Shown here: positions 1 through 62,775 of the stretch, piece by piece
Position numbering within the stretch: position 1 is the stretch's first letter
How the letters are laid out: each line of letters begins with the position of its first letter
From: a virus
Lineage: Duplodnaviria > Caudoviricetes
Reading direction: 5' to 3' (one strand)
DNA: 62,775 bases
IMG/VR virus record: IMGVR_UViG_3300046782_000740
Coordinates: 1-62,775 of that record
The notes under the pieces: model-generated
The model's input: only the letters and a program-made list of their open reading frames with translations
Databases searched by the model: none
What the model was told of the DNA's origin: nothing
Position numbers and translations under genes: made by a program

Positions 1-208
1 CCAGCCGCTGCCTCGGCAGCAGAGGCGATGGCGTCGTGCAGGACGCCAGCCTTCTCGGCAGGGATCGACGCCACGCGCTTAGCCATGTCCATCGTGGATG
101 CGGCGCTGGTTTTCGCCTGCGCCGCGTCGGCGGCAGCCTTGGCCGAGTCGCTCGCCCACCACGGCTGACGGGCGAAGAAGACGTCGTCGGGCATAGCCCT
201 GCCTGCCA
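1..208. repeat. Terminal direct repeat (copy 1); overlap indicating a circular or circularly permuted genome
   Basis: 1-208 matches 62568-62775 except A81 vs G62648, a synonymous GCT/GCC Ala codon on the minus strand. Confidence 0.97.
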
Positions 209-3200
209 GGATCTGCGCGTCGTGGGTCAGCAGCGGATGGTCGGCGTTGTACAGCACCCTATCGCCAGCAGCGATGATCTCTTCTGGCGTCATAGCCGGG
301 TTAGCGGTGGCGATGGCGTTGATGATCGTGCGCCTGAGTTGCTCGCCCGTCTGTGGCTCGTGCTTGTCGACGCCGTCCATCAGCCGTCGAGACTGCGCCT
401 CCAGATTGGCGTCGTTCAGGTCGATGGCCGCACTCTGCAGCAAGTCAATCTCTTCGTCGACGTGGTACGTGCGGTCCAGCGCCACGGCCACCGGGCTGTC
501 TGGCGACATCAGCCGCGTCTCTTCAGCAGCCAGATTGCGCGCCGCCTCGGCGTTGCCGCGTGGAGCCGCACGGGCTGCCTCAGCACTGCCCTCCTCGGCT
601 GCCTTGGCGGCTTCTGAGGTGCCGTAGCGTAGCTCGCCCGACTCGTCGGCAGCGAACTCCGCGACTGCCTTACCGGCACGTCCGAGCGCTTCGACAACAC
701 CGGGTTTGGTGGCGACGGTCGACGCCTCTTCGATGGCCTTCCTGCCTACCGCTGCCTCGCCGACACCGATGTACATCGTCGGGTCGGTGGCCATCGCCAG
801 CACTTGCTGCAGCGCCTGGCCCTCGACGGTGTCGCGGATCTCGGGCGCCTGAGCCTGCTTGACGGCCTCGACGCGCTGGTCGTTGAGGTACTGCAGCACC
901 TCGCCGCCCACCCCGAGCACGTCGCCTGGACTCTGGATGCCGGTGTCCGCGACGCGCGCGCTGACGCTTCCGGGGTCGGCGGGCTTGCTGGCGCTCGCCT
1001 TCAGCGCGTCGAGGTCGTAGCCCATCGAGCGCAGGTAGCTCACCGACGCCTCTGCCCCAGGCAGCATCTCAGGGATAGCAGTGGTTGGATCAATCGCTCG
1101 TTCGAGGTGCTGCGCCGTCTCGGCTGCCTGCTGAGCCTCGGGCGTTTTGGCGTAGTCTGAGAACGCCTGCCCGAGTTGTTGACCGGCCTGGAACGCACCC
1201 GTCCCCACCTGCACCGCTGCTCCAGCGGCGGTCGCAGGGAGATCGGTCAGCGCCTGGCCCGCGTCGTTGAGCGCACTCAGCGCCTCGGGGGCCTTCTCGG
1301 GAATCTGGCTGGCGAGGTCAGATACCCCCTGCGCCACGGCGGCGCCTGGCGTCGCGGTGTTCAGCGCCTGTGCCGTATCGCCGATGGTGCCTGCCGTATC
1401 CGCCACGGTCTGGGGTAGCTGTTGTGCGCCTTGCACAACGTCGCCCGCCTTGTCGGCGATGCCGCGCCCGAGCGAACCGAGCCCGCTGAACGCGCCGCCA
1501 AGGGTCTCACCGGCGCCTGAAGCCAGGTCGCTGCCGAGCGTACCGGCCTGCGCGCTGGCGTTGAACTTCGACGCCATGTCGCCAACTCCACCCGCGAGGG
1601 CCTCGGCGGGCTTGGCGAAGAGCGCGCTCGCGGCGGCGACGGGCACAGGTGGGGCAGCCGACTTGGTGGGATCGTCTGCCCCCAGCGCTGTTGAGGGCGG
1701 CGTGCTCGCGTCGAACGGCGTCTGCTGGAGCTTCTCGAAGTTGCCCGTCGACGGATTGAAGAACGTCTCTGCGGCGTCGTCCTGGCCCGCCCCCATGTGC
1801 TTGGCCACGGCCTCTTCGATCATGGTGCGCAGCGCCTGTTCGAGAGGTGAGCCGGAAGGCTTGTCCTGACCCGCGCCGATCTCGGGCTTCGCCATGCGAC
1901 GGAACACTGGCTTGAAGGTGCTGGGGTTGAGTTGGTCGTACTCGCCCACGGCACCGCCCGTGGCCTTGTCGTAGCGGGCCTCGTAGGTGCGCCCGTCGCC
2001 CAGATAGAACCCCACGTGCGGGTACGTCACCCCGCGCTGCTCGGGGTCGTTGTACCGATAGAAGATCAGGTCTCCCGCCTGCTCCTCACCCGAGTTCACG
2101 GGCGCCGTCTCGTCGAACATCCTGTCCGTAAACGGGCTCAGCTTGTAGCCCTGGCGCGCTGCCACCGACGACACGAACGAGGAGCAGTCGTACGCGGGGT
2201 GATCCCCCGGGTCTGACGACATGTCGTTCTCTCGACCAGCAGCCATCTTGTACGGCTTGCCCAGGTCGGGCTGTACCAGATCCGACAGGCTGGGGCTGGG
2301 AGCAGGCGTGGGCGCGCCGCCCAGGTGCTGCGTCAGGTCAGGGTCGGGGTTGATCTCGTCCTGGCCAGAGCCCATGCGGTCGTTGCCCCCACCGGGGGTC
2401 TCGCCCAGACCCATACCGGTGCTGGAGCCGAGCAGCACGCCGTTCTTCTCGTCGGTCGAGCCCATGTCCTCGGTGACCATCGCCCCCGAAGCCAGCATGC
2501 CCTGCAAGATCTGATGCCCAGCGTGCGCGATGATGTGCCACTCGACCATCGAGTCGCCGGTCTGGCCCTGCGGTTTGGAGGGGCTGTTGGTGTTGGCGTA
2601 GCTGGCCAGGCTCGTATCGACCCCAGGCACACGCCTGAACTGTGCGCCCTTCCACAGTGGGGTAATGTCGACGCCGCCGTTGGGGTTGATCGAGGAGTCG
2701 TGCAGCATCATCCCGTTGCCCGCGTAGATGCCGACGTGCTGCTCGTGCGGGTCGCCCTGGTTCATGTTGTACATGACGAGGTCGCCCGGCGAAGCTTCAT
2801 CCGACGAGATAGATTGCGTGGCGTCCCAGATCGAGCCTGTGTAGGCAGGCAGCTTGACGCCCGTGGCTTGCTGGTAGGCCCAGGCAACGAACCCGGAGCA
2901 GTCCGAGCCCGAGAAATTGGGGTCGAAATTGCTTCTTCCGCCCGAGCCGCCCCAGACGTATTTACTGCCGATGGCCGTCGAGCCCACGTCGATCACCGAC
3001 GGCACGCCCGTGCGTCCCGACTCGGTCGGGTTGAAGCGCGTCGTGCCCTGTGCGGCGCTGCCCGTGCCGTCGATCCCGTCGCCGATGCTGATGATCTTGT
3101 CGGCCCACTTCGGATCGGTTGCATAGCCGGCGTCAGCGACCATGCGGACGAAGCCGCGCCAGTCGTTGGGCTGCTTCTGCAGGTAATCCAGCGCGGGCTG

Positions 3201-4007
3201 GTAGCGCGGGTTGGTCTTCAGGAAGGTGACAAAGTCGTTCGCCGATTCCCCGTAGCCGCCGTACGCCCTGAAGGTGTCGTTGATGTTGACCTTCTGGCCG
3301 TTGATGACCTCCCACGTGCCGACCTGGCCCGTGTTGGCGCCCGTGTTGGGGTTGGATCCCTTGATGCCGAAGTAGTTGTTGCCCGCCTGAGCGGTGCCCC
3401 AACCCGTCTCGTTACCGGGGATAGCGAGCAGCACCTGATACGGAATACCGGTCTGCTGCGAGATGCTCAGTGCCGTTGGAGCGTTCTGCTCGACAAACGA
3501 CACCATGCTCGACGAAGGCGCCGAGCGGGCTGCAGACGAGGGCCCTTGAGGAGGAGGCGCTTTCGCACCAGTTGCTACCCTCGCCTGCGTGCTCGAACGA
3601 TCTGGCGCTGGTGCGGTAGGGAGCACACCCCCACCGGTAGCGGCCTGATCAGTAGAAGGAGCCTCGATGGACGTCTTCGGCTCTTCTGGAACTGTAGCAG
3701 CAGCAGGGGGCTCCGTCAAGTTTTCGGTTGGTGCACTAGCCTGCGTGCTGCTGAGGTTCAAGTCAAGCGGTACAGCCGGGGCCGTGAGTGTAGGCACAGT
3801 TGGGGTGTGCTGGATTGGCTCGTAATTCCCCGTGCTGGGGTTGAGGAACATGTCGCCGTCGTCCGCACCTGCCCCCACCTCGGGGGGCACGGCCCAGGCT
3901 TTGACCAGATGCACCTTGCCGTCGGGCTTGGGCGCCCAGCCAGCCCGGGTACGTAGCGACGATCCCCGCTCTACAGGGTCAGACGCGAGCCAGTTCGGTA
4001 CGGGCAC
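1..4007 (-). CDS. N-terminal part of a giant (~2651 aa) virion/ejection protein with a GH73 glucosaminidase and two NlpC/P60 domains; continues across the junction into 62775..58619
   Basis: Absent from the ORF track because it runs off the edge. By hand, GTG at 4007 reads open for 1271 codons to MPDDVFF at 194. GH73 motifs: NETGWG...NNYFGIKG...FRAY...GYATDPKWADKI. NlpC/P60 motifs: YVWGG...DCSGFV...GDLV...HVGIY and PY...YDCSSFV...GDLIF...HVGFY. Confidence 0.9.
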   Translation of the reverse strand, partial: MPVPNWLASDPVERGSSLRTRAGWAPKPDGKVHLVKAWAVPPEVGAGADDGDMFLNPSTGNYEPIQHTPTVPTLTAPAVPLDLNLSSTQASAPTENLTEPPAAATVPEEPKTSIEAPSTDQAATGGGVLPTAPAPDRSSTQARVATGAKAPPPQGPSSAARSAPSSSMVSFVEQNAPTALSISQQTGIPYQVLLAIPGNETGWGTAQAGNNYFGIKGSNPNTGANTGQVGTWEVINGQKVNINDTFRAYGGYGESANDFVTFLKTNPRYQPALDYLQKQPNDWRGFVRMVADAGYATDPKWADKIISIGDGIDGTGSAAQGTTRFNPTESGRTGVPSVIDVGSTAIGSKYVWGGSGGRSNFDPNFSGSDCSGFVAWAYQQATGVKLPAYTGSIWDATQSISSDEASPGDLVMYNMNQGDPHEQHVGIYAGNGMMLHDSSINPNGGVDITPLWKGAQFRRVPGVDTSLASYANTNSPSKPQGQTGDSMVEWHIIAHAGHQILQGMLASGAMVTEDMGSTDEKNGVLLGSSTGMGLGETPGGGNDRMGSGQDEINPDPDLTQHLGGAPTPAPSPSLSDLVQPDLGKPYKMAAGRENDMSSDPGDHPAYDCSSFVSSVAARQGYKLSPFTDRMFDETAPVNSGEEQAGDLIFYRYNDPEQRGVTYPHVGFYLGDGRTYEARYDKATGGAVGEYDQLNPSTFKPVFRRMAKPEIGAGQDKPSGSPLEQALRTMIEEAVAKHMGAGQDDAAETFFNPSTGNFEKLQQTPFDASTPPSTALGADDPTKSAAPPVPVAAASALFAKPAEALAGGVGDMASKFNASAQAGTLGSDLASGAGETLGGAFSGLGSLGRGIADKAGDVVQGAQQLPQTVADTAGTIGDTAQALNTATPGAAVAQGVSDLASQIPEKAPEALSALNDAGQALTDLPATAAGAAVQVGTGAFQAGQQLGQAFSDYAKTPEAQQAAETAQHLERAIDPTTAIPEMLPGAEASVSYLRSMGYDLDALKASASKPADPGSVSARVADTGIQSPGDVLGVGGEVLQYLNDQRVEAVKQAQAPEIRDTVEGQALQQVLAMATDPTMYIGVGEAAVGRKAIEEASTVATKPGVVEALGRAGKAVAEFAADESGELRYGTSEAAKAAEEGSAEAARAAPRGNAEAARNLAAEETRLMSPDSPVAVALDRTYHVDEEIDLLQSAAIDLNDANLEAQSRRLMDGVDKHEPQTGEQLRRTIINAIATANPAMTPEEIIAAGDRVLYNADHPLLTHDAQILAGRAMPDDVFFARQPWWASDSAKAAADAAQAKTSAASTMDMAKRVASIPAEKAGVLHDAIASAAEAAA

Positions 4008-7000
4008 TCAGCCAGCAATCCCCGATGTGCCTTGAGAATACTGCTGTTTGACCTGGGGCGCCTGGGCCTGCGACCACTGACGGTTCTGCTGATCCCAGAA
4101 GTTCTGCGGCGTCTGGCCGAAGATGTCAGCGGTCATCTCCGCGCCCGCACGACCGACTGCTCCACCGGCTGCCGACTGCATGCGCGTGACGTTGGGGTCT
4201 AGCCCCTGCTGCAGGAAGTTGCCTGCCAGGTCGTTCGACTGCTGCGCCCACACGCCAGGCCCGAGCGCTTCCTGATCGGTACGGTAGGCAGCCTTCTGGA
4301 ACGGATCCCAACTCTGCCACTGCTGCGCCGTGATCGGCTGGCCTGTGCCGCCCGCTGGCGTGGTCGAGCCCTGCTGTGGAAGCTGCCCACCAGGCTGCGC
4401 AGCACCGGTGCTGCCCGCAGCGACGCTGCCCTGCGCGCCTCCACCAGGGTTGTAGCCAGCCGAGCCGAAGCCTGTGTAGTTGGGCGTGTTCTCGACGCCG
4501 TACTTGGTCGGGTCGTACGGCTGCAGGATCGAGTTGATCAGGTTCGACAGGTTCTGACCGCCGACGGCCTGACCCTGATAGCCGGGACCAGGGGTCATGC
4601 CCTGCAGCTTCTGCAGCCACGGGTTCTGCAGCGCGCTGCCCAGGATGTCCATCTTGTTCTTCTGCGTGGTCTGCCAGTCGGTGAACGCCTGCGAGCCCTC
4701 CTGCAGGTAGACCTTGTTGCCCTCGGACATCTCGGTCATCTTGATCTGGGTCGCGTCGCGCATCTGCTCGATGTCTTTGGTGGACTGGATCTGCTCGCGC
4801 TGAATCTTCTCGGACTCCTGATTGTGGCGCTCGTTCTCGGCGTTGATCTCCTGCTGGCGCTTGTCCTGATCCTGATGGATAGCCCAGTCCTGATCAATCT
4901 TCTTGAGCGTCTCGTTGTGCCGGTTGTCCTCGTTGGTCTTGTTCTGTTCTTCGATGGCCTTGTCGTTGCGGATCTTCTCGTCGATCTGCCTGTTCAGGGC
5001 GTCGATCTGGGCCTGCTGGCTGGGGGTCATGGCGACCGCACCAGCACCGGCGCCCATACCCCACTCGCCGCCCGCACCCATATCCGAGGCGTCTCGGGAG
5101 ATGGCCCTGTCGTCCCAGAGGTTCTGGTTGCCCGTGCCCATCTGCTGCTGATCTGTCGGCTGCTGCTGTTGCTGTGGCTGCTGACCCAGCGGCTGTTGCT
5201 GCGGCGGCGGCTGTTGACCTACCGGTTGCTGCTGCTGCCGCTTCACCGACTGCACGCTTGCGGTGATCGGCGACTGCTGGTTGCCGTTGCCCCAGAAGCT
5301 CTGCTTGTCCTTCTGCTCGTACAGATCCCAGCGCGAGTCAGCGTTGTCCTGCCCGCCGCCCATCGGGGGCTGCTGGGGAGGTGGTGCGCCAGGCTGCGGG
5401 GGCATCGGCGGGGAGCCGCCAGACGGAGAACTGGATCCGCCGGGCGGGCCCATCATCTGAGTCCCTGGCACAGGTGGGAGCGAGGCCATGGACCCAAGCG
5501 CGCCCGTCGGGTCGACAGGCTGACCTTGCGGGTCGCGCACCGCCCAGTGTAAGTGAGAGCCGGTGGTGTTGCCCGTCGAACCGACCTGGGTCGCCAGGTT
5601 CTGACCTTTGGCTACCTGCGCGCCGCGATACAACTCGGTGCTCTTGAGGTGCCCCAGCTTGTGCAGCGTGCCGTCGTTGCCGCGAATCATGACCACGAGG
5701 CCGAGCCCCTCTGGGTCGTCCTCGATGCTCTCGACCATGCCGTCGACGGGGGCGATGGTGTCGGTGCCCTCGGGCGCCTGCAGATCGACCCCACTGTGCA
5801 CGGGCTCGCCCTGGTTCATCTCCTGGCCGAAGCGATGCCCGATGCCCGCCACGTCCCCTGGCGGTACCGGTGGCGTCCAGCCAGGGGAGCCAGGGCCAGG
5901 TGTACCTCCTGGCCCTGGCATGGCACCAGCGTTCGGCGGAGAGCCAGGCGCAGGAGCCCCTGGAGAGGGTACCCCACCCGCCGTGGGTGGAGGGGCCCCA
6001 CCAGCGGGCGGAGCCCCGCCCATCTGACCGCGCAGCATTTCGATGTCAGGCGGGACGCCTGGCGGCAAGCCGCCTGGCGCACCGCCCCCAGCAGCAGGCG
6101 GCGGGGGGGAATCCGCGCCTGCACCAAAGAAGCTCAGGCCAGGCATCCCAGGCAGCTTGGGTTGAGGCACGGGCGGCGCGTGCCCCCCGCCCTGCGGCAG
6201 CGGCGTCACGGGCGGCGCGTGGCCCTGGCCCTGGCCCAGGCTCTGCTGCTTCTTCTGGAACTCGTCCCACCAACTGGGGTTTCCCGTAGGTGGCGTGACC
6301 TCGGGCGTGTGCCCGAGCGGCGGACCCTGCTCCACAGGGGTTGAGTTATTGCGCTCAGGTTCCCTGTGGACATCATCCGGCTCCGCGCGGATCCACTCTC
6401 TGGGATCCGTCGGCGGCAAGTCCCACGGGAGTTGCGGGTACTTCTGCGATTCTCCCTTGGGCGGATCAAAGGGAGTCTCAGGCTCGGTCCCGCCGTACCC
6501 CTGAGTGACGTCTCGCCAGTCACCTATATCCGGCTTCTGCGTAAAGGGGTCTGGCGGGAGCGGGGCTTCAGGCGGCGGCTTCTCCTGCTCACTCCACGCC
6601 GCTTCGTCCTCTGCACGGCTTGCCTCTTCGTCCTCATCCGCACCAGACGTGGGATTCCACGCCTCGCCTCGCATCGGCTCGTCTTTCGGCTGGTCGTGCT
6701 GGTCCTGCTGGTGCGGGTTTTCGAGCCCGCGCATCGCCTCGTCGTAGCGTCGCTGGACCTCGTCCTTGTGGGCCTGCTCGTCGCCAGGCTGCGCTGGGGG
6801 CTCGCTGCTGCCCCACGACTTCGGGTCGAGCGGATGGAAGTCGATACCGGCGCCCATCTTCGGGGTCCAGCCCTCGTGGCCCGCGCCGATGTCGATGGCC
6901 GTGCCGAGCCCGAGCGGGTCGCCGAGCTTCTCGAAGTCGGAGCCGAGCATGTTGGGCGAGTTGCTCTGCTCGGCGTCGGGCTGCTGCGAGGGCTGCAGAT

Positions 7001-9347
7001 CGACGCGCTTCTTGGACTTGGGATCCCAGATGCCGAAGCTCTCGGAGTTGCCGGAGTCAGCACCGGCACCCTCGTCGATCTGGGCCTGATTCTCGATGTC
7101 GAGCGGGTTGTCCTCGTTGAGCCCCAGCACGTTCCTGGCCTTGGCGGCAGCGGCAATCTGCTCGGGAGTGGCGACCGTGCCCAGCCGACGCGGGTCGTTG
7201 ATGTCGACGGTGCCCGTCAGCCCTGCCTGCGTTGCCTGTTCGTTACCCGCTGGGGTGCGGCCCTGCTCCTGATCGGCGCGCTGCCAGTCGGAAGCGCCAG
7301 GCGTCCAACCTGTCTTGTTCTCTTCAGCCGGCTTAGCTGTCTCAGTTGGGGCAGCCGCCGCCGTCGTCGCCGTCGGTGCGGGGGTGGGTGCCCCCGTCGC
7401 TGCTGCGGATGGAGCAGGGGTGCTGGCAGCAGGGGTGGACTTGTCGGTACCGCCCGAGCGTATCTCCTTGATCTGGTCCATCAGATCGTTGTAGACAGCC
7501 ATGCCGCGCTCGTCGGTGCCCGTGTCGTAGTGCTTGACGCCGCGCGATCCGCCGTAGTCGATATCCGTCTGCATACCCGGCGGCATGTAGATGTCCGTCG
7601 AGGTCATGATCGGCTTCGGGTTGGCGATGTCGTAGGCCGTCTTCTCGATCCGCGAGATGGCCTCGGCGCGCGTGACCTTGCCGGTCTTGATATCCTCTTC
7701 GAGCTTCTGCCTGTCGAGCGGCGCCTTCAGCAGATCGTCCCTGGCCTTGGCCGCGTCGGCCTGCAGCTTCTCCAGCGTGGCCTGTTGGGTCGGCAGGTAG
7801 AACTGGCTTTCGTCGATGGTCTGCAGCGTCTTCTTCGGGTCGCGCGGGTCGTACTGCACGGTCTTGCCGTTGATCGTGTCGACCTTCATGTCGTGCGGCG
7901 GCTCGTACGCCACGCTGGGAGATTCGCCAGGAGCGGTCGGCAGCTTGACCACGGCGTTGCCGACGACCTTGTAGCCGTTCTCGACGTCTGCCGGACCCAG
8001 CGGAGAGGTATCGCCAGTGTTCTTGTTGATCAGCCACATCTGACCGCTGGCGTCTTTCTGGGTGTCGTAGATGCTGGCCGTGGATAGCGAGGTCGCCGAC
8101 TTCAGGTTCTGAATGTCGACCTTGCCCTGCTGCAGCGAGTTGGCCTGTTGCTTGGCAGCGGCCTGCGCCGTGGCGGTCGCCTCGGGATCTGGATCCCACT
8201 TTGTACCGTCGGCGCTGAGCTTGAAGACCTGTGTATACGTGGTGCCCGGGAAGATGGTCTTGACGTTGCCCGCCTGACCAGGCGTGACGGTCTTGGGGGT
8301 CGCGGGCTTCTGGCTGACGCCCAGGTCGAACTTGTTGTTGGGATCCTTCTTGTCGACGAGGAAGCGGTGCATCAACCCGTCGTCGCCCCGAAGCTCGGTG
8401 GGGAAGTGCGTATCGGGCCCGACCCCCGCGCCCGTCATCTGCTTGCGTACATCAGGCGGGTACGGCACGAAGTCGGTCGTACCTTTGATTGGGTCAGGAT
8501 TACCAGGCAGGAAGTAACCCATCGGCACGGGTGGTTTGGACTTGTCGTTCGGATCGTCGGGAACTTGCCAGGCAGACTGGTACCTGCCGTCGGCGCCCTT
8601 CCTGAACTCGACGTGATAGCCGGGCAACGCGGCGATGCCGTTGGCTGCAGCAATGTCAGATTCACCCGGCTCTGGGAAATACTTCGAGGGGGCAGCGGGC
8701 GCTCCAGCCGTAGCCGCAGCAGGAGGCGCTGGCATCTGCGTGGCGGGCTGCTGTTGCACGGGTTGGGTACCGTTCGACTGATCTGGCACCTCGTCGGTGG
8801 TGCCCGAGAAGTCAGGGCGCCTGAGCGGATCTGGTGCTTCCTGGCCAGCGCCGAAGTCCGCGCCGTTGCCGACCATCGAGCCGCGCTGCGAGAAGTCGCG
8901 CGTCTCGGGACCGGTGGCCTGCAACTGCGGGCCTGGGCCCGTGCCGTACGGGTGTGCCGAGATGGGCGGCTGGCCTGGCGAGAACGAGTTGTCGCGTGCG
9001 GACTGCGCTGGCGCGTAGCGTCCATTGCCGGTGGTGCCTGGCGGTGAGCCGGGCGAGGCAATGCCTGGGCCCATCGTCATACCCCAGTCGACGCCTGCCC
9101 CCATACCCATGCCCGCGTCGTGCGGCATCAGGCTGTAGTTCAGCTTGTCGGAGGGCGCCAACACGCCAGGGCCGTGCACCTCGTTGGTGTCGGGCGTGTA
9201 GTTGATCAGGTGCGCAGGCGCCTGGGTTCCCGGAGGGGATGCCAGCACATGTGGCTGGGGGTGTGTGAGGCCGTCCATGCCGTGCTCGGCCTGCAGCCGC
9301 TCGGCGGGTTTGTGGGACGACAGCGACGGTGGTTGCCAGAACGCCAT
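4008..9347 (-). CDS. Giant (1779 aa) low-complexity virion/ejection protein with an M23 peptidase domain
   Basis: HSGVDLQAPEGT...APVDGMV...LGHL...VGSTGNTTGSHLHW contains the M23 HxxxD and HxH motifs. Pro/Gln/Gly-rich linkers and a coiled coil. Lies downstream of the portal. Confidence 0.85.
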   Translation of the reverse strand: MAFWQPPSLSSHKPAERLQAEHGMDGLTHPQPHVLASPPGTQAPAHLINYTPDTNEVHGPGVLAPSDKLNYSLMPHDAGMGMGAGVDWGMTMGPGIASPGSPPGTTGNGRYAPAQSARDNSFSPGQPPISAHPYGTGPGPQLQATGPETRDFSQRGSMVGNGADFGAGQEAPDPLRRPDFSGTTDEVPDQSNGTQPVQQQPATQMPAPPAAATAGAPAAPSKYFPEPGESDIAAANGIAALPGYHVEFRKGADGRYQSAWQVPDDPNDKSKPPVPMGYFLPGNPDPIKGTTDFVPYPPDVRKQMTGAGVGPDTHFPTELRGDDGLMHRFLVDKKDPNNKFDLGVSQKPATPKTVTPGQAGNVKTIFPGTTYTQVFKLSADGTKWDPDPEATATAQAAAKQQANSLQQGKVDIQNLKSATSLSTASIYDTQKDASGQMWLINKNTGDTSPLGPADVENGYKVVGNAVVKLPTAPGESPSVAYEPPHDMKVDTINGKTVQYDPRDPKKTLQTIDESQFYLPTQQATLEKLQADAAKARDDLLKAPLDRQKLEEDIKTGKVTRAEAISRIEKTAYDIANPKPIMTSTDIYMPPGMQTDIDYGGSRGVKHYDTGTDERGMAVYNDLMDQIKEIRSGGTDKSTPAASTPAPSAAATGAPTPAPTATTAAAAPTETAKPAEENKTGWTPGASDWQRADQEQGRTPAGNEQATQAGLTGTVDINDPRRLGTVATPEQIAAAAKARNVLGLNEDNPLDIENQAQIDEGAGADSGNSESFGIWDPKSKKRVDLQPSQQPDAEQSNSPNMLGSDFEKLGDPLGLGTAIDIGAGHEGWTPKMGAGIDFHPLDPKSWGSSEPPAQPGDEQAHKDEVQRRYDEAMRGLENPHQQDQHDQPKDEPMRGEAWNPTSGADEDEEASRAEDEAAWSEQEKPPPEAPLPPDPFTQKPDIGDWRDVTQGYGGTEPETPFDPPKGESQKYPQLPWDLPPTDPREWIRAEPDDVHREPERNNSTPVEQGPPLGHTPEVTPPTGNPSWWDEFQKKQQSLGQGQGHAPPVTPLPQGGGHAPPVPQPKLPGMPGLSFFGAGADSPPPPAAGGGAPGGLPPGVPPDIEMLRGQMGGAPPAGGAPPPTAGGVPSPGAPAPGSPPNAGAMPGPGGTPGPGSPGWTPPVPPGDVAGIGHRFGQEMNQGEPVHSGVDLQAPEGTDTIAPVDGMVESIEDDPEGLGLVVMIRGNDGTLHKLGHLKSTELYRGAQVAKGQNLATQVGSTGNTTGSHLHWAVRDPQGQPVDPTGALGSMASLPPVPGTQMMGPPGGSSSPSGGSPPMPPQPGAPPPQQPPMGGGQDNADSRWDLYEQKDKQSFWGNGNQQSPITASVQSVKRQQQQPVGQQPPPQQQPLGQQPQQQQQPTDQQQMGTGNQNLWDDRAISRDASDMGAGGEWGMGAGAGAVAMTPSQQAQIDALNRQIDEKIRNDKAIEEQNKTNEDNRHNETLKKIDQDWAIHQDQDKRQQEINAENERHNQESEKIQREQIQSTKDIEQMRDATQIKMTEMSEGNKVYLQEGSQAFTDWQTTQKNKMDILGSALQNPWLQKLQGMTPGPGYQGQAVGGQNLSNLINSILQPYDPTKYGVENTPNYTGFGSAGYNPGGGAQGSVAAGSTGAAQPGGQLPQQGSTTPAGGTGQPITAQQWQSWDPFQKAAYRTDQEALGPGVWAQQSNDLAGNFLQQGLDPNVTRMQSAAGGAVGRAGAEMTADIFGQTPQNFWDQQNRQWSQAQAPQVKQQYSQGTSGIAG

Positions 9348-9637
9348 CAGTCCTGCTCCATCCGCTTGTGCATGCGCTTGATGGGCCTACCCGTGCGTCC
9401 GTCGATCAATTCAACCACGCCTAAACCTTCGGCGCCGACGCCGTCGATGCGTTCGATGAACGGCTCAGGGGCCTGTCCAGGCCCCACGAGCCGCTCATCC
9501 ATGAACGCCCGCGTCCCGGGTTGAGGCTGCTGGAGTAGCCCGTGGCCTGGGGGTGCGGGGTGTAGCTCCGCTTCGGGGGTAGCGGAGTAGACGTCGTGCA
9601 GCTTGCGCATCGCGGCGCGGAAGTCACTGTTTGGCAT
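9347..9637 (-). CDS. Hypothetical protein (96 aa, MPNSDFRAAM...)
   Basis: Tightly packed in the late operon; ATG chosen inside the track ORF 9347..9706. Confidence 0.6.
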   Translation of the reverse strand: MPNSDFRAAMRKLHDVYSATPEAELHPAPPGHGLLQQPQPGTRAFMDERLVGPGQAPEPFIERIDGVGAEGLGVVELIDGRTGRPIKRMHKRMEQD

Positions 9638-9857
9638 GGTGCGCCTCCAGATACGCGCGCACCACGTCGGCGGCGTGCTCGTCCAGCGGCCTCTCGCCAG
9701 CGACAACCTGGGACAGGTAGTGGCCCTGACGCTCGTTAGTCTTCTTCGGGCTGATCCACTTCCGCCCCAACGGCGGCTGGTCCCGGTCGTCGTGGGCCAC
9801 GATCTCCAGACCCCTCGGCACCTCGGTCATGAGTTTGCGGAGATTGGCTCCGGGCAT
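9624..9857 (-). CDS. Hypothetical protein (77 aa)
   Basis: AGGAG RBS before the ATG; fills the gap between neighbours; overlaps the upstream gene. Confidence 0.6.
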   Translation of the reverse strand: MPGANLRKLMTEVPRGLEIVAHDDRDQPPLGRKWISPKKTNERQGHYLSQVVAGERPLDEHAADVVRAYLEAHHAKQ

Positions 9858-10401
9858 CGTTGTTCTCCTGTTCCAGCATCAACAGGTCGCCGCCTGTCTT
9901 GTCCATGATCTTCGTGCCCAGCGCGCGGGCCATGCTGATCATGGGCGGCACCTGTAGCGGGGAGACCTTGAATGTCTGTACAGCGTCCCAGTCGGGGGCC
10001 GTCTCTACGCAAATCACGTAGGTGTCGCCGCGCCCGACGTACAGCGCCACGCGCTGCTGGGGGATCTCAGCCACGGTCGCTTGCACAGGTTGTGGATCGT
10101 ACACCTGGGGCCTCCGCATGGCCGTGGCACTGACAGGCTCGTCGTGCACCACGGTCACGGGTTCAGGCATCCAGTCATGGCCGTAATCGACGCCGGGATG
10201 GTGATCATCGCCGCATTGATAGCACGGCGGCTTGGGGATCCGCGAGTTGTATCCCGGTGTGCCAGGCACGACAGCCAGGCTGTGCAGGTCCACCTGCCCG
10301 TTGGGAGCGCTCACCTGCGCGCGGCGGATGTCTGGAGAGAGGGCGGGCGGCGTGGGCCGCATGGCGCTGAACAGACCCAACGCGCCGTCGTCGGTCGACA
10401 T
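9736..10401 (-). CDS. Hypothetical protein (221 aa) with a CxxC..HH motif
   Basis: Follows the portal directly; contains CYQCGDDHH. Confidence 0.65.
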   Translation of the reverse strand: MSTDDGALGLFSAMRPTPPALSPDIRRAQVSAPNGQVDLHSLAVVPGTPGYNSRIPKPPCYQCGDDHHPGVDYGHDWMPEPVTVVHDEPVSATAMRRPQVYDPQPVQATVAEIPQQRVALYVGRGDTYVICVETAPDWDAVQTFKVSPLQVPPMISMARALGTKIMDKTGGDLLMLEQENNDARSQSPQTHDRGAEGSGDRGPRRPGPAAVGAEVDQPEED

Positions 10402-10416
10402 AGCTCGCTCAGTCTA

Positions 10417-12402
10417 TCATCCAAGCGTACGCGCCTGGCCGCGTTGATCCGGCCCCATACCGCCTGGTCTGCCGGAGGTACGCACGCCGTTGCGCGAGCG
10501 GCTGGACTGCGCCATGGAGGTGCCCGCTGGGCTGCCTCCGCCTGCGGGCGGCGCCGAGACTCCGCCACCCGACGGTCCGCCAGCGGCTGGCGGCTGCATC
10601 GTGCCGCCCTGCGGATTCAACGGCGAGTTGCCGCCGCCGCCACCGCCCTGCTGCTGCTGTTCCTGCAGGAGCTTCTGGCTCAAGGCGATGAAGCGCGGGC
10701 TGTCCTCGCCGAACCAGTTCTTGATGCGCTCCAACCCGACTTGCTCGACCACGAACGGCAGCCCGTCGACGGCCTCCCGGACCATCTCGTCGAGCCACTC
10801 TTGCGGGTTGTCGGTCGCACCGGAAAGCTCGATGCTCGTCCGATGCGGCATCCATTTGTTGGTCTGCAGCGCCTGCAGCGCCTTCCACTGCTCCAGCAGC
10901 GCGGGATCCAGGCGCCGCCCGAGGCTGACCTCGAAGCCGTCCCAGTAGCCGTCGATGTCCTTGGGCGCGATGGTCACTTCGCCGAGGTCGTCACCGTTGC
11001 GGTCCTTACCCGGTACCGGTAGGGTGAGCTTGTCTTGCAGGCATACTTCGAGTTCCATTGCCGCCAGTTCGAGGGCCCGCGTCACACCCCGCACGATGGC
11101 ATCTTTGGCGCTCTCGATCTTGAGCGTCCGCATGGACTGAATGGCCCAGAGTTGCTGTGCCGAGCGTGTGCCCTCCGCCGAGCGGGGGCCCTGTGCAACG
11201 CCGTTGCGCTGAATGTACTGGTCGACCACGCCCGTGGTCTGGAGGAGTTCCTCCGGTACAGGCTGCCCTTCGAGCATCTGCAGGTACTCGCCGATGCGCT
11301 GGTCGATGGGGATGTACTGACCGGGCCTGATCTCGATCTGCCGCCCGTCCTTGGTCCAGCCCAGGTAGGTCCGCCAGGCATTGATGGCCAGCATCCAGAT
11401 CTGCATCGTCAGGACGTTTGACTCGATGGGGTACAGACCGGAGGCGTTGGTCAGCATGCCCCGGTACTTGCGCTCCATGTCGTTGAAGGTCAACTCCCGG
11501 AACGGGCAGATGACGTACGGCACCTCGGGGTAGCCGTGCTCGGCGACGCCTCGGTACGGCCCGTTGTCGCCGACGTCGAAGAGCGGATGATCGTTCAGGA
11601 TCAGGCAGCGGTAGCGCCCGATCCACACGTCGTCCACCCAGACGAGCGAATCGGGCGCCAGGTTGCGCAGCGCGTGGGGCGTGTCGGCGTAGCGCGCAAA
11701 GGCGTACAGCGCCTCGGTCTTGGACGTCTCGTAGTGCTCGACCACGACGAGTAGCTCGCCGTCCTCGGCCTCGCGCCAGCGCACAACCCGGGGGTCGCGG
11801 CGCTGGAAGACGATGGGGTTCTTGCGCCTGTGCCTGATCTCCCAGATCTCCTCGGGGTCGGCCTCCTGCCAGTCCTGCACGCGCATGTCGTAGGTGTCGT
11901 CGTCCTCGCCCTCTTCCTGCTCGGGCTGCGGGCCGTGCACCTGCATGCCTTCCGGCTTGTTGGGCCACACGCTCCGGTCGATCATGATCCGAAAGACACC
12001 CACCCTGCGGATGACCATGTCCGTCGGGATCTGCCGCAGCACGTCCTTCTGCTTGCGCCAGGCGTGCAGCATGGCCTTGCCGAAGCGCGTCAGCTTGTCC
12101 GCCTGCTCACGATACTTCTGACGTGCTCGCGCGGGCCGAACGCGGATCGAGATGTCGGGCGGTACCAGAGAATCAATAGCCGCGTCTGCATCTGCTGGCG
12201 CCGAGCCCGTCTTGACTGCCAGCCTGCCGCCCGGGGACTCCACGTCGAACTGTTGGAAGTACAGGTCTTCCTCGTCCTCCATGGCATCGTCGATCTCCCC
12301 CCACTCACTGATCAGATGGTCGCGCCAGTACACGACCTCCTCGTAGGTCGGACGGTCGTCAATCTCTGACCGGTATGCGCTCGGCGGCTGGGTGTCGCTC
12401 AT
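10417..12402 (-). CDS. Portal protein (podovirus-type head-tail connector)
   Basis: 661 aa immediately after TerL with ATGA coupling; EHGYPEVPYV and IEIRPGQYIPI resemble P22/T7-like portals; disordered C-terminus. Confidence 0.85.
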   Translation of the reverse strand: MSDTQPPSAYRSEIDDRPTYEEVVYWRDHLISEWGEIDDAMEDEEDLYFQQFDVESPGGRLAVKTGSAPADADAAIDSLVPPDISIRVRPARARQKYREQADKLTRFGKAMLHAWRKQKDVLRQIPTDMVIRRVGVFRIMIDRSVWPNKPEGMQVHGPQPEQEEGEDDDTYDMRVQDWQEADPEEIWEIRHRRKNPIVFQRRDPRVVRWREAEDGELLVVVEHYETSKTEALYAFARYADTPHALRNLAPDSLVWVDDVWIGRYRCLILNDHPLFDVGDNGPYRGVAEHGYPEVPYVICPFRELTFNDMERKYRGMLTNASGLYPIESNVLTMQIWMLAINAWRTYLGWTKDGRQIEIRPGQYIPIDQRIGEYLQMLEGQPVPEELLQTTGVVDQYIQRNGVAQGPRSAEGTRSAQQLWAIQSMRTLKIESAKDAIVRGVTRALELAAMELEVCLQDKLTLPVPGKDRNGDDLGEVTIAPKDIDGYWDGFEVSLGRRLDPALLEQWKALQALQTNKWMPHRTSIELSGATDNPQEWLDEMVREAVDGLPFVVEQVGLERIKNWFGEDSPRFIALSQKLLQEQQQQGGGGGGNSPLNPQGGTMQPPAAGGPSGGGVSAPPAGGGSPAGTSMAQSSRSRNGVRTSGRPGGMGPDQRGQARTLG

Positions 12403-14384
12403 CGGGTGGCCGCGCTCAGGTACGACCTGGGCTCAAATGGGCCGCGCTCATGATAGCTACGCATGTGTTCGATGAACATTCTGCCGCGCGAGACGGGCTG
12501 TCGGGCGAGGACTTCCGGTGGGATACGCGGACGGTTGATGTCGTCCTCGTCGATGTCGGGCTCGATGTGCGTGTCCAGATAGCTGTAGCTGGCGCCTTCG
12601 GGCTCCCCCTCGAAGCGCTTCTTCATCCACACGTAGTAGCCCCACGCGTCCATGGCGTGGTTCATCCAGTCGCGCGGCTGCTCCAGATAGTTCTCGTTGG
12701 CGCTCTTGGCACGCTTGTCGAAGGTGTACGCCTTGAACTCGGCGATCATGTTGGTGCAGCCGGAGTCGATGCGGATCCTGGCACAGCTTCTCAGGTACTG
12801 CAGGGTCGGCCCCAGCAGGTGCTCGTCGTTCAGGGATTCCTCGACCTGAATGACCAGCGCGCGCTGCGCGTCCTCGTCCAGCAGGTGGTCGGTGTCTGCC
12901 TCCATGCCCATGTCTTCCAGCATCATGTTGACCCTGCTGCGGTAGAACCGGAAGAAGCGCACCGGGTCGCGTAGCTGGTTGCGCATGAACGGCAGCCGCT
13001 CGGAGACCTTGGGCTTCTTCTCGATGCAGTAGGCAGGGAACCCCATGCGCTGCCAGCGCCGCATCTCCTCGGGCTGTGCCGAGTCGCAGATCATGTCGGA
13101 CACACCCTGAATCTCCCACTGGGGCAGCAGGGATCCTTCTGGTGAGATCTGCTTGGCGTTGAACCACGGGCGCGAGCACAGTAGCTCGGCGATCTCTTCG
13201 GTCGACCGGTGGGTCTCGTAGATCTCGTCGAAGATGACCGTCATGTCGGTGTACTCCTGCAGCGCCATGACGCAGTACGCGTTGCTGCCGCCCGACGGGT
13301 CGACGGCCAGGATCACCGGTAGATCGGCGTTGTACTCGACGGTGGTGACGTGCACCTTCTCCTTGAACTGCGGGAAGACGCGGCTGCGAGAACTCGCGGG
13401 GATGCCGCCGAACTGTTCGAGGAACTCGTGCGGCTCCATCTCCTTGCTGGCCTGGACCAGGGCTGGAGTCTGCCGGCCTTGCGGGAAGGCGTAGAAGTTG
13501 ATCTCGTAGCTGGCGTCCTGAAACATCTCCCAGGCTGCCTGCTCGCCGTCGCGCGCCATCTCGCCGCGCGCGTCCATGGCCTTCTGCCAGAAGAAGTCGC
13601 CCTCACCCTCCCAGGATGAGATGAGCAGCGCCTGCCCGTTGCGGTCTGTCAGCGGCGGCAGGATAGCCCTGGTCCACGCCTGCTCGTAGACCTGTGCCGC
13701 CTCGTCGATGATGGCCAGGTCAATCGCCGCGCCCGCCGCCGTCCAGATGTTATCCAGCGAGATACCTTCTAGCCGGGCCCCGTTGTCGAGTATGCACAGC
13801 TTCTCTTGATTGGTATCCCTGACGGTGCGGGTCTTCATGCCGTAGTCGCGGACCATCTCCATGACCTTGTCGAAGGCGCGTGAGACGAGCTTCATGGTCG
13901 GCGCCGCCAGCCAGATCCACGACCTGGGGCGCGCGTCGGCGACAACGATGGCCTCCATGGCAGCCTCGGTCGTCTTGCCGCCGCGCCGCCCCCAGGCAGC
14001 GATCCGAAACCTGGCCCTGGAACGAGCGAGCGCCTGCTGGCCAGTCCAGTGTCCATCCAGGCCCTGCTGCTGCCAGGCTTCGGACTCGTCCTGCAGCGCG
14101 TGGTACTCGCGCAGCCGCTCGTCGGGCGTGGCCTGCGAGCCGATCCAGCGCAACCTGCGCCTGAGATCCTTCTCCTGATCCTCGTCGTTGGGGACGAAGA
14201 TGCCGTGAGGCCGGAAGTTGAACTTCCGAAAACCCGCCAGGCGCTCCTCGGGACTGATGGGTCGGAACGGCGCTACGCGCGCCGTCGCCCGATCTTCCCA
14301 GGTCTTCAGCCAATCGTCGCTGGAACCTTGCGCCAGACGGCCAAAGTCCAGGCCCGTCAGCCCGGGGAGCGTGGTCGGCGGCAA
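12399..14384 (-). CDS. terL: Terminase large subunit
   Basis: Walker A WGRRGGKT, WLAAPT, Walker B AIIDEAA, nuclease AVDPSG and NHAMDAWGY. Confidence 0.95.
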   Translation of the reverse strand: MPPTTLPGLTGLDFGRLAQGSSDDWLKTWEDRATARVAPFRPISPEERLAGFRKFNFRPHGIFVPNDEDQEKDLRRRLRWIGSQATPDERLREYHALQDESEAWQQQGLDGHWTGQQALARSRARFRIAAWGRRGGKTTEAAMEAIVVADARPRSWIWLAAPTMKLVSRAFDKVMEMVRDYGMKTRTVRDTNQEKLCILDNGARLEGISLDNIWTAAGAAIDLAIIDEAAQVYEQAWTRAILPPLTDRNGQALLISSWEGEGDFFWQKAMDARGEMARDGEQAAWEMFQDASYEINFYAFPQGRQTPALVQASKEMEPHEFLEQFGGIPASSRSRVFPQFKEKVHVTTVEYNADLPVILAVDPSGGSNAYCVMALQEYTDMTVIFDEIYETHRSTEEIAELLCSRPWFNAKQISPEGSLLPQWEIQGVSDMICDSAQPEEMRRWQRMGFPAYCIEKKPKVSERLPFMRNQLRDPVRFFRFYRSRVNMMLEDMGMEADTDHLLDEDAQRALVIQVEESLNDEHLLGPTLQYLRSCARIRIDSGCTNMIAEFKAYTFDKRAKSANENYLEQPRDWMNHAMDAWGYYVWMKKRFEGEPEGASYSYLDTHIEPDIDEDDINRPRIPPEVLARQPVSRGRMFIEHMRSYHERGPFEPRSYLSAATR

Positions 14385-14762
14385 CTACTTCTTCTTGGGG
14401 GCGAACGCGGGTGGCTTACCGGTGCTCTTCTTGGCGGCGGGCCGCGTGCTGCTGGCCTTCGGTGAAGCCGCCTTGGAGTTGCCGTTGCCCAGCGTCGCGG
14501 CGCCCGCGCGAGAGCCGCCTGTCAGCGTGCGCGGCAGCTTCTGGCGTCCCGCCTTGGGCGCGGCGCCGCCGAGCGCCTTGCGCGTGGGGCGCTGCGGCGT
14601 GGGCGGCTTGAGCCCACTGCCGACACCAGGCAGGGGCGGCGCGCTGCCCGCGAACGGGTTGCTGGGGACGCGGCTGCCCGTCGGGCCTGGCGCGCCGAAG
14701 GGCCCAGGCTGGGCGCTCGGGAAGGGGGGCCCGAGGGGTGAGTTGGGGGGCGGAGGCCGCAT
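14385..14762 (-). CDS. Pro/Lys-rich basic hypothetical protein (125 aa)
   Basis: Abuts the terL start codon; low complexity. Confidence 0.6.
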   Translation of the reverse strand: MRPPPPNSPLGPPFPSAQPGPFGAPGPTGSRVPSNPFAGSAPPLPGVGSGLKPPTPQRPTRKALGGAAPKAGRQKLPRTLTGGSRAGAATLGNGNSKAASPKASSTRPAAKKSTGKPPAFAPKKK

Positions 14763-14763
14763 C

Positions 14764-14865
14764 CTAGTATTTGTCCGTCTTCTTGCTTGACGGTGTGCCG
14801 CCCGGGACTTTGATCACCGGAATGCAGCGGCTGCCGCTGCCTGACTTACTTCCCTTTTTTGCCAC
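14764..14865 (-). CDS. Small basic protein (33 aa, [23 protein letters not shown]...)
   Basis: Hand-translated; fills the gap between two late genes. Confidence 0.4.
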
Positions 14866-14995
14866 TCTTGTTCCTCGCTTTCCCAGCCATCCGCATAGAC
14901 GCGGCGATGGCCTGTTTTTGTGGATGGCCCGCTTTGACCATCTCCCGGATATTACCGCTGATCACCTGCTGGTTGGAGCCCTTCTTGAGCGGCAC
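14846..14995 (-). CDS. Small basic phage protein (49 aa, [39 protein letters not shown]...)
   Basis: Hand-translated; resembles the PLKKG..S.NI.E....G.PQKQA.A pattern I recall from small proteins near terminases. Confidence 0.75.
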
Positions 14996-15144
14996 GTCAG
15001 GCCCACGCTTTCCACAGCACAAAGAGCGCCGTACTGGTCAAAACGAGAACGGTGATGACGTAGACGAGGCACGTGCTGAACGGTAGCTCGTCCTCGCCTG
15101 GAAGCTTGTAATAGTGGCGCGATTTCGGCACGGCGCCATAGTAA

Positions 15145-15672
15145 TCATTGCCGCAGCCAGACCACCTGCCAGGGCAGCAGCGACTCGAATTGCGAGCGTG
15201 AGATGGTGTCGTAGATGCCGTACCAGCCTGGCGCGGAGTTGGCTACCCACAGCCGTCCGTTGAGCACCCCGCGTATCGCCACGAAGTGGTACCACGTGGT
15301 GGAGTTCAAAACACCGGCGGTCTCTTCGCACAGTTGGTAGATGCGGTCCCAGTCGGCCCACTCCTGATGTGCGCTGGGGCCGTAGTTGCCGAGCGTGTTG
15401 ACGGCGCACTGGACGCTGGCCAGCCCGACCTGGGGGTTCACGCACTCGGGGTAGCCCATCTCGAACGCCGTCTGCTCCCGGGTCGACCACGGGTCGAGCC
15501 CCGTGGCGCGCAGGGTCCAGTCGACGCTGCAGATCGAGCACGTCCAGTCGTACGACTGGGGCGGCATGGCCATGTCCCGGTGGGCGTTGAAGTGCGACCA
15601 CCAGTCGTCTGGCACAGGTGGGGGCGGGGCGATCTTGCGTACCGGTGCCCAGACCCCCGCCAGAGCGGTCAT
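15145..15672 (-). CDS. Papain-fold, peptidase C39-like protein (endolysin or maturation protease candidate)
   Basis: Q-x4-TC catalytic Cys motif (QSYDWTC), HFVAIRG His motif, LWVANS; ATGA coupling to the upstream membrane protein. Confidence 0.75.
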   Translation of the reverse strand: MTALAGVWAPVRKIAPPPPVPDDWWSHFNAHRDMAMPPQSYDWTCSICSVDWTLRATGLDPWSTREQTAFEMGYPECVNPQVGLASVQCAVNTLGNYGPSAHQEWADWDRIYQLCEETAGVLNSTTWYHFVAIRGVLNGRLWVANSAPGWYGIYDTISRSQFESLLPWQVVWLRQ

Positions 15673-15839
15673 CGCAACAGGATTGCCAGCGCCAGACCGC
15701 CGAGCACCAGCGCCAGCTTGGGCTCGATCATGTTGGTCAGCCACATCACGAACACGGCGATCAGCACCAGCAGGGCGATCAGCCCGCCGATCCAGCCGCC
15801 GTAGACCACGGGGTAGGTGCGTTGAACAGGGACGCTCAT
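15669..15839 (-). CDS. Small two-TM membrane protein, holin candidate (56 aa)
   Basis: Hand-translated MSVPVQRTYPVVYGGWIGGLIALLVLIAVFVMWLTNMIEPKLALVLGGLALAILLR; ATGA overlaps on both sides. Confidence 0.75.
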   Translation of the reverse strand: MSVPVQRTYPVVYGGWIGGLIALLVLIAVFVMWLTNMIEPKLALVLGGLALAILLR

Positions 15840-16066
15840 CTCAGTGATGCTCCATTCGTCGCATCCCAGGCAATAACCGCGCCGCTGGAGAACGCCATCT
15901 GCATTCCCCCGGTGTCGGCGTCCGCCATCTCGTCGGACACCGGCACGCCGATATACGTGCCGTTGGCCTTGAGATCGAGCCAGTACCTGCAGATGGCCGT
16001 CTCGGGGTTGAAGACCAACCCGTCGACGACCGAATGCCAGGCAGCCTGGTGACCCACGTCGGACAT
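15836..16066 (-). CDS. LGFP-repeat-like protein (76 aa)
   Basis: AICRYW...YIGVPVSDE...QMAFSSGAVIAW matches the LGFP cell-wall-binding repeat pattern. Confidence 0.65.
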   Translation of the reverse strand: MSDVGHQAAWHSVVDGLVFNPETAICRYWLDLKANGTYIGVPVSDEMADADTGGMQMAFSSGAVIAWDATNGASLR

Positions 16067-16140
16067 TAGCTGAACGTCCGCGCCCAGGTGTACTTCTGCC
16101 AGTTGTACCTGTAATACCCGGCTACGAGTGTGGTGTGCAT
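16066..16140 (-). CDS. Micro-ORF (24 aa, MHTTLVAGYYRYNWQKYTWARTFS)
   Basis: Starts 2 nt after the upstream stop; TAATG coupling downstream; shares NWxxYTWA with the upstream protein. Confidence 0.5.
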   Translation of the reverse strand: MHTTLVAGYYRYNWQKYTWARTFS

Positions 16141-16142
16141 GG

Positions 16143-16649
16143 CTATGGCGTCGGGTAGGTGGTCATCTTGGGGTTGTACTGGGCCCACGTGTAGGACGAC
16201 CAGTTGCCCGCCGCTGGGCCCTGCCCGAGGCTGGTCGTGCCGCCGCCGTACGCGGGGCGCGTGCCGTCGCCGTACATGTTGAACCTGACCGGTACCGAGC
16301 GCCCCTGCTGCACCCGTCCGCCGAGCAGCCGCACGAAGCCCTGCTGCGAGCGCAGCGATTTACCCGAGACGTCGGCGGCATCCAGGCGCAGCGAGAAGCC
16401 GAAGGTGTAGCCGCCGTGGTTGCCAGCGGGCAGCGCGTTGGTGGTGATCGAGTGGCGCGTGCGCAGCACGCCTTCGAGGACGGAGCCCGCCAGCGGCTGC
16501 GGCAGGCTGGGATCGTTCTGCGCCCAGTAGTCCATCGCCATCAGCACCGGCTGATCGGTGTCGAAGGTGACGGTGAATCCCGCGTTGGTGGGGGTGGCGA
16601 CGATGTTGGACAGCGTGATGAATCCGGCAGGGCCAGCGACGATGGGCAT
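16143..16649 (-). CDS. Fibronectin-III-like domain virion protein (168 aa)
   Basis: ITLSNIVATPTNAGFTVTFDTDQP...HSITTNALP...YTF pattern. Confidence 0.6.
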   Translation of the reverse strand: MPIVAGPAGFITLSNIVATPTNAGFTVTFDTDQPVLMAMDYWAQNDPSLPQPLAGSVLEGVLRTRHSITTNALPAGNHGGYTFGFSLRLDAADVSGKSLRSQQGFVRLLGGRVQQGRSVPVRFNMYGDGTRPAYGGGTTSLGQGPAAGNWSSYTWAQYNPKMTTYPTP

Positions 16650-17053
16650 CAGAGGGTCTTCTCCTCCGCTTCCTTCTCTTCGCTCTGCGTGTCTTCGACG
16701 ACGATCTCGGGCGGGGGCTCTTCCTCGATGCTCTCCGGTGGCACACCCACGTACAGTGGCGGGTCGGTGCCCTCCACCTGCACCCGTACCCCCATCGTCG
16801 TCTGGGCGGTGTTGGGCACGATATCGGTCGGGTTCTGGCTGTCGACCACGACGCCCGTCGTTCGCGCGCGGAACTCGGCGTCCGACTCACCAGGCTGTTG
16901 CTGATGGGTCAGATCGTCGGGCGGCACGTCGGGCGCCGTCAGCAGGTTGGGCTGTTCGCCAGGCGGGGGCGGGTCGGGCATCGGCGCCGACGGGGTGTCA
17001 CGAGGCTCTACGTAGCCGGGATCTCCGGGTTCCAGAATGACTTCTTCGCTCAT
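16649..17053 (-). CDS. Acidic Pro-rich hypothetical protein (134 aa, [10 protein letters not shown]...)
   Basis: GGAGGAG RBS; ATGA coupling with the collagen gene; true 3' part of track ORF 16649..18001. Confidence 0.7.
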
Positions 17054-18387
17054 CGGGCTCCTCCGAGCACAAGGGTACGCTGAGATTGCACCGCGTTCTG
17101 CGGCAGCGCCGTGCTGTACGGGCAGTTGGCCAGGTAGTGCCACTCGCCGTCGGCGTAGCCAGGCTTGACCTCGTCGAGGAACGTCGCTGGTCCGCCGCGC
17201 GTGCCCAGCACAAACACGTTGAGGATCGACAGCGACAGATCGGTGGCGAGCACCACGGCTGGCTTGCACAGTCCATACCGGTCGTAGGTGGTGGGCCACG
17301 CGCGCCAGTGCACCATGGCGCCGATGGCCATGCCAGGCTGGCCAGCGGGGTCGCCTGGCGGTCCCTGCGGCCCAGCGGGTCCGTCGTCGCCCGTGTCGCC
17401 CTTGAGCCCGGGATCCCCCTGCGGACCCATCGGGCCAGCCACCCCCTGCGGTCCCGTGGCCCCCATCGGGCCCTGCGCGCCCGCCACACCGGGCGGTCCC
17501 TGGATGCCCTGCGGCCCGAGGAACTGGCCGATGTCGGTCCACGCGTTGCCGTCGGAGACGTGCAGGTGGCCGTCGTTCAGGGTGACGTACGCGTCGCCCA
17601 CGGGCTGCGGCTGCTGCGGCAACTGGGCGGTCGACTGGACCGAGCCGCGCAGCGTGTAGCCGTCGCCCTGCGGACCCATCGGGCCCTGTGCCCCGGTTGG
17701 TCCGATAGGCCCCTGAACCCCCTGCGGGCCCTGGTTGCCTGGCACTCCCTGGTCGCCCTGCGCGCCTGTCGGCCCGTGCGGCCCAGGCACCCCCTGCACC
17801 CCCTGCGGTCCCGCCGGCCCAGTCGCGCCGATGGGCCCCACGTCTCCGGGAGGACCGGTACCCCCCGTGGCGCCCTGCGACCCCGTGGGCCCCTGGATCC
17901 CCTGCGGACCCTGGATGCCCTGTGCGCCCTGCGGCCCCGTGTCGCCCGTGGGCCCCATGATGTTGGTCGAGGACTGCGCCCAGGTGCCGTTCTTGGACCA
18001 CACGTCCCCGTCGTCTTCGAGGTACATGTCGCCCGCTTTGCCGAGCGCCGCGTCGGGGATCGTCGCGCCGGTGTACCAGCGCGAGATGGCCGTAACGCCG
18101 CTGGTGTAGTCGACGGTGACCCGCTCGGTGCCGTCGAACGGCGTGCTGAAGGTGAGCACCCCAGCGGCAATGCTGTAGTTGCCGTCCTGAATGGACTGCA
18201 CCACGCCGTTGCGCGAGACGACCATGACCGAGTCGGGGGTCTGCGAGCAGGTGACCGTGGTCGCCCCGTTGGGGGGCATGAACTCCTCGTGGATGCCGAC
18301 CGGTGTCGTGCCAGACCCGCCGCCGCCCGTACTCCCCGCAGGGACGTCGAGCGCGTCGTAGGTCGGCGAGATCGTGGTGAAGCTCAC
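17050..18387 (-). CDS. Collagen-like (Gly-X-Y) fibre protein
   Basis: Two long GXY runs; [20 protein letters not shown] phage-fibre motif. Confidence 0.9.
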
Positions 18388-18587
18388 GTGTGGGTTACCT
18401 GCACGCTGGGGATCGTCTCTGGTGCCGGATGATCGTACGGAACGATCTTATAGGCCACCCCGAACTGCCCGAAGTGCCTGGTCCAGACCATGTAGTCGCC
18501 ATAGTAGTCGAAGTGGCCGATGCACACGTACGCGCCGCCCGTCGGCTGACAGCGACCGGTAACCTCAAGACTCGGGGTTGGGTCCAT
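18384..18587 (-). CDS. Hypothetical protein (67 aa)
   Basis: GTGA coupling to the collagen gene. Confidence 0.45.
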
Positions 18588-18690
18588 CACGCTGGTTACC
18601 AAACCAGACCGCGACCAGCGCGGCCAGGACGGTTGAGACGCACAGTGTGGCTGCCACCCCCAGGCCGAAGCTCAGGAGGTCGAAGCTCAC
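18565..18690 (-). CDS. Small single-TM protein ([41 protein letters not shown])
   Basis: Hand-translated; GTGA coupling; hydrophobic helix. Confidence 0.5.
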   Translation of the reverse strand: MSFDLLSFGLGVAATLCVSTVLAALVAVWFGNQRDGPNPES

Positions 18691-18872
18691 GCCTGGAGCG
18701 CGGCGCTCAGGTGCGGCAGCAAACATGCGCTGCACAGTCGGATCTCCTGCACGGGCGTACTGAAGGTGGCGTACAGCAAGGCTGTGGCCTCCGCTGGCAG
18801 CGCATGCAGCCGTGATGATGCCACTTCTGCAGCGTGGCTGACGGGCGCCTCGCAGGCCAGACAGACGCTCAC
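18687..18872 (-). CDS. Small CxxC...CxxC protein (61 aa)
   Basis: CLAC and CSAC pairs; GTGA coupling on both sides. Confidence 0.55.
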   Translation of the reverse strand: MSVCLACEAPVSHAAEVASSRLHALPAEATALLYATFSTPVQEIRLCSACLLPHLSAALQA

Positions 18873-19132
18873 TTCTTGAATCCCTTGAGGGTTTGCGCCA
18901 GGCGCGCCTGCTTGCCGACCTTGCCGCCTTTGCTGGCGGCTTTCGTCAGCTTTTTGCTGGGGATGGGCTGCCCCTCGGGAATGCCCAGGCTGCGGTGCAG
19001 CCCGCCCTTGTTCTTCGTCGCCCCGGTGATCCAGTTGCCCTTGCTCTTCCGGTCGTTGCCGTTGCCGTACTCGGTGCCCTGGATGGGCGGCAGGGCAGCG
19101 GGCAGCGGCGGATTCTTCCTGGGCTGCGGCAC
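18869..19132 (-). CDS. Small basic phage protein (87 aa)
   Basis: WI.GA.KNKGGLHRSLGIPEGQPIP.KKL.KAA...GKQARLAQTL, a pattern I recall from podophage late regions. Confidence 0.75.
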   Translation of the reverse strand: MPQPRKNPPLPAALPPIQGTEYGNGNDRKSKGNWITGATKNKGGLHRSLGIPEGQPIPSKKLTKAASKGGKVGKQARLAQTLKGFKK

Positions 19133-19134
19133 AG

Positions 19135-19290
19135 TTATCTCTTCTTACGCGCGTTCCCGGCACCGGGCTTGTCGATGGGCAGCCCCCGCTTGCGGTCGAG
19201 CGCGTTGTCCTTCTTGGAGCCCTCGGGGATACCGTGGGCTTTGTCGAACGCCTTGTCCTGCTTCTCGGTGAACTTCTTCCTGGTGGCCAT
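19135..19290 (-). CDS. Small basic protein (51 aa, MATRKKFTEKQDKAFDKAHGIPEGSKKDNALDRKRG...)
   Basis: Hand-translated; good codon usage; packed between neighbours. Confidence 0.65.
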   Translation of the reverse strand: MATRKKFTEKQDKAFDKAHGIPEGSKKDNALDRKRGLPIDKPGAGNARKKR

Positions 19291-19299
19291 GCGTGCATC

Positions 19300-19449
19300 C
19301 TATGCCAGGCGCCACGTGGGGTGGCGGTCGTATCGGGTACAGCCTGTAAAGGTTTTCCAGCGAATGCGCTCGTCCCACAGGTCGTACCACCACGTGCGGT
19401 CGATCCACACCGGCGGCTTCCAGCGGTGATACCTATGCCGCGCGCGCAC
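19300..19449 (-). CDS. Possible Trp/Arg-rich small protein (49 aa)
   Basis: Hand-translated open frame from a GTG that fills the gap. Confidence 0.3.
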   Translation of the reverse strand: MRARHRYHRWKPPVWIDRTWWYDLWDERIRWKTFTGCTRYDRHPTWRLA

Positions 19450-20110
19450 CCTCAAGCGCACCTCGGACGTCGTGCATGATGGCGTCCCACATCTCGGGGT
19501 AGGATGCAGCGAGCCGCCGTTGCACGAGTCCCAGGATGGCTTCTGCGACGGCCTGGCTCTCCCGCGAGATCGACTCGGACTTCATCGCCTCGGTGTACTT
19601 CTGCAACTGGTTGATGTAGCTCAAAAGCTGGGCGTTCAACTGTGAGTGCTCCGCCGGAGCGTAGCTGCGTCCCGAGGTCTCCATCTGCCTGAGCCTGACG
19701 TGCAACCCGGCTACACGCTCGCACAGTAGCTCGTAGTGCGGCCCGCCGTCGATGAACTGGCCCTGCAGCCTGGACAGGGTGTGCTGGTACTGCGCCTGGT
19801 ACTCGGGGCTGGACGGTAGCTCTAACGCCTTGCGACGCAGATTCTCTGACTGGCCCTGTGCCTGGTCGGCGATCTCCGACCATCGCCGGTACGCGTTCCT
19901 GATGTTGCGTCTGGCCTGCTCCAGCCCGTCTGGGTCAAGCTCGGGGTCGATGTCGTCGGCGATGCGCTGGCACTCGTCCCACTCGTCGAAGGCCCGCCGC
20001 AGGGCCAGCAGGGTCAGCTTGAGGCGCTCTTCTGGATCAAGCTCGGGCGCGTCCAGCACAGGTGGTCTGGTGGACGGCGCCTCGTCGTCGCGGACCAGCG
20101 TCGGCGGCAT
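19433..20110 (-). CDS. First late-operon gene; helical protein, terminase small subunit candidate
   Basis: 225 aa, alpha-helical character, at the head of the packaging operon. Function inferred from position only. Confidence 0.5.
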   Translation of the reverse strand: MPPTLVRDDEAPSTRPPVLDAPELDPEERLKLTLLALRRAFDEWDECQRIADDIDPELDPDGLEQARRNIRNAYRRWSEIADQAQGQSENLRRKALELPSSPEYQAQYQHTLSRLQGQFIDGGPHYELLCERVAGLHVRLRQMETSGRSYAPAEHSQLNAQLLSYINQLQKYTEAMKSESISRESQAVAEAILGLVQRRLAASYPEMWDAIMHDVRGALEGARAA

Positions 20111-20194
20111 GGTGCCAGCGTAGCACGAATTGTGCATTGGGGGGCGGCGTGTATACGATTGGGGGCACTAACCGGTGCGGGTGGTGGGACACCC

Positions 20195-20482
20195 ATGCAG
20201 GCTAGAGAACTGGAGTTGGACATGAGCGTACGCAACGGATCTCTTTCAGGCAGGTTAGGCACGGTGGAGACGTCGATCCTCGAACTGTTACTGGAAGATT
20301 ACAAACTGGCGGCTCGGCGAGATCACTGCTCGCGCCAGGACTTCGCGGCGGGCTGGCTGGCATTGCTGTCTCGACTGCGCACACGCGGCGTGGACAGGAG
20401 CCTGCTGCGCTGGGCCTGCCCCGAGCACCCGATGGGCGCCCTGGAGCAAAGCTCGCTGGAGCAAGAGATGACCGCCGCGTAA
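20195..20482 (+). CDS. Hypothetical protein (95 aa), paralog of the C-terminal domain of 20568..21446
   Basis: SRQDFAAGWLALL motif shared with the neighbour. Confidence 0.6.
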   Translation: MQARELELDMSVRNGSLSGRLGTVETSILELLLEDYKLAARRDHCSRQDFAAGWLALLSRLRTRGVDRSLLRWACPEHPMGALEQSSLEQEMTAA

Positions 20483-20502
20483 CTGGAATTAGTTCCAGAA
20501 AC

Positions 20503-20532
20503 TTGACAACCATTTCCGGCCCGTGGTAGGAT
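20503..20532 (+). promoter_or_regulatory. Sigma70/SigA-type promoter
   Basis: TTGACA-N18-TAGGAT, preceded by the palindrome CTGGAATTAGTTCCAG. Confidence 0.75.
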
Positions 20533-20567
20533 GATTCCTATCTACGGAAAAGGAGTGGTTGTCAGTT

Positions 20568-21446
20568 ATGGCACTACGCAGAAACAAAAGCACGGGTGGC
20601 TGGGAGCGTCAGCAGCCCGATGGCACATGGTTAGAGGTGGCGGGTCCGAGCGCCGCGCCGCCCGTCGGGGTCGCCGCTCCCGTAGCGGACTCGCTCGACG
20701 CGGCGCTGGACGAGGCATTCGACGCCGCGCTGGACGAGGCATTCGAGGCGTCCCAAAAACCCACCGAGCCCGTATCGGCGAATGGCTCCCAGGATTCGGC
20801 AGAGCCTGCGCCTGCTGCTTCGGTCAGTGAGCCGTCCCCCACGCTTGAGGCTGCCGTCGTCGAGGGCCAATTCACCGAGGTGCCCAGCGACGGAGCACAG
20901 GTTGTTGAGGGTGCTGCGGACGCGGGGCTCGACTTCGACATCCCTGGGCTGACGTCCTCAGACGGATCCAAAGGCACCAGGGGCGCCGCCGGTGTGCGCG
21001 ACCGCCTGATGGCCCGTCGGGGCACGGGAGGCCGCTCCACAGTTAGTGGTGCTCGCTCGGGTACGGGCGAGGGCACGGTGGTGGTAGCCGAGCGCGCCGC
21101 TCGGGCAAGCGGCCCCGCCGTCCGCGACGGCACCGAGGCCAGAGGACGCAGGGGGCGTTCTGGCGCACCCAGTCGGCCATCCACAGTTGGGTCGGGGACC
21201 GCTTCTGGTGGAGCGGCCAAGGCTGCCAGGTACACCGCGAAACCTGCGCCGGGTATCCTGAGTTCGTCTCCGAAGTGGGTACAGGATCTGTTCGAGGCGC
21301 ACTTCCGTTCGGACATGACGCTTCGGCTTCGACGGGAAAACAACCGGATGAAGATCAGTCGGCAGGACTATGCAATCGGGTGGCTGACGCTGCTGGCCAA
21401 GGTGAAGGAGGATCCGAGCATCCTGCGACTGAAGGACAAGGGGTAG
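20568..21446 (+). CDS. Hypothetical protein (292 aa): disordered acidic then basic region plus a conserved C-terminal helical domain
   Basis: AAGGAG RBS downstream of the promoter; SRQDYAIGWLTLL motif. Confidence 0.75.
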   Translation: MALRRNKSTGGWERQQPDGTWLEVAGPSAAPPVGVAAPVADSLDAALDEAFDAALDEAFEASQKPTEPVSANGSQDSAEPAPAASVSEPSPTLEAAVVEGQFTEVPSDGAQVVEGAADAGLDFDIPGLTSSDGSKGTRGAAGVRDRLMARRGTGGRSTVSGARSGTGEGTVVVAERAARASGPAVRDGTEARGRRGRSGAPSRPSTVGSGTASGGAAKAARYTAKPAPGILSSSPKWVQDLFEAHFRSDMTLRLRRENNRMKISRQDYAIGWLTLLAKVKEDPSILRLKDKG

Positions 21447-21573
21447 GGAGAGGGGGCTGACTTTACCTAGCCGGTAAAAGGGAAAAATTTTTTGGGGGCT
21501 CGCACCGTCCCCGAATAGCGCCCCAAGTGGTGCGTAGCACCACGGGGGGGCGCCTCCCCCCCTGCTTGCAGGG

Positions 21574-22598
21574 GGGGAGCTTCGCTGCGCGCGCGGCGGC
21601 GGCGGCGCTGGGCGGGGGTGCCCCCCGCTTAGCGCGTGCCTGCCGCTAGCTGCAGCGTACCCGCGCCGCGTGGCGCAGCGCATGGGGTGCAGGGCGTGCG
21701 CAGCACGCCCTCCAACACCCATGCCCGCTGCCCATGCGGCAGCGCCTGGCCGCGCGCTGGCGTGGCGGAAGCGGGGCATACGCCCGCTCACCGCCGCGCA
21801 GTGCGCGCTGCGCAAGAGCGCACCTCCAGGCCAGGGCTACGGCGCAGCCGTCGCCCACTGGCCAGGAGGCGAGCACGGTCGCTGCCCATCGGGCAGCGCA
21901 GGCCAGGCCGTGCGCCTTCGGCGCACGACCCGAGCCTGGCGCGGCGGACGCCGCTCCTGCCCCAGCGACAGCCAGCGGCACGCTGCGCTGCAGCGCTGCC
22001 GTCGGTCGGCGCGCCGCCGTGCGCGGCGTCTGCGTCGAGCGTGCTCGGCTCGCGCGCCCCGCGCCCATCGCCTCGTTGCTGGCAAGCGGCGCTTGCCTGC
22101 GTGCGGCAACGCCCCGAAGACTGGCCTGGGCGGCGAGCCGCCCGGGCCAGGCGAACAGCAGGGGAGATAGCCGAGCGCTGCTCGGCCCATCTTCTGCGCT
22201 CACGGGCACAGCGGCGGAGCGACTTCGTCGTTCCGCTTGGGCACGTGCTCGTGCGGCCCACATGCCGCGACCTCTGGCGTCGGACGTCTGCCCTGGCCGC
22301 GCGCTATCGTCGCGTCCGCGCGGGCTCGCGGCCCCTCGCCAGATCCACACGCGCGTCCCTCGCACAGTGGGACGCGGGCTTGCCCAGCGTCGCACCTCCC
22401 GCCTTTCGTTGGTTGCGCGGGTTCGGCGTAGCCGACCACGCGCGGTCGCGGCCGTCGCTGCCTCCGAGGTCTCAGGTTGTCGCCGGGGCGAACCTCTTGG
22501 GATGGCACCAGCAGACCACACGCTGGCATTTCAAATGTAACCCAGCGGTAAAGGGAGCAAGCTCCCCCGTCACCTGCCAAGGGGCGACACACAGTGAG
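21574..22598. repeat. Left (non-coding) arm of a giant imperfect inverted repeat, complementary to 22627-23829
   Basis: Its reverse complement aligns colinearly by hand with the promoter, RBS and four genes to the right, with many short deletions. Confidence 0.92.
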
Positions 22599-22648
22599 TC
22601 GGCAAGCCGACCGCCCGCAAGGGGCTCTCACTGTGACTCGCCTTATCC

Positions 22649-22677
22649 TTGACAGGAGCCGGCCACTGTGTTACTAT
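22649..22677 (+). promoter_or_regulatory. Sigma70/SigA-type promoter inside the fold-back stem
   Basis: TTGACA-N17-TACTAT, then AAGGAGG RBS and ATG at 22729. Confidence 0.85.
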
Positions 22678-22728
22678 ATTTGATGCCAGCGGTGGAGCCG
22701 CTGAGCCACACCAAGGAGGTTGCCCCTC

Positions 22729-23133
22729 ATGGCAACAACCCTCGATACCCTCGTCGGGAGCAGCGACTCCCCCCGCGACCGCTCGGTCGTGGTCGACTAC
22801 AGCGCCGAACTCCGCAAGCACACCAACGAGAAGAGCGGCGAGGTCAGCTACGCGCTGGTCATCTCCCCCGTCTTCTCCACTGGTGCGAAGGGCCGCAACG
22901 CGCTGTGGATCTGGCTCGATGGGCCCGCTTCGCTCCGCGCCTTCCGCGACTCGATGCAGCGCACGGCCAAGGGCATCGACGCTCTCGACGCCAAGATGGT
23001 CGCGGCCAAGGAGTGGGCCGCCCGACCAGTCGCGCCCAAAGCGGAAGCGGGCAAGCCCGCCTCCTCCGCCGCTGCGCCCGTTGAGGCTCCGAAGACGGTC
23101 CTCGACAACGCGCTCTCCGATCTCCCCTTCTGA
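22729..23133 (+). CDS. Putative ssDNA-binding protein or SSB C-terminal mimic (134 aa)
   Basis: Strong RBS; beta-rich N-domain plus helix (PC4/PUR-like by eye), Ala/Pro linker, C-terminal SDLPF like the bacterial SSB tip. Confidence 0.65.
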   Translation: MATTLDTLVGSSDSPRDRSVVVDYSAELRKHTNEKSGEVSYALVISPVFSTGAKGRNALWIWLDGPASLRAFRDSMQRTAKGIDALDAKMVAAKEWAARPVAPKAEAGKPASSAAAPVEAPKTVLDNALSDLPF

Positions 23134-23189
23134 TGTTCGCCTGGCTGGGGCGCGCGCTTGCGCCCCAGGCCGTTCTTCGGAGCATTGCC

Positions 23190-23546
23190 ATGCACACGCA
23201 GGAAATCGCCACTATTCGCCAGCAACTCGCGGACATCCGCGCGTGGCTCGCTGAGACCGAGCACAAGCTCGACCGCATGACGCTCGCGCCCAAGGCGGCG
23301 CCGCTGTCGACCGACGAGATCATCGCTGCAGCGTCCAGCGCGACCGCTGTCTACAAGTCGCTGGAGCAGGAACTCGGCGTCGACCGCCGCACCATCCTGG
23401 CTCGGGTCGAGCGCCTGGTCAAGGCGCACAACCTGGCCGAGCGCTTCCCCGAGTGGGGCACCGACCTCAAGCTCGCCAAGTACCTGGCCGAGCGGGTCGA
23501 CGGCGACCGCCGCCGCATCACCGTGGCTCTGGAGGCGCTCTCATGA
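23190..23546 (+). CDS. Coiled-coil plus HTH-like protein (118 aa)
   Basis: GGAG RBS; YKSLEQELGVDRRTILARVERL resembles an HTH. Confidence 0.7.
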   Translation: MHTQEIATIRQQLADIRAWLAETEHKLDRMTLAPKAAPLSTDEIIAAASSATAVYKSLEQELGVDRRTILARVERLVKAHNLAERFPEWGTDLKLAKYLAERVDGDRRRITVALEALS

Positions 23547-23674
23547 GCGCCTCGCGCCACCCCGCGCACAGGGGTGAGCGGCGCGCGCTTCGCGCCATCG
23601 ACCAGCGCAAGCGCGACCAGGCCGCTGCCCGCAAGGCAGCGCGCGCCCTGGTCAGTTGGAGGGCGGCTCGATGA
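23543..23674 (+). CDS. Small Arg/Ala-rich protein (43 aa)
   Basis: GGAGG RBS; ATGA coupling on both sides. Confidence 0.65.
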   Translation: MSASRHPAHRGERRALRAIDQRKRDQAAARKAARALVSWRAAR

Positions 23675-23841
23675 GCCGCCTTCCCCTCCTGCGCTGCGGC
23701 TACTGCGGGCGCATGATCTCGCAACAGCGCGGCAAGCCCGCGCCCCACAAGTGGGTGCAGGCTCCGCGACCAGGCGCTCGCGCCTCTGGCCCGTGGTGCG
23801 TCGGCGGCGCGCGGCAGCTACCGCTCCCCGGGCTCGGCTAA
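23671..23841 (+). CDS. Small Zn-finger-like protein (56 aa)
   Basis: GGAGG RBS; ATGA coupling; CGYC...H...C. Confidence 0.65.
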   Translation: MSRLPLLRCGYCGRMISQQRGKPAPHKWVQAPRPGARASGPWCVGGARQLPLPGLG

Positions 23842-24109
23842 CGCCGGGCCTTCGCTGCCCTACCGGGCCGCTGTCGCGGCCCTCGCCTCGCACTAGCCCG
23901 CCCCCCTGCGGGGCGGGCACCGGCTGGCTGCGCCAGCCGGAAGCACCTGGCACGGCGCGCGCTCCGCGCGCTGGGCCAGGCGCGCCGCTCCCCCTGCGGG
24001 GGGCGGGCTAGCTTGTCCGAGGCCGACGGCTGGGCCCTGCGGCTTGCGGAGTCTTGCTGCCGGCTAAAACAAGAGGCCCGAGCGCGCACAGGGGCACCAC
24101 CCCCTGGGT

Positions 24110-24410
24110 ACATTAGCAAACGCCCTGATTGTTACGTCAACCGGTGTTCTGTCTACTAGACATAACTATCTGGGGTTTTGCTAATAACACGCCGGATGTT
24201 GCATATACAGGCCCGGATAGCCTATATGCTATTCCGGCGTAAATAACCGGTAACAATCCCGGTCTTTATGGTGTGGATAAGAACAGGCCCGTTTTCAGGG
24301 TACCGGGCCTAACATCCACATTTGCCACGCCGTAAGCTCCCCGGTAACGGCTCTCGGAGCCGAAAAAGGGCCATTCCTTATCCACACCATAAGAACCCAG
24401 GCTGTGATCT
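24110..24410. other. AT-richer non-coding region with nested inverted repeats and two DnaA boxes; candidate replication or priming origin
   Basis: TGTGGATAA at 24272-24280 and TTATCCACA at 24378-24386 lie within a 16-bp perfect inverted repeat. Confidence 0.6.
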
Positions 24411-24475
24411 TGAGCCTTAGCCAATCGTGGATTAGATCCTTGCACAACCACAGACAACCTGCTAGGCTTCTGCCC

Positions 24476-25636
24476 ATGCCCGACGCATCCCCAGACTTGT
24501 TGGCTCTCTCCAAGCGAGTCGTCGACTCACCCACTGTGTCCCTGGAGACCGGTGGTCGCTATCTGCCTGTTCTCGATCTCCGTCCTGATAGCGATACAGC
24601 GGGGCTCATCACCGTAGCCGATGGTCGAGTGCTCTACATGGGCTATCTGTGGCCCACACCTCCACCTCCGCCCTACCCGACCTACATTCCCACCCTACCC
24701 AAGGTCGACACTGAGGTGCATGGGCTACTCAACCACTTCACCTTCTACGCCGAGGATCCATGGCGAGCACTCTCGGTCTACGCTATGCGGCTCAACACAG
24801 TGGAGCGCTTCGCCCGGGATGAGAACGACGACATGCTGCACGTTCGCATCGGTGTCGAGCAGTCGCTGTGGCGCAGGCTCTACCACCGCACGCTCAGGCA
24901 GAGCGTGATGAGTCACGTTGAGCACGATCTCGAAAGCAGCGACCACATGTGGTGGCGAGGGCCGTACCCCGACACGTACACCGGTCGTCCCAGAGTCAAG
25001 CTGCCCGGATACAACTATCTGCCCGTCTATCGCCTGCTGTGGCCTCTGGAGCGTCCGCATCTGCTCATTCCTGACGGGCGCCCGCGCAAGATCAGCTACC
25101 TGTGCAACGACAAGCACTCTGACGACCCTGCTCAGGACTTCCGCATGTGCGTCAACCCGCACCACTTCGAGGAGTCTGTGCCAAAAGCCTGGCGTCTCGA
25201 TCAGCACACCCGGCGAGGTGTGGCGAACGAGCTATTGCAGTTCAGGTTCCCGCTCTCGCAGATCAGCATCCGCAACTTCGCCGAAGATGGGAAGCCGCTG
25301 CTCGGCACGTGCCCTAACGGGCACGACGTCGGCGAAGAGGTGATCAGGAACTACAACGAAGGCGTCGGCTCGAACCGGTTCATCTGCTATCCCTGCAAGG
25401 TACAGGCGTACAAGATCCAGCGAGCTATGGGCCGCGAGACCGCCCGCACCCGCAATCGCTGGGAGCCCACGCTGGCGGAGCTTGATGAGATGCATGTCGG
25501 GCTGCGTCGCCAACTACCGGACCGATACACAGGGCCTGACAGTCTGGATGCAGACATAGAAGAACTCAAGCGCTTGATGGTGCTCGATAAGGCAGCCGAA
25601 AGCGGGGCTTCTAGTCCCGGCTATATAGACGAGTAG
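24476..25636 (+). CDS. Protein with a degenerate His-Me finger/HNH-like Zn loop and a CPNGH..CxxC zinc module (386 aa)
   Basis: G.P.VK...VYRLLW...ISYLC...CVNPHHF and TCPNGH...CYPC. Start uncertain, possibly leaderless. Confidence 0.65.
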   Translation: MPDASPDLLALSKRVVDSPTVSLETGGRYLPVLDLRPDSDTAGLITVADGRVLYMGYLWPTPPPPPYPTYIPTLPKVDTEVHGLLNHFTFYAEDPWRALSVYAMRLNTVERFARDENDDMLHVRIGVEQSLWRRLYHRTLRQSVMSHVEHDLESSDHMWWRGPYPDTYTGRPRVKLPGYNYLPVYRLLWPLERPHLLIPDGRPRKISYLCNDKHSDDPAQDFRMCVNPHHFEESVPKAWRLDQHTRRGVANELLQFRFPLSQISIRNFAEDGKPLLGTCPNGHDVGEEVIRNYNEGVGSNRFICYPCKVQAYKIQRAMGRETARTRNRWEPTLAELDEMHVGLRRQLPDRYTGPDSLDADIEELKRLMVLDKAAESGASSPGYIDE

Positions 25637-25650
25637 CTGTTGCAGGAGAC

Positions 25651-25680
25651 TTGACAATCTCCCCCACCCCATAGTACGAT
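25651..25680 (+). promoter_or_regulatory. Sigma70/SigA-type promoter
   Basis: TTGACA-N18-TACGAT. Confidence 0.8.
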
Positions 25681-25742
25681 GTCGGGGCATCGGTCCCCTG
25701 GGCTGGGATCGGTAGCTTGTTCCTTGAGGAGGACAGCACAGC

Positions 25743-26129
25743 ATGCCCGAGGATCCCCACTTCACCGAGGCTGAGAAGCAGGCCGTGGTCTCAGCCATGA
25801 AAGAGTTCGGCAACTGCCAGTGCAAGCAGGTAGTCGCCGACCCCGAGACTCACAGGCTCAAGACCATCGAGGTGTGCGACGGCCACCGGTTCCTCGCCGA
25901 GACCGACGGGCCGCAGTCGCTGGCTCGCCTGCATCGGCTGCTGTACGTGCGCCGCACCAGGCACCGCTGGATCGAGAACGAATACGTCGGTCGCTGCAAA
26001 GGCTGCGGCGATGCGGCTGCACAGTTTGGTGTGGGCAGCGCGAAGCAGTGCATCCGCTGCGAACTGAACGCGGCGCCAACGGCACCCGAGCCTGCCGCAC
26101 CGGTCGACTCGCCAGCGCTGCCGTGGTAA
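25743..26129 (+). CDS. Cys-rich hypothetical protein (128 aa)
   Basis: CCTTGAGGAGG RBS; CxC and CxxC pairs. Confidence 0.75.
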   Translation: MPEDPHFTEAEKQAVVSAMKEFGNCQCKQVVADPETHRLKTIEVCDGHRFLAETDGPQSLARLHRLLYVRRTRHRWIENEYVGRCKGCGDAAAQFGVGSAKQCIRCELNAAPTAPEPAAPVDSPALPW

Positions 26130-26133
26130 TGCC

Positions 26134-26850
26134 ATGGCTCGCTCTTCCCACCAGAAGTGCAAGGTCTGCCAGACGCTCATTCACAAACGCAACCGGTACG
26201 GCCTGTGCCACGTGCACTACCAGCAGCACGAGGACAGGCTGCGCCTCGAACGGGCCACGGCGAAGCTGCGGCGTGAGCGTCAGCAGAGCAATCCGATCAC
26301 GCAGATCATCGACGATCTGCGTACCGAGCGGCGCGAGGAGCAGATCATGCAGGAGATGTCAACCAACGGCACCGTCGCACTCCCGGATCTGCAACTGATG
26401 CGGCAGACACCGAGAAAGCTCAGCGACGAGCAGAAGCTGGAGATCGGCGCAGCCTACGAGGACGAGCGGGTCGCCGTGCTCGACATCCTGACCCGCTTCG
26501 AGATCACCGAGAACAGGCTGTACGACGTGCTGAAGGGGCTCGGCCTGCCGACCCGCAGCCAGAAGCGCAAGACCGCTGCCGCAGCACCGGTCATCGAATC
26601 CAACGTCGGTGTGCCGCCCGAGGTCGAGGTCGCCCTCGAACACATGCTGCGCCCCGTCGAGCCCATGGCACCGACACCCTTGCCACGGGCAAGGCAGGCC
26701 CCCGTAGCATGGCAGCAGGCCCAGCTATGGGAAGCCACGGTGACTGGCACCGTGGAGTTTCGCGGCGAGGAACTGGAGGACATCATCAGCCAGGTGAAGG
26801 CAGTCTTCCCCAACCTGCGCATCACTGCTATCAAGCAGGTAACCGGCTAA
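26134..26850 (+). CDS. Putative DNA-binding protein (Zn finger plus HTH-like, 238 aa)
   Basis: CKVC...CxxH; RKLSDEQKLEI..AY...VLDILTRFEITENRLYDVLK. Confidence 0.7.
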   Translation: MARSSHQKCKVCQTLIHKRNRYGLCHVHYQQHEDRLRLERATAKLRRERQQSNPITQIIDDLRTERREEQIMQEMSTNGTVALPDLQLMRQTPRKLSDEQKLEIGAAYEDERVAVLDILTRFEITENRLYDVLKGLGLPTRSQKRKTAAAAPVIESNVGVPPEVEVALEHMLRPVEPMAPTPLPRARQAPVAWQQAQLWEATVTGTVEFRGEELEDIISQVKAVFPNLRITAIKQVTG

Positions 26851-26865
26851 GCTAGTACACGGAAT

Positions 26866-26895
26866 TTGACAATCGTCGACGGCCCCGAGTATGGT
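26866..26895 (+). promoter_or_regulatory. Sigma70/SigA-type promoter
   Basis: TTGACA-N18-TATGGT. Confidence 0.8.
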
Positions 26896-26957
26896 ACTGG
26901 GGTCGTCGGAGATTCGTCCGACACCAATACGCACTGCCTTGAGGAGGGCACATCGCT

Positions 26958-27269
26958 ATGAGCAACATCTATCGGCTCGCTCTACAGGTACAGGACGCCA
27001 GCAACATCAACGGCGTCGTCAACTCGCTGGCCAAGGAAGTCCTGCCAGCCATCCGCGAGGAAGCGGCGTACAGGGCGCAGGGCATGCCAGCCATGGCCAA
27101 CAACCCCGCCTTGATCCTGTTCCTCGACAAGCTTGTGTCGATGACCAACGTCGGCTGGATCCACGACGTCGACAGCCGCATCAGCCAGGCGTACACCGAC
27201 TGCCACACCCTGGCCGAGGGGCTCGAAGCGGTGGCGGCAGCCTCCCTCCCCGGTGGGCCGCTCTCATGA
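26958..27269 (+). CDS. Hypothetical protein (103 aa)
   Basis: CCTTGAGGAGG RBS. Confidence 0.75.
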   Translation: MSNIYRLALQVQDASNINGVVNSLAKEVLPAIREEAAYRAQGMPAMANNPALILFLDKLVSMTNVGWIHDVDSRISQAYTDCHTLAEGLEAVAAASLPGGPLS

Positions 27270-27784
27270 GCTACGCCTTCCCGCTCCACATTGACTGGCA
27301 CTGCGTCTGCGGCGACGCGGCTGCCAGCCACGTCACTCGGGCCACCGGTGAGGAGTGCCACGGCCACTGCCAGCGCACCCCGAAGGACTGTGCTGGCCAG
27401 GGCTACCGCCCCATCTTGCACACCGACCGCACCCCGGCTATCGAAGCCATCTTCACTGCGGCGGGCAGCAACGTCGACCACTGGCCCAAGCACTATTCGT
27501 GCGACCTGAGCACTGACTACCAGATGCTCATTCGCCCCGACGCACCGACCCGGTTCATCTGGATCCTGCGGGAGATGGGCACCCAACTCTACCCGCTGGA
27601 TCAGGAAGCCTGGGGTACGGGCTACACCCGAGCAGCGCTCAAGTGGATGGCCGAGAACCATTCCGAAGCGTACGTCTTCCACTGGAACGGGTTCACGCTG
27701 GACCCGGTGAGCTACGACACGGCCAGGACACTGGCCGCTGTCCCGCCCATCAGGCAGCCCACACGTGATCTGGTTACCAACTGA
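27266..27784 (+). CDS. Hypothetical protein (172 aa) with an N-terminal Cys/His cluster
   Basis: ATGA coupling to the upstream gene. Confidence 0.7.
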   Translation: MSYAFPLHIDWHCVCGDAAASHVTRATGEECHGHCQRTPKDCAGQGYRPILHTDRTPAIEAIFTAAGSNVDHWPKHYSCDLSTDYQMLIRPDAPTRFIWILREMGTQLYPLDQEAWGTGYTRAALKWMAENHSEAYVFHWNGFTLDPVSYDTARTLAAVPPIRQPTRDLVTN

Positions 27785-27968
27785 TCAGGCTGTCGCGCTG
27801 TTCATCGGGCTGCTCGTGTTGCTGCACATGCTGCACGAGTGGCCCCGCACCTAACCCACACCCGGGTGGATTGCCGGTTACAACCCCGGTGCCGAGAGAG
27901 CGTTCAGACTTATCCGCGTCTGGCGCTACCCGGTACGCTATTGCACCAGCCTTGAGGAGGGCTCCGGT

Positions 27969-28217
27969 ATGCACGTATTCATCGTTCTCGTGAGCAAGCT
28001 GGCAGGGCCCAGCGTGCAGGTTGAGGTGCGCGGGGTGTTCGCCCACATGCACCAGGCCACGCCGTTCGTCCAGTACCTGCGCAAGCAGGAAGGGCTCGAT
28101 GCCCAGATCAGCAAGCACGAGGTGCTCAACCACGTGTTCGGCACCGACCCGGTGGCACGCTCGATTCGCATGCGCATCGGGCTGCCCGAGCCCGCGTTCC
28201 CCGAGGCGGGGCAATGA
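27969..28217 (+). CDS. Hypothetical protein (82 aa)
   Basis: CCTTGAGGAGG RBS. Confidence 0.7.
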   Translation: MHVFIVLVSKLAGPSVQVEVRGVFAHMHQATPFVQYLRKQEGLDAQISKHEVLNHVFGTDPVARSIRMRIGLPEPAFPEAGQ

Positions 28218-28486
28218 GCGAGGCACCGGAGGAGAGCGGCATCACCCCGATACTCCTGTCTGCTGAGGACGTCGACAGGCTGGCCGACTACGTCGAGGCC
28301 CACGCGGCGGCCCGGCGAGACGTGCGGGGCAGCAAGTTCGACGAGGTGGACTACCTGTGCGGCGCGATGAGCGTCTATTTCGCGCTGGGCCTGCAGGGCA
28401 AGATCCCCGCCTCGTGGATCTTCGGCCCGCTGACCAACCGCCCCGCGCTGCGCCTCGACAGGGTGCCCGACGATGCAGCCAACTAG
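28214..28486 (+). CDS. Hypothetical protein (90 aa)
   Basis: ATGA coupling. Confidence 0.7.
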   Translation: MSEAPEESGITPILLSAEDVDRLADYVEAHAAARRDVRGSKFDEVDYLCGAMSVYFALGLQGKIPASWIFGPLTNRPALRLDRVPDDAAN

Positions 28487-28664
28487 CCCGCACGGCTGGC
28501 ACACCCACGACAACGTGGTGTGCTCGAAGTGCGGCGTGCTGGTGCACGACCGAATGTGGTGCATCCGACGAGCGGGGCAGCGCAACTGCCCCATCCCTCG
28601 CACCATCATGTGCTCAGCTTGCCGGTTCAAGCAGAGTGTAGCAGAGTCGAAAACTTCGGGTTGA
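28473..28664 (+). CDS. Small Zn-finger-like protein (63 aa)
   Basis: CSKC...CSAC; short overlap with the upstream gene. Confidence 0.5.
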   Translation: MQPTSPHGWHTHDNVVCSKCGVLVHDRMWCIRRAGQRNCPIPRTIMCSACRFKQSVAESKTSG

Positions 28665-28690
28665 CAACCGATTTGACACCGTGTTATGGT
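28661..28690 (+). promoter_or_regulatory. Sigma70/SigA-type promoter
   Basis: TTGACA-N18-TATGGT. Confidence 0.8.
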
Positions 28691-28763
28691 TCCCCCTGTC
28701 GGAAACGAACCGACGGACCAATCGGCTCACACACGAGCCAACACCTTGAGGAGGGCATACTAC

Positions 28764-29840
28764 ATGCCAGCAGATCTTTTCGGTAACAAGTTCTACGGTG
28801 GCCGTGGCCTTGCGGCCTGGCACAACAGGGGCTTCGTCGATGACGTCGAGCACACGGCGTCCGAGGCGTTCGATCTCATCGGTCGCTATCACGTGCTGAA
28901 GCTACCGCTGCAGACCATCGCCACTCGCCAGGACGGCACGCATGTGCCGACGCCGTACTTCGGCCTGGTGCGGGGCCCGATCCCCGAGGATCCGCAGGAG
29001 AACGTCTTCGGCGTGGTGTCTGGCCAGTACATGCTGGTCACGCCAGACGAGTTCGTCGACCTGTGGGATGCCCGGGTTCGCCGTCCAGTGGAGACGATGC
29101 TGGCGCTGAAGGACGGCAAGCAGTTCATCATCACCACCAAGCTGCCAGGCTTCAACGTGCGGGGCGACGAGATCGAGAACTTCCTGATGGCCTGGAGCAT
29201 GATGGACGGCAGCACGGCTTCCGGTGCCAACACCTCCAGCGTTCGGACGGTGTGCGCCAACACCTTTGCCGCGTCGCTACAGGCGAGCAGCCAGCGGGTC
29301 TCGTTCGTCCACGACAGCTACATCCTGCAGCGCATGGGCCGCTGGATGGAGGATGTGGTGCAGCGGGCCGAGGCGAAACTGCCGCAGTTGGCCGAGGCGT
29401 ACGACGCCATGGCGGCGTACACCCTGACCAAGAGCCGCCCGGAGGCTGGCCGCGAGATCAAGTACGTGCTGCAGAGCGCTTACCCCTCGCTGCCGAAGTA
29501 CGATGCCGACCCGCTGCTCTCGACCGAGCAGAACGAGGAGAAGGCGAAGCGGCGGGACGGCGAGATCCGCGTCGCCGACGAGCGGCGGGTACAGGCTCTC
29601 GAACTGTTCAAGGGTGCTGGCACCGGCATGAAGAACCGCGCTGCCTACGGCACGGCGTGGGGCCTGTACCAGGCAGTCGTCGAACTGGAGGATTGGAAGG
29701 GCGGCAGCAAGGGCGCTGGCCTGGCCCACAGTGTCTTGTTCGGCGAGCGGGCCGACACCAAGGAGCGGGCCTTCGACGCCACCATGGCAGTGGTGGCGGG
29801 CAAAGCGCCCATCGACGCCAGGGCACCAGCCCTGGCCTAG
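28764..29840 (+). CDS. DUF932 (phage/plasmid LGT-type) protein (358 aa)
   Basis: AWH.RG, GVVSGQY, ETMLALKDGK, DGST...VRTVCANT, GTAWGLYQAVVE. Confidence 0.85.
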   Translation: MPADLFGNKFYGGRGLAAWHNRGFVDDVEHTASEAFDLIGRYHVLKLPLQTIATRQDGTHVPTPYFGLVRGPIPEDPQENVFGVVSGQYMLVTPDEFVDLWDARVRRPVETMLALKDGKQFIITTKLPGFNVRGDEIENFLMAWSMMDGSTASGANTSSVRTVCANTFAASLQASSQRVSFVHDSYILQRMGRWMEDVVQRAEAKLPQLAEAYDAMAAYTLTKSRPEAGREIKYVLQSAYPSLPKYDADPLLSTEQNEEKAKRRDGEIRVADERRVQALELFKGAGTGMKNRAAYGTAWGLYQAVVELEDWKGGSKGAGLAHSVLFGERADTKERAFDATMAVVAGKAPIDARAPALA

Positions 29841-30004
29841 TGCCAGATCGGGGGGCTCTGCTGGGGTGGACTCGCAATGCTCCACTCCCCAGCAACCCCC
29901 CAGCTTCTGGACGGTGGATCTGTGAGCGGGATCGCTTACGCGCTTTTGGCGACCCCGCTCACGGTTTCTTCTACGCAACAGCCTTGAGGAGGCACTACAC
30001 CACA

Positions 30005-30238
30005 ATGCGTTACGGACTTATCGCACACCACGAGGACGGCGAGGCCAGCCCGGTCCCGTACTTCGTGGTCGACAGCACACAGAACAGCATCTCGCTCGGC
30101 ACGCTGGGCCCCAAGTTCAGCGAGGCCGAGGCCGAGGTCATCGCCTTCGCCCTCAACGCCGTGTCCGAAGGGCTCACGTTGTACGCCGGGCACCAGGCCA
30201 ACGAGGTGCTCACCGCATACACGGGGCCACGGCTATGA
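30005..30238 (+). CDS. Hypothetical protein (77 aa)
   Basis: CCTTGAGGAGG RBS; coupled to the next gene. Confidence 0.7.
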   Translation: MRYGLIAHHEDGEASPVPYFVVDSTQNSISLGTLGPKFSEAEAEVIAFALNAVSEGLTLYAGHQANEVLTAYTGPRL

Positions 30239-30501
30239 GCGGCCCGCAGATCGAGAAGGTCGAGTGGGACACGCCGCTGCTGGGGCTCGTGCCCCAGCTT
30301 CGGCGCCTGCAGTACGCGGCCAACACGCTCAACTACCACGAGTTCTGCGAAGCCGTGGGCTGGCCCGAGGACGACTACAGCAAGGCCAAGTTCGTCGAGT
30401 TCCAGAAGCTGGGCCGGCTACATGTCTTCGACGACCACACCTTGGTGTGTGCCGTCGAGCACTACGAGTACCTGGCCAAGCGGCGCGAGTCCGTCTCGTG
30501 A
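30235..30501 (+). CDS. Hypothetical protein (88 aa)
   Basis: ATGA coupling. Confidence 0.7.
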   Translation: MSGPQIEKVEWDTPLLGLVPQLRRLQYAANTLNYHEFCEAVGWPEDDYSKAKFVEFQKLGRLHVFDDHTLVCAVEHYEYLAKRRESVS

Positions 30502-30887
30502 GCACCGAAGAGATTGGGCAGTACGCCGTGGTCATCACGGTTGAGGGGCCGCTCGAAGCGGCCCTGAGCATTGCCCGACAGGCGACGCTGTACTTCCTGG
30601 GCGGCGAGCCCATCCCGACGGTCAAGAACGTGGCGCTGCACCGCAACATGATGGCCGACGACAGACCGTACGAACCGTGGGCGCTGGTCAGGCCCACCAC
30701 CACCGAGCCCTGCCCCTACGCCGTCTTTCACGGGCCAGGTCACCAGTCCCGCACACGTTGCCGGATACGTGGCCCGCACGAGGTGCATGAGGCCATCTAC
30801 GGCGAGTTCAACCAGTACGCCACGTGGCGCGGCGAGTCCGACTCGTCGAGCGGCGTCTTCGACGAGGCACCGGAGGCAGACGAATGA
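30498..30887 (+). CDS. Hypothetical protein (129 aa)
   Basis: GTGA coupling; C...C..GPHE.H motif. Confidence 0.65.
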   Translation: MSTEEIGQYAVVITVEGPLEAALSIARQATLYFLGGEPIPTVKNVALHRNMMADDRPYEPWALVRPTTTEPCPYAVFHGPGHQSRTRCRIRGPHEVHEAIYGEFNQYATWRGESDSSSGVFDEAPEADE

Positions 30888-31423
30888 GCGTGCTCAATCC
30901 AAACTGCGACGGCGGGGACTGCACCGGCCCCACCCAGGTGCGCCGCTACTTCCTGGGCGGTCACTCCAACCTCAATCTGTGCCAGCCGTGCTGGCACGCC
31001 GAGGATGAGTACGCCATCAGCCGAGGCTGGCCGCGCACCCAGTGGAGCAAGGCTCCGGTGGTGTGGTCACCTGAATCGGGCGAGACCAAACCGGTGCGCA
31101 AGACCGAGGTCTACGCCGAGATCCACGCCGAGCGAGAGCGGGCCCACACCAAGCACGGCGCCAGGGGCAACAGCCGCGAGGACGCTGCGTGGTCCGAGCG
31201 TGAGTGGCTGCCCATCCTGATGGAAGAGCTAGGCGAGGTGGCCCACGAGATGACGTACGACGTGGAGACGCTGGGTAGGGCCCAGCGGATGCGCGCCGAA
31301 TTGGTGCAGGTTGCGGCGATGGCCGCAGCCTGGATCGACGCCATCGACCGTTCCGGTAGTCTGGAGCCCCATGACCGTACTGCTGAGCGCGGCAATGCTG
31401 ATCACCGTGCTGTCTCAAACTGA
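30884..31423 (+). CDS. MazG-like NTP pyrophosphohydrolase with an N-terminal Cys-rich domain
   Basis: WLPILMEELGEVA...RAELVQVAAMAAAWI. Confidence 0.8.
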   Translation: MSVLNPNCDGGDCTGPTQVRRYFLGGHSNLNLCQPCWHAEDEYAISRGWPRTQWSKAPVVWSPESGETKPVRKTEVYAEIHAERERAHTKHGARGNSREDAAWSEREWLPILMEELGEVAHEMTYDVETLGRAQRMRAELVQVAAMAAAWIDAIDRSGSLEPHDRTAERGNADHRAVSN

Positions 31424-31778
31424 CACGCTGTCCAGCGGGACCGACGAGCCGAGCACCGGAGTGGTCGAGAGCACAGACGCCATCGAGGCGCCCGAGGTGG
31501 AGCAACCCGCTCCTGTACCGGTGCCTGCAGTACGCCCCGTATGGGATCGACTGGCGAACTGCGAGTCAAGCGGTAACTGGCGTATCAACACGGGCAATGG
31601 CTACTACGGCGGGCTGCAAGAGGACATGCAGTTCTGGCGCCGCCACGGGGGGCTGGCCTATGCCAGCCGCCCCGACCTGGCCAGTCGAGAGGCGCAGGTG
31701 GCTGTCGCCGAGCGCGGCCTGGCAGCACAGGGGTGGGGGGCATGGCCCCGGTGTTCGCGCATGCTGGGTTTGCGATGA
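31371..31778 (+). CDS. rpf: Resuscitation-promoting factor (Rpf) family transglycosylase
   Basis: WDRLANCESSGNWRINTGNGYYGGLQ...ASREAQVAVAER..AAQGWGAWPRC; hydrophobic N-terminus. Confidence 0.92.
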   Translation: MTVLLSAAMLITVLSQTDTLSSGTDEPSTGVVESTDAIEAPEVEQPAPVPVPAVRPVWDRLANCESSGNWRINTGNGYYGGLQEDMQFWRRHGGLAYASRPDLASREAQVAVAERGLAAQGWGAWPRCSRMLGLR

Positions 31779-33301
31779 GCGAACTGGTCACCAAGATCTA
31801 CGGCCCGCCAGGCACCGGCAAGACCACTCGGCTGACCGCCGTCGCCAATCGCGCAGCACAGTTGGTTGGGCCTGATCAACTGTGCGCCATCACCTTTACC
31901 CGGGCTGGGGCAGACGAGATCAAGCAGCGCATCGCGGTCAGCCTGGGTATGCCGGTACCGCCCGACCCGTGGCAGCGCAGGAAGCTCCTCGACGCGCGGC
32001 TGCCGTGGGTCGGCACCATCCACTCGCTGGCGTATAAGCTGATCGGCAGGCCACCCACCCTGCGCGCGGCGGACCTGACAGAGTTCATCGCACGTATGGG
32101 CGGGCGAGCCTCGGGCATGCTGCAGGACGTCGACGCCCAGGAGGGCTACGCCTGGGCCGAGCCCGGTAGAGATGAGGTCGAGGCCGCGCTGGCCGTGATC
32201 TCCGGTGCCAGGCACCGCATGATCGGGCTGCTTGAGGCATACGACAAGATGCCGTGGGGCTACCAGGGACCGACGGTCTCGCCCGAGCGGGTCGAGTTCA
32301 TCGCCCGAGCCTACGCCGACTTCAAGCAACAGACCGGGCGCATCGACTTCGAGGACATGCTGGAGCTAGGCCAGAGCGAGAGACCGCCCGCTCAGGTGTT
32401 CCTCGTCGACGAGGTGCAGGACAACAGCCCCCTGCTGTGGAGCGTGACCGACGCCTGGACTGCGGGGCACAAGACGTACCTGGCAGGCGACCCGTACCAG
32501 GCCATCTACCTGTTCTCGGGTGCGGCGCCCGACCTGTTCATCAACCACACCGGTACGCTGTACCCGCTCGGCGACTCACGTCGCCTCACGGCGCGGGCAA
32601 GCGAGGCCGCTCAGCGTGTCTTACGCGAAGCTGGCGTGCTCGAAGGGCAGTGGCTCGGCACGTGGACCGGAACGGGCGCCGGTGAGCAGACCGACGGCAG
32701 CGAGTTCTACCTGGCCCGCACCAACCGCTTGCTGCACGGCGTCTATCAGGATCTCGAAGACGAGGGCACGCCGTACGGCTACATGCGCGGCGGCGGGCCG
32801 CTCAAGCAGAAGGCAGCCAGCGGCTTCCGCACCCTGATGCAGTTGCGGCGTACCGGTGGCGCCCCTGCCAGCGCGGTCTCGTCGCTGGTCGAGGAGTGCG
32901 AGTCGAGCTACCTGCCGCAGGGGCTCAAGGCCCGCATGCGGGCCCTGGCCAAGGCTGACCCCGACATGCTGCTCGGCCCCGAGACGCTGCCCAGCCTGGA
33001 GGCGGGCGCGCTGGGGCTCAAGCATGCCAGGTACTACGAGCGGGTGCTGTCCCGCCACGGGCCCCGAGCGTTCGTGCTGGAGCCCAGCGTGCGGGTCGGC
33101 ACGATCCATGCCGCCAAGGGCAAGGAAGCCGATACCGTGCATCTCGTGAGTAGCTGGGGTACGCTTCCCTACCGCAGCGCCACCTCGTCTGCTGAGGGCG
33201 CGTTAGCCGAGGGATGCGTGGCGTACGTAGCTCTCACTCGGCACCGGGTGGCGCTGCATTTGATACCCGGTGATGAGGGCATCCCCTATCCCGGTTTCTA
33301 G
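31775..33301 (+). CDS. UvrD/Rep-like SF1 helicase
   Basis: GPPGTGKT, TFTR, TIHS, VDEVQD, GDPYQAIY, TIHAAKGKEAD, YVALTR. Confidence 0.92.
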   Translation: MSELVTKIYGPPGTGKTTRLTAVANRAAQLVGPDQLCAITFTRAGADEIKQRIAVSLGMPVPPDPWQRRKLLDARLPWVGTIHSLAYKLIGRPPTLRAADLTEFIARMGGRASGMLQDVDAQEGYAWAEPGRDEVEAALAVISGARHRMIGLLEAYDKMPWGYQGPTVSPERVEFIARAYADFKQQTGRIDFEDMLELGQSERPPAQVFLVDEVQDNSPLLWSVTDAWTAGHKTYLAGDPYQAIYLFSGAAPDLFINHTGTLYPLGDSRRLTARASEAAQRVLREAGVLEGQWLGTWTGTGAGEQTDGSEFYLARTNRLLHGVYQDLEDEGTPYGYMRGGGPLKQKAASGFRTLMQLRRTGGAPASAVSSLVEECESSYLPQGLKARMRALAKADPDMLLGPETLPSLEAGALGLKHARYYERVLSRHGPRAFVLEPSVRVGTIHAAKGKEADTVHLVSSWGTLPYRSATSSAEGALAEGCVAYVALTRHRVALHLIPGDEGIPYPGF

Positions 33302-33938
33302 GGAGCGGCCCAACTTGCCCATTGCTGACGAGCCCGGTCCGCAAAATTCGCGGCCAATTTCATGGGATCCGGTATGGACCGAACGCTTCGACGACCGCAT
33401 CGTGCGTACCGAGGCGCACTGGCTCTGGACGGGCTACGTCGACCACCGAGACGGCTACGGGCGCTTCAAGCCCAGCCACGCCGACACGGCGATGCTGGCC
33501 CACCGTCTGGCCTACGTCAGGTGGGTGGGCCCGATCTCCGACGAGACCCCGGTGATCGACCACGTGGGGCACCCGTTCTTCCTGCGCAACTGCGTCAGGC
33601 CAGACTGCCTCGAAGCCATCACGCACGCCGAGAACATCAGGCGCGGCGGCAGCCCCGCAGGCAAGAACGCCCGCCTGACGCACTGCCCCCGGTGCGGCAA
33701 CGAGTTCAACCCCGAGAACACCGTCTACCGGCCCAATGGGGAGCGCCGCTGTCGCATCTGCCTGCGCGAGGAGAAGCGGCGCTACAAGCTCAGGCGGAAG
33801 GCTGAGAAGACGGCGGCGGCAGTGCCGGTAGTGAGTGCAGCCGAGGCCGCGCCGAGCGCAGCGAGAGCACGATTACTTGCTCGGTCTCGCCGTTCGGATA
33901 GCGATGCGTCAGGCTCTGATACTCCCCAATCTGTTTGA
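33270..33938 (+). CDS. HNH endonuclease with a C-terminal zinc module (start uncertain)
   Basis: HWLWTG...GYGRF...AHRLAY...IDH...CVRPDCLEAITHAENIRRG...THCPRCG...CRIC. Confidence 0.85.
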   Translation: MMRASPIPVSRERPNLPIADEPGPQNSRPISWDPVWTERFDDRIVRTEAHWLWTGYVDHRDGYGRFKPSHADTAMLAHRLAYVRWVGPISDETPVIDHVGHPFFLRNCVRPDCLEAITHAENIRRGGSPAGKNARLTHCPRCGNEFNPENTVYRPNGERRCRICLREEKRRYKLRRKAEKTAAAVPVVSAAEAAPSAARARLLARSRRSDSDASGSDTPQSV

Positions 33939-35412
33939 GGGCCTCCAGGGCTATGCCTGGCTTGAACGGGTGGATCTGGGCCTTGAGGCGCTGCACGACG
34001 TCGCCGAAGCGCAGGTAGAACGCCTCACCGGTACGCCAGCCCAGCGCTGAGGTCTCGGCGGGCCCGTTGGGTAGCGGACGCTCGATCATCGGCTTGAGCA
34101 GGTTCAGCATGATCCTGGCGGCGTAGCCCGCGTCGCTGGCCTCCATCGGCGCGTGCGTCTCTTCCTCGACCATGCTCGACACGGCGTCAGTGAAGTCGGA
34201 GAAGTTGTGGCCGCGCTGCCCGGGCAGGAACTTGGGCGTCCAGTGCACCTGCAGGAAGCACTTGCGTATGAACGTTTGTTCTGTTAGCAGGTCGACGGCT
34301 GGCACCGCCACGCTCAGCAAGCGCGTGGTCCCGGTATTGCTTACGACCTCGATATCCAGGGTGTACTGCGCCTCGTCGGGCCCGATGATGTACCTGGCGG
34401 CGCGCAGCACCTTGAAGTTGGCGCCCGAGGCGACTCGGGCTGCCTGCCTGGCCTGCTCGATGGAGTCCCTGGCTCTATCGAAGGTCAGCTTGAGGTAGCC
34501 GTAGCCGTGGTTGGCCCGCGACTTGTCCCGGTACGTCGTCCCGCCAATCTCGCAGCAGGCGAAGATCCGCTCGATGGCCTCGAAGTCCTGCTCCTTACGG
34601 ATCAGTTCGCAGATCACGGCGTAGTCGATCTCGCTCTGGCTGGGCACGTTGTTCCAGTGCCGCGTGCCTGGCGCCTGATTCCCGGGGACCAGCAGGGTGT
34701 CCTTGATGCGCTGCTTCATGTTGAGCCCGCGCACCTTGCTGAACGTGTCGGTCTTCTCGTCGTCGCTTAGCTGCAGGATGCTGCGATCATTGGCGCGCGG
34801 CGGGATAGCCCCAGGCACCGGCGTCTCGGACAGGTACGCGTCGCCGACGGCCTTCAGGAACGCCTCACCGTTGGGCACGGTGGGCAGGTTCTCGAAGCCG
34901 CCTGACCTGATCTGGTACGCGCGGCCCGTGTCGGGGTGGATGCTGGGCGGCACCACCATGTAGCTCGGCCCAGCACCGGAGCGTCCGTCGCCGCGCACGT
35001 CGCCCGCGTGGGCGGCGCGGTTGGTCAGGTACCACACCCCGCTCTGGACCCGATTCGGGCAGCGGAACCAGATGTGTGCCTTGCCCGAGCCCGACTCGAC
35101 GATGCACGCGCCGCGCAGCAGCGGGTCGCGCGCGTGGTCCAGTACCCAGCGGGCAAACTCCATGTTGTCGACGTCGCCGCAGTAGATCCCGCCCGAGATC
35201 TCGCCGCAGATCAGGCCCCAGTTCTGGGTGCCCCGCTCGATCCATAGCTGGGCCTCTTCCCGAGTCACCCGACGCTTCTGGAACGGGCTCCACACGCCGT
35301 CCTGCAGGACGCTCAGGTAGGGCCGCTTGTCGCGCGTCTGGAGCGGGATGATGTTGGCGCCCAGCGCCAGGTACCGGAAGGCTATGTGCTCTTGCCCATC
35401 CGGCATAACCAC
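33790..35412 (-). CDS. Bifunctional primase-polymerase (Prim-Pol) domain protein
   Basis: IIPL...KRP...W..FQKR, NWGLICG, DVD, SGSGKAHIWF, DVRG...YMVVPPSIHPDTGRAY. Confidence 0.9.
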   Translation of the reverse strand: MVMPDGQEHIAFRYLALGANIIPLQTRDKRPYLSVLQDGVWSPFQKRRVTREEAQLWIERGTQNWGLICGEISGGIYCGDVDNMEFARWVLDHARDPLLRGACIVESGSGKAHIWFRCPNRVQSGVWYLTNRAAHAGDVRGDGRSGAGPSYMVVPPSIHPDTGRAYQIRSGGFENLPTVPNGEAFLKAVGDAYLSETPVPGAIPPRANDRSILQLSDDEKTDTFSKVRGLNMKQRIKDTLLVPGNQAPGTRHWNNVPSQSEIDYAVICELIRKEQDFEAIERIFACCEIGGTTYRDKSRANHGYGYLKLTFDRARDSIEQARQAARVASGANFKVLRAARYIIGPDEAQYTLDIEVVSNTGTTRLLSVAVPAVDLLTEQTFIRKCFLQVHWTPKFLPGQRGHNFSDFTDAVSSMVEEETHAPMEASDAGYAARIMLNLLKPMIERPLPNGPAETSALGWRTGEAFYLRFGDVVQRLKAQIHPFKPGIALEALKQIGEYQSLTHRYPNGETEQVIVLSLRSARPRLHSLPALPPPSSQPSA

Positions 35413-35419
35413 TGCGGGC

Positions 35420-35752
35420 CTACGTTCCTGGGACGGACTCTACGGGGCTGTCTCCTGCCTCGGTGGCCGTCTCATTAGCCGGTGAATTGGCGTCCGACCG
35501 GTGCTTGCCCAGGTCAGGGTGCAGCTTCTTATAGGCGTCCAGATCGCTGATCCTGAACATCAGCACGCGGCTCTTATCACCGAGCATAAAGCCGGGTATG
35601 CCAACGCCTCCGCCATCGTAGATTGACTTGAGCCGATACACGTACTCGCGGCTCACGCCAAGGTAATCTGCGGCTTCCTGTGCGGGCAACCAGCCCATAA
35701 ACGAGACCCTGCTGGGTGCTTCTGGCTTAACCGGTGCTACAGCCTGTGTCAT
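35420..35752 (-). CDS. HTH (excisionase/MerR-like) DNA-binding protein
   Basis: WLPAQEAADYLGVSREYVYRL...FRISDLDAY. Confidence 0.85.
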   Translation of the reverse strand: MTQAVAPVKPEAPSRVSFMGWLPAQEAADYLGVSREYVYRLKSIYDGGGVGIPGFMLGDKSRVLMFRISDLDAYKKLHPDLGKHRSDANSPANETATEAGDSPVESVPGT

Positions 35753-35783
35753 ACAAACCTCGCTAGAAGTTGGTTCGGTCGAC

Positions 35784-35813
35784 TTGACAATCGACGAGGG
35801 CCCAGTGTACAGT
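35784..35813 (+). promoter_or_regulatory. Sigma70/SigA-type promoter
   Basis: TTGACA-N18-TACAGT. Confidence 0.75.
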
Positions 35814-35898
35814 GACCCCTGTCATTCGTGCAACAACGCCATGGACGTGGCGCCGTTGTGAGTATGCAAAATCTTGTGAAGGGAGCACACCCCTATCT

Positions 35899-37368
35899 AT
35901 GTCTACAGTAGCGTTCTACCCCTACCAGAAAGAGGGGATCGTCCGAGCGTATCACGCCATGCAGGACGACCAGGCACGCGGCGGGTTCTACCTGCAGTGG
36001 AAGCCTGGCATGGGCAAGACGCTGGGCGCCATCGCCCTGCACCGCTCGCTCAAATCGTCCCGTACCGTCATCGTCTGCCCCGTCGTAGCACAGGGCGTAT
36101 GGCGCCGCGAGTTTGCCAAGTGGCTGCCAGGCGTCGACATCTCAACCGAGGTCACAGCTACGGCACAGGTGGTCATCACCACCTACGACAAGCTGAAGGA
36201 TCCCAAGGCCAGCAACGGGCTGCACCAGCGTACGCTGGGCCGGGACCGACTGCATCGGCTGCAGGGCTGGGAGCCCGATCTGCTGATCCTCGACGAGGCG
36301 CAGTACATCAAGTCCCCGTCGGCCAGCAGGACCAGGGCCATGTGGAAGCTGGCAGGGGCCTGCAAGTTCAAGCTTCTCCTGTCGGGCACTCCTGCGCATA
36401 GCCCGCTCGACTGGTGGGCACAGTTCAGGGTGGTTGCTCCGCATGAGCCGGTGTTCATGCAGAACTTCACCACCTTCAAGCAGCAGACCGTCGTGCTGCA
36501 GCAGGGCCCCAACGGGGCGTATCCGCTGCGAGGTCGGGGCGGCAACCTGATCGTCCAGAAGGACGGCTACGAGCAGTTGATCCGAGCCATGGCGCCGTAC
36601 GTCCATGCGGTACCCAAGTCGGTGCTCAACCTGCCCGAGCCCATCGTCACCGAGGTGCCCATCACGCTGTCGCCAGCCGAGCGCAAGGCGTACACCCAGA
36701 TGGAGACCATGCTCCGGGTAGAGCTTCAGGATGCCGAAGGCAACCTGTCCGAGGCGAACGCCACCATCGTGCTCACCAAGATCCTGCGGCTGACGCAGAT
36801 CGCGGCGGGCCACGTGACCGACGAGAACGGCAACGCCGTCGACATCGGCAAGACCAAGCTCAACGATTGCCTGGAGCTACTCGACGAGCGGGAAGACGAG
36901 AAGGTCGTCGTGGCCTGTCGCTTCAGGCGGGACATCGCCCGTCTGGCCGAGGCACTCAAGGAGTCGGGCCGACCCTACCGGGTCATCGACGGCAGCGTGT
37001 CTGGCGGCAAGCGCACCGAGGCTGAGGACTGGTTCCAGAAGGAAGACCACAACGGGGTGATGATCCTGCAGTACCAGGCTGGCGGCGTGGCCATCACCCT
37101 GACGGCGGCGAGCAGCATCATCATGTACACGCTGACCCCGAGTGTGATCCAGTGGGAACAAACACTCAGCCGGGTACATCGAATCGGCACGACCACCCAC
37201 GTGCAGGTTCTCTACCTGATTGCCGAGCAGACCCAGGATGAGATCATGCTGGCAGCGCTGCGACGTGGGGCGTCTGCCGTTGATATGGCGAGGCTCCTGC
37301 TCAAGTACCTCAAGCGCACCGACGGCGGGGCGCCCGAGGTGCTGGCAGAAGACGAGGCGGCAGCCTGA
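35899..37368 (+). CDS. SNF2-family helicase
   Basis: YPYQ, PGMGKT, ILDEAQYIK, LSGTP, Q...RVHRIG. Start placed after the GGGAG RBS. Confidence 0.92.
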   Translation: MSTVAFYPYQKEGIVRAYHAMQDDQARGGFYLQWKPGMGKTLGAIALHRSLKSSRTVIVCPVVAQGVWRREFAKWLPGVDISTEVTATAQVVITTYDKLKDPKASNGLHQRTLGRDRLHRLQGWEPDLLILDEAQYIKSPSASRTRAMWKLAGACKFKLLLSGTPAHSPLDWWAQFRVVAPHEPVFMQNFTTFKQQTVVLQQGPNGAYPLRGRGGNLIVQKDGYEQLIRAMAPYVHAVPKSVLNLPEPIVTEVPITLSPAERKAYTQMETMLRVELQDAEGNLSEANATIVLTKILRLTQIAAGHVTDENGNAVDIGKTKLNDCLELLDEREDEKVVVACRFRRDIARLAEALKESGRPYRVIDGSVSGGKRTEAEDWFQKEDHNGVMILQYQAGGVAITLTAASSIIMYTLTPSVIQWEQTLSRVHRIGTTTHVQVLYLIAEQTQDEIMLAALRRGASAVDMARLLLKYLKRTDGGAPEVLAEDEAAA

Positions 37369-38408
37369 TGGCCAGCCCCCTCGATGCCCTGGCCTTCAGG
37401 GAGATGTACGGCAGGACGCTGCGGCGCCCTGACCGGGGCTACTCGCACGCCTTCATCGTCGCCCCGATCACCGACAGCATGACTGCCGCTGAGCGGGAGC
37501 GCATGATCGAGATCGTGCGGCAGAGCCTGTATCGCTGCATCGACTACGGCGAGATCTTCTACGTCTCCTCTGAGATGACGGCGTTCCTGCAGCGCGTGGT
37601 CGACACGCACCTGAAGGACCGCACGATGTTTCACGTCGACGTCGGGGATATCCCCAGCCTGACCGGGTTCGTGTACTTCGACGGCGACATTCAGATCCCT
37701 ACCATCTACAGCCCGACGGGCACGCAGCCTCTGCGCGCCATCCTGTGGGACCAGTATGCGTACGGCCCACCGCAGCGGGGCTTCGAGAAGACCGTCAAGA
37801 CGGGAATGTACTTCGGCGGGACCGAGGGCAACCTGCCGATGGAGGCTGCCGGCAAGGTGCTGTACACCGTGTGCGAGACACCCAACCGCGAGCAGCGTAG
37901 CGGGTACGGCCCGTGGAAGCCGCGCCACTGGATCCCCGTCGAGTTTGGCCTGCGCATCGACCCTGGAGAGGCCGTCAACACCGCTCAATCCGACCTGGCC
38001 TATCGAGACCTAGCGCTTACCCCAGAGCAGTTCGAGCGAGACGAGCAGGACACACAGACGGCGATGCTCATCGTCTTCCGCCTGCTGACTGCCTGGACGC
38101 GGGTCATCAAGACCGAGATCCCGGTACTCCACCCTGCCGATGCTGCCCACGACAAGGTCATGCACAAGGAGGGCAGGCCGCCGGCTCAGGTGAAGGTGAC
38201 TCACCTGCGACGCTACGCTGAGACCCCGCCGCACGGCATGGCCGAGGTCGACTGGGCCTACCGCTGGGAGGTCAACGGCCACTACCGCAACCAGCGCGTC
38301 GGGCCTGGCAAGCAGTACACGCGGAAGGTCTGGGTCCGAGGCTACATCAAGGGGCCGGCGGACAAGCCCCTGGTCATCCGCGACAGCATCACGAGCCTGG
38401 ACCGATGA
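37368..38408 (+). CDS. Conserved phage hypothetical protein (346 aa)
   Basis: C-terminal RWEVNGHYRNQ..G.....KVWVRGYIKG pattern; TGATG coupling. Confidence 0.8.
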   Translation: MASPLDALAFREMYGRTLRRPDRGYSHAFIVAPITDSMTAAERERMIEIVRQSLYRCIDYGEIFYVSSEMTAFLQRVVDTHLKDRTMFHVDVGDIPSLTGFVYFDGDIQIPTIYSPTGTQPLRAILWDQYAYGPPQRGFEKTVKTGMYFGGTEGNLPMEAAGKVLYTVCETPNREQRSGYGPWKPRHWIPVEFGLRIDPGEAVNTAQSDLAYRDLALTPEQFERDEQDTQTAMLIVFRLLTAWTRVIKTEIPVLHPADAAHDKVMHKEGRPPAQVKVTHLRRYAETPPHGMAEVDWAYRWEVNGHYRNQRVGPGKQYTRKVWVRGYIKGPADKPLVIRDSITSLDR

Positions 38409-38782
38409 GCCGCCGCAAGCGCGCCCCGCTGATGACCTTCGGTATGCCCAGGCCGTGCGTCGACTGCCCCTTCCTCGAACCGCGCGACTTCCCGCTGCAC
38501 GGCCTACGTGCAGCGGAGATCGCCGAGGGCCTGGAGCACGGCACGTTCGCCTGCCACAAAACCCTGGAGCAGGTGCCTCAGCAGCACTGCGCCGGTGCGC
38601 TGGTGATCATGGCGCTCAACGATGATTGGGGCGACATGCAGCAGATCGCCATGCGGATCGGCCTGTTCGATCCCAGCAAGCTGGACCTGAGCGTCCCCGT
38701 TTACCCCACGTTCGACGCGTTCGTGCTGGCCAAAGGCGGCACGCCCCGTCCCTGGAGGGCTCGCCGTGCCAAGAAATCCTGA
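38405..38782 (+). CDS. Cys-rich protein (DUF6283-like, 125 aa)
   Basis: PCVDCPF...FACHK...HCAGA. Confidence 0.7.
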   Translation: MSRRKRAPLMTFGMPRPCVDCPFLEPRDFPLHGLRAAEIAEGLEHGTFACHKTLEQVPQQHCAGALVIMALNDDWGDMQQIAMRIGLFDPSKLDLSVPVYPTFDAFVLAKGGTPRPWRARRAKKS

Positions 38783-41150
38783 CTGCCGACTGTGCCCTCT
38801 CGGGGGCACAGTGTTGAATACCTGCGTCTGGGGTGAATGGTGGGGCGACGTCGAGTACACCGGCCCCGCCGTGATGGTCGTCGGCATCAACCCTGGCGGA
38901 CGCGAGGACGCCGAGGGGCGCCCGTTCATCGGCCCGTCTGGGCAGCTACTCAAGGAGGCGCTGCGCCAGGCTGGGGTCAAGCGGGCCTACCTGACCAACG
39001 CCTTCAAGTGCTTCGCCGAGCCCGACATGGCGCATGCCCGAGCTTGCGCCGGCTATCTGGAAGAGGAAATCGCGGATGTCAAACCGGTTTTCATTCTGGC
39101 TCTGGGCAACGTTGCCGTGCAGCGACTGCTTGGCAGGGGTACGGTTGGCCAGGTTTCGGGTAAGGAAACTTGGGCCGCTAAGTATGAGGCGTGGGTACTG
39201 CCCGCATTCCACCCGGCTGCGATCCTTCGTGATCGTGGTCGGGAGAATGCCTGGCGGGCCGACATCCATCGCTTCGGGCGCCTCGTTCGAGGAGATCTGG
39301 AGCCACCGCCGAATACCCCACCGGTACGTGTCGATCTGGTTTCAACTGGCGGGCATCTCCGCGCACTGGACACGGCGCTTCGGACTGAGCCTGCCTTCAC
39401 CTACGACTTCGAGACCAACGTCACCCCAGGCTGGTGGCACAAAGACTTCACGGTCTACACGATAGCCTTCAGCTTCACGGGGCAGGAGGCCATCTGCCTG
39501 CCCATCGCCCACCCCGACGTCGACGCCACGTGGACCGAGCACGTGGTGCGCTGGATGCGCGAGCGGGCCCAGCCGCTGATGGAGGAGAGCGGCATCCGTC
39601 GGACGGTGCACAACGGGATGTTCGACGACCTGGCCTGGCTCAGGCAGACGGGCAGGCTTAGCCGGCCCACGTTCGATACGATGCTGGCGCTGCAGCTTCT
39701 CGACGAGAACGCCCCCAAGTCCCTGAAGTGGGCGGGCCGTGCCCATCTCGGCTGGCCCGACTGGGACATCAACGCGAAGAAGTACCACAGCCTGGCGGAT
39801 CTCTATCCGTACAACGGCTACGACGCGGCGGCGACGTTCCTGCTGCAGGAGATCCTGGCCGACAGGCTGCGCGACGAGCCGGTGCTGCTGCGCTACTTCC
39901 TCAAGCTGGAGATGCCCAAGCTACGTGCGCTGCAGCGGATGGTGGCCCGAGGCATCTACGTCGACAGATCTGCCGCCGCCCGGCTAATGCGTGTAGCGTG
40001 GCGGGAACGCGACGCCGCCGACGCCCGACTGCCAGAGGGCCTCAATCCAGCGAGCCCACGCCAGGTAGCTGCCTGGCTCTACAACGATCTCAAGCTGCCC
40101 GTCATCACCATGGGCAAGCAGCACCCCAGTACAGACGAGGCGACCATCAAAACGCTGGCTCTCAACTACCCAGGTGCTCGTGCCATCCTCGATGCGCGCC
40201 GCCCGAGGAAGAAGATCACGACGTACTTCAGGCCGATCAACCGCATGACCAAGCAGAGCTTCGACGGTCGCCTGCACCCGGACATGCGGACGACCAGCGT
40301 CGAGACCGGTAGGTTGGCTGGCTTCTTCCATACAACGCCGAGGGACACCAGCGTACGCCCCGTCTTCTCGGCGCCGCCAGGCATGATCCTGATCCAGGCA
40401 GACTACCGCCAGATCGAGGCTCGCCTGTGTGCCTGGATGGCGTGCGGTCGGCCCGACAACTGGGACGGCATGCCCACCAACACCATGCTCGGCATGTTCT
40501 TCGGGGGCATGGACATCTACATCGACTTCGCTGCCCGTGCGCTGCGCAAGCACACCAACGACGTCACCAAGGAAGAGCGCCAGATCATGGGCAAGGTGCC
40601 GGTGCTAGCACAGTTGTATGGCATCTCTCCGCAGGGGCTGAGGGAGTACGCCTGGAAGGCGTTTGAGATTGCCTGGTCCGAGGCGCAGGCCACCGCACTG
40701 TGGACGCTCTTCCGCCAGCGCTACCCGGAGTTCCCCGCCTGGCATCGCCTGGCTGAGGCCAAGCTGGTCCGGCGAGGCTACACTCAGACGCCCATCGGTC
40801 GCATCCGCCGTCTACCCAGCGCGCAGTCGTACCAGAAGGATGCTATCCGGGCGGGCATCAACGCCGAGCCGCAGTCGCTGGCGTCCGACATCACTCAGGA
40901 TTCGCTCATCGCACTGGATGCGCTGGGCGCCCGTGTGGTGGGCGACATCCACGATGCGCTGCTCATCGAGGTGCGCCGAGACCGTGGCCGCAGAGCCGTC
41001 GAGGTGATCAGGCAGACCATGCTGGACGCTCCGACCAGGCTGCGTGCGCTGGGCCTGTGGCTACCCGACGGGCTCATCGACGTGGAGATAACAGCAGGGC
41101 CCTGGGGGCTCGGCAAAGAGATCAAGCAGTCCAAAATATCCACACCTTGA
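38766..41150 (+). CDS. polA: Family A DNA polymerase with N-terminal uracil-DNA glycosylase (family 4-like) and 3'-5' exonuclease domains
   Basis: CxxC...VGINPG..ED..GRPFIGPSG...HPAA (UDG); DFET, HNGMFD, YNGYDA (exonuclease); ETGRL, ADYRQIEAR, K.....YG, IHDAL (polymerase). Confidence 0.93.
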   Translation: MPRNPDCRLCPLGGTVLNTCVWGEWWGDVEYTGPAVMVVGINPGGREDAEGRPFIGPSGQLLKEALRQAGVKRAYLTNAFKCFAEPDMAHARACAGYLEEEIADVKPVFILALGNVAVQRLLGRGTVGQVSGKETWAAKYEAWVLPAFHPAAILRDRGRENAWRADIHRFGRLVRGDLEPPPNTPPVRVDLVSTGGHLRALDTALRTEPAFTYDFETNVTPGWWHKDFTVYTIAFSFTGQEAICLPIAHPDVDATWTEHVVRWMRERAQPLMEESGIRRTVHNGMFDDLAWLRQTGRLSRPTFDTMLALQLLDENAPKSLKWAGRAHLGWPDWDINAKKYHSLADLYPYNGYDAAATFLLQEILADRLRDEPVLLRYFLKLEMPKLRALQRMVARGIYVDRSAAARLMRVAWRERDAADARLPEGLNPASPRQVAAWLYNDLKLPVITMGKQHPSTDEATIKTLALNYPGARAILDARRPRKKITTYFRPINRMTKQSFDGRLHPDMRTTSVETGRLAGFFHTTPRDTSVRPVFSAPPGMILIQADYRQIEARLCAWMACGRPDNWDGMPTNTMLGMFFGGMDIYIDFAARALRKHTNDVTKEERQIMGKVPVLAQLYGISPQGLREYAWKAFEIAWSEAQATALWTLFRQRYPEFPAWHRLAEAKLVRRGYTQTPIGRIRRLPSAQSYQKDAIRAGINAEPQSLASDITQDSLIALDALGARVVGDIHDALLIEVRRDRGRRAVEVIRQTMLDAPTRLRALGLWLPDGLIDVEITAGPWGLGKEIKQSKISTP

Positions 41151-41176
41151 CAATCGAAAATTGCCCGTGATATGGT
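41147..41176 (+). promoter_or_regulatory. Sigma70/SigA-type promoter
   Basis: TTGACA-N18-TATGGT. Confidence 0.8.
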
Positions 41177-41239
41177 TCTAGAACCTGTCGACCGACGACG
41201 TTGATGTTGCAGTAGGAACGCCAGGTAGAAAGGAATAGA

Positions 41240-42247
41240 GTGGACGTAAGCTTGTCTACGACGGCGTTCAACGATGCTGCCCGCTGCTTGAAACGCTATG
41301 AGTACCGATGGGTAGAGAACCTTGTCCCGAAGCCACGGGACGTTCGCCCCGCCATGCGGCGCGGGGTATGGCTGCACCGCTGCTTGCAGTTGCACGATCA
41401 GGGAGAGATGTGGACGGGAGAGCTAGCGCTGATGGGGCGCTGGGCTGTCGACCACGGGGTGCCTGAGAGCGACGTGCTGCAGACCATGCGCGAGACGTAC
41501 GAACTCGTGCAGGATTACATCGCGTACTGGGCTGGCCACGAGGAGAGCCCGGGACCGTGGCGTACCGACGCCACCGAGGTCAAGGTTGACTGGGAGCCCC
41601 AGCCTGGGGTCAGGCTGACCAGCACCATCGACTGCCTCAAGCGCGACGCCAGCGGCAAGCTGTGGATCTGGGAGCGCAAAAGCACCGCTGACATCCCCGA
41701 CTCGAACTGGCGGGGTGTCGATCCGCAGACCATGCTGCAGTACATCGAGGCCCGTGCCCGTGGCTTGCAGATCACGGGTATCGTCTTCGACTACATCAGC
41801 ACCCGCCCCGGTACGGCGCCCCGTGTCACCCAGAAAGGCGCGCTGTACAAGGGCGACGAGGACAAGCAGGTGCGCGGCAGGGCCTGGGCCCAGACCGAGC
41901 AGGAGCTTCGTGCCAAGGGTGCGGCGGAGAGCTACATCGACGAGATGCGCTCGCGCATCGTCAGCGACGGCTCGTGGTTCCAGCGCTACTACACCTTCCG
42001 TCCCGACGACAACGCCATGCTCACCCTGCGGGACGTCAGCGAGACGCTGCGCCACGTGGCCAGGGCAAGGCAGGCCAACTACTACCCTCGCTCGATCAAC
42101 CTGCTGGACTGCCGCCTGTTCTGCCCGTACGGCAAGCTGTGCATGCGGGAGTATGCGTTGGGCCGCAAGAGCGAGGCGTACCGAGAGGAGTACATGACAC
42201 CCGGCACAGACGACCTGTACTACATGGGCAGGACGGACGTCGAATGA
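41240..42247 (+). CDS. PD-(D/E)XK RecB/Cas4-like exonuclease
   Basis: RC..RY.YR, RG..LH, ID...ERKS, Q...Y, C.LFCPY..LC. Confidence 0.85.
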   Translation: MDVSLSTTAFNDAARCLKRYEYRWVENLVPKPRDVRPAMRRGVWLHRCLQLHDQGEMWTGELALMGRWAVDHGVPESDVLQTMRETYELVQDYIAYWAGHEESPGPWRTDATEVKVDWEPQPGVRLTSTIDCLKRDASGKLWIWERKSTADIPDSNWRGVDPQTMLQYIEARARGLQITGIVFDYISTRPGTAPRVTQKGALYKGDEDKQVRGRAWAQTEQELRAKGAAESYIDEMRSRIVSDGSWFQRYYTFRPDDNAMLTLRDVSETLRHVARARQANYYPRSINLLDCRLFCPYGKLCMREYALGRKSEAYREEYMTPGTDDLYYMGRTDVE

Positions 42248-43092
42248 CGCTCACCGACCTGTTCGTCCCAGCCGAGAAGATCACCGCCCTGACCCGTGTC
42301 AGGATGGGCATCTACGGCCCCAACGGGGCGGGCAAGACCACCTTCGCCAGCACCATCCCCGCCACCGAGCGAGTGCTGTACGTGAGCGTCGACGACGAGA
42401 ACATCCGTCCCGTCGCCAGGCTCAAGCACTTCCGGGTGGTGAAGGTGCGCCGCTGGAACGATCTGCTGATCGTCTACCAGGCGCTGGCTCACCCCCAGAA
42501 CAAGATCACCGCCGTGGTGTGGGACACATGGTCTCGCATTCAGGATCTCGCCGTGGGCAAGGTCTGCAACTACGAGCCCAGCGACCCAGCCAAGCTGAGC
42601 CAGTACATCAACGCCATCCCGAAGAACCCCAGCGACTGGCGGGGCTGGGGTCAGGTCGGGGCGCTCTGCTCTGAGTGGCAGCGCAACTTCAACCTGCTCC
42701 CCATCCACATGCTGTACCTGCTGCAGGAACAGGACCGGGTGAGGGATATCGAGGAGGACGTGAAGACGGGGCCACGCCTGACGCCAGAAGCGCTCAAGGG
42801 AATCAGGGATTCGCTCGAACTGCTGGGACGTCTGTACGTGGATCTGCAAGGGCCCGACCCTGCCGGTGCGAACGGCACCGCTGGCGAGCCGCTGATGCCG
42901 AGCATCGACTTGCTGGCTCCCGTCGACAACCACAACCAGCGCATCGAGGCCAACGTCAAGGAGGTACGTCGGCTGTTCATCGGTCAGCACGACCGGTACA
43001 TCGCCAAGGGTCCGACACATCTGCTGGGCAGGGTGATCACCGACCCCAACTGGGACAAGATCGTCCCGCCGCTCATGGCACAGGTGGCCTGA
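42244..43092 (+). CDS. AAA_24 / Sak4-like recombination ATPase (282 aa)
   Basis: IYGPNGAGKTT, VVWDT, WG, P.L, AK; lies between the exonuclease and the SSB. Confidence 0.85.
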   Translation: MTLTDLFVPAEKITALTRVRMGIYGPNGAGKTTFASTIPATERVLYVSVDDENIRPVARLKHFRVVKVRRWNDLLIVYQALAHPQNKITAVVWDTWSRIQDLAVGKVCNYEPSDPAKLSQYINAIPKNPSDWRGWGQVGALCSEWQRNFNLLPIHMLYLLQEQDRVRDIEEDVKTGPRLTPEALKGIRDSLELLGRLYVDLQGPDPAGANGTAGEPLMPSIDLLAPVDNHNQRIEANVKEVRRLFIGQHDRYIAKGPTHLLGRVITDPNWDKIVPPLMAQVA

Positions 43093-43268
43093 TGGCCGAC
43101 GCTGCGCCGGTGGTGGTGAACATGAACGCTCAGTGGACCAGTGGCTCGTCCACCATGAGCGTCACCATTTCGTTCGGAGCTACCGACCTGGCGGATGCGC
43201 TGGCGCTGATTCACTCAGCGACCGACGCCGCACCGCTGTTCAAGGCTTCCCTTGAGGAGGAGCAATAA
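43092..43268 (+). CDS. Hypothetical protein (58 aa)
   Basis: TGATG coupling; fills the gap. Confidence 0.55.
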   Translation: MADAAPVVVNMNAQWTSGSSTMSVTISFGATDLADALALIHSATDAAPLFKASLEEEQ

Positions 43269-43270
43269 CC

Positions 43271-43897
43271 ATGGCCTGGACGCCAATCGAGATTGATGGT
43301 TCCGTCGGACGTACCGACGGTGCTCGGGCTCGTGTGCCCGAGGGCTATTACCTGATCGAGTGCGAGGGTGCCGAGCCCACCGCAGAGGACTTCGAGAAGA
43401 CCGCCGGGATCTTCGTCAAGATCCGCATCGTGCAGGGCCCAGACGCCACGCCTGGCCTGGGTGTTGGCGGTCGGCTGCGCGACTACAACACGATGGGCAA
43501 GAAGGATGCCTTCTTCGCTCTCGGCTCGACGCTCAAGGCGTTCGGGCTGGGCGCCATCGCCAAGCAGTTGGAGACGCGGGCCAAGGCGGGGCAGCCGCTG
43601 CGGCTGGCCACGTACAGGGACTTCGCGGCCTTCACCGAGAACATCGCTCAGCGGCTGACCGGTCGCCGTGCGGTAGCCCTCATCGCCGACCAGCCTGGCA
43701 ACAACGGTCGCCCGTTCAGCGGGGTCGAGTCGTTGTTCGAGGAGGCCGACTGGGCTACGTATCGCACGGCACAGATGGTCGGGGCGCCGACCGCACCGCA
43801 GACCATGGCAGCCGTGGCAGCGGCTGGGTCGAACGGAGCGTCGTCGGCGCCGACTGGAGCGGCGGACCTGTTCGCCGATCTGGACGCGGCGCTCTAG
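43271..43897 (+). CDS. Phage SSB-like protein (DUF669-type)
   Basis: VPEGYYLIE motif; follows the Sak4-like gene; acidic tail DLFADLDAAL. Confidence 0.7.
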   Translation: MAWTPIEIDGSVGRTDGARARVPEGYYLIECEGAEPTAEDFEKTAGIFVKIRIVQGPDATPGLGVGGRLRDYNTMGKKDAFFALGSTLKAFGLGAIAKQLETRAKAGQPLRLATYRDFAAFTENIAQRLTGRRAVALIADQPGNNGRPFSGVESLFEEADWATYRTAQMVGAPTAPQTMAAVAAAGSNGASSAPTGAADLFADLDAAL

Positions 43898-44802
43898 TGT
43901 CCACACCCGAAGCAGGGCTGCGCGAGCGGGTTCAGCACCAGATTCGCCTGGACTATCCGCCTCGCCGCTCGGGGGTGCTCATCTTCGGGCGCCCCGCTTC
44001 GGGCTCGACTGGTGCAGGCCACCCCGATCTGTTCGGGGTGGTGCTGGGCCGCTACATCGGGCTCGAACTGAAGATGCCCGGCGGTAAACCAACCGACGTG
44101 CAGGTTGCGAGGATTCGTGATCTGCGCCAGTGCGGGGCTTGCGCATGGGTAGTGCGCTCTCCCCTCGAAGCCGTCAAGGCTATCTACCAGACCAAACAAG
44201 GAGCACAGGTAATGCCTGAAGATCCCATTGATTTCGACGACTGGCTGAAGGGCCTGGAGTTGGGCGGCACGTCCAACGAGATACAGGTGATTGAGTCTGC
44301 AGCGCCCATCGAGGACGCCGCGCTAGCATCCGGGCTGGAGGTCACCACCGAGGGCTCGCCCGAGATGGACTTCGATCCGCTGCCCGAGACGAGCGGCCCT
44401 GCCAGCCCCACGCTGGAGGCCGAGCTACTCAACAATCAGCGCACCGAGGCTTCTCAGATTATCGAGGCGGCAGCCGACGAGATCGAAGAGGCTGCGGCCA
44501 TCATCGCTGGCTCGGACGATCTCCGCACAGTTGGGGACCGGGTCACGCTGGTCTTCAACGCCGTGAGCGTGGTCAACCAGCGGCAGAGTGCACTGTACAG
44601 CCTGCTCGCCAACATGGCCAGCGAGCTTCTGATTCTGCGGGCTCAGATGAACGCGCTGCTGGAGGAGGTCGAGGTCAAGCAGGCCGTGCAGCCGATCACC
44701 ATGCCCGAGCCGCTGCCGCTCGACGACATCCTGCCGCCGAGCAACGGCACCGCACCGGCCCCTGCCGAGGTCATTCGACGGAGGCGTCGCAAGGCCACCT
44801 AA
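43897..44802 (+). CDS. VRR-NUC nuclease domain fused in frame to an acidic coiled-coil region (internal start at 44212)
   Basis: GHPDL...GLELK.PGGKPT..Q...I..LR..GA..WVVRS; AAGGAG before in-frame ATG 44212. Confidence 0.8.
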   Translation: MSTPEAGLRERVQHQIRLDYPPRRSGVLIFGRPASGSTGAGHPDLFGVVLGRYIGLELKMPGGKPTDVQVARIRDLRQCGACAWVVRSPLEAVKAIYQTKQGAQVMPEDPIDFDDWLKGLELGGTSNEIQVIESAAPIEDAALASGLEVTTEGSPEMDFDPLPETSGPASPTLEAELLNNQRTEASQIIEAAADEIEEAAAIIAGSDDLRTVGDRVTLVFNAVSVVNQRQSALYSLLANMASELLILRAQMNALLEEVEVKQAVQPITMPEPLPLDDILPPSNGTAPAPAEVIRRRRRKAT

Positions 44803-44828
44803 CTGTGCGATGATGGCCAGGGGATGCA

Positions 44829-45761
44829 GTGAATCTCTACGTCCAGGCTGCTCTGTTCACCGCCGTTGGCGGATGTGCAGGTGCCCTGGTGGTGGTGGGC
44901 TTGACCGGCCCGCCACCCGTCGAGTCCTCACCGCAGCCCACGGCCATCGTGAGCGTTGCTGAAATCACGGCGACGACCGCTGGGGCGGTCGTCGCCATGA
45001 CTGCAACCAGCATACCCGCGACGCCCTTCCCGGTAACCCCCAGCCAGGCGCCCACGACTACGGTTACGGCCACGCCGCAGCCGACGTCGACAGAGCAGCC
45101 CACCCCAGAGCCGACCGACACCCTCGTGCCGACACTTGTTATAGCCGGGGTCGTGAGCCAGCCGTTCGTGCGCGCGCCGACAGCGCGCCCCACTGCGACG
45201 CGTCAGCCTATCCCTGTGCCCGAGGTGGAAGTCGGCCCCGCAGAACCCTCAGAGGAGAAGGAACCGCCCCCCGAGGAACTGCCTTCAGAGCCGACTCCCA
45301 CGTCCCAGCCTACAGCTACCTCCTCGCCGTCAGCCACCGCCACGCCCAGTCCAACGCCGTCGCCAACAGCGACAGCAACGTCCACGCCAACGTCAACGCG
45401 CAGCCCCACACCGACGCGCACCCCTAGCCAGACGCCCACCGTGGAGCCAACAGCTACCCGGAAGCCAGCCCCGAAGGGTGGTCAGAGCGCGCCTGCCGCT
45501 ACCGCCGTTCCCCCAACTCCGCCCGCCACGCCGACACCAACTCCCACGCCGCTCGTACCCAGCCCCACACGTCCTGCAACCCCCACCACACCAGCACCAA
45601 CGCCGTCGCCAACGTCACCCCCAGCCACCGCAACGCTGGTCCCAACCGGTACACCGACGCTTCTTCCCAGGCCGTCACCGTCGCCCACCGACTGCGGGAA
45701 CAACGGCGCCAACTGCAGGACAGCGACGCCTATCCCGATCCCGACAGCGAGCCCGCGATGA
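44829..45761 (+). CDS. Membrane-anchored Pro/Thr-rich surface protein (310 aa)
   Basis: N-terminal TM helix, long PT/TAT repeats, terminal CGNNGANC. Confidence 0.75.
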   Translation: MNLYVQAALFTAVGGCAGALVVVGLTGPPPVESSPQPTAIVSVAEITATTAGAVVAMTATSIPATPFPVTPSQAPTTTVTATPQPTSTEQPTPEPTDTLVPTLVIAGVVSQPFVRAPTARPTATRQPIPVPEVEVGPAEPSEEKEPPPEELPSEPTPTSQPTATSSPSATATPSPTPSPTATATSTPTSTRSPTPTRTPSQTPTVEPTATRKPAPKGGQSAPAATAVPPTPPATPTPTPTPLVPSPTRPATPTTPAPTPSPTSPPATATLVPTGTPTLLPRPSPSPTDCGNNGANCRTATPIPIPTASPR

Positions 45762-45943
45762 CGGGCGACGTGGTCACCGTCGGGACGATCATCGGCGCGC
45801 TGATCGGTGTTATCAGCCTGCTCTTGAGGCTGTTAGTAGTAGGCAAGAACCAGCACATCAAGACGCTGGAGGACACGCTCGACAACGTACGCGCCGAGCG
45901 CGATCTGTTCAGAGACCTGACGCTCACGCATCGCCGCGATTAG
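45758..45943 (+). CDS. Small TM plus coiled-coil protein, holin-like (61 aa)
   Basis: ATGA coupling; one hydrophobic helix followed by a coiled coil. Confidence 0.65.
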   Translation: MTGDVVTVGTIIGALIGVISLLLRLLVVGKNQHIKTLEDTLDNVRAERDLFRDLTLTHRRD

Positions 45944-46164
45944 TTCGGAGGCAGGGCGACGGGCTCGGCGTGGGCAACGCCGTTTGGCGTAGCCGGTACG
46001 TCGACATCGTCAGCCACGACGAACTGGCCACCCTGCATGTCTAGTTGATACCGGGTTCGCGTATCAATGCCCATCGCCTCTGCCACCACGGCGGTCAACT
46101 GCTCGAACTGTGCGTAGGCCGCGCGGATGCGCTGCATGCTGGCCTCGGGAATGGTGTACAGCAC
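45940..46164 (-). CDS. Small tail-associated protein (74 aa)
   Basis: AAGGAG RBS; last gene of the late operon. Confidence 0.65.
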   Translation of the reverse strand: MLYTIPEASMQRIRAAYAQFEQLTAVVAEAMGIDTRTRYQLDMQGGQFVVADDVDVPATPNGVAHAEPVALPPN

Positions 46165-46173
46165 AGGGTCTCC

Positions 46174-47697
46174 TTAGTTGGGGTAGTCGGCAGTCGGTAT
46201 GAATGCGATCAGCATCTCGCCGCCGCCGCTGATGCTATCGAAGCTGGTCTGGAAACGCAGGGTGATCTGCTCCCCAGCGTTCAGTATCCCCGACCATGTG
46301 AAGTACCCGCCGAAGTAGCTGGTGATCCTGAGCGGGATGCCCAGGCTGTCGAGGGTGCCGCGCTGATTGCTCAGCAGGGTCATCGACATGGTCTCCTGAT
46401 TGCCGGTCTGGTTGTAGCCGTTGACGCCGCCAGCAATCGAATAGTACCCGGTGTAGGGTACTACGACCTGAGAGCCTGACAGACTTGCACCGAGTGAGTT
46501 GTAGACGGGATTGTGATTCGCATCGCCAGTGCCGCCACTGTTGCTCAGACCGGGCAGTTGCAGGTTCGACTGAAAGTAGCGTGTTACTGCTGGGGGACCG
46601 ATTGCATTTGCAGGCCACCAGCGCAGGTAGTTGTCGCCAGCACCCAGGCGTCCGAGGACATGCGTCGGACGGGTGTTGCCTGGCTGATCACTGCCGGTGT
46701 AGGTAATGAAGCTCGCCTGGACGTAGCCGCTGCCGTCGCGCTGGACCAGGGTGTTCGCCGCCACAGGCACGCTGTAGGTGAAGTCGGCGTTGTCCCAGCA
46801 CCGATAGTTGCCGCTGGCGCGCTGGTAGAAGAAGCCCGAGGCGATGACGTTGCCACCGAAGTTGCCCCCCCACGACGGCCCCGCGTCGTACCCGTTGGCG
46901 ATCATCCGTCCGCCCGACTGGATCGTCGTCGCGGCGTATAGCGAGGTGCCGACACTGACCGAGGCACCGACGTTCAGAGCCCCAGCTAAGCTCATGTTGC
47001 CGGGGCTGATGGTGAGGGTTCCGCTCAGGCCCATCCCGTTGGCGACGGTCAGCCCGCCCGTGATGCTCTCCGAGCCGTTCACCTGCGAGGCGCCGTTGAC
47101 GGTCAGCCCCCCATCCAGAATCGTGGCCCCCGGGGTGACGCGCAGCTTGGGCACCTGAATGAACGTGTTGTCTGGCGGGTACGCCTGGACGAATGCCGTC
47201 GGGCTGAAGTTGATGCGCGTGGCGCCGATGGTGCCGAGCCCGCCGCCCGTTACCTGAATCGTGCCCGCCGTCATGGCGCCCGAGATGACGATGTTGCCGG
47301 TGATCTTCGCGTCGCCCAGCAGTTCCAGGCCAGGCACGAAGTACACCCCAGCGGCGTTGTCGGCGTGCCCGTTCTGGTTGCCGATGCGCGACATGAAGGT
47401 GTCTTGCGGCGCCGTGCCGCCAGGCCCCCAGCCGAACTGCCCCGCCGCGCCGATGCCGAAGCCAGGCTGCGACGAGCTACGGTCGGGGTACAGGTCGATC
47501 AGGTTGGTGTTCTGGCCCGGTGCGCCGTAGATCTTGAACGGCACAGTTGTGATGCCCTGGTTGCCCCCCACCGTCGCCACGTTACGGAAGGTCACGGGCT
47601 GGTCGCTCATGGCCCCCGTGAACAGGTCATAGAACTGCCGTATGTCCCCGCTGTTGACGGGGCCCTGCGGGTGGAAGTTGGTGGGGTCGAGGGGCAT
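46174..47697 (-). CDS. Tail fibre/spike protein 3 (507 aa)
   Basis: Gly/Thr-rich beta repeats; NTLVQRDGSG; N-terminus paralogous to 50485..52113. Confidence 0.8.
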   Translation of the reverse strand: MPLDPTNFHPQGPVNSGDIRQFYDLFTGAMSDQPVTFRNVATVGGNQGITTVPFKIYGAPGQNTNLIDLYPDRSSSQPGFGIGAAGQFGWGPGGTAPQDTFMSRIGNQNGHADNAAGVYFVPGLELLGDAKITGNIVISGAMTAGTIQVTGGGLGTIGATRINFSPTAFVQAYPPDNTFIQVPKLRVTPGATILDGGLTVNGASQVNGSESITGGLTVANGMGLSGTLTISPGNMSLAGALNVGASVSVGTSLYAATTIQSGGRMIANGYDAGPSWGGNFGGNVIASGFFYQRASGNYRCWDNADFTYSVPVAANTLVQRDGSGYVQASFITYTGSDQPGNTRPTHVLGRLGAGDNYLRWWPANAIGPPAVTRYFQSNLQLPGLSNSGGTGDANHNPVYNSLGASLSGSQVVVPYTGYYSIAGGVNGYNQTGNQETMSMTLLSNQRGTLDSLGIPLRITSYFGGYFTWSGILNAGEQITLRFQTSFDSISGGGEMLIAFIPTADYPN

Positions 47698-47981
47698 CAG
47701 ACCAGTCCGAGTAGCCGGTTGATGAACGTCATGTCAATACCGTCCAGCGCCGCGTCGAGTGAGCCGATGGCCGACTTGATGTCAGTCTCCTGCTCCGCCG
47801 TGAAATAGTACGGCGCCGCCTTCAGGTCTGCACTCAAGAGCCAGTCCTGATTCTGGTTGATGATGTTCTGTACCCGGACAAACTCCTTGAGGCAGGTACC
47901 TACACGCTGGTTGACTTCAAAGGCGTTGGTTGGCTGCGCGCCAATCGTCGTGGGCGGGGCGGTCGGATCGAGTGGAATCAT
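47697..47981 (-). CDS. Tail-associated protein or chaperone (94 aa)
   Basis: AAGGAG RBS; lies between fibre genes. Confidence 0.7.
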   Translation of the reverse strand: MIPLDPTAPPTTIGAQPTNAFEVNQRVGTCLKEFVRVQNIINQNQDWLLSADLKAAPYYFTAEQETDIKSAIGSLDAALDGIDMTFINRLLGLV

Positions 47982-48091
47982 GAGGGCTCCTTCTCTGTAG
48001 CGTAGCGTCTAGCGCAGCTAACGCGGCGTTGTCTAGTACCCAGCGCTCCTCACCGTCGGACATGAAGGGCGACGGTGCAAGGACAGCAGGC

Positions 48092-50065
48092 TCATCGCCG
48101 CTGCTCGGTGCAGTACATGGTGCCGTAGCTGATCGTGCTCACTCCTGCGTTCATGTTGAGAAAGACGGCAACGCGATGACTACCAGCCGGCATCGTGTAG
48201 TACACAACGCCCGACGCGGAGCAATAGTAGTTCGCGCCTGGGGTGTGGATGACGTGCGTTCCAACCCACAGTCCGCCGTCGATGCCGATGCCGAGATTGA
48301 TAATGGCCCCGGCTATGGAGTTGTAGAACGAGAGGCTCCACTCAATCCGCACGTTCAGTCCACCGGTGTACGTCCCGATGACCGCCACCGACGTCTCCAG
48401 CCAGCCGGCAGCGCCGGTTGACCAGCCGCCGCCAACGCCATTGAATGACCCTATGATCGCTTGCGCCGCGCCAGCCGCGAGCATCGGCGTGGTGACCGAG
48501 CCAGCAGGCAGAGATAGGGAGTTGGTGGCGGTTATCCCATAAGCCTGGAAGTTGCCCCAAGCAGTCAGGCCACTGGTCATCGTCACCGCACCGGTGTAGT
48601 CGATGATCACTGCGTCGGTGAGCGCGGCGTCGGTGACGACGCGCCGCGTGGCAATGTTCAGTGAACCCAAGCTGTTGGGTTGACCGTTCGCCAGGAAGCC
48701 TTTGATGCCTGCAAAGGCGATGTTGTTGCCAGCACCAAACAAAAGCACCCCGCCGTTGCCTGCGTTCTGGTTCGTGTCGTGCAGTGCGAGCAGCCCCCCG
48801 CCGACGGTCAGCCCCAGGCCGCTGGTGTTGTTGTAGCCAGCCCAGGTGGTGGCCCCCACGCCGTAAATCTCCGCCTGGGCATTCGTAGCAGAGCCGCCGC
48901 CGACCGTTAGCAGGGGCGTGACCATGCTGGTACCGGCGTATACCGTACGCGGCCTCTGGCTAGGCCAGCCGACATCCATCTGGTTGTCCTGCCCCGGTAC
49001 CCAGTGACCCGCGTTTCCCTCCACGCCCCACTTGGTCGCGGCGTTGACCTGAAGCCTGACCGCGCTACCCGACGTGATGAAGAACGTGTTGCTGCCAGCG
49101 TCCCAGATCATCGGGCGAGCCACACCAGTACCGTTGGCCTGGACTCCGATAGCTACCTGATTCGCCGCCCAGTTGATCCTGAAGCGCTCCCAGTTGTTGG
49201 CGTCGGAGTACGTGTTGTAGATGTACAGACTCTGTGCGTTCAGCCCGTTGCGCTGCTCCACCACGTTGCCAGCCGGAGCCAGCAGTGGGGTATCGACCAG
49301 TGGCGTGACCACGCTGGTGCCGGCGTAGATGGTGCGGGGTCTCGATGCTGCTGCGGCGCCGATGTCGTAGGTGTTGTCGGTGTTCCACATCAGCGTGTTG
49401 TTGAGCAGCGTCACGCCCGCGTTGTACAGACCGACGTTTCCGGCGCCTGACTGGTTGCTGATGTACACACCGTAGGCAATGCTGACCCCCGCAACGCCCT
49501 GGTTGTCCACGTATAACCCGTACATGCTCCCGACCCCGCTGCCGGATCCTAACGACGGTGCTCCCGCACGCAGCACATACCCACTGGTCAGGTTGGCCGC
49601 GACCGCTGTCGTATGCAGCCTGGCATAGACGCCGTAGAACGTGCCGAATGCAACAGCCGGAACCACAGGATCGACCTGAACCCCGTAAAAGAGGCTGCCG
49701 CTGAAGCTACTGCTGGGACTGCCGATGTACAGGGACGAAGAAGTCAGCCCCCCACTGCCAATACCCACGTTGCCAGTCAGGTTGCTGCCACCAGTCACGT
49801 ACAGCGTGTTGGTGACCCTTAGCTGTCGGCCCACATATACGTCGCGCGGCCTGCTCGCCGCCGTGGCGCCAATGTCGTAGGTGTTGTCAGGGCTGAACGT
49901 CAGGTTCTGCGTCAGCGGCAGCGTGAGCCCCCCGCCACCCCCCGACTGGTCTGCCCAGCCCATGGCGTAGTCGACGCTTGAGTTCTTGACCAGCACCTGA
50001 CCGGTCGTGCCGCCCATCGGAATGGGGTTCTTGAGGTCGAGGTTGGTGACAAGCTGGCGGGACAT
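48092..50065 (-). CDS. Tail fibre protein 2 (657 aa)
   Basis: GGTTGQVLVK; three D.TYDIG....RPR..Y repeats. Confidence 0.85.
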   Translation of the reverse strand: MSRQLVTNLDLKNPIPMGGTTGQVLVKNSSVDYAMGWADQSGGGGGLTLPLTQNLTFSPDNTYDIGATAASRPRDVYVGRQLRVTNTLYVTGGSNLTGNVGIGSGGLTSSSLYIGSPSSSFSGSLFYGVQVDPVVPAVAFGTFYGVYARLHTTAVAANLTSGYVLRAGAPSLGSGSGVGSMYGLYVDNQGVAGVSIAYGVYISNQSGAGNVGLYNAGVTLLNNTLMWNTDNTYDIGAAAASRPRTIYAGTSVVTPLVDTPLLAPAGNVVEQRNGLNAQSLYIYNTYSDANNWERFRINWAANQVAIGVQANGTGVARPMIWDAGSNTFFITSGSAVRLQVNAATKWGVEGNAGHWVPGQDNQMDVGWPSQRPRTVYAGTSMVTPLLTVGGGSATNAQAEIYGVGATTWAGYNNTSGLGLTVGGGLLALHDTNQNAGNGGVLLFGAGNNIAFAGIKGFLANGQPNSLGSLNIATRRVVTDAALTDAVIIDYTGAVTMTSGLTAWGNFQAYGITATNSLSLPAGSVTTPMLAAGAAQAIIGSFNGVGGGWSTGAAGWLETSVAVIGTYTGGLNVRIEWSLSFYNSIAGAIINLGIGIDGGLWVGTHVIHTPGANYYCSASGVVYYTMPAGSHRVAVFLNMNAGVSTISYGTMYCTEQRR

Positions 50066-50080
50066 CTGGGCTCCTGGGGT

Positions 50081-50488
50081 TTACCGTGGGTGGGCCGCTG
50101 TAGGCACGAAGAAGAGGTACTGGTAGATCTGGATACTGCCGGACACGAAGTACGACTGCGACCACGCCATGTACCACTGCGTGCTCGCGGCCATGTCCGC
50201 GTAATACGCATAGCCCCAGTTCATGTCGTTGCCGGAGTACGCCTTGAGTTGCTTGGTGGGCGCCATTTGGTTGCCGCCGTTGAGTCGAACAGCGATGTTG
50301 AAGCTCGGGTTGTCCTCATTGGTTGAGAGGTTGCCCGTCATGCTCACGTAGAACATCCAGCGCCCAACACGGTCGGTGTAGATCGGCACCGCATTCTGAC
50401 CACCGGAGCCAGTGCCGATGTTATAGCCACCCTGATTGGAGATCTGGATGGGCGGTTCAACCGGAAACTTGCTAGGCAGGTAGGTCAC
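50081..50488 (-). CDS. Tail-associated beta-sandwich protein (135 aa)
   Basis: GTGA coupling; C-terminus FVPTAAHPR resembles FIPTADYPN of fibre 3. Confidence 0.65.
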   Translation of the reverse strand: MTYLPSKFPVEPPIQISNQGGYNIGTGSGGQNAVPIYTDRVGRWMFYVSMTGNLSTNEDNPSFNIAVRLNGGNQMAPTKQLKAYSGNDMNWGYAYYADMAASTQWYMAWSQSYFVSGSIQIYQYLFFVPTAAHPR

Positions 50489-52113
50489 ATGATCATCCAG
50501 CCGACGTAGCCAGAACTTGCAAATACCGTGATCGACTCCCCCTGCTGAAGCGTATACGGGTTGACCCAGCCCGTGGAGTAGATGCCGTTGCCATTGGTGA
50601 CATACACGTTGAACGCCGCGCCGGTAACGTTCTTGACGTAGTACACTCTCCCATACACGTAGTTCAGGTCTGGCAGGTAGACATAGGTGCCGGTGTTGAT
50701 GACCGCGAGATCGGTGGTGACGCCGAGCGTGACGTTGCCGCCAGTCTCCACGCGGTAGAGCATGTCGGCACGCTGGTGCGACTGGAGCAGTTCGTTGGGA
50801 GCGTAGGAGCCCGCGTAGAAACGCGGCCCGATGGTGTCGCCGAACGTGATCCCGATGCCGTAGGTGGTGTTGTAGATCCCACAGGCGCCGTTCATTCGCA
50901 TCCAGCCCAGGTGCTGCACCCCGTCGGCCATCGTGCAGCTAGCCCCGATTGCCGCGTTGTTGAGCGGGCCGTTGCAGTTGATCGTGGCTGCCGCTAGCGG
51001 GCCAGGCGTCACCGTCAGGTTGTTGGCCGCAACGTAGGACGAGCCGTAGTCCGAGAGTACCCCGCCGCCTGGGAACTTGATTGAGCCCGTGACCGTGATC
51101 CCCGTGGAGTCAACCATCAGTCGCTGCGCATGCGAAGCCGGGTTGGCACCTGCCGCAACGGTGTTGAAAGTCATTATCCCAGCGCCGATGACGATCAGCG
51201 ACGAGGCAGCCGACGTGTCGTAGCGCATCCAGTTGGTGCCGTCGAAGTAGGCATTGCTGGTCAGGTTCACGCCGACCTTGCCGCCTTCGAGGATGGCCGA
51301 CGTGGGCGACTCGATGACCAGATAGTTGGCAGCGCCAGGCGCGATGTGCAGGATCGGCGCGTTTACCCCAGCGGGACCAATGGCGAGCGTACCCGGCACC
51401 GTAGCGTTGTGGCTCAGGTACAGGTCGCGCGGCCTGCTCGCTCCGCTCGCGCCGATGTCGTATGCGCCGTCAGGGCTGAACGTCAGGGGCTGGCCCAACG
51501 GCAGCGTGATCCCCCCAGACTGTGCCGCCCAGGCCACGTTGTAGTCCGCAGTCGCGCTCTTCTGCAGCACCTGACCGACGGTGCCGCCTGCTGGCACGGC
51601 GCCTGGGCCGACGAACGACGTGGCCGCATAGACCGTGCGCGGCCTGCTGGCGCCAGCGATGCCGACGTCGTAGGTGTTGTCTGGCGAGAACAGCAGGGAG
51701 GCAGCTAGCGTCGTTGCACCCAGGCTGGTCTGTCCCGTCACAGCCAACGTACCGGCAACCGTCGCGTTGCGGCCCAGGAACAGGTCACGCGGTCTACTTG
51801 CAGCGCTGGCACCAATGTCGTAGGTCGCATCGGGGCTGAACGTCAGGGGCTGACCCAGCGGCAACGTCACCCCCAGGTTGAGGGTGGTCCACCCAACGGC
51901 ATAGTTGGTAGCGCTGGTCTTGGCCAGCACCTGGCTGGTCGCGCCGCCGGTAGGTACCGAGCCAGGCCCGCTGATAGAGCCTGTGACCTGTAGCGTGTTG
52001 GCGATAGTGACAGGCTGATCGGCCATCACCCCGGTCAACAGGTCGGCGTACTGTTTGATGTCAGCGTGGGCGATGAGGCCCTTGTTGATCAGTCGGCTGG
52101 TGTCGAGGGGCAT
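50485..52113 (-). CDS. Tail fibre protein 1 (542 aa, start MPLDTSR)
   Basis: Three FSPD.TYD(I/V)G....SRPR repeats, two GG...QVL.K motifs, C-terminal LP...GR.Y.VKN domain. Confidence 0.85.
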   Translation of the reverse strand: MPLDTSRLINKGLIAHADIKQYADLLTGVMADQPVTIANTLQVTGSISGPGSVPTGGATSQVLAKTSATNYAVGWTTLNLGVTLPLGQPLTFSPDATYDIGASAASRPRDLFLGRNATVAGTLAVTGQTSLGATTLAASLLFSPDNTYDVGIAGASRPRTVYAATSFVGPGAVPAGGTVGQVLQKSATADYNVAWAAQSGGITLPLGQPLTFSPDGAYDIGASGASRPRDLYLSHNATVPGTLAIGPAGVNAPILHIAPGAANYLVIESPTSAILEGGKVGVNLTSNAYFDGTNWMRYDTSAASSLIVIGAGIMTFNTVAAGANPASHAQRLMVDSTGITVTGSIKFPGGGVLSDYGSSYVAANNLTVTPGPLAAATINCNGPLNNAAIGASCTMADGVQHLGWMRMNGACGIYNTTYGIGITFGDTIGPRFYAGSYAPNELLQSHQRADMLYRVETGGNVTLGVTTDLAVINTGTYVYLPDLNYVYGRVYYVKNVTGAAFNVYVTNGNGIYSTGWVNPYTLQQGESITVFASSGYVGWMIM

Positions 52114-52117
52114 CAGA

Positions 52118-54172
52118 TCACTTCGCGTCGTAGAGTGCCAGCGGCGTGTCGTAACCGAACAGCGCGGCCTGGTCCGGGTGATTGGTCGGGTCGGAGGTCC
52201 AATCCATGTCGTACACGAAGTCGCCCGTACGGGCCTCGCCTTCGAGGTACTCCAGCAGCGTCCAGTCGAGCACCCACTCGGGGGTCTTGTCGGGCTCGCG
52301 CAGCGCTTCCTGCTGCTGCAACTTGAGCACGCGCACCTGAAAGGCGTCGCTCCAGGGATCCTGATACGGCACCGGTACACCCATCCTGCGGATGTGCCAG
52401 CTATGCGCGATCTGCAGGTAGGGGTTCTGAAGGTCGTCGGCCAGCGTGCTGAAGGAGCCCGACGGCAGGCGCGTCTGGAGCACGAACAGACGGTACACCT
52501 TGGTGTTCAGCGAGACGCGCAGCGAGAACCCCCACAGCTTGGGGGTCAGCGCGTGGTCGTCGGTGAAGAACCAGATGCGCAGCGCGATGCGCTTCGCTGT
52601 AGTCCCCAGCGCGAATCCGACCTCGTCACCGGGTGACTGGTTGACGATGCCCAGCGTGATGTAGTCCCCGCCGTCGATGCTCGCGTCGATCTGGTGGTAC
52701 TGGCTCAGGCCCACCAGATTGTCCGAGATGACGCGTACCGAGAAGCCGATCTTGTCCTCGTCGGGGAACCCCAGGTCGATGTCGGGGACGTCGATGTAGC
52801 CCTGCATGGCGTAGCGGCAGTTGGGATCGTCGATCTCCGAGTCGCCGTCGAGCGGCAGCACGATCTCGGCGACGTTGGTCCCAGCGCTGAACAACAGGAT
52901 CGGGTTACCCGGAAAAAGGTGGGTCACCCCCATGGCCTGCACAGTGGTGTGGCCCAGGTACAGGTAGGTGTGCGGGGCGCCCGTCGACTGGTCGTTGCGG
53001 TATATCCACGTCTCGCCGTTGCCGTTCTGGACCGCGTAGTACAGCCAGCGGGACGTGCCCAGGATGGCCGTGACGATGCCGCGTGCGTTCGGCGGACGCC
53101 TGAAGTCCGCCGACCACGGGGCGATGCACGACGCCGTACCGGAGAACTGGTCGGCGGGGGCGTACTCCCACAACGATCTCTCGCGCGGGAAGACCAGCGT
53201 CATCGAGCCGCGCTGTTGGTCTGAGCCAGAGGCCAGGAGCCACTTGACCGGGTTGCAGTTGGTGTTCATGCGCGAGTCGAACGGGATCAGGTCGTGGTAG
53301 ACGGCGGTGTTGTCGATGCAGCCCAGCGCGTCGATCTTGCCCACGTACACGATCACCAGCCCGCCGCCTGGCGCCAGCGAGTTGACCAGCGTGTCGCCCG
53401 TCGAGACAGGCTTGGAGTACAGCGTACCCGGCTGGGTGCTGGACATGACCCTGAAGTAGTCACCTGTGCCTGGCCCGCCGACGATGTAGTTGGTGGCGTG
53501 GTCAGACGTGTAGGCCCACACGTACAGCGGCTGGACGTTGCCTGGCTCGCTGGCGTCCTGGGTCACGGGGGTGATCACGCCGCCCGCGCTGACCGCGACG
53601 GCGGTCGTCGCCGAGCCGAAGCCGATGATCAGGATCCCGCCGTACACGCCGCACGCCGTGGGGCGCGGGTTAGCCTTCCCGGTGACGGTCACCAGCAGCG
53701 TCCAGGGCCCCGTCGGCCCCTTCTGGTAGATGCGCGTGTCGGCGCCCGCTGGCGCCACGCAGAGCACCCGCTTGGGGCTGCCCGCGACGTCAGACCGATA
53801 GTCCTCACCGATCCATACGGCTGGTCCGGTGGCGCCGACCAGCGGCTGGAAGAGCACCTCGGGGCTGAGCACCGCTGGCGTGAACGCCGTGTTGACGTTC
53901 GACGTCTCGGTGTACAGCGTCATGAAGTTCTGCGGGTCGCCAGGCGCGTCGGAGTAGCGCCGCAGCCCCGCCCCTCCGACGAACGCGGCTACCGAGTGGG
54001 CGCTCTCGTACGGATTGAAGTCGGCGTACTTGAGCGTGCCCTGGCTGACCTTCTCACCGAACCGGTCTGCCTCCTCGACGCTGTACTTGCCAGGCACAAG
54101 CTGCATCGGCATGTCGTCGATGACGACCTGATCGGGCTGCCCCGGGGTAGGGAACGGCCACGGCATCGCCAT
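52118..54172 (-). CDS. Tail nozzle / tubular protein B-like (684 aa)
   Basis: Beta-propeller-like composition; position between adaptor and fibres. Confidence 0.65.
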   Translation of the reverse strand: MAMPWPFPTPGQPDQVVIDDMPMQLVPGKYSVEEADRFGEKVSQGTLKYADFNPYESAHSVAAFVGGAGLRRYSDAPGDPQNFMTLYTETSNVNTAFTPAVLSPEVLFQPLVGATGPAVWIGEDYRSDVAGSPKRVLCVAPAGADTRIYQKGPTGPWTLLVTVTGKANPRPTACGVYGGILIIGFGSATTAVAVSAGGVITPVTQDASEPGNVQPLYVWAYTSDHATNYIVGGPGTGDYFRVMSSTQPGTLYSKPVSTGDTLVNSLAPGGGLVIVYVGKIDALGCIDNTAVYHDLIPFDSRMNTNCNPVKWLLASGSDQQRGSMTLVFPRERSLWEYAPADQFSGTASCIAPWSADFRRPPNARGIVTAILGTSRWLYYAVQNGNGETWIYRNDQSTGAPHTYLYLGHTTVQAMGVTHLFPGNPILLFSAGTNVAEIVLPLDGDSEIDDPNCRYAMQGYIDVPDIDLGFPDEDKIGFSVRVISDNLVGLSQYHQIDASIDGGDYITLGIVNQSPGDEVGFALGTTAKRIALRIWFFTDDHALTPKLWGFSLRVSLNTKVYRLFVLQTRLPSGSFSTLADDLQNPYLQIAHSWHIRRMGVPVPYQDPWSDAFQVRVLKLQQQEALREPDKTPEWVLDWTLLEYLEGEARTGDFVYDMDWTSDPTNHPDQAALFGYDTPLALYDAK

Positions 54173-54175
54173 GGG

Positions 54176-55138
54176 TTAGCCGCCTCGAATGAAGGAGCTA
54201 CTCTTGAACGCTCCCAGGTAGCGCCAGTCCTCGGGCGATGGGAACGCCATCGCATCGCCGTGGCCAGGCGTGACGATGCGCCCTGGCTGGTGGCTCGGAG
54301 AGTTGACCAGCACATCGTTCTTCTGGCGCTCCAGACGGTCCATGGCCTGCTGCCTGATGCGCTCCGCCTCACCCGTGGGGATGCGGTTCGACAGGCTGTC
54401 GTTGAGCCTGAACTCTGCCCAGTCGTAGATCCACTCCAGCGCGCCGCCCTCCCACTTGCCTGCGATGGCCAGCACGTCGGCATCGGTACGCAGCGTGGGG
54501 TAGAAGCCCTCGCCGAAGATGCGCAGCTTGCGGTCTGGCGGCGGCAGGATGGCGAACTCGATGGCCCACGTCTCATGCCCTGTGTTGTCGACCCAGCGGC
54601 GCGGGCGCCAGTTCAGGTACTCCGCGTCGGCGTACGGGTAGCCGATCTGATCCTCAGACGTGTTGATCTGAATCTCTAGCCGGTAGATGTTCGCCCAGTT
54701 CTCTGCCGGATCGGGGTAGTAGATCCACGTGTTCGTCGCCGTGTGGACCGTCTCGTCGACGATCTGGCGGTACCACGTCAGGCCAAGCTGGCCGATGGCC
54801 GAGTTGAGCGCCGCCATCTTGCGGTGCCTGGGGAAGCGCATGCTGATCTCGTACTCGCCGCCCGTGATCGGGCTGGGAAAGCCTGGCGAGTACAACTGCA
54901 ACAGGCTCTGGTCAGGGCGCCACTGCTGGCCCCTGCGCTCCAGGCCACGGTTGCCCGCATCCTGGCTGCCCTGCGTGCAGTAGATCCAGCCGTTGAACTG
55001 CTGCAACGGCTGCGGGAAGTATTGCAATAGATCGGGGTCGACCATCGACGCCGTACCCCCAGAGTTGGGGGTGGAGATCACCAGATCCCCGAGACGCTCA
55101 GACAGTTCCCGGATCAGCGCCAGTGCTGTCTGCGCCAT
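54176..55138 (-). CDS. Head-tail adaptor / tail tubular protein A-like (320 aa)
   Basis: TALALIRELSERLGD N-terminus, ALNSAI; podovirus synteny. Confidence 0.65.
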   Translation of the reverse strand: MAQTALALIRELSERLGDLVISTPNSGGTASMVDPDLLQYFPQPLQQFNGWIYCTQGSQDAGNRGLERRGQQWRPDQSLLQLYSPGFPSPITGGEYEISMRFPRHRKMAALNSAIGQLGLTWYRQIVDETVHTATNTWIYYPDPAENWANIYRLEIQINTSEDQIGYPYADAEYLNWRPRRWVDNTGHETWAIEFAILPPPDRKLRIFGEGFYPTLRTDADVLAIAGKWEGGALEWIYDWAEFRLNDSLSNRIPTGEAERIRQQAMDRLERQKNDVLVNSPSHQPGRIVTPGHGDAMAFPSPEDWRYLGAFKSSSFIRGG

Positions 55139-55481
55139 CCTGCTGCATCTCCTGTCGCACAGTGGGATCCCAACTCATCTGCGGGATCAGCGGCGGCTCG
55201 GTGGCAGGAGGCTCAGGCGGAGGGTAGTCGTCGGGGATCAGGAGTTCGGCAGCGACCCGCTCCCCCACCTCGGCCATCCAGCCCTCCAGCCACGACATCG
55301 CGTACGGCGTGAACACGATCTTGACGTCCGGGCGGCGCATCATCGCCATCAGGTCGGTATCGACCTTGAGTTCCGCGTGGCCCTGCATGAAGCGCACGGT
55401 ACGCCCAGGCGTGCTGGGCATCATGATGCTGCGCGCGGGCAGCACGTACGCGTCGGCGAGGGACTGCGGGTGGGTGATCAT
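55098..55481 (-). CDS. Hypothetical protein (127 aa)
   Basis: ATGA coupling. Confidence 0.65.
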   Translation of the reverse strand: MITHPQSLADAYVLPARSIMMPSTPGRTVRFMQGHAELKVDTDLMAMMRRPDVKIVFTPYAMSWLEGWMAEVGERVAAELLIPDDYPPPEPPATEPPLIPQMSWDPTVRQEMQQDGADSTGADPGTV

Positions 55482-55687
55482 GCTTGCTCAGGAGGCACGA
55501 ACCGCCGCACCGGTGGCAATGGCTGCTGCGGCACCAGGGTGCGGAAGCCGTGCTTGCTGGCAGTGTACAGGGCCTGCTCGCACGTCAGATCCTGGCCGTG
55601 CGAGACGCACGGCCAGCGCGTGTGGTTGACGTTGTTGTCCAACGTCATCAACCCGATGTGCTCAGGGTTTGCGTTCCTGACGATCAT
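55478..55687 (-). CDS. Hypothetical protein (69 aa)
   Basis: ATGA coupling. Confidence 0.6.
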   Translation of the reverse strand: MIVRNANPEHIGLMTLDNNVNHTRWPCVSHGQDLTCEQALYTASKHGFRTLVPQQPLPPVRRFVPPEQA

Positions 55688-56001
55688 TCGTGACCGAACG
55701 CTAACGCATACCGGTCCCTGTACGCATCCGACGGGACCGACACGAAGCGTCCCTTACCCGCGCCTGCGGTCAGGTTCAGCGGCGTGCGCCCGTGAGCGTG
55801 GTCCTTTTCTTGCCCTGTGGTCGTGGTGCGCGTCCACGTCGCTCCGCAGCCGCCCTCCCTGCGGTCGGCGCTGAAGATCGACCAGTCGTGGTACTGCTCG
55901 ACGCGCTCGCCGTGACCGGTCCCTTCGGACCGGTGCGCGGCGTCTACTTCGAGGCAGCCATCGGCGGGGCAAACATCGTAGTAGTCCCCGTCTTTGCTCA
56001 C
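55684..56001 (-). CDS. Hypothetical Cys-containing protein (105 aa)
   Basis: GTGA coupling to the capsid gene; ends YRDRY..AFG. Confidence 0.65.
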   Translation of the reverse strand: MSKDGDYYDVCPADGCLEVDAAHRSEGTGHGERVEQYHDWSIFSADRREGGCGATWTRTTTTGQEKDHAHGRTPLNLTAGAGKGRFVSVPSDAYRDRYALAFGHE

Positions 56002-57221
56002 GACTGGCTGGACCCCACCTCACCCCGGAACAGCCAGGCGTTGCGCGTGCGGGAGTAGCCCTCGATGCCGTACCAGCCGAACGTCAGGAACCGACCGAGT
56101 CGGTCGAACGGACCCGTCACGACGGTTTCGCCGTACGGTCCGGTCCAGTCGGAACTGGCCTTGGTCACGCTGTTGGGGCCGAAGACAGGCACGGGGAACA
56201 CACTGTTGGCGTTGTTCACGACGGCGCCAGAGGCATGCGCGAAGCGCAGCCCAGCCGCGTCGCCAGGACCGGGATCGAGCGCGAAGCCCGTGACCGTGGT
56301 GCCAGCCACGCCGGTAACCATGAACAACTCGTTCGAGTCACTCCACGTGTTGCCAGGCTCGGCGGCGTCCTGAATCGCCAGCCACTGGCCGATGGCGATG
56401 TTGGTGCCGAGCGCGACGCTGAGCGTGGTGTCACCGGGGTTGGCAGCCGACGCGAGCGTGGTCGCTACCGCGCTGGTGGCTGCAGCGCCTGCGCCCCAGA
56501 AGCCCTTGGCGTTGGCCGTCACGACCATGCGCAGGCCAGCCCAGTAGGCAAGCTCGCCGTTGAACAGGATCTCCGGGTGGGAGTACAGCGCCATCGTGCG
56601 CAGCCCGCCGTTGGTCGGATCCTGCATCAGGTCGTAGAAGACGAACGGGTGGATGGCCGTGCACACGGCACCGTCCTCGTACAGCGGCATCTTGGCCGAG
56701 CGCGCGGCGACCAGGCTGAGCAACTCGATGAACCTGATGGTCATCTGATCAGCGGTCTGCGTCTGCCCAGCGAACTGCACCCTGGCGTTGTGCTTGTTCT
56801 GGAACCATACCCGGGAGCCCTGCCCGAAGACGGCCCGCGCGATGTAGTCGTAGCTCTCTGCCAGGTTGTAGCCGTTGATGTACGCGGCCTGCTTGTACAC
56901 GTCGGCGTACGCCGTGGCGACGAGGAACTTGGTGACCTCAATCGCGTTGCCGTACTCGCTGAGCGTGACGACGACCTCGGAGCCGCGCATCTGCTGCGGC
57001 GCCACGTCGATCAACTCGTCGAGCACAGTGGGGTTCGGCTGCAGTGATTCGATGATCGGGAAGTTCTGGCTGATGCCGCGCTGCCCGTTCATGATCGGGC
57101 CCTTCAGGTCGCAGAACTGGTCCCAGTACAGGACGCTCTGGCCCTGGATATAGAAGTCGGCGTCATACATCGCCTTGACTTCCGGGGCCAGGGCGACGGT
57201 GCCGGTCGTACCTTGTGGCAT
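55998..57221 (-). CDS. Major capsid protein (N4-gp56-like, HK97 fold) with an inserted beta domain
   Basis: VTLSEYGNAI.VT, IHPFVFYDL..DP, GELAYWAGLRMVVT, GPFDRLGRF.TFGWY. Confidence 0.9.
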   Translation of the reverse strand: MPQGTTGTVALAPEVKAMYDADFYIQGQSVLYWDQFCDLKGPIMNGQRGISQNFPIIESLQPNPTVLDELIDVAPQQMRGSEVVVTLSEYGNAIEVTKFLVATAYADVYKQAAYINGYNLAESYDYIARAVFGQGSRVWFQNKHNARVQFAGQTQTADQMTIRFIELLSLVAARSAKMPLYEDGAVCTAIHPFVFYDLMQDPTNGGLRTMALYSHPEILFNGELAYWAGLRMVVTANAKGFWGAGAAATSAVATTLASAANPGDTTLSVALGTNIAIGQWLAIQDAAEPGNTWSDSNELFMVTGVAGTTVTGFALDPGPGDAAGLRFAHASGAVVNNANSVFPVPVFGPNSVTKASSDWTGPYGETVVTGPFDRLGRFLTFGWYGIEGYSRTRNAWLFRGEVGSSQS

Positions 57222-57224
57222 GGT

Positions 57225-57353
57225 CTAACCCTTCTTCTTCACTTTTTTGTTCTGGGAGGACCAGGGCTTACCCTTGCCCCTCCCCACCGGTGGTTTGCCG
57301 TAGCTGGGCTTGACCTGTGCCGACAGTGCCTGGGTTCCAGTCGTGCCTGGCAT
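57225..57353 (-). CDS. Small protein (42 aa) copying the capsid N-terminus, with a Lys-rich tail
   Basis: Hand-translated MPGTTGTQALSAQVKPSYGKPPVGRGKGKPWSSQNKKVKKKG; TAATG coupling to the scaffold gene. Confidence 0.65.
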   Translation of the reverse strand: MPGTTGTQALSAQVKPSYGKPPVGRGKGKPWSSQNKKVKKKG

Positions 57354-58234
57354 TACCCCATCGAATCCCGCAGTTGCTGCAGGCGTTGAATGTTGGCCTT
57401 GGGCCCGAGCTTCGAGCTGTACGTCTGAGCCGCGCTGCGCACGTCTGCCTCGCTGGCAGCTTTGGTGCGCCGTGACCCCGAAGCGGCGGGGCGCGCCGCG
57501 CTGGGTGCGTTCACGCCCAGCTTTTCACGCTCCTCTTGCCGGATGCGATCTCGCATCTGCTCCGAGGTCTCTGGTTTCTTGGCTGCCATAGTGCCTCCGT
57601 TCTGGCTGGCTGTGCGCGCCTGTGTCATCACTGCCCTGGTGAATGCGTCTTCTGTGTTCCAGTCGTCATCGGCGACCTGATCGAGATTGGGGCGAACGCC
57701 GTACGCGCGCTCGGCCTCGTCGACGATCTGCTTGACGCGCTGCTCCATGTAGGCCCGACGCTCGTCGTCGGTCGCACCACTGGAGGGTTGGGACACAGGT
57801 GGTTGGGCTGCCGGGGGGGTCGGTTGATACGCCGGTTGTGCCTGCGGCGCAGCGGTCCGTATCTCGGTGATCTGCCCCTGGAGTAATTCGATCTGGCGCT
57901 GCAGTCGATCAGCGGGGGGGAGGCGTTCCAGTTCAGCCTTGATCTGTGCCTGGCGTTGCTCGGCGTCGCGCTTGTCCCGCTCGCCCAGGTTGGCCGTCAG
58001 CAGCCTGGTGGCTGCCTCTAGCTCGGCGAGCTTGGTGGTTTGCGCGGCCAGCGCGTTCTGCGCTAGCTGTGCCTGGCGACGTGCTTCGGCGGCTTCGCGG
58101 CCCTGTTGGGTCAGGCGTCGCTGGATCTCTCGCTCTCGGGCTTCCGCTTCCGTCTCCGGCCCGGCGTCCTGCGCAGGGGGAGCTTGCCCTGCGGAGACTG
58201 ATTCGTCGGGTGCGTTGTCGGCGGGCATTGTCAT
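57353..58234 (-). CDS. Capsid scaffolding protein (293 aa)
   Basis: Coiled-coil protein just upstream of the capsid gene. Confidence 0.75.
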   Translation of the reverse strand: MTMPADNAPDESVSAGQAPPAQDAGPETEAEAREREIQRRLTQQGREAAEARRQAQLAQNALAAQTTKLAELEAATRLLTANLGERDKRDAEQRQAQIKAELERLPPADRLQRQIELLQGQITEIRTAAPQAQPAYQPTPPAAQPPVSQPSSGATDDERRAYMEQRVKQIVDEAERAYGVRPNLDQVADDDWNTEDAFTRAVMTQARTASQNGGTMAAKKPETSEQMRDRIRQEEREKLGVNAPSAARPAASGSRRTKAASEADVRSAAQTYSSKLGPKANIQRLQQLRDSMG

Positions 58235-58238
58235 GGGA

Positions 58239-58427
58239 TCAGCCGGGGTGCTTACCCTGTGCCACGGACGGGCCAGAGTAGCCCTTCTTGTTGGTCAGCC
58301 CCTCTTTGGTGCCGATCATCGAATCGGGCACGGGGCCTGCGGCGTAGCCGTCCTTCTTGAACTCGGCGTTGGTGCCGCTGCTCTTGCCGCTGACCTTCTG
58401 GTGCTTGGCGTTGATGGTGTCTGCCAC
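58239..58427 (-). CDS. Small basic protein (62 aa)
   Basis: GAGGAG RBS; packed between neighbours. Confidence 0.6.
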   Translation of the reverse strand: MADTINAKHQKVSGKSSGTNAEFKKDGYAAGPVPDSMIGTKEGLTNKKGYSGPSVAQGKHPG

Positions 58428-58439
58428 GACATCTCCTCT

Positions 58440-58616
58440 CTACGTTGGGTGCGAGCCGACTTTACCCTGCCGCTCGGCGCGCATGCTGTCGCCCTTGGCC
58501 TCGCTGGGCCTGCTCTTGTCCCCCCAGCGTTGAAGGGGGACCGGCCCAGACTCGATCTTGAGTTGGCCCGTGTATTTCTTTGCCGGTGCGGCAAGGTCGC
58601 CGTTCGTTGCTGCCAT
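58440..58616 (-). CDS. Small basic protein (58 aa, MAATNGDL...)
   Basis: AGGAGG RBS; starts 2 nt after the giant gene's stop. Confidence 0.6.
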   Translation of the reverse strand: MAATNGDLAAPAKKYTGQLKIESGPVPLQRWGDKSRPSEAKGDSMRAERQGKVGSHPT

Positions 58617-58618
58617 CG

Positions 58619-61600
58619 CTAACCTCCTGCCGAGGATACCGCTTGCTGCGGATTGGGGTCTATGTCGCCCAGCACGTAGTGGTTGTTCTTGTAGGTGTTG
58701 ATGTAGTTGATGTACCCCGCCAGCGAGGACGACCGGGACTCCATCTTGCCCGTCGGCCCGAGCGCGCTGTAGGTGATGGGCTTGCCGCCGCCCGCCTCGG
58801 GGATGCCGTACGTCCAGCGCTCTTCCGGGGTCAGTCCCGCCCACACCCGCATGGCGGTGTTGCGATTCTTTGCCTCGCGTGGATCGGGGTTATCGTGCCA
58901 CATGTCGAGCGTGCCTGCCTGGTACTGCTCCCACTGCTTGTCGGTCAGGTTGGCGCCGTCCCCGAACCAGCGGTAGTAGTCGTCCTTATTGGGCGAGTTG
59001 AACACGCTCCGGTAGCGGTACGCCGTGGCACGCTGCTTGTCCTCGAACAGGCCGGTCAGTTCAGGGTCGACCTTGCCGTCCTTCATGTAGAAGCCCTTGC
59101 CGTCCTTCTGCACGAACTCGAACCGGTTGCGCGCCGCGCTGAGCTTCTTGTCGTATTCCTGCCACTCGGCGGGGCCGTCCTTCGGCGAGCCGTCGGCGTT
59201 CTGGTACGGGTAGTAGCGCGAGTCGGACAGCACGTCCAGCGCGCGCGAGCGGCTCAGCCCAGCAGGTGTGGTGTCGGCCATCGGCAGGTTACGCAGCTTG
59301 ATGCGCTGCGCCAAATCCTTCGGATCCAGCCCCAACTCCTGCGCCGTGGCCATCACGTATTCCTGGCGCAACCTAGCGGCGGTACCCGGGTCGGTGATCG
59401 GCTGGTTGTTCTGGCTCAAGCCCTTGTCCTGCCAGCCCTGGACGATGTCGTCCAACTGCGACGAGGTGACTCCGGTCAGCGGCGGCGGGGTCTTATTGGG
59501 CAGATCGTACAGGTTGGCCTTGACGTAGTCCTGCATCACCGCAGGGTCGATGCCCCACGTCTTGGCGTAGTCCTCGGTCCACTGTGCGCGCAGGCCCTGC
59601 AGTTCCTTGCTCGATGTGGATCCTGGCGGGTTGTGGATGACGTCGCGCAGCGTGTCGCCCAGTCCAGACTCGGCGAACGATGCGCCCATACCCTGCCCGA
59701 AGTCGATGGGCTTCGGGCTCGTGCGCGTTAGCCGATCCACGGCGCTCGGGTCTTTATTCCACGCCTTGTTGAACAGGTCGGCGGGGTCGATGTCGGTACG
59801 TCCTGTCAGGTCGACCGGGTCGTTGCCGCCCGAGACGATGTCGTACGACAGCATCTCCTTGAGTTGCCGCTGTAGCTCGTCCTTCTCAGGACCGTCAGGC
59901 AGATTGCGCTTGTCGATCAGCCCCTGCAGATCCTTCTTCTGCGTGGGCCGCTGTGCGGCCAGCGCGGCGATCTGGTTGTTCCGGTCGCGCGGCGTCATGT
60001 CGCTGCCGTCGTCGTTCTTTTTGGCGCCCGACTGGATAGCCTCGATCTTCTGGTCGATGGCCTGGCTCTGCGCGCGCGAGTCGGCGCGCAGGTTGGCCCA
60101 GTCCTGCGTGTTCTTCTTGTTCTCGTTGACGAACTGGTCCTGCCACTGGAAGAACTTGGTCGTCTCGTCCTCGCGCTTGGTGCGCATACCGGTCGCCGCG
60201 CTGAAGAGCGCCACGGGCCACGGGTCGCCTTTGGCGACGTCCTTCAGACCCTCACCGGTACCCGTCGGCTGCATGTGGTTGGTGATCATCCACACGCGGT
60301 TGATGGCGCGCTGCACCTCGTTGTCGTCAGCCTGGTCGATGGGGCGCCCAGCGAAGTCGTAGTTGGCCCTGACCTCACCCGCCGTGCTGGCCAGCCAGCC
60401 TGCCCGCGAGGAGATGAAGCGACCCACCGAACCGGCTGGATCTGGCGGCGGGATCTGGCCCCACTTGCCAGCGACCTCGTCGTGCAGCGGCAGCTTGTTC
60501 AGGTCGTAGCCCGACGCCGTGTACGCGCCTGCGGTGGCCGCGCGGGCAGTCTCCTGCACAGGTTCGATCATGCTCCTGAACGGCCCCAGGATGTCCCAGT
60601 ACGGCGTGTAGCTCTGACCCGTCTTGGGGTCGGTATGGTCCCAGCCCATCATGTCGTAGAACCGACCGGCGTTCACCTGCAGCGTGGCGTCTGGATCGTT
60701 CTGCCACGAGAACTGCCCGCCGAAAGCCAGGTTCATACCCTCCAGCACAACCGCGTGCTGGACCAGCGCATTGCTCCAGTATTTGCGCGCCATGTCGCCC
60801 TGCGGCGCGTCCTTGCCCCAGTTGAACAGTGCGTTGCCCGCCAGGCGCGCGAAGCCTTCCTGCCAGTCAGGCGCCAGCGCCGCCATGCTCGCCGCGTTCT
60901 GGACGGAGCGCGAGCGTGCGATGGCCAGCAGGTTCTGCCCGCCGAAGACGCTGTTGACAAAACTCGCCGCGTCGCGCCCGCCGAACTCCGGGGCGTACAT
61001 CTCGTACGTGGTCAGCTTCAGGGCGGGGATCCAGCGGTCCCACATAGCATGCGAGAGGTGCTCGACCAGCGAGCGTCGCTCGGGGCTGAGCGCGTCCAGC
61101 TTGATCACTGGAGAGCCTGCGGCGCCGCTGATGATCCCCGTGGCCAGCGCGGTCTTGAGCGCGTCCTCGTTGGTCTCGCCCGAGTTGAGCGCGGTCTGGT
61201 AGCCCGCCACCGAGCCGATGCCCGCGTTCATTGCCGCCAGACCCCAGCGCTGCGGCAGGTTCAGGTTGTCCATCCGGTCGGCCACGACGTTGAGTGTCAG
61301 ACCGTCCTTCTCGGCCTGCCGAGCAAGAGGCCCGTTGGTGGTCATGAACTGGCGGAAGCCGCCAGGGAATGTTGTCTGCCACATGATCTTGCCCAGGTTC
61401 ACGGGCGCCTCAGCGCCCTGCGTGGCAAACGTCTGGCGCACCTCGTTGAGCAGGTGGAACGCCGAGCCCGACAGGGTGTTGTGCTTGAAGATGCTGTTGA
61501 TGTTGCGCGACTGCCGCAGCAGCGCGCTGTCCCAGATGCTGTCCCCAGACCCGGCGTAGTTCTTGAGCACAGTGGCTAGCTCGGGGGAGATGTGCACGTC

Positions 61601-62775
61601 GTCCAGATTGCCGAAGCCCTGGAAACCCTCCAGGCTGTTGAGCGGGATCATGCCCTCGGGTACCTGCCGCCCGCGCGCCCTGACCACGTCGGCGCCGCTC
61701 AGGATGTCGCTGCCCTTGCTGCCTGGGCTGACCAGATCCATCAGGTTGCCGAGGAGTTCCGGTCGGTTGACCGACGCCTCCTGTGCCAGCTTGTCGACGA
61801 ACGCCTGGTTCGAGGCCGACTGGATGGCGCGCGTGTAGTAGTTGCCCAGCACCGTGGGCAGATCGTCCACGTACTGCGCGCCGTTGGCCTGGCCCTCGAT
61901 CATCGTGCGGTAGTCGCGGCTCTTGTTGTAGGTGCTGAACGGGTTGCGGTTGAACCGCCCGCCGCCACCGGGTCGCTTGCCTTCTTCGGCCCCCCTGGTG
62001 GTCGCCGCCGCCCACTCCTTGTCGAGCACGTGGGGCACGTACATCTTGGCCTGGCCCGCGCCTTCGAGGCCCAGCGGATCCTTGACGATGTCGTATTTGC
62101 GCGCCCACTCAGAGACGGCCTGCCAGCGGTCGAAGGCTGCCTGTGCTCCAGGCAGATCCTTTACCCGGTTCGGCAGTCGACCCAGCATCTCCATCTCTGC
62201 CGCCAGGTCGGCGTTGGCCAGGTCGCCGAAGACGCTGCGCCACTGATCGGCCAGTTGTTCGCCGGCGTTCTGCGACATCGCGTGGTTCCCGACCAGCGCC
62301 GCGTACGCATCCCTGGCGGGCTTGCTGAGCTTCGTGGCGGGGGCCAGCAGTTCCTGCCCCGCCTCGATGGCAGCTTTGCCGACGGTCTTGCTGATGCCCG
62401 TGGCGATGTACGGCGCGCCTATCCCCAGCGCGAAGCCGAGCATGCCTTTGGTGACGGCCTTGCCGTAGTGGTTCGGGTCGTTCTCGTCGCCGTATGCCAG
62501 TTCCGAGCCGCCCGCCAGCGCTCCCGTGGCCAGCCCGCCAGCGGTGCGCTTGACGATACCCGGTGCTCCAGCCGCTGCCTCGGCAGCAGAGGCGATGGCG
62601 TCGTGCAGGACGCCAGCCTTCTCGGCAGGGATCGACGCCACGCGCTTGGCCATGTCCATCGTGGATGCGGCGCTGGTTTTCGCCTGCGCCGCGTCGGCGG
62701 CAGCCTTGGCCGAGTCGCTCGCCCACCACGGCTGACGGGCGAAGAAGACGTCGTCGGGCATAGCCCTGCCTGCCA
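58619..62775 (-). CDS. C-terminal 1380+ aa of the giant ejection protein that starts at 4007
   Basis: The frame is continuous across the terminal repeat; helical, with hydrophobic segments and a YVPH motif like large internal virion proteins. Confidence 0.9.
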   Translation of the reverse strand, partial: AGRAMPDDVFFARQPWWASDSAKAAADAAQAKTSAASTMDMAKRVASIPAEKAGVLHDAIASAAEAAAGAPGIVKRTAGGLATGALAGGSELAYGDENDPNHYGKAVTKGMLGFALGIGAPYIATGISKTVGKAAIEAGQELLAPATKLSKPARDAYAALVGNHAMSQNAGEQLADQWRSVFGDLANADLAAEMEMLGRLPNRVKDLPGAQAAFDRWQAVSEWARKYDIVKDPLGLEGAGQAKMYVPHVLDKEWAAATTRGAEEGKRPGGGGRFNRNPFSTYNKSRDYRTMIEGQANGAQYVDDLPTVLGNYYTRAIQSASNQAFVDKLAQEASVNRPELLGNLMDLVSPGSKGSDILSGADVVRARGRQVPEGMIPLNSLEGFQGFGNLDDVHISPELATVLKNYAGSGDSIWDSALLRQSRNINSIFKHNTLSGSAFHLLNEVRQTFATQGAEAPVNLGKIMWQTTFPGGFRQFMTTNGPLARQAEKDGLTLNVVADRMDNLNLPQRWGLAAMNAGIGSVAGYQTALNSGETNEDALKTALATGIISGAAGSPVIKLDALSPERRSLVEHLSHAMWDRWIPALKLTTYEMYAPEFGGRDAASFVNSVFGGQNLLAIARSRSVQNAASMAALAPDWQEGFARLAGNALFNWGKDAPQGDMARKYWSNALVQHAVVLEGMNLAFGGQFSWQNDPDATLQVNAGRFYDMMGWDHTDPKTGQSYTPYWDILGPFRSMIEPVQETARAATAGAYTASGYDLNKLPLHDEVAGKWGQIPPPDPAGSVGRFISSRAGWLASTAGEVRANYDFAGRPIDQADDNEVQRAINRVWMITNHMQPTGTGEGLKDVAKGDPWPVALFSAATGMRTKREDETTKFFQWQDQFVNENKKNTQDWANLRADSRAQSQAIDQKIEAIQSGAKKNDDGSDMTPRDRNNQIAALAAQRPTQKKDLQGLIDKRNLPDGPEKDELQRQLKEMLSYDIVSGGNDPVDLTGRTDIDPADLFNKAWNKDPSAVDRLTRTSPKPIDFGQGMGASFAESGLGDTLRDVIHNPPGSTSSKELQGLRAQWTEDYAKTWGIDPAVMQDYVKANLYDLPNKTPPPLTGVTSSQLDDIVQGWQDKGLSQNNQPITDPGTAARLRQEYVMATAQELGLDPKDLAQRIKLRNLPMADTTPAGLSRSRALDVLSDSRYYPYQNADGSPKDGPAEWQEYDKKLSAARNRFEFVQKDGKGFYMKDGKVDPELTGLFEDKQRATAYRYRSVFNSPNKDDYYRWFGDGANLTDKQWEQYQAGTLDMWHDNPDPREAKNRNTAMRVWAGLTPEERWTYGIPEAGGGKPITYSALGPTGKMESRSSSLAGYINYINTYKNNHYVLGDIDPNPQQAVSSAGG
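62568..62775. repeat. Terminal direct repeat (copy 2)
   Basis: Matches 1-208 with one mismatch. Confidence 0.97.

Follow-up and report, generated by a model that had tools for sequence, protein, structure and literature searches.

The element described here lies in the genome of a soil phage, a 62.8-kb tailed double-stranded DNA phage that encodes a large terminase, a major head protein and a family-A DNA polymerase of its own, and the whole stretch of 62,775 nucleotides (the window) was analysed. The locus comprises the following features, with positions counted along the window.

20503-20532, plus strand: promoter P1, sigma-70-like (TTGACA-18-TAGGAT), which serves the first rightward gene
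20559-21446, plus strand: upstream early gene, 295 aa, no family assigned
21529-21577: GC hairpin block at the outer base of the left arm, GGTGC-GTA-GCACC followed by G7 / C7 / G7
21632-22548: left arm, non-coding and depleted in A/T, which mirrors the promoter leader and g1-g4 in condensed form, 76% G+C
22549-22589: tip-proximal left arm, with the partner of the -35 box (TTGGCA, minus strand) and an extra hairpin, GGGAGC..GCTCCC
22590-22635: two GC mini-hairpins on a shared 9-bp stem (22590-22598 / 22627-22635), together forming a Y-shaped tip
22649-22677, plus strand: early promoter P2, TTGACA-17-TACTAT, its -10 preceded by TG, within the right arm and 14 nt from the tip stem
22663-23743, plus strand: right (coding) arm, with the -10 box, leader, RBS, g1 to g3 and 73 nt from the start of g4
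22729-23133, plus strand: g1, 134 aa, with a beta-beta-beta-alpha core, a Pro/Ala/Lys-rich linker and an acidic D-L-P-F tip (SSB-like tail)
23190-23546, plus strand: g2, 118 aa, more strongly conserved than the other genes of the operon; 67 relatives in databases
23543-23674, plus strand: g3, 43 aa, basic, its start and stop codons overlapping those of its neighbours
23671-23841, plus strand: g4, 56 aa, Cys-rich, within which the secured mirror ends

P1 is not part of any inverted repeat, while P2 agrees with the consensus at 10 of 12 positions and is thus near-consensus as ordinary duplex DNA. The upstream early gene is conserved in related phages at 37-46% amino acid identity and anchors the synteny of the element. 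The product of g1, which is 26-31% identical between lineages, had no match in Pfam or PHROG, and its core bears a weak likeness to the Pur-alpha/PC4 single-stranded DNA (ssDNA)-binding folds at Z scores of 5.6-4.4, below the noise level stated for the tool; the disordered P/A/K linker and the SSB-like tail D-[LM]-P-[FAW] are nevertheless present in all six g1 homologues, the last residue being F in four, A in one and W in one. The 67 relatives of g2 are unnamed or hypothetical, except for one that carries the putative source label 'beta-lactamase class D'.

A preliminary description of this DNA had reported that the promoter and all four genes of the operon are mirrored, colinearly and in inverted orientation, by a non-coding copy. 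Gapped local alignment of the reverse complement of 21500-22620 with 22620-23950 confirmed this colinearity, the score of 498 comparing with a mean of 31.5 (sd 3.0, maximum 41) for 100 dinucleotide shuffles, 35 for the direct orientation and a maximum of 38 in 100 comparisons with other 1.1-kb pieces of the window. The pairing is secured between a left arm of 917 nt (21632-22548) and a right arm of 1081 nt (22663-23743), with 791 matches and 108 mismatches; the left arm lacks 182 nt in 108 gap events of 1-4 nt each, and the right arm lacks 18 nt in 12 events. When the window was compared by blastn with its own reverse strand just two matches were returned, namely this inverted repeat and a small palindromic self-match inside the left arm (21665-21740, 81 columns, E 5e-4). 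The mirror reaches g4 as had been proposed, whereas its claimed continuation towards the last stop codon is not supported statistically: the outermost ends (21574-21604 and 23799-23829) are colinear but their score of 25, as compared to 23±3 for shuffles, is not significant, so that the part of the mirror that is secured stops within g4, at 98 nt from the stop codon of this gene. In agreement with the reported loss of reading frames, the left arm is without codon periodicity and none of its four long open reading frames matched Pfam. The structure is not an assembly artefact, as contigs from four of four other sequencing runs, belonging to four studies, cross the hairpin tip with no differing letter and no gap (X2, 21746-24100; X3, 21923-23951; X4, 22187-22912; X5, 21981-22658), each contig covering a part of the stretch.

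The element is a hairpin-forming structure around P2 and is built of two layers, the older of which is a core of 220-270 nt that is present in five of six lineages. This core consists of the Y-shaped tip and a stem whose right side carries the -35 and -10 boxes, the leader and the RBS of g1, and whose left side is the non-coding complement of this promoter-to-RBS side. The same Y-tip design with another stem sequence is found in the related loci L003, L005 and L011, and the tip stems, of 9-10 bp, are perfectly paired in these loci and in the present phage despite their different sequences. Tipward, pairing goes on through the -35 box, where TTGACA lies opposite TTGGCA, as far as the tip stem, and the self-contained extra hairpin of the left arm branches off within the promoter spacer. 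The TAT of the -10 box is absent from the mirror in this phage and in L003, leaving a 3-nt bulge in the template strand, so that in the minus-strand DNA fold of 22478-22745 the -35 box is fully paired (with one G-T pair) and the -10 box is half paired with a 3-nt bulge; the promoter layout of the minus-strand fold in L003 is similar. L005 and L011 share left-arm-specific indels, and of 74 pairs predicted for the minus strand between these two loci 11 are changed on both sides, three on one side and none is broken, across a sequence divergence of about 20%; for the plus strand there are 58 pairs, of which six are compensatory, and a consensus energy of -79.6 kcal/mol. As read from this comparison, the two sides of the core change together over evolutionary time. 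The earlier proposal that pairing is retained is supported for the promoter-proximal core. It is not supported for the outer arm, where no compensated change was seen among 29 substitutions between the twin loci L013 and L014.

The second layer is the outward, kilobase-scale extension, a young and lineage-specific condensed copy of each phage's own coding arm. L003 and L013/L014 each mirror their own operon with the same type of small deletions targeted at A/T, and the mirrors differ in length, measuring about 1.1 kb in the present phage, 0.8 kb in L003, where the outer end falls in the middle of g2, and 0.55 kb in L013, where it falls 22 nt into g2. The mirrors of L005 and L011 span just the promoter to the RBS, and L004 has none; a shadow of the whole operon, as originally described, is therefore a property of this phage and not of its relatives. 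The deletions are 1-4 nt long in this phage as compared to up to 7 nt in L003, large internal deletions were not seen in any of the three arm alignments, and the deleted positions are not common to different lineages (P 0.24-0.42). Deletion or replacement affected A/T positions at two to three times the rate seen for G/C positions. The frequency of substitution at third codon positions does not exceed that at the first two, whether at G/C (29/495 versus 42/695, Fisher p=1.0) or at A/T (16/63 versus 81/348, p=0.75), and since there is no third-position excess, yet 27-34% of right-arm positions are altered in the mirror, the extension is young and not the result of neutral pseudogene decay. Indel events and substitutions stand at 120:108 in this phage and about 93:50 in L003, as compared to 1:8 for present change in the left arm of L013 versus L014, where eight substitutions and one indel were counted in 296 nt, none of them compensated, and where the extended arm changes at about the rate of synonymous sites. 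The regular spacing ascribed to the deletions was borne out for the present window, in which the longest exact run is 12 nt versus 18.9 simulated (P=0.0085) and the kept fraction, 0.71-0.75 in all nine 120-nt bins, is under-dispersed at five of five bin sizes (P 0/3000 to 0.011), but neither test was significant in L003 or L013. The earlier assertion that the fold-back is real and not the outcome of random decay is supported. A diversity-generating retroelement was considered and rejected, as RVT_1 had no match in the genome, A and T are affected alike and mostly by deletion, and the left arm is identical in the four other runs.

Folding predictions favour the minus strand, which is the template strand of the operon. 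As ssDNA the core (22478-22745) reaches a z-score of -10.6 for the minus and -7.7 for the plus strand, the central 1499 nt fold at -621.8 versus -554.8 kcal/mol with DNA parameters, and the 2.28-kb stretch as RNA at -1628.7 versus -1537.4, with 749 versus 640 pairs across the tip; the minimum free energy of the core as RNA is lower on the minus strand in all five lineages. Wobble-compatible (G-U/G-T) mismatches number 61 on the minus strand versus 18 on the plus strand when three lineages are pooled (30:7 in this phage, 14:8 in L003 and 17:3 in L013). Three A-to-G differences adjoining the RBS are kept in both L005 and L011, these conserved mismatches reading as G-U when the minus strand is folded but as C-A when the plus strand is. 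Base composition could account for the strand asymmetry, as on its minus strand the left arm has gained G across all classes of change, those that create no wobble included (T-to-G 36 versus A-to-C 13), and the right arm alone also folds better on the minus strand (-593 versus -543).

The reading we prefer, to which we assign a probability of about 0.3, is that the hairpin works in single-stranded template DNA in the manner of the Frpo/ssi elements and has been extended by strand-switch copying. Frpo elements, as summarised in PMC11541004, are ssDNA hairpins of 50-350 bp that contain -35 and -10 boxes together with their complements and are often situated directly upstream of ssb, and the same source cites Masai & Arai 1997 for the ssDNA promoters (Frpo/ssi) of the leading regions of conjugative plasmids. 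The phage element would act at times when its minus strand is exposed as ssDNA, as may happen on the lagging-strand template or by strand displacement during phage replication; this strand would fold into a duplex-like promoter with a paired -35 box and a -10 box pre-opened by the bulge, on which host RNA polymerase could start an RNA that would be used for translation of the SSB-tailed g1 protein, for priming, or for both, as for Frpo/ssi. The extension would have been born by strand-switch (fold-back) copying out of the core hairpin and then quickly interrupted by small changes until no perfect duplex longer than 12-13 bp remained, and it may either lengthen the surrogate non-template strand or be merely tolerated.

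Several features of the locus resemble Frpo/ssi as portrayed in PMC11541004: the fold of one strand (22478-22745) rebuilds a duplex -35 box and a partly open -10 box with their complements, the folding strand is the template of the following genes (an asymmetry that may be compositional), an A/T-rich stretch lies upstream of the -35 box in L003, L005 and L011, the first downstream gene encodes an SSB-type tail, although on a core with only a weak likeness to ssDNA-binding folds, and the core of 220-270 nt in five lineages is within the Frpo size range, whereas the paired region in this phage covers about 2.1 kb and enters four genes. The element differs in that its host is a tailed double-stranded DNA phage, with terminase, head protein and polymerase genes, rather than a transferred T-strand, and is not known to pass through a single-stranded stage; in that its hairpin runs 0.55-1.1 kb into coding DNA in three lineages; and in that its promoter is near-consensus as a duplex. 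A further likeness is to the single-strand origins found on rolling-circle plasmids, on ICEs and in filamentous phages (PMC4595007, in part), which are long imperfect palindromes active in one strand only, with a promoter-like hairpin at which RNA polymerase synthesises a primer; unlike the phage element they are non-coding on both arms, measure 130-300 nt and belong to replicons known to pass through ssDNA. Against activity in ssDNA it must be set that P2, at 10/12 consensus positions, needs no help as duplex DNA, that the -10 box of the mirror strand is degenerate (TACATT in this phage, TACCAC in L003, none clear in L005 and L011), and that the candidate origin beside the operon is not conserved, two DnaA boxes being present in the window (at 24272 and 24378) and none in six related loci. 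The extension moreover ends mid-gene in L003 and L013, its arm has changed at a nearly neutral rate between L013 and L014, evenness in the spacing of the interruptions reaches significance for this window alone, the strand asymmetry is possibly compositional and the best g1 fold score, Z 5.6, is below noise level.

Other explanations place the hairpin in RNA or deny the long mirror a function. Transcripts started upstream, at P1 or by read-through, would carry both arms on the plus strand and might fold into a rod that hides the g1 RBS (in the long versions the whole message) or marks the RNA for cleavage, whereas transcripts started at P2 would be without the left arm and hence be translated. 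In lambda sib retroregulation only one of two transcripts contains the complete hairpin, and the present locus is alike in having two promoters, with transcripts that would or would not carry the full hairpin, one class of which would be silenced; it is unlike sib in that the hairpin is on the 5' side, covers the RBS and coding region, extends to 1 kb with a bulge about every 8 nt, and is formed less well by the plus strand. Such promoter-dependent silencing agrees with the position of P2, which lies within the right arm at 14 nt from the tip, and with P1 and its gene being on the same strand, an anatomy from which the hairpin is predicted to be complete in P1-type transcripts only. It also agrees with the end of the L005 and L011 mirrors exactly at an anti-SD/SD pairing (GCTCCTT against AAGGAGC), with the high stability of the plus strand (consensus -79.6 kcal/mol with six compensatory pairs, core z -7.7), and with tips in L003, L005 and L011 that resemble a two-way terminator, their GC mini-hairpins being flanked by an A-tract and a T-tract. 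We consider it unlikely, as the sense strand pairs worse than the minus strand in five of five lineages, the conserved mismatches on the RBS side are C-A on the plus strand and G-U on the minus strand, the longest perfect duplex of 12-13 bp is a short substrate for RNase III, and transcripts from P1 may already be halted at the conserved GC hairpin block that separates the upstream genes from the left arm. A rod-shaped minus-strand RNA, in which a leftward antisense transcript would pass through the tip into the left arm and fold back so as to store or mask an antisense regulator of g1-g4, would suit the better folding of the minus strand with RNA parameters in all five lineages and its conserved G-U pairs, and one weak leftward promoter-like site (24155-24128, 9/12) is present. 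This appears improbable, given that leftward promoter-like sites were found downstream of the right arm in none of three loci (L003, L005 and L013, both strands searched), that the tips of L003, L005 and L011 read as terminators on the minus strand too, before the left arm, that the transcript would run head-on through a strong promoter, and that Rfam gave no match (one of 18 bits against a threshold of 40).

A mutational by-product is a somewhat less probable alternative to the preferred reading, according to which the core inverted repeat would be a mere terminator or insulator beside a promoter and the kilobase mirror would have no function: template switching would keep the arms alike and occasionally copy the coding arm outward, and the long palindrome, being harmful, would be rapidly eroded as its unconstrained arm accumulates small deletions, until it disappears. 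The variation of mirror length by lineage with ends in mid-gene, the youth of all three extensions and their unshared deletions, as in a birth-and-death process, and the neutral-like change of the left arm between L013 and L014 all accord with this, and a non-coding stretch of roughly 270 nt next to the core in L005 and L011, rich in GC and in hairpins, could be a fully decayed remnant. Template-switch (quasipalindrome) mutation, as treated in PMC13100816, PMC8604942, PMC8794818 and, for homogenisation and expansion of inverted repeats, also PMC7202029, is reported to produce compensatory-looking changes in one step and would explain paired changes, paired indels among them, as well as outward growth from a small core; the cases described there span tens of nucleotides, whereas hundreds to a thousand are involved here. 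It does not account for A/T-specific trimming by more than 100 tiny deletions or for the enrichment of G on one strand, one large deletion would have sufficed where about 250 events of at most 7 nt occurred in three lineages and none larger inside the arm, the kept fraction of 0.71-0.75 in nine 120-nt bins is significantly more even than chance, and core pairing persists through about 20% divergence with 0/74 pairs broken. An ordinary pseudogene, that is, an old inverted duplication of promoter and operon whose left copy decays neutrally, would fit the non-coding, shortened left arm colinear with four genes, and a deletion bias is usual in decaying prokaryotic DNA. We regard it as highly improbable and rejected it, since it is contradicted by the third-position test against the live copy, by an indel to substitution ratio of about 1:1 to 2:1 as compared to 1:8 in current left-arm evolution of L013/L014, by three lineages that each match their own partner while g1 is 26-31% identical between them, by the lack of large deletions inside the arm and by the concerted change of the core.

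If the hairpin does work in ssDNA, tailed phages would gain their first described example of an ssDNA promoter or priming hairpin, and some phages would express or prime an early operon, led by the gene for an SSB-tailed protein, from replication intermediates; we found no description of such a mirror structure. In its fullest form, which we put forward tentatively, this reading holds that a tailed double-stranded DNA phage puts the template strand of its first strong operon to use while that strand is single, and that the fold-back is a self-contained unit of ssDNA transcription and/or priming, comprising a promoter hairpin and a deliberately bulged surrogate non-template strand, renewed by strand-switch copying and tuned to perfect duplexes of at most about 12 bp; the Frpo principle would then extend from conjugative plasmids to phages and to kilobase scale. 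Should the long arm be a by-product only, it would represent a natural and repeated case of the birth of a kilobase palindrome by strand switching, followed by very fast, base-specific erosion, and would show directly by what means long inverted repeats are defused in genomes. In both cases, long 'non-coding' gaps in genomes of uncultured phages can be condensed mirrors of neighbouring genes, which gene callers and gapless repeat finders miss. The GC hairpin block at the outer base of the left arm is conserved in L003, L004, L005 and L011, whether the mirror is present or absent, and may be a terminator, a packaging site or a protein site.

The IMG/VR record that makes up the window (62,775 nt) has an estimated completeness of 98%, and a direct repeat of 208 nt (99.5% identity) at its termini, 1-208 and 62568-62775, points to completeness of the genome, with either circular permutation or terminal repeats; the classification of the record is nevertheless linear and free of end repeats. 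The gene content includes a large terminase, a major head protein, a family-A DNA polymerase, two helicases, an exonuclease and a Prim-Pol, and the combination of terminase, major head protein and replication genes identifies a tailed dsDNA phage. No close cultured relative was found, the region having no DNA match among 50,697 phage records and the DNA polymerase being 30.8% identical to its best match. Genes run leftward at 4-20 kb and rightward at 20.5-46 kb, the rightward block beginning with the features listed below.

Features at the start of the rightward block
20503-20532, plus strand: P1, a sigma-70-like promoter that opens the block
20559-21446, plus strand: gene of 295 aa, second item of the block
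21529-21577: conserved GC hairpin block, between the 295-aa gene and the gene-free kilobase
Between the GC hairpin block and P2: about 1 kb without codon periodicity
22649-22677, plus strand: P2, a stronger promoter (TTGACA-17-TACTAT) preceding g1-g4
After P2, plus strand: g1 to g4, four small genes

When the gene-free kilobase was reverse-complemented and aligned, with gaps allowed, to P2 and g1-g4, the score was 498, as compared to 31.5±3.0 for dinucleotide shuffles (maximum 41, n=100), 35 for the direct orientation and at most 38 for 100 unrelated genome pieces, which bears out the preliminary description of a left arm colinear with the promoter and genes of the operon. The aligned arms, the gene-free mirror at 21632-22548 and the coding arm at 22663-23743, are joined by 791 matches and 108 mismatches; the left arm lacks 182 nt through 108 deletion events of 1-4 nt each, and the right arm just 18 nt through 12 events. 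Towards the tip the pairing goes on across the -35 box as far as a 9-bp stem (22590-22598 with 22627-22635) that closes two GC mini-hairpins. Past the secured ends of the mirror nothing rose above shuffles, either in the window or in the related loci L003 and L013; the outermost 30 nt of the mirror as originally delimited are colinear, but are not significant when taken alone. No other large inverted repeat was found in this genome. An assembly or sequencing artefact, such as a long-read fold-back chimera, was rejected, as contigs from all four other runs (four studies) cross the tip without a difference and the structure is therefore real DNA. None of the 24 sequencing runs identified is listed as an RNA data set. 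Folded with DNA parameters the central 1499 nt form one long rod, the minus strand (the operon template) reaching -621.8 kcal/mol and the plus strand -554.8. When RNA parameters are applied to the full 2.28 kb, the minus and plus strands reach -1628.7 and -1537.4 kcal/mol, respectively, with 749 and 640 pairs across the tip; each arm folded alone gives about -560. The fold-back is genuine, occurs repeatedly and has unusual statistics.

The fate of a right-arm base in the mirror tracks the identity of the base and not its place in a codon, A/T being retained at 52-58% in the window and 46-47% in L003, C at 75-79% and G at 83-88%. Substitutions pooled from three lineages are as frequent at codon position 3 as at positions 1 and 2 (29/495 vs 42/695 for G/C; 16/63 vs 81/348 for A/T), and this equality indicates that the coding arm has gained almost no synonymous change since mirroring, while the mirror itself differs at 27-34% of positions. 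Indel events relate to substitutions as 120:108 in the window and as about 93:50 in L003, all deletions are small, and colinearity is unbroken by large gaps in all three alignments; between the twin loci L013 and L014 (98% identical) 296 nt of left arm differ by 8 substitutions and 1 indel. These findings are at odds with neutral decay of an old duplicate, and the earlier claim that the arm is not randomly decayed is upheld by the base-specific loss, the lack of a position-3 excess, the wealth of indels and the restriction to small deletions. The deletions had also been called regularly spaced, and in the window the interruptions are indeed more even than chance, with a longest exact run of 12 versus 18.9 simulated (P=0.0085) and a kept fraction of 0.71-0.75 across all nine 120-nt bins that is under-dispersed at every bin size tried, but in L003 and L013 both tests of even spread were not significant. 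No identity gradient was found along the arm.

The distribution of the mirror rests on six syntenic lineages plus one twin, reached via a conserved downstream protein and g2, with L011, L013 and L014 obtained by a metagenome scan. Searches with g1, g2 or a 410-aa ORF singly found no relatives, and alignment searches of IMG/VR with g2, for which 67 homologues are known, returned no new contigs. The mirror of L003 (3820-4453 against 4515-5345) covers its own promoter, g1 and half of g2, and a narrower alignment (3820-4409 against 4561-5345) scores 246 versus 28±2 for shuffles, with 538 of 585 columns identical and deletion events numbering 88 for the left arm and 5 for the right. In L013 and its twin the mirror (1456-1878 against 1979-2532; score 102 versus 28±3) covers g1 and 22 nt of g2. 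That of L005 and L011 (raw score 51 in the latter) is only about 70 nt long, extending from the -35 box to the RBS and stopping just before the start codon, and L004 has none. The mirror was thus operon-wide, as first described, in the window, where the arm reaches into g4, but not in its relatives. The g1 proteins of the window, L003 and L013 are just 26-31% identical and each mirror still matches its own partner. Deleted positions coincide between lineages no more often than chance would predict (P 0.24-0.42). It follows that the long mirrors either are recent copies made separately or have undergone complete turnover.

The GC hairpin block, GCACCA followed by a G6-7/C6-7 hairpin, closes the upstream genes whether or not a mirror is present, with counterparts at about 3690-3740 in L003, 3560-3595 in L004, 3550-3580 in L005 and 4850-4880 in L011. 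No T-tract follows it, and the version in the window is G7-C7-G7, so that two alternative pairings are possible. In L004 the mirror-less gap (3600-3720) contains iteron-like tandem and inverted copies of a CTCCGGTAAC-like word, and in L005 (3560-3830) and L011 (4880-5125) 250-270 nt of conserved, GC-rich, hairpin-laden non-coding DNA lie from the G/C block to the short mirror. In this DNA of L005 and L011 no resemblance to the reverse-complemented operon was detected; it may be either an independent element or an older mirror that has decayed fully.

The core of the element, consisting of the tip and the promoter-to-RBS stem, is old. L005 and L011 share left-arm-specific indels, and their mirror therefore predates their split. 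Pair counts were based on these two loci, the left arm being aligned too poorly for counting when MAFFT was applied to five cores. Of 74 predicted minus-strand pairs, 11 have changed on both sides, 3 on one side and 0 are broken; among the double changes is the -35 hexamer, TTGACG/TTGACG in one lineage and TTGGCA/TTGGCA in the other, and two indels are also paired. The design of the tip, a perfect 9-10-bp stem with two mini-hairpins, is constant in the window, L003, L005 and L011, and the stem sequences differ. Covariation of the arms in relatives, proposed earlier as a check, is accordingly seen in the core, but the extension, the outer kilobase part, drifts about neutrally between L013 and L014. 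According to PMC13100816, PMC8604942 and PMC8794818, template switching during replication can homogenise and expand inverted repeats and yield compensatory-looking changes in one step, so that concerted arm change alone is no proof of selection.

With RNA parameters the minus strand is the better folder in all five lineages with a mirror, and with DNA parameters the core of the window gives z -10.6 for the minus and -7.7 for the plus strand. Mismatches able to be G-U/G-T wobbles favour the minus strand over the plus strand at 30:7, 14:8 and 17:3 in the window, L003 and L013, respectively, and three A-to-G differences by the RBS, kept in both L005 and L011, are wobbles in the minus and C-A mismatches in the plus strand. 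As G increases on the minus strand of the mirror in every class of change, and the coding arm by itself likewise folds better as minus strand, part of this asymmetry may be compositional.

The first gene of the operon, g1, is predicted in an alignment-based model to have a folded three-strand-plus-helix core (pLDDT about 90 at residues 20-100; a single-sequence model was poor, pLDDT 54), followed by a disordered Pro/Ala/Lys-rich linker and an acidic tip D-L-P-F, homologues ending in D-[LM]-P-[FAW]. We take this tip to resemble the tails of bacterial SSBs. Foldseek found no match to the model in PDB or BFVD at E<=0.001, the sequence had no match in PDB, and there is a weak structural likeness to the ssDNA binders Pur-alpha and PC4 (VIA). 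It is possible that g1 is a new small ssDNA-binding protein or an SSB-tail mimic; no protein family was found for g1-g4.

The reading that we favour, at a probability of roughly 0.3, is that the hairpin acts in single-stranded template DNA. When the minus strand is folded, the -35 box is paired and a 3-nt bulge opens the -10 box in advance, the mirror in the window and L003 lacking TAT of the -10; transcription would proceed down the right arm into g1. The postulated ssDNA would be the lagging-strand template of hypothetical forks that cross the operon in the leftward direction. For the kilobase extension the best explanation is strand-switch copying outward from the core, after which it might serve as a surrogate non-template strand or be merely tolerated. 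The Frpo/ssi elements of plasmids, as described in PMC11541004, measure 50-350 bp and often lie directly upstream of ssb; the present element would share this logic, a hairpin promoter standing ahead of the gene for g1 with its SSB-type tail. Against action in ssDNA are the near-consensus quality of P2 as duplex DNA, the poor -10 of the mirror, the ending of the extension mid-gene in two lineages and its drift at about the neutral rate between L013 and L014.

The variable length of the mirrors, together with the youth and neutral drift of the long arms, would be expected if they were a pure by-product of template switching, subject to birth and death; we consider this somewhat unlikely, as no large deletion occurs within the arms, and the even 73% complementarity in the window and the base-specific trimming are left unexplained. 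Silencing of read-through transcripts through folding of the plus-strand RNA itself would suit the anatomy and the way in which the short mirrors end exactly at the anti-SD, but is at odds with the strand asymmetry, and is rated as unlikely. A rod-shaped RNA from the minus strand, which would lack a conserved promoter and would meet a terminator-like tip in L003, L005 and L011, is improbable, and a neutral pseudogene is barely credible given the indel-rich, position-3-independent pattern of small deletions only. Origin through a DGR or reverse transcriptase was rejected, there being no RT in the window. No Rfam family was found for the element, and full-text searches of the literature, mostly at abstract level, turned up no account of a phage operon with a condensed kilobase mirror; we rate it as a hairpin promoter or regulatory inverted repeat of unprecedented scale and mode of evolution.

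Downstream of g4 lies a second GC-rich self-complementary block (23842-24105), the outer arms of which, 23893-23913 and 23991-24011, are 86% complementary. Adjoining the operon, a lower-GC island at 24261-24397 contains a 36-nt inverted repeat (83% complementary) that carries a pair of consensus DnaA boxes, one per strand (24272, minus; 24378, plus), and on these sequence features is a candidate origin; the six related loci have no perfect DnaA box, and this repeat is not conserved. Midway through the rightward replication block, the Prim-Pol gene (33790-35412) is encoded on the minus strand, and the leftward tail-spike/structural region at 49827-51874 contains diverged direct repeats of 105-187 nt that are 72-79% identical.

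Follow-up and report, generated by a model that had tools for sequence, protein, structure and literature searches.

We find that the first early operon of a tailed phage from soil carries a kilobase-scale fold-back, in which a non-coding left arm mirrors the promoter and four genes of the right arm, and that the mismatches between the arms are strongly lopsided between the two strands. Based on comparisons of sequence across diverged relatives, we tentatively propose that this fold-back is conserved and selected and that selection keeps its minus strand foldable, perhaps as single-stranded DNA, a reading that we rate a little short of probable. An earlier note had taken the mismatches to identify the minus (template) strand as the one that folds. 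Our analysis bears this claim out in part: the asymmetry is a genuine pointer to the minus strand but does not identify it.

The window, that is the whole stretch of 62,775 nucleotides that was analysed, is the 62.8-kb record of the phage. Using local alignment with cheaper gaps, we find that the reverse complement of positions 21560-22598 imperfectly matches 22627-23848 (892 matches, 97 mismatches), in agreement with the span of 21574-23829 first noticed for the repeat. With stricter gaps, the reverse complement of 21632-22548 aligns with 22663-23743 (791 matches, 108 mismatches, 200 gap columns). The fold-back alignment scores 822, compared to at most 172 with shuffled left arms. An assembly artefact is ruled out by two Logan contigs from two other public runs, X2 (21746-24100) and X3 (21923-23951), both of which bridge the apex with 0 differences to the window. 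Because the repeat and its indels are seen identically in two independent runs, they are not an artefact of one assembly. The fold-back is internal, with conserved syntenic genes on either side.

Table 1. Positions of the fold-back, its operon and neighbouring elements in the window.
Feature	Position	Strand	Description
Promoter-like P1	20503..20532	+	Upstream; transcripts would enter the left arm unless terminated earlier
Left-flank module	21483..21577	no strand	A5T6 tract, GGTGC-GTA-GCACC hairpin (21527-21543), then G7 / C8 / G7 runs
Left arm	21560..22598	no strand	Non-coding, GC-rich (0.75-0.77), shortened reverse-complement "shadow" of promoter and four-gene operon
Apex	22590..22635	no strand	9-bp outer stem around two mini-hairpins (three-way junction)
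Right arm	22627..23848	+	Promoter, 5'UTR hairpin, Shine-Dalgarno site, genes 1-4
Promoter-like P2	22649..22677	+	Sigma-70-type; TTGACA, 17 nt, TACTAT with TG extension; ahead of the four genes
Gene 1	22729..23133	+	134 aa; three strands and long helix, Pro/Ala-rich linker, acidic D-x-P-F/A tip
Gene 2	23133..23546	+	137 aa; conserved protein without assigned function
Gene 3	23543..23674	+	43 aa, basic; "LVSW" motif common to L032, L040 and L042
Gene 4	23671..23841	+	56 aa; Cys-x-x-Cys miniprotein; relative in L031
Neighbouring hairpin	24261..24397	no strand	36-nt arms; both exact TTATCCACA (DnaA-box) copies of the window, inverted

The genes on the right arm show clear codon periodicity (GC3 0.87-0.88), and every ORF that crosses the left arm is flat (GC1=GC2=GC3 ~0.75). 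In the window, 107 deletion events in the left arm stand against 11 insertion events; most deletions remove one or two bases (1 nt, 62; 2 nt, 26; 3 nt, 12; 4 nt, 8). These mostly non-triplet lengths and the flat GC1/2/3 rule out a coding paralogue (a divergent gene pair) in the left arm. About one fifth of the left-arm bases, mainly A/T, have been lost. The same one-sidedness is found across loci, with 421 deletion versus 35 insertion events in the left arm and a GC content of 0.71-0.84 in the left arm versus 0.66-0.70 in the right. The longest perfect runs reach only 10-14 nt (P ≤ 0.0002 in 4 loci, ~0.05 in 2), and none of the six left arms retains an intact mirror of the -10 box or of the gene-1 start codon. 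Third codon positions, which evolve fast, carry the fewest mismatches (17 of the 76 within genes 1-2). The left-arm base that is least substituted is minus-strand G (right-arm G sites account for 50 of 473 mismatches), which is also the least deleted.

An equivalent fold-back is present in five divergent relatives. The proteins of the fold-back loci have diverged by 0.6-2 substitutions per site, and yet every left arm matches the right arm of its own locus (scores 354-822) but not right arms from elsewhere (70-238). In the six deeply diverged lineages the aligned arms are 86-93% identical, and left-arm-side gaps make up 16-22% of the alignment columns. This matching of a left arm to its own right arm despite protein divergence, together with the one-sided indels and the short perfect runs, makes the fold-back look selected rather than accidental. 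Among the 8 loci with the region, none has a young fold-back (long perfect runs) or an old one (unrecognisable). At the same site there is a graded series, from none in G001 through ~110-nt arms in G002 to arms of 0.6-1.2 kb in six loci. The G002 hairpin (241 nt folded) holds only promoter, 5'UTR and SD, while the six long forms span 1.4-2.3 kb, coding sequence included. Whatever the mechanism, in at least six deeply diverged lineages a non-coding arm of 1 kb has kept pace with a coding arm that evolves fast, its bulges staying one-sided and its perfect pairing never exceeding 14 in a row.

Additional searches returned the following. A blastn search of 20100-25800 against the phage collection gave no match, and no relatives emerged when viral contigs were scanned with single-protein patterns from gene 1, gene 2 and 26134-26850. 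The pattern scan with 19433-20137 recovered five loci with no further fold-back among them, and cheap-gap self-alignment of other loci gave only background scores (68-178). Trees of genes 1 and 2, built to distinguish one from several gains, have 0 and 1 well-supported inner branches, respectively. Rfam, which covers RNA families only, had no match at E ≤ 1 over 19800-25900, and PHROGs annotation of 19 large ORFs revealed neither a reverse transcriptase nor a phage RNA polymerase. Among the public sequencing runs listed as containing the stretch, none is an RNA run. Keyword searches of one literature library returned no description of an operon-long non-coding inverted copy in a phage, which is not proof of absence.

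The promoter of the operon lies within the fold-back. The P2 hexamer pair is identical in L042, and P2 sits in the stem beside the apex in all loci; judged by eye, its -35 box is conserved in six loci and its -10 box in five, with L030 lacking a -10. On the partner arm, TTGGCA and TACATT are found in the window and TACATT in L038, at a box spacing of 27-35 nt unless an inserted mini-hairpin folds out; in L039, L040 and L042 a GC-rich sequence stands at the partner -10. All three strong promoter-like sites are rightward, and leftward there is one weak site only. No terminator-like site was scored on the plus strand from P1 to the left arm; in L042, an apparent hairpin followed by a T-rich stretch can be seen by eye after the upstream gene. 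The apex architecture recurs with different stem sequences in L032, L038, L039, L040 and L030; the mini-hairpins are also present in L042, where the outer stem is not delineated. Similarly, the flank hairpin and its G/C runs recur in L032, L038, L040 and L042. The two exact TTATCCACA copies in the neighbouring hairpin are the only ones in the window and lie ~0.4 kb from the fold-back, and this hairpin is a candidate origin element. A conserved GCTTGTCCGA-like motif also occurs, with the DnaA boxes, just downstream of the fold-back.

To describe the mismatches, we write each class as the base in the reverse complement of the left arm followed by the base in the right arm. In the window there are 30 minus-strand G.U wobbles (G,A 17; T,C 13) and 7 on the plus strand (A,G 3; C,T 4), and two further alignment settings give splits of 29:7 (binomial p 0.0003) and 25:6. 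All 13 mismatches quoted in the earlier note are present in the formal alignments, and its hand count of 15-20 against a few had the direction right but was too low. Symmetry between the strands, which the tabulation and binomial test proposed at that time could have revealed, was not seen (29:7, p 0.0003). Each of the six long loci has a bias of the same sign (29:7, 13:7, 23:6, 11:2, 19:6 and 13:6), and the short hairpin of G002 also favours the minus strand (6:0, or 6:1 under the second alignment setting). Pooled under that second setting, wobbles favour the minus strand by 134:51 (p 8.7e-10), and those with two or more matches on both sides by 56:17.

The skew extends beyond wobbles. In the window, transversions, on which the earlier note was silent, are as lopsided as transitions (G,T:T,G 24:2; G,C:C,G 14:5). 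Across loci, all six pairs of complementary classes are skewed one way, for a total of 338:135 among 473 mismatches. The transition pairs are G,A 89 / C,T 37 and T,C 45 / A,G 14, and the transversion pairs are G,T 71 / C,A 33, G,C 59 / C,G 17, A,C 40 / T,G 19 and T,A 34 / A,T 15. Right-arm base frequencies alone predict ratios of ~1.15-1.2. By the stability order of mismatches, each class is skewed towards the more stable mismatch on the minus strand. Left-arm A-to-G changes, which keep a plus-strand G.U, are rarer than A-to-C transversions (37 versus 71), which argues against plus-strand pairing being under selection. However, a quasi-independence fit, which uses only the marginal G excess, predicts wobble cells close to those observed (G,A 77.9 predicted against 89; T,C 39.1 against 45; C,T 31.8 against 37), and the asymmetry is therefore not specific to wobbles. 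A general excess of minus-strand G in the left arm accounts for most of the mismatch skew. G also exceeds C on the minus strand, by 97:70, among the 285 left-arm bases without an alignment partner, a hint of a composition drive, mutational or other. Plain base-composition bias is not yet excluded as the source of the lopsided mismatches.

We also compared the folding energies of the two strands. For the whole hairpin the minus strand is the more stable one in all 7 loci, by 2.6-8.5% in the six long ones. This gap is confounded by composition: it is -42 in L039 with -49 +/- 17 in shuffles and -74 in L038 with -54 +/- 4.5, and for ordinary plus-strand genes of the same phage the antisense strand is 6-8% more stable. 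We therefore dropped the whole-hairpin MFE gap as support for the minus strand. In the central non-coding 261 nt, a preference for the minus strand beyond that of composition-matched shuffles remains in 2 of 7 loci with RNA parameters (z -3.3 and -5.2) and in 4 of 7 with DNA parameters (z -2.7 to -6.1). The other 5 loci (RNA) or 3 loci (DNA) show no preference beyond composition, and no locus shows a clear reversal. Thus, the energy comparison that had been suggested does favour the minus strand, but beyond composition it does so only in the central 261 nt, in a minority of loci for RNA and in 4 of 7 for DNA. Of the original inference that the minus strand folds, the mismatch direction holds in 6 of 6 loci, while wobble specificity does not hold and whole-hairpin energy is explained by composition. 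Loop motifs (UUCG, GNRA, CUUG, GNA triloops) were discarded as a guide to the strand given a mixed result read by eye: C-G-closed GNA triloops are on the minus strand at the apex but belong to the plus strand in the flank hairpin, as do the GCAA loops of the apex.

Under our tentative proposal, selection would preserve folding of the minus strand, the template strand of the operon. Left-arm changes that give G.U/G.T, G.A, G.G or U.U on the minus strand would persist, and the complementary mismatches A.C, C.U, C.C and A.A would be purged. As the folding molecule we favour single-stranded DNA, for example a lagging-strand template beside the DnaA-box hairpin; a leftward RNA would be a less favoured form of the same reading. 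The shadow arm may then substitute for the complementary strand and restore promoter and operon to duplex form, as Frpo/ssi elements do on transferred plasmid strands. Features compatible with single-stranded DNA are the SSB-like tip of gene 1, the inverted DnaA boxes 0.4 kb away and the Frpo-sized hairpin of G002; the dsDNA phage type and the position of the locus in the middle of the contig count against it. The rightward orientation of all three strong promoter-like sites also weighs against the minus-strand reading. Terminase, head and tail genes are present, implying dsDNA packaging, and we know of no stage with free single-stranded DNA in tailed dsDNA phages. Strand-specific ssDNA hairpins also exist in filamentous and N4-type phages, where they are much smaller. 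If the minus strand does fold, this would be the first sign, to our knowledge, of a kilobase strand-specific single-stranded structure in a tailed dsDNA phage, one that would serve expression or protection of the phage's first genes. The mismatch classes, the run-length cap and the one-sided indels are falsifiable handles that can be used to spot further examples in metagenomes.

A more specific version of this proposal is a self-templated single-strand expression cassette, in which the template strand of the first early operon folds onto its shortened copied partner; we regard this as doubtful. Host RNA polymerase could transcribe the operon from ssDNA arising at the neighbouring candidate origin, or alternatively upon entry or attack by host nucleases. 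If true, the cassette would carry the Frpo principle beyond promoter hairpins, to an operon as a whole and into phages. Gene 1 is relevant here as its product is a candidate ssDNA-binding protein. The disordered linker and acidic C-terminal Pro-Phe-type tip characteristic of SSB occur in 8 of 8 homologues, with the D-x-P-F/A tip following a Pro/Ala-rich linker and D131 and P133 invariant. As for the OB-fold domain expected of a bacterial-type SSB, an AF2 model (pLDDT 73) has three strands and a long helix, and its best fold matches (PUR-alpha, COMM and PC4-like chains) are weak, with Z ≤ 4.9 and Foldseek E ≥ 0.05. Gene 1 has no Pfam match, and the sole match of gene 2, PF22953, scores 18.8 bits, below the curated cut-off of 27.

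Other explanations must be weighed against selection on the minus strand. It is unlikely, in our estimate, that the plus strand functions as RNA, with read-through from P1 into the left arm providing a built-in antisense to the early operon that acts either in cis, by forming one giant hairpin, or on P2 transcripts in trans, for shut-off or processing. The mismatch bias would then reflect a preference for C/A in the left-arm RNA, rather than wobble tolerance, that might keep the interruptions truly unpaired or the antisense unstructured. P1 and P2 are strong and rightward with no plus-strand terminator-like site scored between P1 (20503) and the left arm, the short perfect runs and one-arm bulges might suit an antisense that evades dsRNA nuclease, and the GCAA loops of the apex and GNA triloops of the flank hairpin read on the plus strand. 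However, plus-strand G.U pairs are the rarest transitions, and the left-arm change that keeps them is outnumbered by A-to-C. The G.U tolerance expected of a transcribed strand is thus not seen for a plus-strand RNA (51 vs 134), whereas a minus-strand RNA would show it. In addition, P1 and P2 are of the same promoter type, so that antisense and target would be made together, and the hairpin with T-rich stretch in L042 means that read-through is not assured. The earlier view that a plus-strand antisense is improbable is favoured by the wobbles and countered by a rightward P1 without a scored terminator. Mechanistically, cis-antisense RNAs resemble the phage element in extensive mRNA complementarity and bulges at short intervals; those that control plasmid copy number are ~60-100 nt, are transcribed opposite their target strand and have bulged stems that escape RNase III. 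The phage partner, in contrast, is a distinct inverted copy of 1 kb, and pairing on the plus strand is disfavoured by the wobble statistics.

We also consider it rather unlikely that neither strand has a specific function. A strand-switch fold-back duplication seeded at the apex palindrome would have produced an inverted copy of the operon, selection against long perfect palindromes and a mirrored promoter would have riddled this free copy with deletions, and quasi-palindrome template switching would maintain arm similarity, with strand-biased mutation causing the mismatch bias. The graded series from G001 to the six long loci, the loss of the mirrored -10 box and start codon in every left arm, the limit of 14 nt on perfect runs, the G excess in unaligned left-arm bases and a whole-MFE strand gap equal to composition controls are all consistent with this account. 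Against it, neutral decay in bacteria normally runs towards A/T, and the left arm is richer in GC than the right. A-to-C-type transversions exceed transitions in one direction, an unusual mutation spectrum; the six diverged lineages fall in the same narrow range of identity and gaps with no young or old cases; and mismatches are rarest at third codon positions. The Ripley model of template switching and fold-back inverted duplication, in which one arm is copied from the other, would let both arms evolve together, but it perfects palindromes and acts on tens of bases, whereas the phage arms are of kilobase scale, keep ~90-110 one-sided deletions each and have perfect runs of at most 14 nt. Finally, we think it very unlikely that the element works as double-stranded DNA (for example a GC-rich insulator, a protein platform or a supercoil-driven apex cruciform) with neither strand "the" folder. 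Both strands can form the apex junction and the flank hairpins, which are short perfect palindromes, and the GCTTGTCCGA-like motif and the DnaA boxes follow shortly downstream. Nevertheless, such a role predicts strand-symmetric mismatch classes rather than 338:135, and kilobase arms bulged every few bases would probably not extrude from duplex.

Among known systems, the closest parallel to a folding minus strand is with the single-stranded-DNA promoters Frpo and ssi, reportedly described by Masai and Arai in 1997. Frpo/ssi are single-stranded-DNA promoters of the leading regions of conjugative plasmids, Frpo are intergenic hairpins of 50-350 nt on DNA that enters cells single-stranded, and the SSB gene is often the first cargo (PMC12672017, PMC11541004). 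The proposed phage element is similar in that the template strand of the downstream genes would fold into an imperfect hairpin containing the -35 and -10, and in the SSB-like tip of its own first gene. With ~110-nt arms and 241 nt, the G002 form fits the Frpo size so described; the six long forms lie outside the intergenic range of ~50-350 nt. The phage element further differs in its location in the middle of a tailed dsDNA phage genome and, in six loci, in a partner arm of 0.6-1.2 kb over coding sequence. The terminal hairpins of poxviruses and parvoviruses, which are incompletely paired genome termini of ~0.1-0.2 kb, resemble the fold-back in having a branched tip and in carrying most extrahelical bases on one arm. 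Unlike these termini, the phage fold-back lies inside the genome, between conserved syntenic genes, and is bridged by independent contigs.

The window, 62,775 bases long, is a virus record that is complete or close to it (CheckV completeness 98%), and its sequence is present in soil and rhizosphere metagenomes. Genes for terminase, tail fibre, major head protein, DNA polymerase, helicase, primase and exonuclease mark it as a tailed dsDNA phage. Comparing the window with itself, we find one large inverted repeat, a fold-back that sits between the structural genes, which run leftward and end at 20137, and the replication genes, which run rightward from 25743. A Smith-Waterman alignment of the reverse complement of 21632-22548 with 22663-23743 contains 791 matches, 108 mismatches and 200 gap columns. 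With cheaper gaps the arms extend to 21560-22598 and 22627-23848 (score 822; no shuffled left arm exceeds 172), in agreement with the extent of 21574-23829 read from the sequence in an earlier note. The left arm is non-coding: all ORFs crossing it have flat GC content (GC1 = GC2 = GC3, about 0.75), and its indels relative to the right arm number 62, 26, 12 and 8 at lengths of 1, 2, 3 and 4 nt, respectively. An assembly artefact is ruled out, as Logan contigs from two other public runs span the apex with zero differences. Keyword searches of one paper library listed nothing on a phage with a non-coding inverted copy as long as an operon.

Features of the fold-back and its surroundings
Feature	Position	Strand	Description
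Strong host-type promoter-like sites	20503-20532, 22649-22677, 25651-25680	+ (all)	TTGACA, 17-18 nt, TA..AT; two with TG extension
Left-flank module	21527-21577, just outside left arm		GGTGC-GNA-GCACC-type hairpin, then G-run / C-run / G-run blocks
Promoter-like site in right arm (one of the three strong sites)	22649-22677	+	TTGACA-17-TACTAT, TG extension
5'UTR hairpin (small) and Shine-Dalgarno site	right arm	+	
Gene 1	22729-23133	+	small, translationally coupled, strong GC3 periodicity
Gene 2	23133-23546	+	small, translationally coupled, strong GC3 periodicity
Gene 3	23543-23674	+	small, translationally coupled, strong GC3 periodicity
Gene 4	23671-23841	+	small, translationally coupled, strong GC3 periodicity
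Weak leftward promoter-like site	24155	-	sole leftward site scored
DnaA-box hairpin	24261-24397, about 0.4 kb right of operon		36-nt arms, 83% complementary, A/T-richer island

A terminase scan yielded 24 related viral loci, of which four large records (G001-G004) were examined further, and scanning metagenomes with aligned gene-2 proteins revealed four further fold-backs (L038, L039, L040 and L042). Gene order is kept in the four large records: a minus-strand homologue of 19433-20137 is followed by two genes on the plus strand and then, after a gap of 1.5-2.1 kb, by gene 1 and gene 2. A large inverted repeat of its own is present in G004, even though the gene 2 proteins of G004 and the window share only 39% identity. 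G002 carries a short form only, with arms of about 110 nt over the promoter, 5'UTR and Shine-Dalgarno site (locus L030, 4600-4840) and ordinary plus-strand genes upstream. G001 has no comparable palindrome, ordinary plus-strand genes replacing the left arm, and G003 is without gene 2 entirely. Left arms score 354-822 against their own right arms versus 70-238 against those of other loci (near the shuffled baseline of 80-172), and the proteins are 0.6-2 substitutions per site apart; therefore, either the arms evolve together within each lineage or the fold-back originated separately in each, alternatives between which the trees are too weak to choose.

The six long fold-backs, those of the window and five relatives, share several regularities. 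Indels are one-sided in all six, the left arms showing 421 deletion versus 35 insertion events. Of the bases that the left arm lacks, 54% are A/T, compared with 32% of right-arm bases, and the base lost least often (in the right-arm sense) is G, so the left arm is more GC-rich (0.71-0.84 versus 0.66-0.70). The longest perfect run between the arms is only 10-14 nt in every long locus, a cap that departs from randomly placed breaks (P <= 0.0002 in four loci, about 0.05 in two). The apex is a conserved three-way junction, and the outer-stem sequences vary among loci. The left-arm mirror of the -10 box is destroyed in six of six, as is the mirrored gene-1 start codon, which alone is not significant (about 30% of positions are altered).

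We next give mismatches as the base in the reverse-complemented left arm followed by the base in the right arm. The earlier note had reported a bias of transitions toward wobbles on the minus strand; all 13 of its quoted examples are present in our alignments, and formal tabulation for the window confirms the bias, with 30 minus-strand G.U classes (G,A 17; T,C 13) to 7 plus-strand ones (A,G 3; C,T 4), or 29:7 (p 0.0003) and 25:6 in other alignment settings. Transversions, on which that note was silent, are equally lopsided (G,T 24 versus T,G 2; G,C 14 versus C,G 5). The wobble bias points the same way in all loci (29:7, 13:7, 23:6, 11:2, 19:6 and 13:6; 6:0 in G002), reaches 134:51 when pooled in a second alignment setting (p 8.7e-10), and is 56:17 for mismatches with at least two flanking matches on both sides. 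In the pooled data all six complementary class pairs are skewed one way, 338:135 of 473 (G,A 89 / C,T 37; T,C 45 / A,G 14; G,T 71 / C,A 33; G,C 59 / C,G 17; A,C 40 / T,G 19; T,A 34 / A,T 15), where right-arm base frequencies predict ratios of about 1.15-1.2. On the minus strand this skew reads as G.U over A.C, G.A over C.U, G.G over C.C and U.U over A.A. Nearest-neighbour studies find the commoner mismatch of each pair to be the more stable one, in both RNA and DNA.

Folding energies of the two strands at first appeared favourable as well. The minus strand of the whole hairpin is more stable in seven of seven loci, by 2.6-8.5% in the six long ones and 22.6% in G002. However, same-composition shuffles match this gap (L039, -49 +/- 17 shuffled versus -42 observed; L038, -54 +/- 4.5 versus -74), and the antisense strand of ordinary plus-strand genes of the phage is also 6-8% more stable, so we do not count it as support. 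A strand preference beyond shuffles is kept only in the non-coding central 261 nt, with z values across the seven loci of -0.2, -0.7, -1.0, +0.3, -3.3, -1.4 and -5.2 (RNA parameters) or -2.7, +0.2, +0.1, -3.7, -6.1, -0.2 and -3.4 (DNA parameters). Separately, the short hairpin at L030 4600-4840 is 27 kcal/mol more stable on the minus strand, versus 6 +/- 5 in shuffles.

The evidence leans toward the minus strand and against the plus strand, and the claim that mismatches identify the former as the folding strand is partly supported: the bias holds in all six long loci, in G002 and across the six class pairs, but a G excess nearly accounts for the wobbles and the whole-hairpin energy gap is matched by composition controls. 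A quasi-independence fit expects 77.9 G,A and 39.1 T,C mismatches versus 89 and 45 observed; the marginals at mismatches, with the minus strand of the left arm G-rich and the right arm G-poor, almost reproduce the wobble cells. The asymmetry signal is this minus-strand G excess rather than wobble as such, and bases found only in the left arm also favour G over C (97:70). Its source may be a compositional drive that acts on the left arm with a strand bias. A fold-back duplication of no adaptive value, its arms kept alike by template switching and worn down under biased mutation, strikes us as a doubtful account of the whole. Left-arm A-to-G changes, which keep a plus-strand wobble, number 37 and are rarer than A-to-C transversions (71), which argues against selection on plus-strand pairing; a functional plus strand, as antisense or hairpin RNA, is unlikely. 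A role of the element at the duplex level is more improbable still.

Our best reading, held tentatively, would be selection on the fold of the minus (template) strand, because the SSB-like tip of gene 1, the DnaA-box hairpin and the short form in G002 recall plasmid single-strand promoters. Selection for pairing would then underlie the asymmetry. The folding molecule would preferably be single-stranded DNA near an origin, or alternatively a leftward RNA, and the fold might have a role in transcription. In plasmid leading regions, according to two papers, the transferred template strand folds and rebuilds a promoter, often before an ssb gene, and such promoters are stimulated by SSB (PMC12672017, PMC11541004). 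The short form in G002 is the size of these Frpo/ssi hairpins, and the long forms are larger. We would place the element with the strand-specific promoter hairpins as a variant, a candidate rather than an established member of the Frpo family.

The model of the gene 1 product (pLDDT 73) comprises three strands and a long helix, after which come a Pro/Ala-rich linker and an acidic tip that ends D-x-P-F/A in eight of eight homologues. We take this linker and tip architecture to resemble bacterial SSB tails; fold matches are weak (PUR-alpha, PC4-like and COMM chains, Z <= 4.9). Only two exact TTATCCACA (DnaA) boxes occur in the window, one in each arm of the 24261-24397 hairpin and in inverted orientation; the hairpin is a candidate replication-origin element. 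Four promoter-like sites were scored in all, versus 0.6 expected in shuffles. A scan of 19 large ORFs detected neither a reverse transcriptase nor a phage RNA polymerase.

Several further observations concern the surroundings. The left-flank module is conserved in the window and in L032, L038, L040 and L042, and its G-run / C-run / G-run blocks allow two alternative pairings. Just past the small-gene operon, a GCTTGTCCGA-like motif follows a G-run in the window (24011-24020), L032, L040 and L042, which are all four of the loci that cover this region. A 6-nt overlap joins the starts of the first leftward structural gene (19433-20137) and the first rightward gene (20132-20482); therefore, the promoter of each must lie inside the coding sequence of the other. 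A tandem duplication at 20695-20742 (24 nt, perfect register, 96% identical) falls within ORF 20559-21446. The record ends are near-identical (1-208 versus 62568-62775; 208 nt, 99.5%), which could reflect either a terminal repeat or an overlap from circular assembly; in IMG/VR the record is classed as linear. Lastly, a segment of about 90-130 nt occurs three times (49841-49933, 51388-51516 and 51748-51874; 77-83% identical) inside neighbouring large minus-strand ORFs that match the same PHROG, of unknown function.

Follow-up and report, generated by a model that had tools for sequence, protein, structure and literature searches.

Promoters and Origins in Folded Single-Stranded DNA

Conjugative plasmids have well-established single-strand promoters, which time the expression of anti-defence and SSB genes, and promoters of this kind are also established for the polymerase of phage N4 itself. 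In N4, which is a tailed phage, the early promoters work in the form of DNA hairpins, and SSB is involved. The promoter hairpins are small, having a stem of 5-7 bp and a 3-nt loop, and they are read by the virion RNA polymerase. In ssoA-type rolling-circle origins and in the minus-strand origin of filamentous phages, folded single-stranded DNA displays promoter-like boxes, and the host polymerase primes the synthesis of the complementary strand. Folded single strands are also found as the terminal hairpins of parvoviruses (the AAV ITR and the 'rabbit ears' of MVM), in which two small palindromes are nested in a larger one to form a three-way junction.

The original paper on Frpo, by Masai and Arai in 1997, reportedly names both transcription and primer RNA synthesis in its title. 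Frpo is described as single-stranded DNA that folds into a duplex-like promoter, often is found just upstream of ssb, and is stimulated by SSB (PMC11541004). In the element described below, a tailed phage has a host-type promoter enclosed in a fold-back, an arrangement for which searches of the open-access literature listed no paper on a tailed phage.

The Phage Genome and the Locus

The window, i.e., the whole stretch of DNA that was analysed, is the complete single-contig genome of a tailed phage (62,775 bp, the whole record; 65% GC). It encodes a large terminase, tail fibre proteins, virion lysins, a major head protein, two helicases, and a primase, as well as a PolA-type polymerase, an exonuclease with a Sak4-like annealing protein, and a junction-resolvase-like endonuclease. 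The PolA-type polymerase shares no more than 31% identity with its counterpart in any deposited phage. The window sequence recurs in contigs from many soil and rhizosphere runs, and there is no RNA dataset among the runs listed as carrying it. DNA searches with positions 21000-25000 gave no matches in the plasmid collection or in the phage collection, and an index of other genomes contained no stretch resembling the element.

Up to about 20.1 kb the genes are directed leftward, those between 20.5 and 45.9 kb point rightward, and beyond this the direction is leftward once more. The hairpin with the T-shaped tip is located at the start of the rightward block, which is the late/early divergence of the genome. 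The promoter scan places a promoter, P1, at 20503-20532 on the plus strand. The gene downstream of P1 (20559-21446, plus strand) ends 128 nt before the left arm of the fold-back, and no terminator is predicted between the gene end at 21446 and this arm. The genome has only two consensus DnaA boxes. They are found 1.6 kb from the tip, in the region at 24.3 kb, inside another hairpin.

The T-Shaped Tip

The tip covers positions 22590-22635. DNA folding shows a 9-bp stem formed by CACAGTGAG (22590-22598) and CTCACTGTG (22627-22635), and this stem closes hairpin 1 (22599-22610; 4 bp, loop CAAG), a CC spacer, hairpin 2 (22613-22625; 4 bp, 5-nt loop), and a T spacer. Both mini-hairpins have GC-rich stems. 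The T- or Y-shaped apex, with one stem and two mini-hairpins, had been pointed out in an earlier sequence-only reading, and it is reproduced by folding; the DNA minimum-energy fold is exactly this three-way junction on the plus and the minus strand alike. When 231 nt around the tip are folded, the plus strand reaches -62.0 kcal/mol (shuffles -37.3 +/- 3.1; z -7.95). The minus strand, for which the fold had been proposed as a check, gives the three-way tip at -72.2 kcal/mol (shuffles -39.3 +/- 3.6; z -9.25). None of 200 shuffles matched the real fold on either strand. The tip is part of an imperfect core hairpin of about 180 nt (22516-22695) that surrounds the promoter and is more stable on the minus strand.

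The tip is not an assembly artefact, since Logan contigs from three other runs show 0 differences to the window (22529-23111, 22567-22747, and 22191-22659). The four runs that were compared with the window hold only fragmentary contigs identical to it, and they thus provide no population variants for an analysis of covariation.

The apex had also been likened to parvoviral terminal hairpins. When it comes to shape this is correct, as the phage tip displays the same T/Y junction of nested palindromes. The terminal position is not shared; the phage element is internal, at 22.6 kb of 62.8 kb, and the contigs of the three other runs read through it. The 'rabbit ears' and 'clover leaves' of Streptomyces are a similar case. 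The 3'-overhangs of Streptomyces telomeres contain packed palindromes with GNA loops in which G and A form sheared pairs, and they serve as a priming platform (PMC5449611). These structures are ends of linear replicons and are read by Tap and Tpg, while the phage element is internal and has GNA loops in some of its hairpins only. The likeness to the parvoviral and the Streptomyces 'rabbit ears' is one of shape only.

The Promoter and Its Mirror Boxes

The promoter inside the fold-back, P2 (22649-22677, plus strand), consists of TTGACA at 22649-22654, a 17-nt spacer, TG at 22669-22670, and TACTAT at 22672-22677. It scores 10/12, and from the spacing transcription is expected to start near 22684. 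Three promoter sites of this kind are present in the 5-kb region, where 0.3 would be expected. The genome has seven in total, all of them rightward and with TTGACA, and the six others are not associated with a fold-back.

The left arm offers TTGGCA (the reverse complement of 22575-22580) and TACATT (the reverse complement of 22534-22539) on the minus strand, opposite the real -35 and -10 boxes. These mirror boxes (22534-22580) had been noticed in the sequence-only reading together with an extra hairpin that widens their spacing, and both observations are confirmed by the sequence. In duplex DNA the gap between the mirror boxes (22540-22574) is 35 nt, and it shrinks to 17 nt once an 18-nt insert at 22549-22566 loops out. 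The insert is made up of TAAA and the 14-nt palindrome GGGAGCAAGCTCCC, and it forms its own 5-bp side hairpin in the fold. The -35 helix contains one pair that the minus strand forms as G.T and the plus strand as C.A. Just upstream of this helix, TTAT in the right arm (22643-22646, plus strand) is unpaired and forms a bulge. The last three bases of the -10 hexamer (22675-22677, plus strand) are also unpaired, and the fold thus has a bulge of 3 nt on its template side.

It had further been suggested from this geometry that P2 may be a promoter specific for single-stranded DNA. The geometry recurs in a relative, and the covariation and the minus-strand bias described below fit a structure that acts in one single strand. 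However, P2 is a good promoter in duplex DNA, and in the two related loci that share the tip either the -35 box is weak or the -10 box is absent. Because P2 scores so well as a duplex promoter, and because the six similar promoters are without a fold-back, the fold is not needed for ordinary expression.

Related Loci and Covariation

Three loci (L001, L002, and L003) were fetched for comparison, and the available lineages with the element are the window, L001, and L003. L001 is a metagenome contig of 2.3 kb, and its gene 1 shares 58% identity with that of the window. Its tip has a 9-bp stem, two mini-hairpins of unrelated sequence, TC instead of the CC spacer, and the same T spacer, and its folds have z values of -9.85 and -10.58. 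The -10 box TACTAT and the TG are kept, and so is the mirror box TACATT, while the -35 box is TTGCAG (3/6) and the promoter scan of L001 found 0 promoters. The bulge upstream of the -35 helix reads TTATT. The spacing geometry is analogous to that of the window, in that an insert that folds on itself widens the gap between TTGCAG and TACATT, the mirror boxes, to 27 nt. This insert is 10 nt long and found in the same place as the 18 nt of the window, to which its sequence is unrelated. On the minus strand it reads GCGAAGC and fits GCGNAGC, a motif described as a stable DNA mini-hairpin (PMC13037366). The window and L001 have in common TACTAT in the gene-side arm and TACATT in the mirror arm, so the arms are conserved where they are unpaired.

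L003 is a 63.9-kb viral contig with a gene 1 that is 39% identical to that of the window. A 200-nt hairpin with the same tip (z -9.34) is found directly upstream of this gene, and hairpin 2 and both spacers (CC and T) are identical to those of the window. L003 has neither the long arms nor the insert, and its bulge reads TGAT. It also has no TANNNT -10 box on the gene side, where TTTTCC is found, and the mirror strand has only TAGACC. L002, a 41-kb viral contig, has a gene 1 that is 40% identical according to the tblastn match and 45% in a separate alignment. Its operon is syntenic, yet there is no hairpin (z -0.44), the inverted-repeat score is 32-61 compared to 50 for shuffles, and no promoter is found at the site. 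The conservation of the apex in relatives, which the sequence-only reading had called for, thus extends to L001 and L003, where it is accompanied by compensatory changes, but not to the syntenic L002.

The tip pairs of the window, L001, and L003 were counted by coordinates; MAFFT and RNAalifold misalign the variable tip. The stem and the outer 4 bp of each mini-hairpin make up 17 pairs, and all 51 cells (51/51) are Watson-Crick pairs. At 12 of the 17 pairs there are compensatory double changes.

Some further searches for relatives were negative. Gene 1 and gene 2, each used as a single query, found none in the viral contigs. The genome contigs gave none either, and two DNA patterns had no matches in the viral contigs. 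A 16-mer from hairpin 2 matches 47 viral contigs, but the 9-bp stem is complete (9/9) only in L003. The other contigs have at most 7/9, and they were rejected as relatives and regarded as chance matches.

The window and the distant L003 share hairpin 2 and the flanking CC and T without a difference, which fits a tip recognized by a protein, as had also been suggested earlier. The element might then belong to duplex DNA, as a cruciform-prone or protein-bound palindrome of an origin or regulatory region near the DnaA boxes, with the T-tip or the conserved hairpin 2 sequence as the putative binding site of a phage or host protein. The closeness of the two DnaA boxes in their own hairpin, the position at the late/early divergence, and the junction-resolvase-like endonuclease encoded by the phage are all in line with this. 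A duplex binding site would nevertheless not be expected to keep its pairing while its sequence changes, and a cruciform extrudes both strands and so leaves the consistent bias toward the minus strand unexplained. The bulges found about every 8 nt along the long arms would probably also make extrusion costly. Such a duplex element is therefore considered unlikely.

A Fold-Back of More Than One Kilobase

In the window and L001 the T-tip caps a fold-back of more than 1 kb. The left, or mirror, arm of the window (21574-22598) is non-coding and 1025 nt long. The right arm (22627-23829, plus strand) is 1203 nt long and contains the promoter, the 5' UTR, and four early genes (22729-23133, 23133-23546, 23543-23674, and 23671-23841, all on the plus strand). 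The reverse complement of 21574-22598 is colinear with 22627-23829 and gives a local score of 601, while the controls gave at most 52 (20 shuffles), 56 (direct orientation), 43 (reversed sequence), and 39 (28 other genome segments). In the arm alignment 867 of 978 columns pair, and no long identical tracts appear in the list of alignment blocks. When the 2.3-kb region is folded as a single strand it reaches -958.6 kcal/mol for the minus strand vs. -877.0 kcal/mol for the plus strand, compared to -585 to -606 for five shuffles. The pairs spanning the tip in these folds number 747 and 659, respectively. The long fold-back of L001, which ends at the contig end, has a score of 247 vs. at most 40 for the controls, and as a whole it folds at -520.2 kcal/mol on the minus and -490.1 kcal/mol on the plus strand.

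The two fold-backs were also compared with each other. Each left arm matches the right arm of its own genome (scores of 461 for the window and 247 for L001 in this comparison), but neither that of the other genome (2 and 41) nor the other left arm (17), the null being at most 8. Over the length of the shorter arm, the coding arms still agree at 77%. Among the coding-arm columns substituted between the window and L001, 65 of 139 are paired in both genomes, while the corresponding number for unchanged columns is 340 of 611. The long arms thus co-evolve, and the non-coding arm tracks its own coding arm. The substituted columns are paired at a rate near that of the unchanged ones. An old, decaying duplication cannot produce this pattern. 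Either arm pairing is selected, or the arms are repeatedly copied anew, and the lack of long identical tracts argues against recent copying.

If the arms were copied repeatedly, the element could be without a function of its own, i.e., an inverted duplication of the promoter and the operon that is maintained by conversion and slowly being deleted. The non-coding arm is about 15% shorter than the coding arm and has 111 small gaps compared to 21, as a deletion bias would give, and L002 manages without the element. The long identical tracts expected after recent conversion are however missing, and the similarity between the arms is alike in two lineages whose left arms are mutually unrecognisable. 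The small hairpins of the tip covary as well, and these could not be maintained by conversion between the arms. Nor does conversion explain the strand bias, and a relic of this kind is thus very improbable.

A Bias Toward the Minus Strand

In each of the three lineages it is the minus strand that forms the more stable core hairpin, with DNA and RNA parameters alike. The energies for the minus and the plus strand are -62.1 and -52.5 kcal/mol in the window, -66.4 and -62.4 kcal/mol in L001, and -77.9 and -60.8 kcal/mol in L003. Among the transition mismatches of the long arms, more become G.T on the minus strand than on the plus strand, with 29 vs. 9 in the window and 29 vs. 10 in L001. Two other scoring schemes gave 39/11 and 34/10 for the window and 37/23 and 39/24 for L001. 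The coding strand is C-rich across the whole genome of the window phage, and this may account for some of the asymmetry among mismatches in the coding arm. The genes of the downstream early operon (22729-23841) are on the plus strand, and their template strand is thus the minus strand. Taken together, the compensatory changes and the bias toward the minus strand in three of three lineages fit a structure that acts in one single strand.

Loops of the types C-GAA-G and C-GTA-G are found on the minus strand in three small core hairpins of L001 and L003, including hairpin 1 of both. GNA loops were also tried as a strand marker for the long arms, but this was abandoned, as the window has four on the plus and six on the minus strand, and L001 four and two.

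A single strand could also be RNA. The fold might control the early operon either in plus-strand RNA that reads through from P1 or upstream genes or in an antisense RNA from the minus strand. The control could consist in a sequestered ribosome-binding site, in a mirror arm that pairs with the mRNA as antisense, or in altered RNA stability. As no terminator is predicted after 21446, transcripts from P1 could include both arms, while those from P2 do not contain the left arm. The fold extends to the ribosome-binding site in the window and L003. The L003 hairpin has no internal promoter and would sit in read-through RNA, and the 8 G.T pairs among the 86 pairs of its minus-strand fold would suit RNA as well as DNA. 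With RNA parameters, segments around the tip still fold at z -4.4 and -4.8. However, the promoters found are all rightward and would produce plus-strand RNA, yet it is the plus strand that folds worse in all three lineages, also with RNA parameters, and on this strand the wobble positions turn into C.A mismatches. No minus-strand promoter scoring at least 9/12 is found within 1.4 kb to the right of the tip, and Rfam gave 0 matches at the gathering score for the entire window on both strands. An RNA-level element is on these grounds judged improbable.

A Possible Single-Strand Promoter or Priming Site

The best explanation is, tentatively, that the structure forms in the minus strand when this is single-stranded, and the element may be a single-strand promoter or priming site like Frpo/ssi. 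This is proposed because the fold is kept by compensation, is biased toward one strand, and is wrapped around a host-type promoter. That the minus strand is the template strand is counted as independent support. On the other hand, we know of no single-stranded entry or stage for this tailed dsDNA phage, and both the tip of L003 without a -10 box and the absence of the element from L002 count against a Frpo/ssi-like role.

The Frpo/ssi elements of the plasmids F and ColIb-P9 are long imperfect stem-loops in which one strand by itself provides the host polymerase with -35 and -10 boxes in duplex form. The window sequence folds in this manner, L001 does so in part (the -10 box and TG are kept, but only 3/6 of the -35 box), and L003 does not, as it has no -10 box. 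As in Frpo/ssi, the genes that follow have the folded strand as their template, and the known elements are often found just upstream of an ssb-type gene. There are also clear differences. In blastn nothing among 72,556 plasmid records matched positions 21000-25000. The window is a tailed dsDNA phage without an oriT/relaxase context or a conjugative leading region. The phage tip is a three-way junction, the fold of two lineages spans a four-gene operon, and P2 is in addition a full duplex promoter.

The likeness to ssoA-type and other single-strand origins dependent on RNA polymerase is one of description. These origins have an obligatory single-stranded stage and a Rep nickase, neither of which is evident in the window phage. 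A PHROG scan of 40 ORFs, many of which are without a family, named no Rep (HUH) initiator, and no Rep/NS1-type protein is found among the ORFs scanned. The difference from N4 is that the boxes in the window are of the host sigma-70 type. The giant virion ORFs contain lysin/peptidase domains or have no match, and a virion RNA polymerase was not detected in them, though a very divergent one could be missed.

A Frpo/ssi-like element could work as follows. The minus strand would be exposed on entry, after resection of 5' ends, or as the lagging-strand template, in the last case by a fork moving left from the DnaA-box region. The GC-rich mini-hairpins and the 9-bp stem would close first and set the register in which the arms zip together. 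The zipping would rebuild a duplex -35 box with one G.T pair, and the 17-nt spacer would be restored once the insert of 18 nt is set aside in a hairpin of its own. Opposite TACATT, the 3-nt bulge on the template side may leave the -10 region pre-distorted. The host sigma-A RNA polymerase would then start near 22684 on the minus-strand template, and the product could be the mRNA of the four-gene early operon, a primer for the synthesis of the complementary strand, or both. In the window and L001 the mirror arm might act as a stand-in for the non-template strand across the whole operon. In duplex DNA, P2 would work normally, and the insert would prevent the mirror boxes from forming a leftward promoter.

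In its widest form, which is rather doubtful, this amounts to a self-templating early operon in a family of tailed soil phages, where the kilobase-long mirror arm and the T-shaped nucleation tip would make the minus strand a transcribable pseudo-duplex. The first genes could then be expressed, or the strand be primed, while the DNA is still single-stranded. If true, Frpo-like logic would be seen for the first time in a tailed phage, and also for the first time over the length of an operon. More broadly, a host-type promoter in such a conserved and strand-biased fold would mean that part of a dsDNA phage genome is single-stranded for a functionally important time, at entry, after resection, or at the fork. 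Alternatively, phages may exert control by means of operon-length nucleic-acid structures. There is also the evolutionary question of how a 1-kb non-coding arm stays paired to a coding arm while at least 65 substitutions are compensated.

The Proteins of the Early Operon

The protein encoded by gene 1 ends in ...LSDLPF, which may resemble the C-terminal tip of SSB. No Pfam or PHROG family was found for the products of genes 1-4, apart from one sub-threshold Pfam row for gene 2. The structure model of the gene 1 protein has a pLDDT of 72. Compared with the PDB it gave a COMM domain (Z 5.2), Pur-alpha (Z 4.2), and PC4 homologues (Z 3.5-3.6) as the best rows. Foldseek gave E-values of at least 0.078 and the Atlas rows were all below 0.8. 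All these values are below the noise level given for the tools, and no fold is assigned to the protein. Both of the first two genes have relatives among metagenomic proteins, with five found for gene 1 (P0002-P0006) and six for gene 2 (P0008-P0013).

The core hairpin and its relatives

The helix formed by the -35 box of the right arm and the mirror -35 box of the left arm carries a compensated indel when the window (22573-22582 paired with 22647-22656) is compared with L001, a 2.3-kb metagenome contig that has the same tip and a long fold-back (1489-1497 paired with 1565-1573). Relative to L001 the window has one extra base in each arm, an A on the right and a C on the left, and this added A and C make up the G.T/C.A position. 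Since the extra base is present on both arms, the register of the helix is kept. In the syntenic 41-kb viral contig L002, the corresponding intergenic space is without the T-tipped hairpin, and it is occupied by four iteron-like 11-nt tandem repeats (9560-9614) and a hairpin with an 11-bp stem (9666-9707).

Among the 200-nt DNA folds of the genome, those at 21500-22100 and 23500-23900 are the most stable, with energies of -71 to -82 kcal/mol against a genome mean of -40.7 (sd 8.6). They represent local side hairpins within the long arms of the fold-back and at the arm base, such as those at 21691-21711 (9-bp stem) and at 21909-21927 (8-bp stem). The space between the upstream gene's stop codon and the left arm (21447-21573) contains an A5T6 run with G runs on either side, followed by overlapping G7/C7 hairpins. 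This element may act as a terminator, or else as a signal for packaging or for an end.

The early operon and the repeats to its right

The product of the first gene of the operon (22729-23133) ends in LSDLPF; among six metagenomic proteins the tail is DLPF in four and DLPA in two. Its modeled structure has three predicted strands and a long helix, and gave no significant structural match.

The whole genome contains only two consensus DnaA boxes (TTATCCACA), at 24272 on the minus strand and at 24378 on the plus strand. Both are situated in the arms of an inverted repeat at 24261-24397 (36-nt arms, 83% complementary), 0.5 kb to the right of the fold-back, and this repeat is probably either an origin or a site of DnaA-hairpin priming. 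The stretch from the operon to the DnaA hairpin contains two more inverted repeats, one at 23893-24011 with 21-nt arms (86% complementarity) and one at 24112-24185 with 27-nt arms (81%).

Promoter-like sites, recombination module and record ends

Seven promoter-like sites score 10/12 (20503, 22649, 25651, 26866, 28661, 35784, and 41147), all with a perfect TTGACA and all on the plus strand. As none of these seven is found on the late-gene strand, late transcription must use another signal. The recombination module at 41240-44802 encodes an exonuclease, a Sak4-like single-strand annealing protein and a resolvase-like endonuclease. Through this module the phage itself supplies single-stranded DNA at a later stage of infection.

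One minus-strand open frame runs past both contig ends (3-4007 and 58619-62773; 1335 and 1384 amino acids), and the record is thus circular or permuted. The first part of this frame has endolysin-like and tail-lysin domains, and the neighboring gene (4008-9347) encodes an M23-like peptidase domain.
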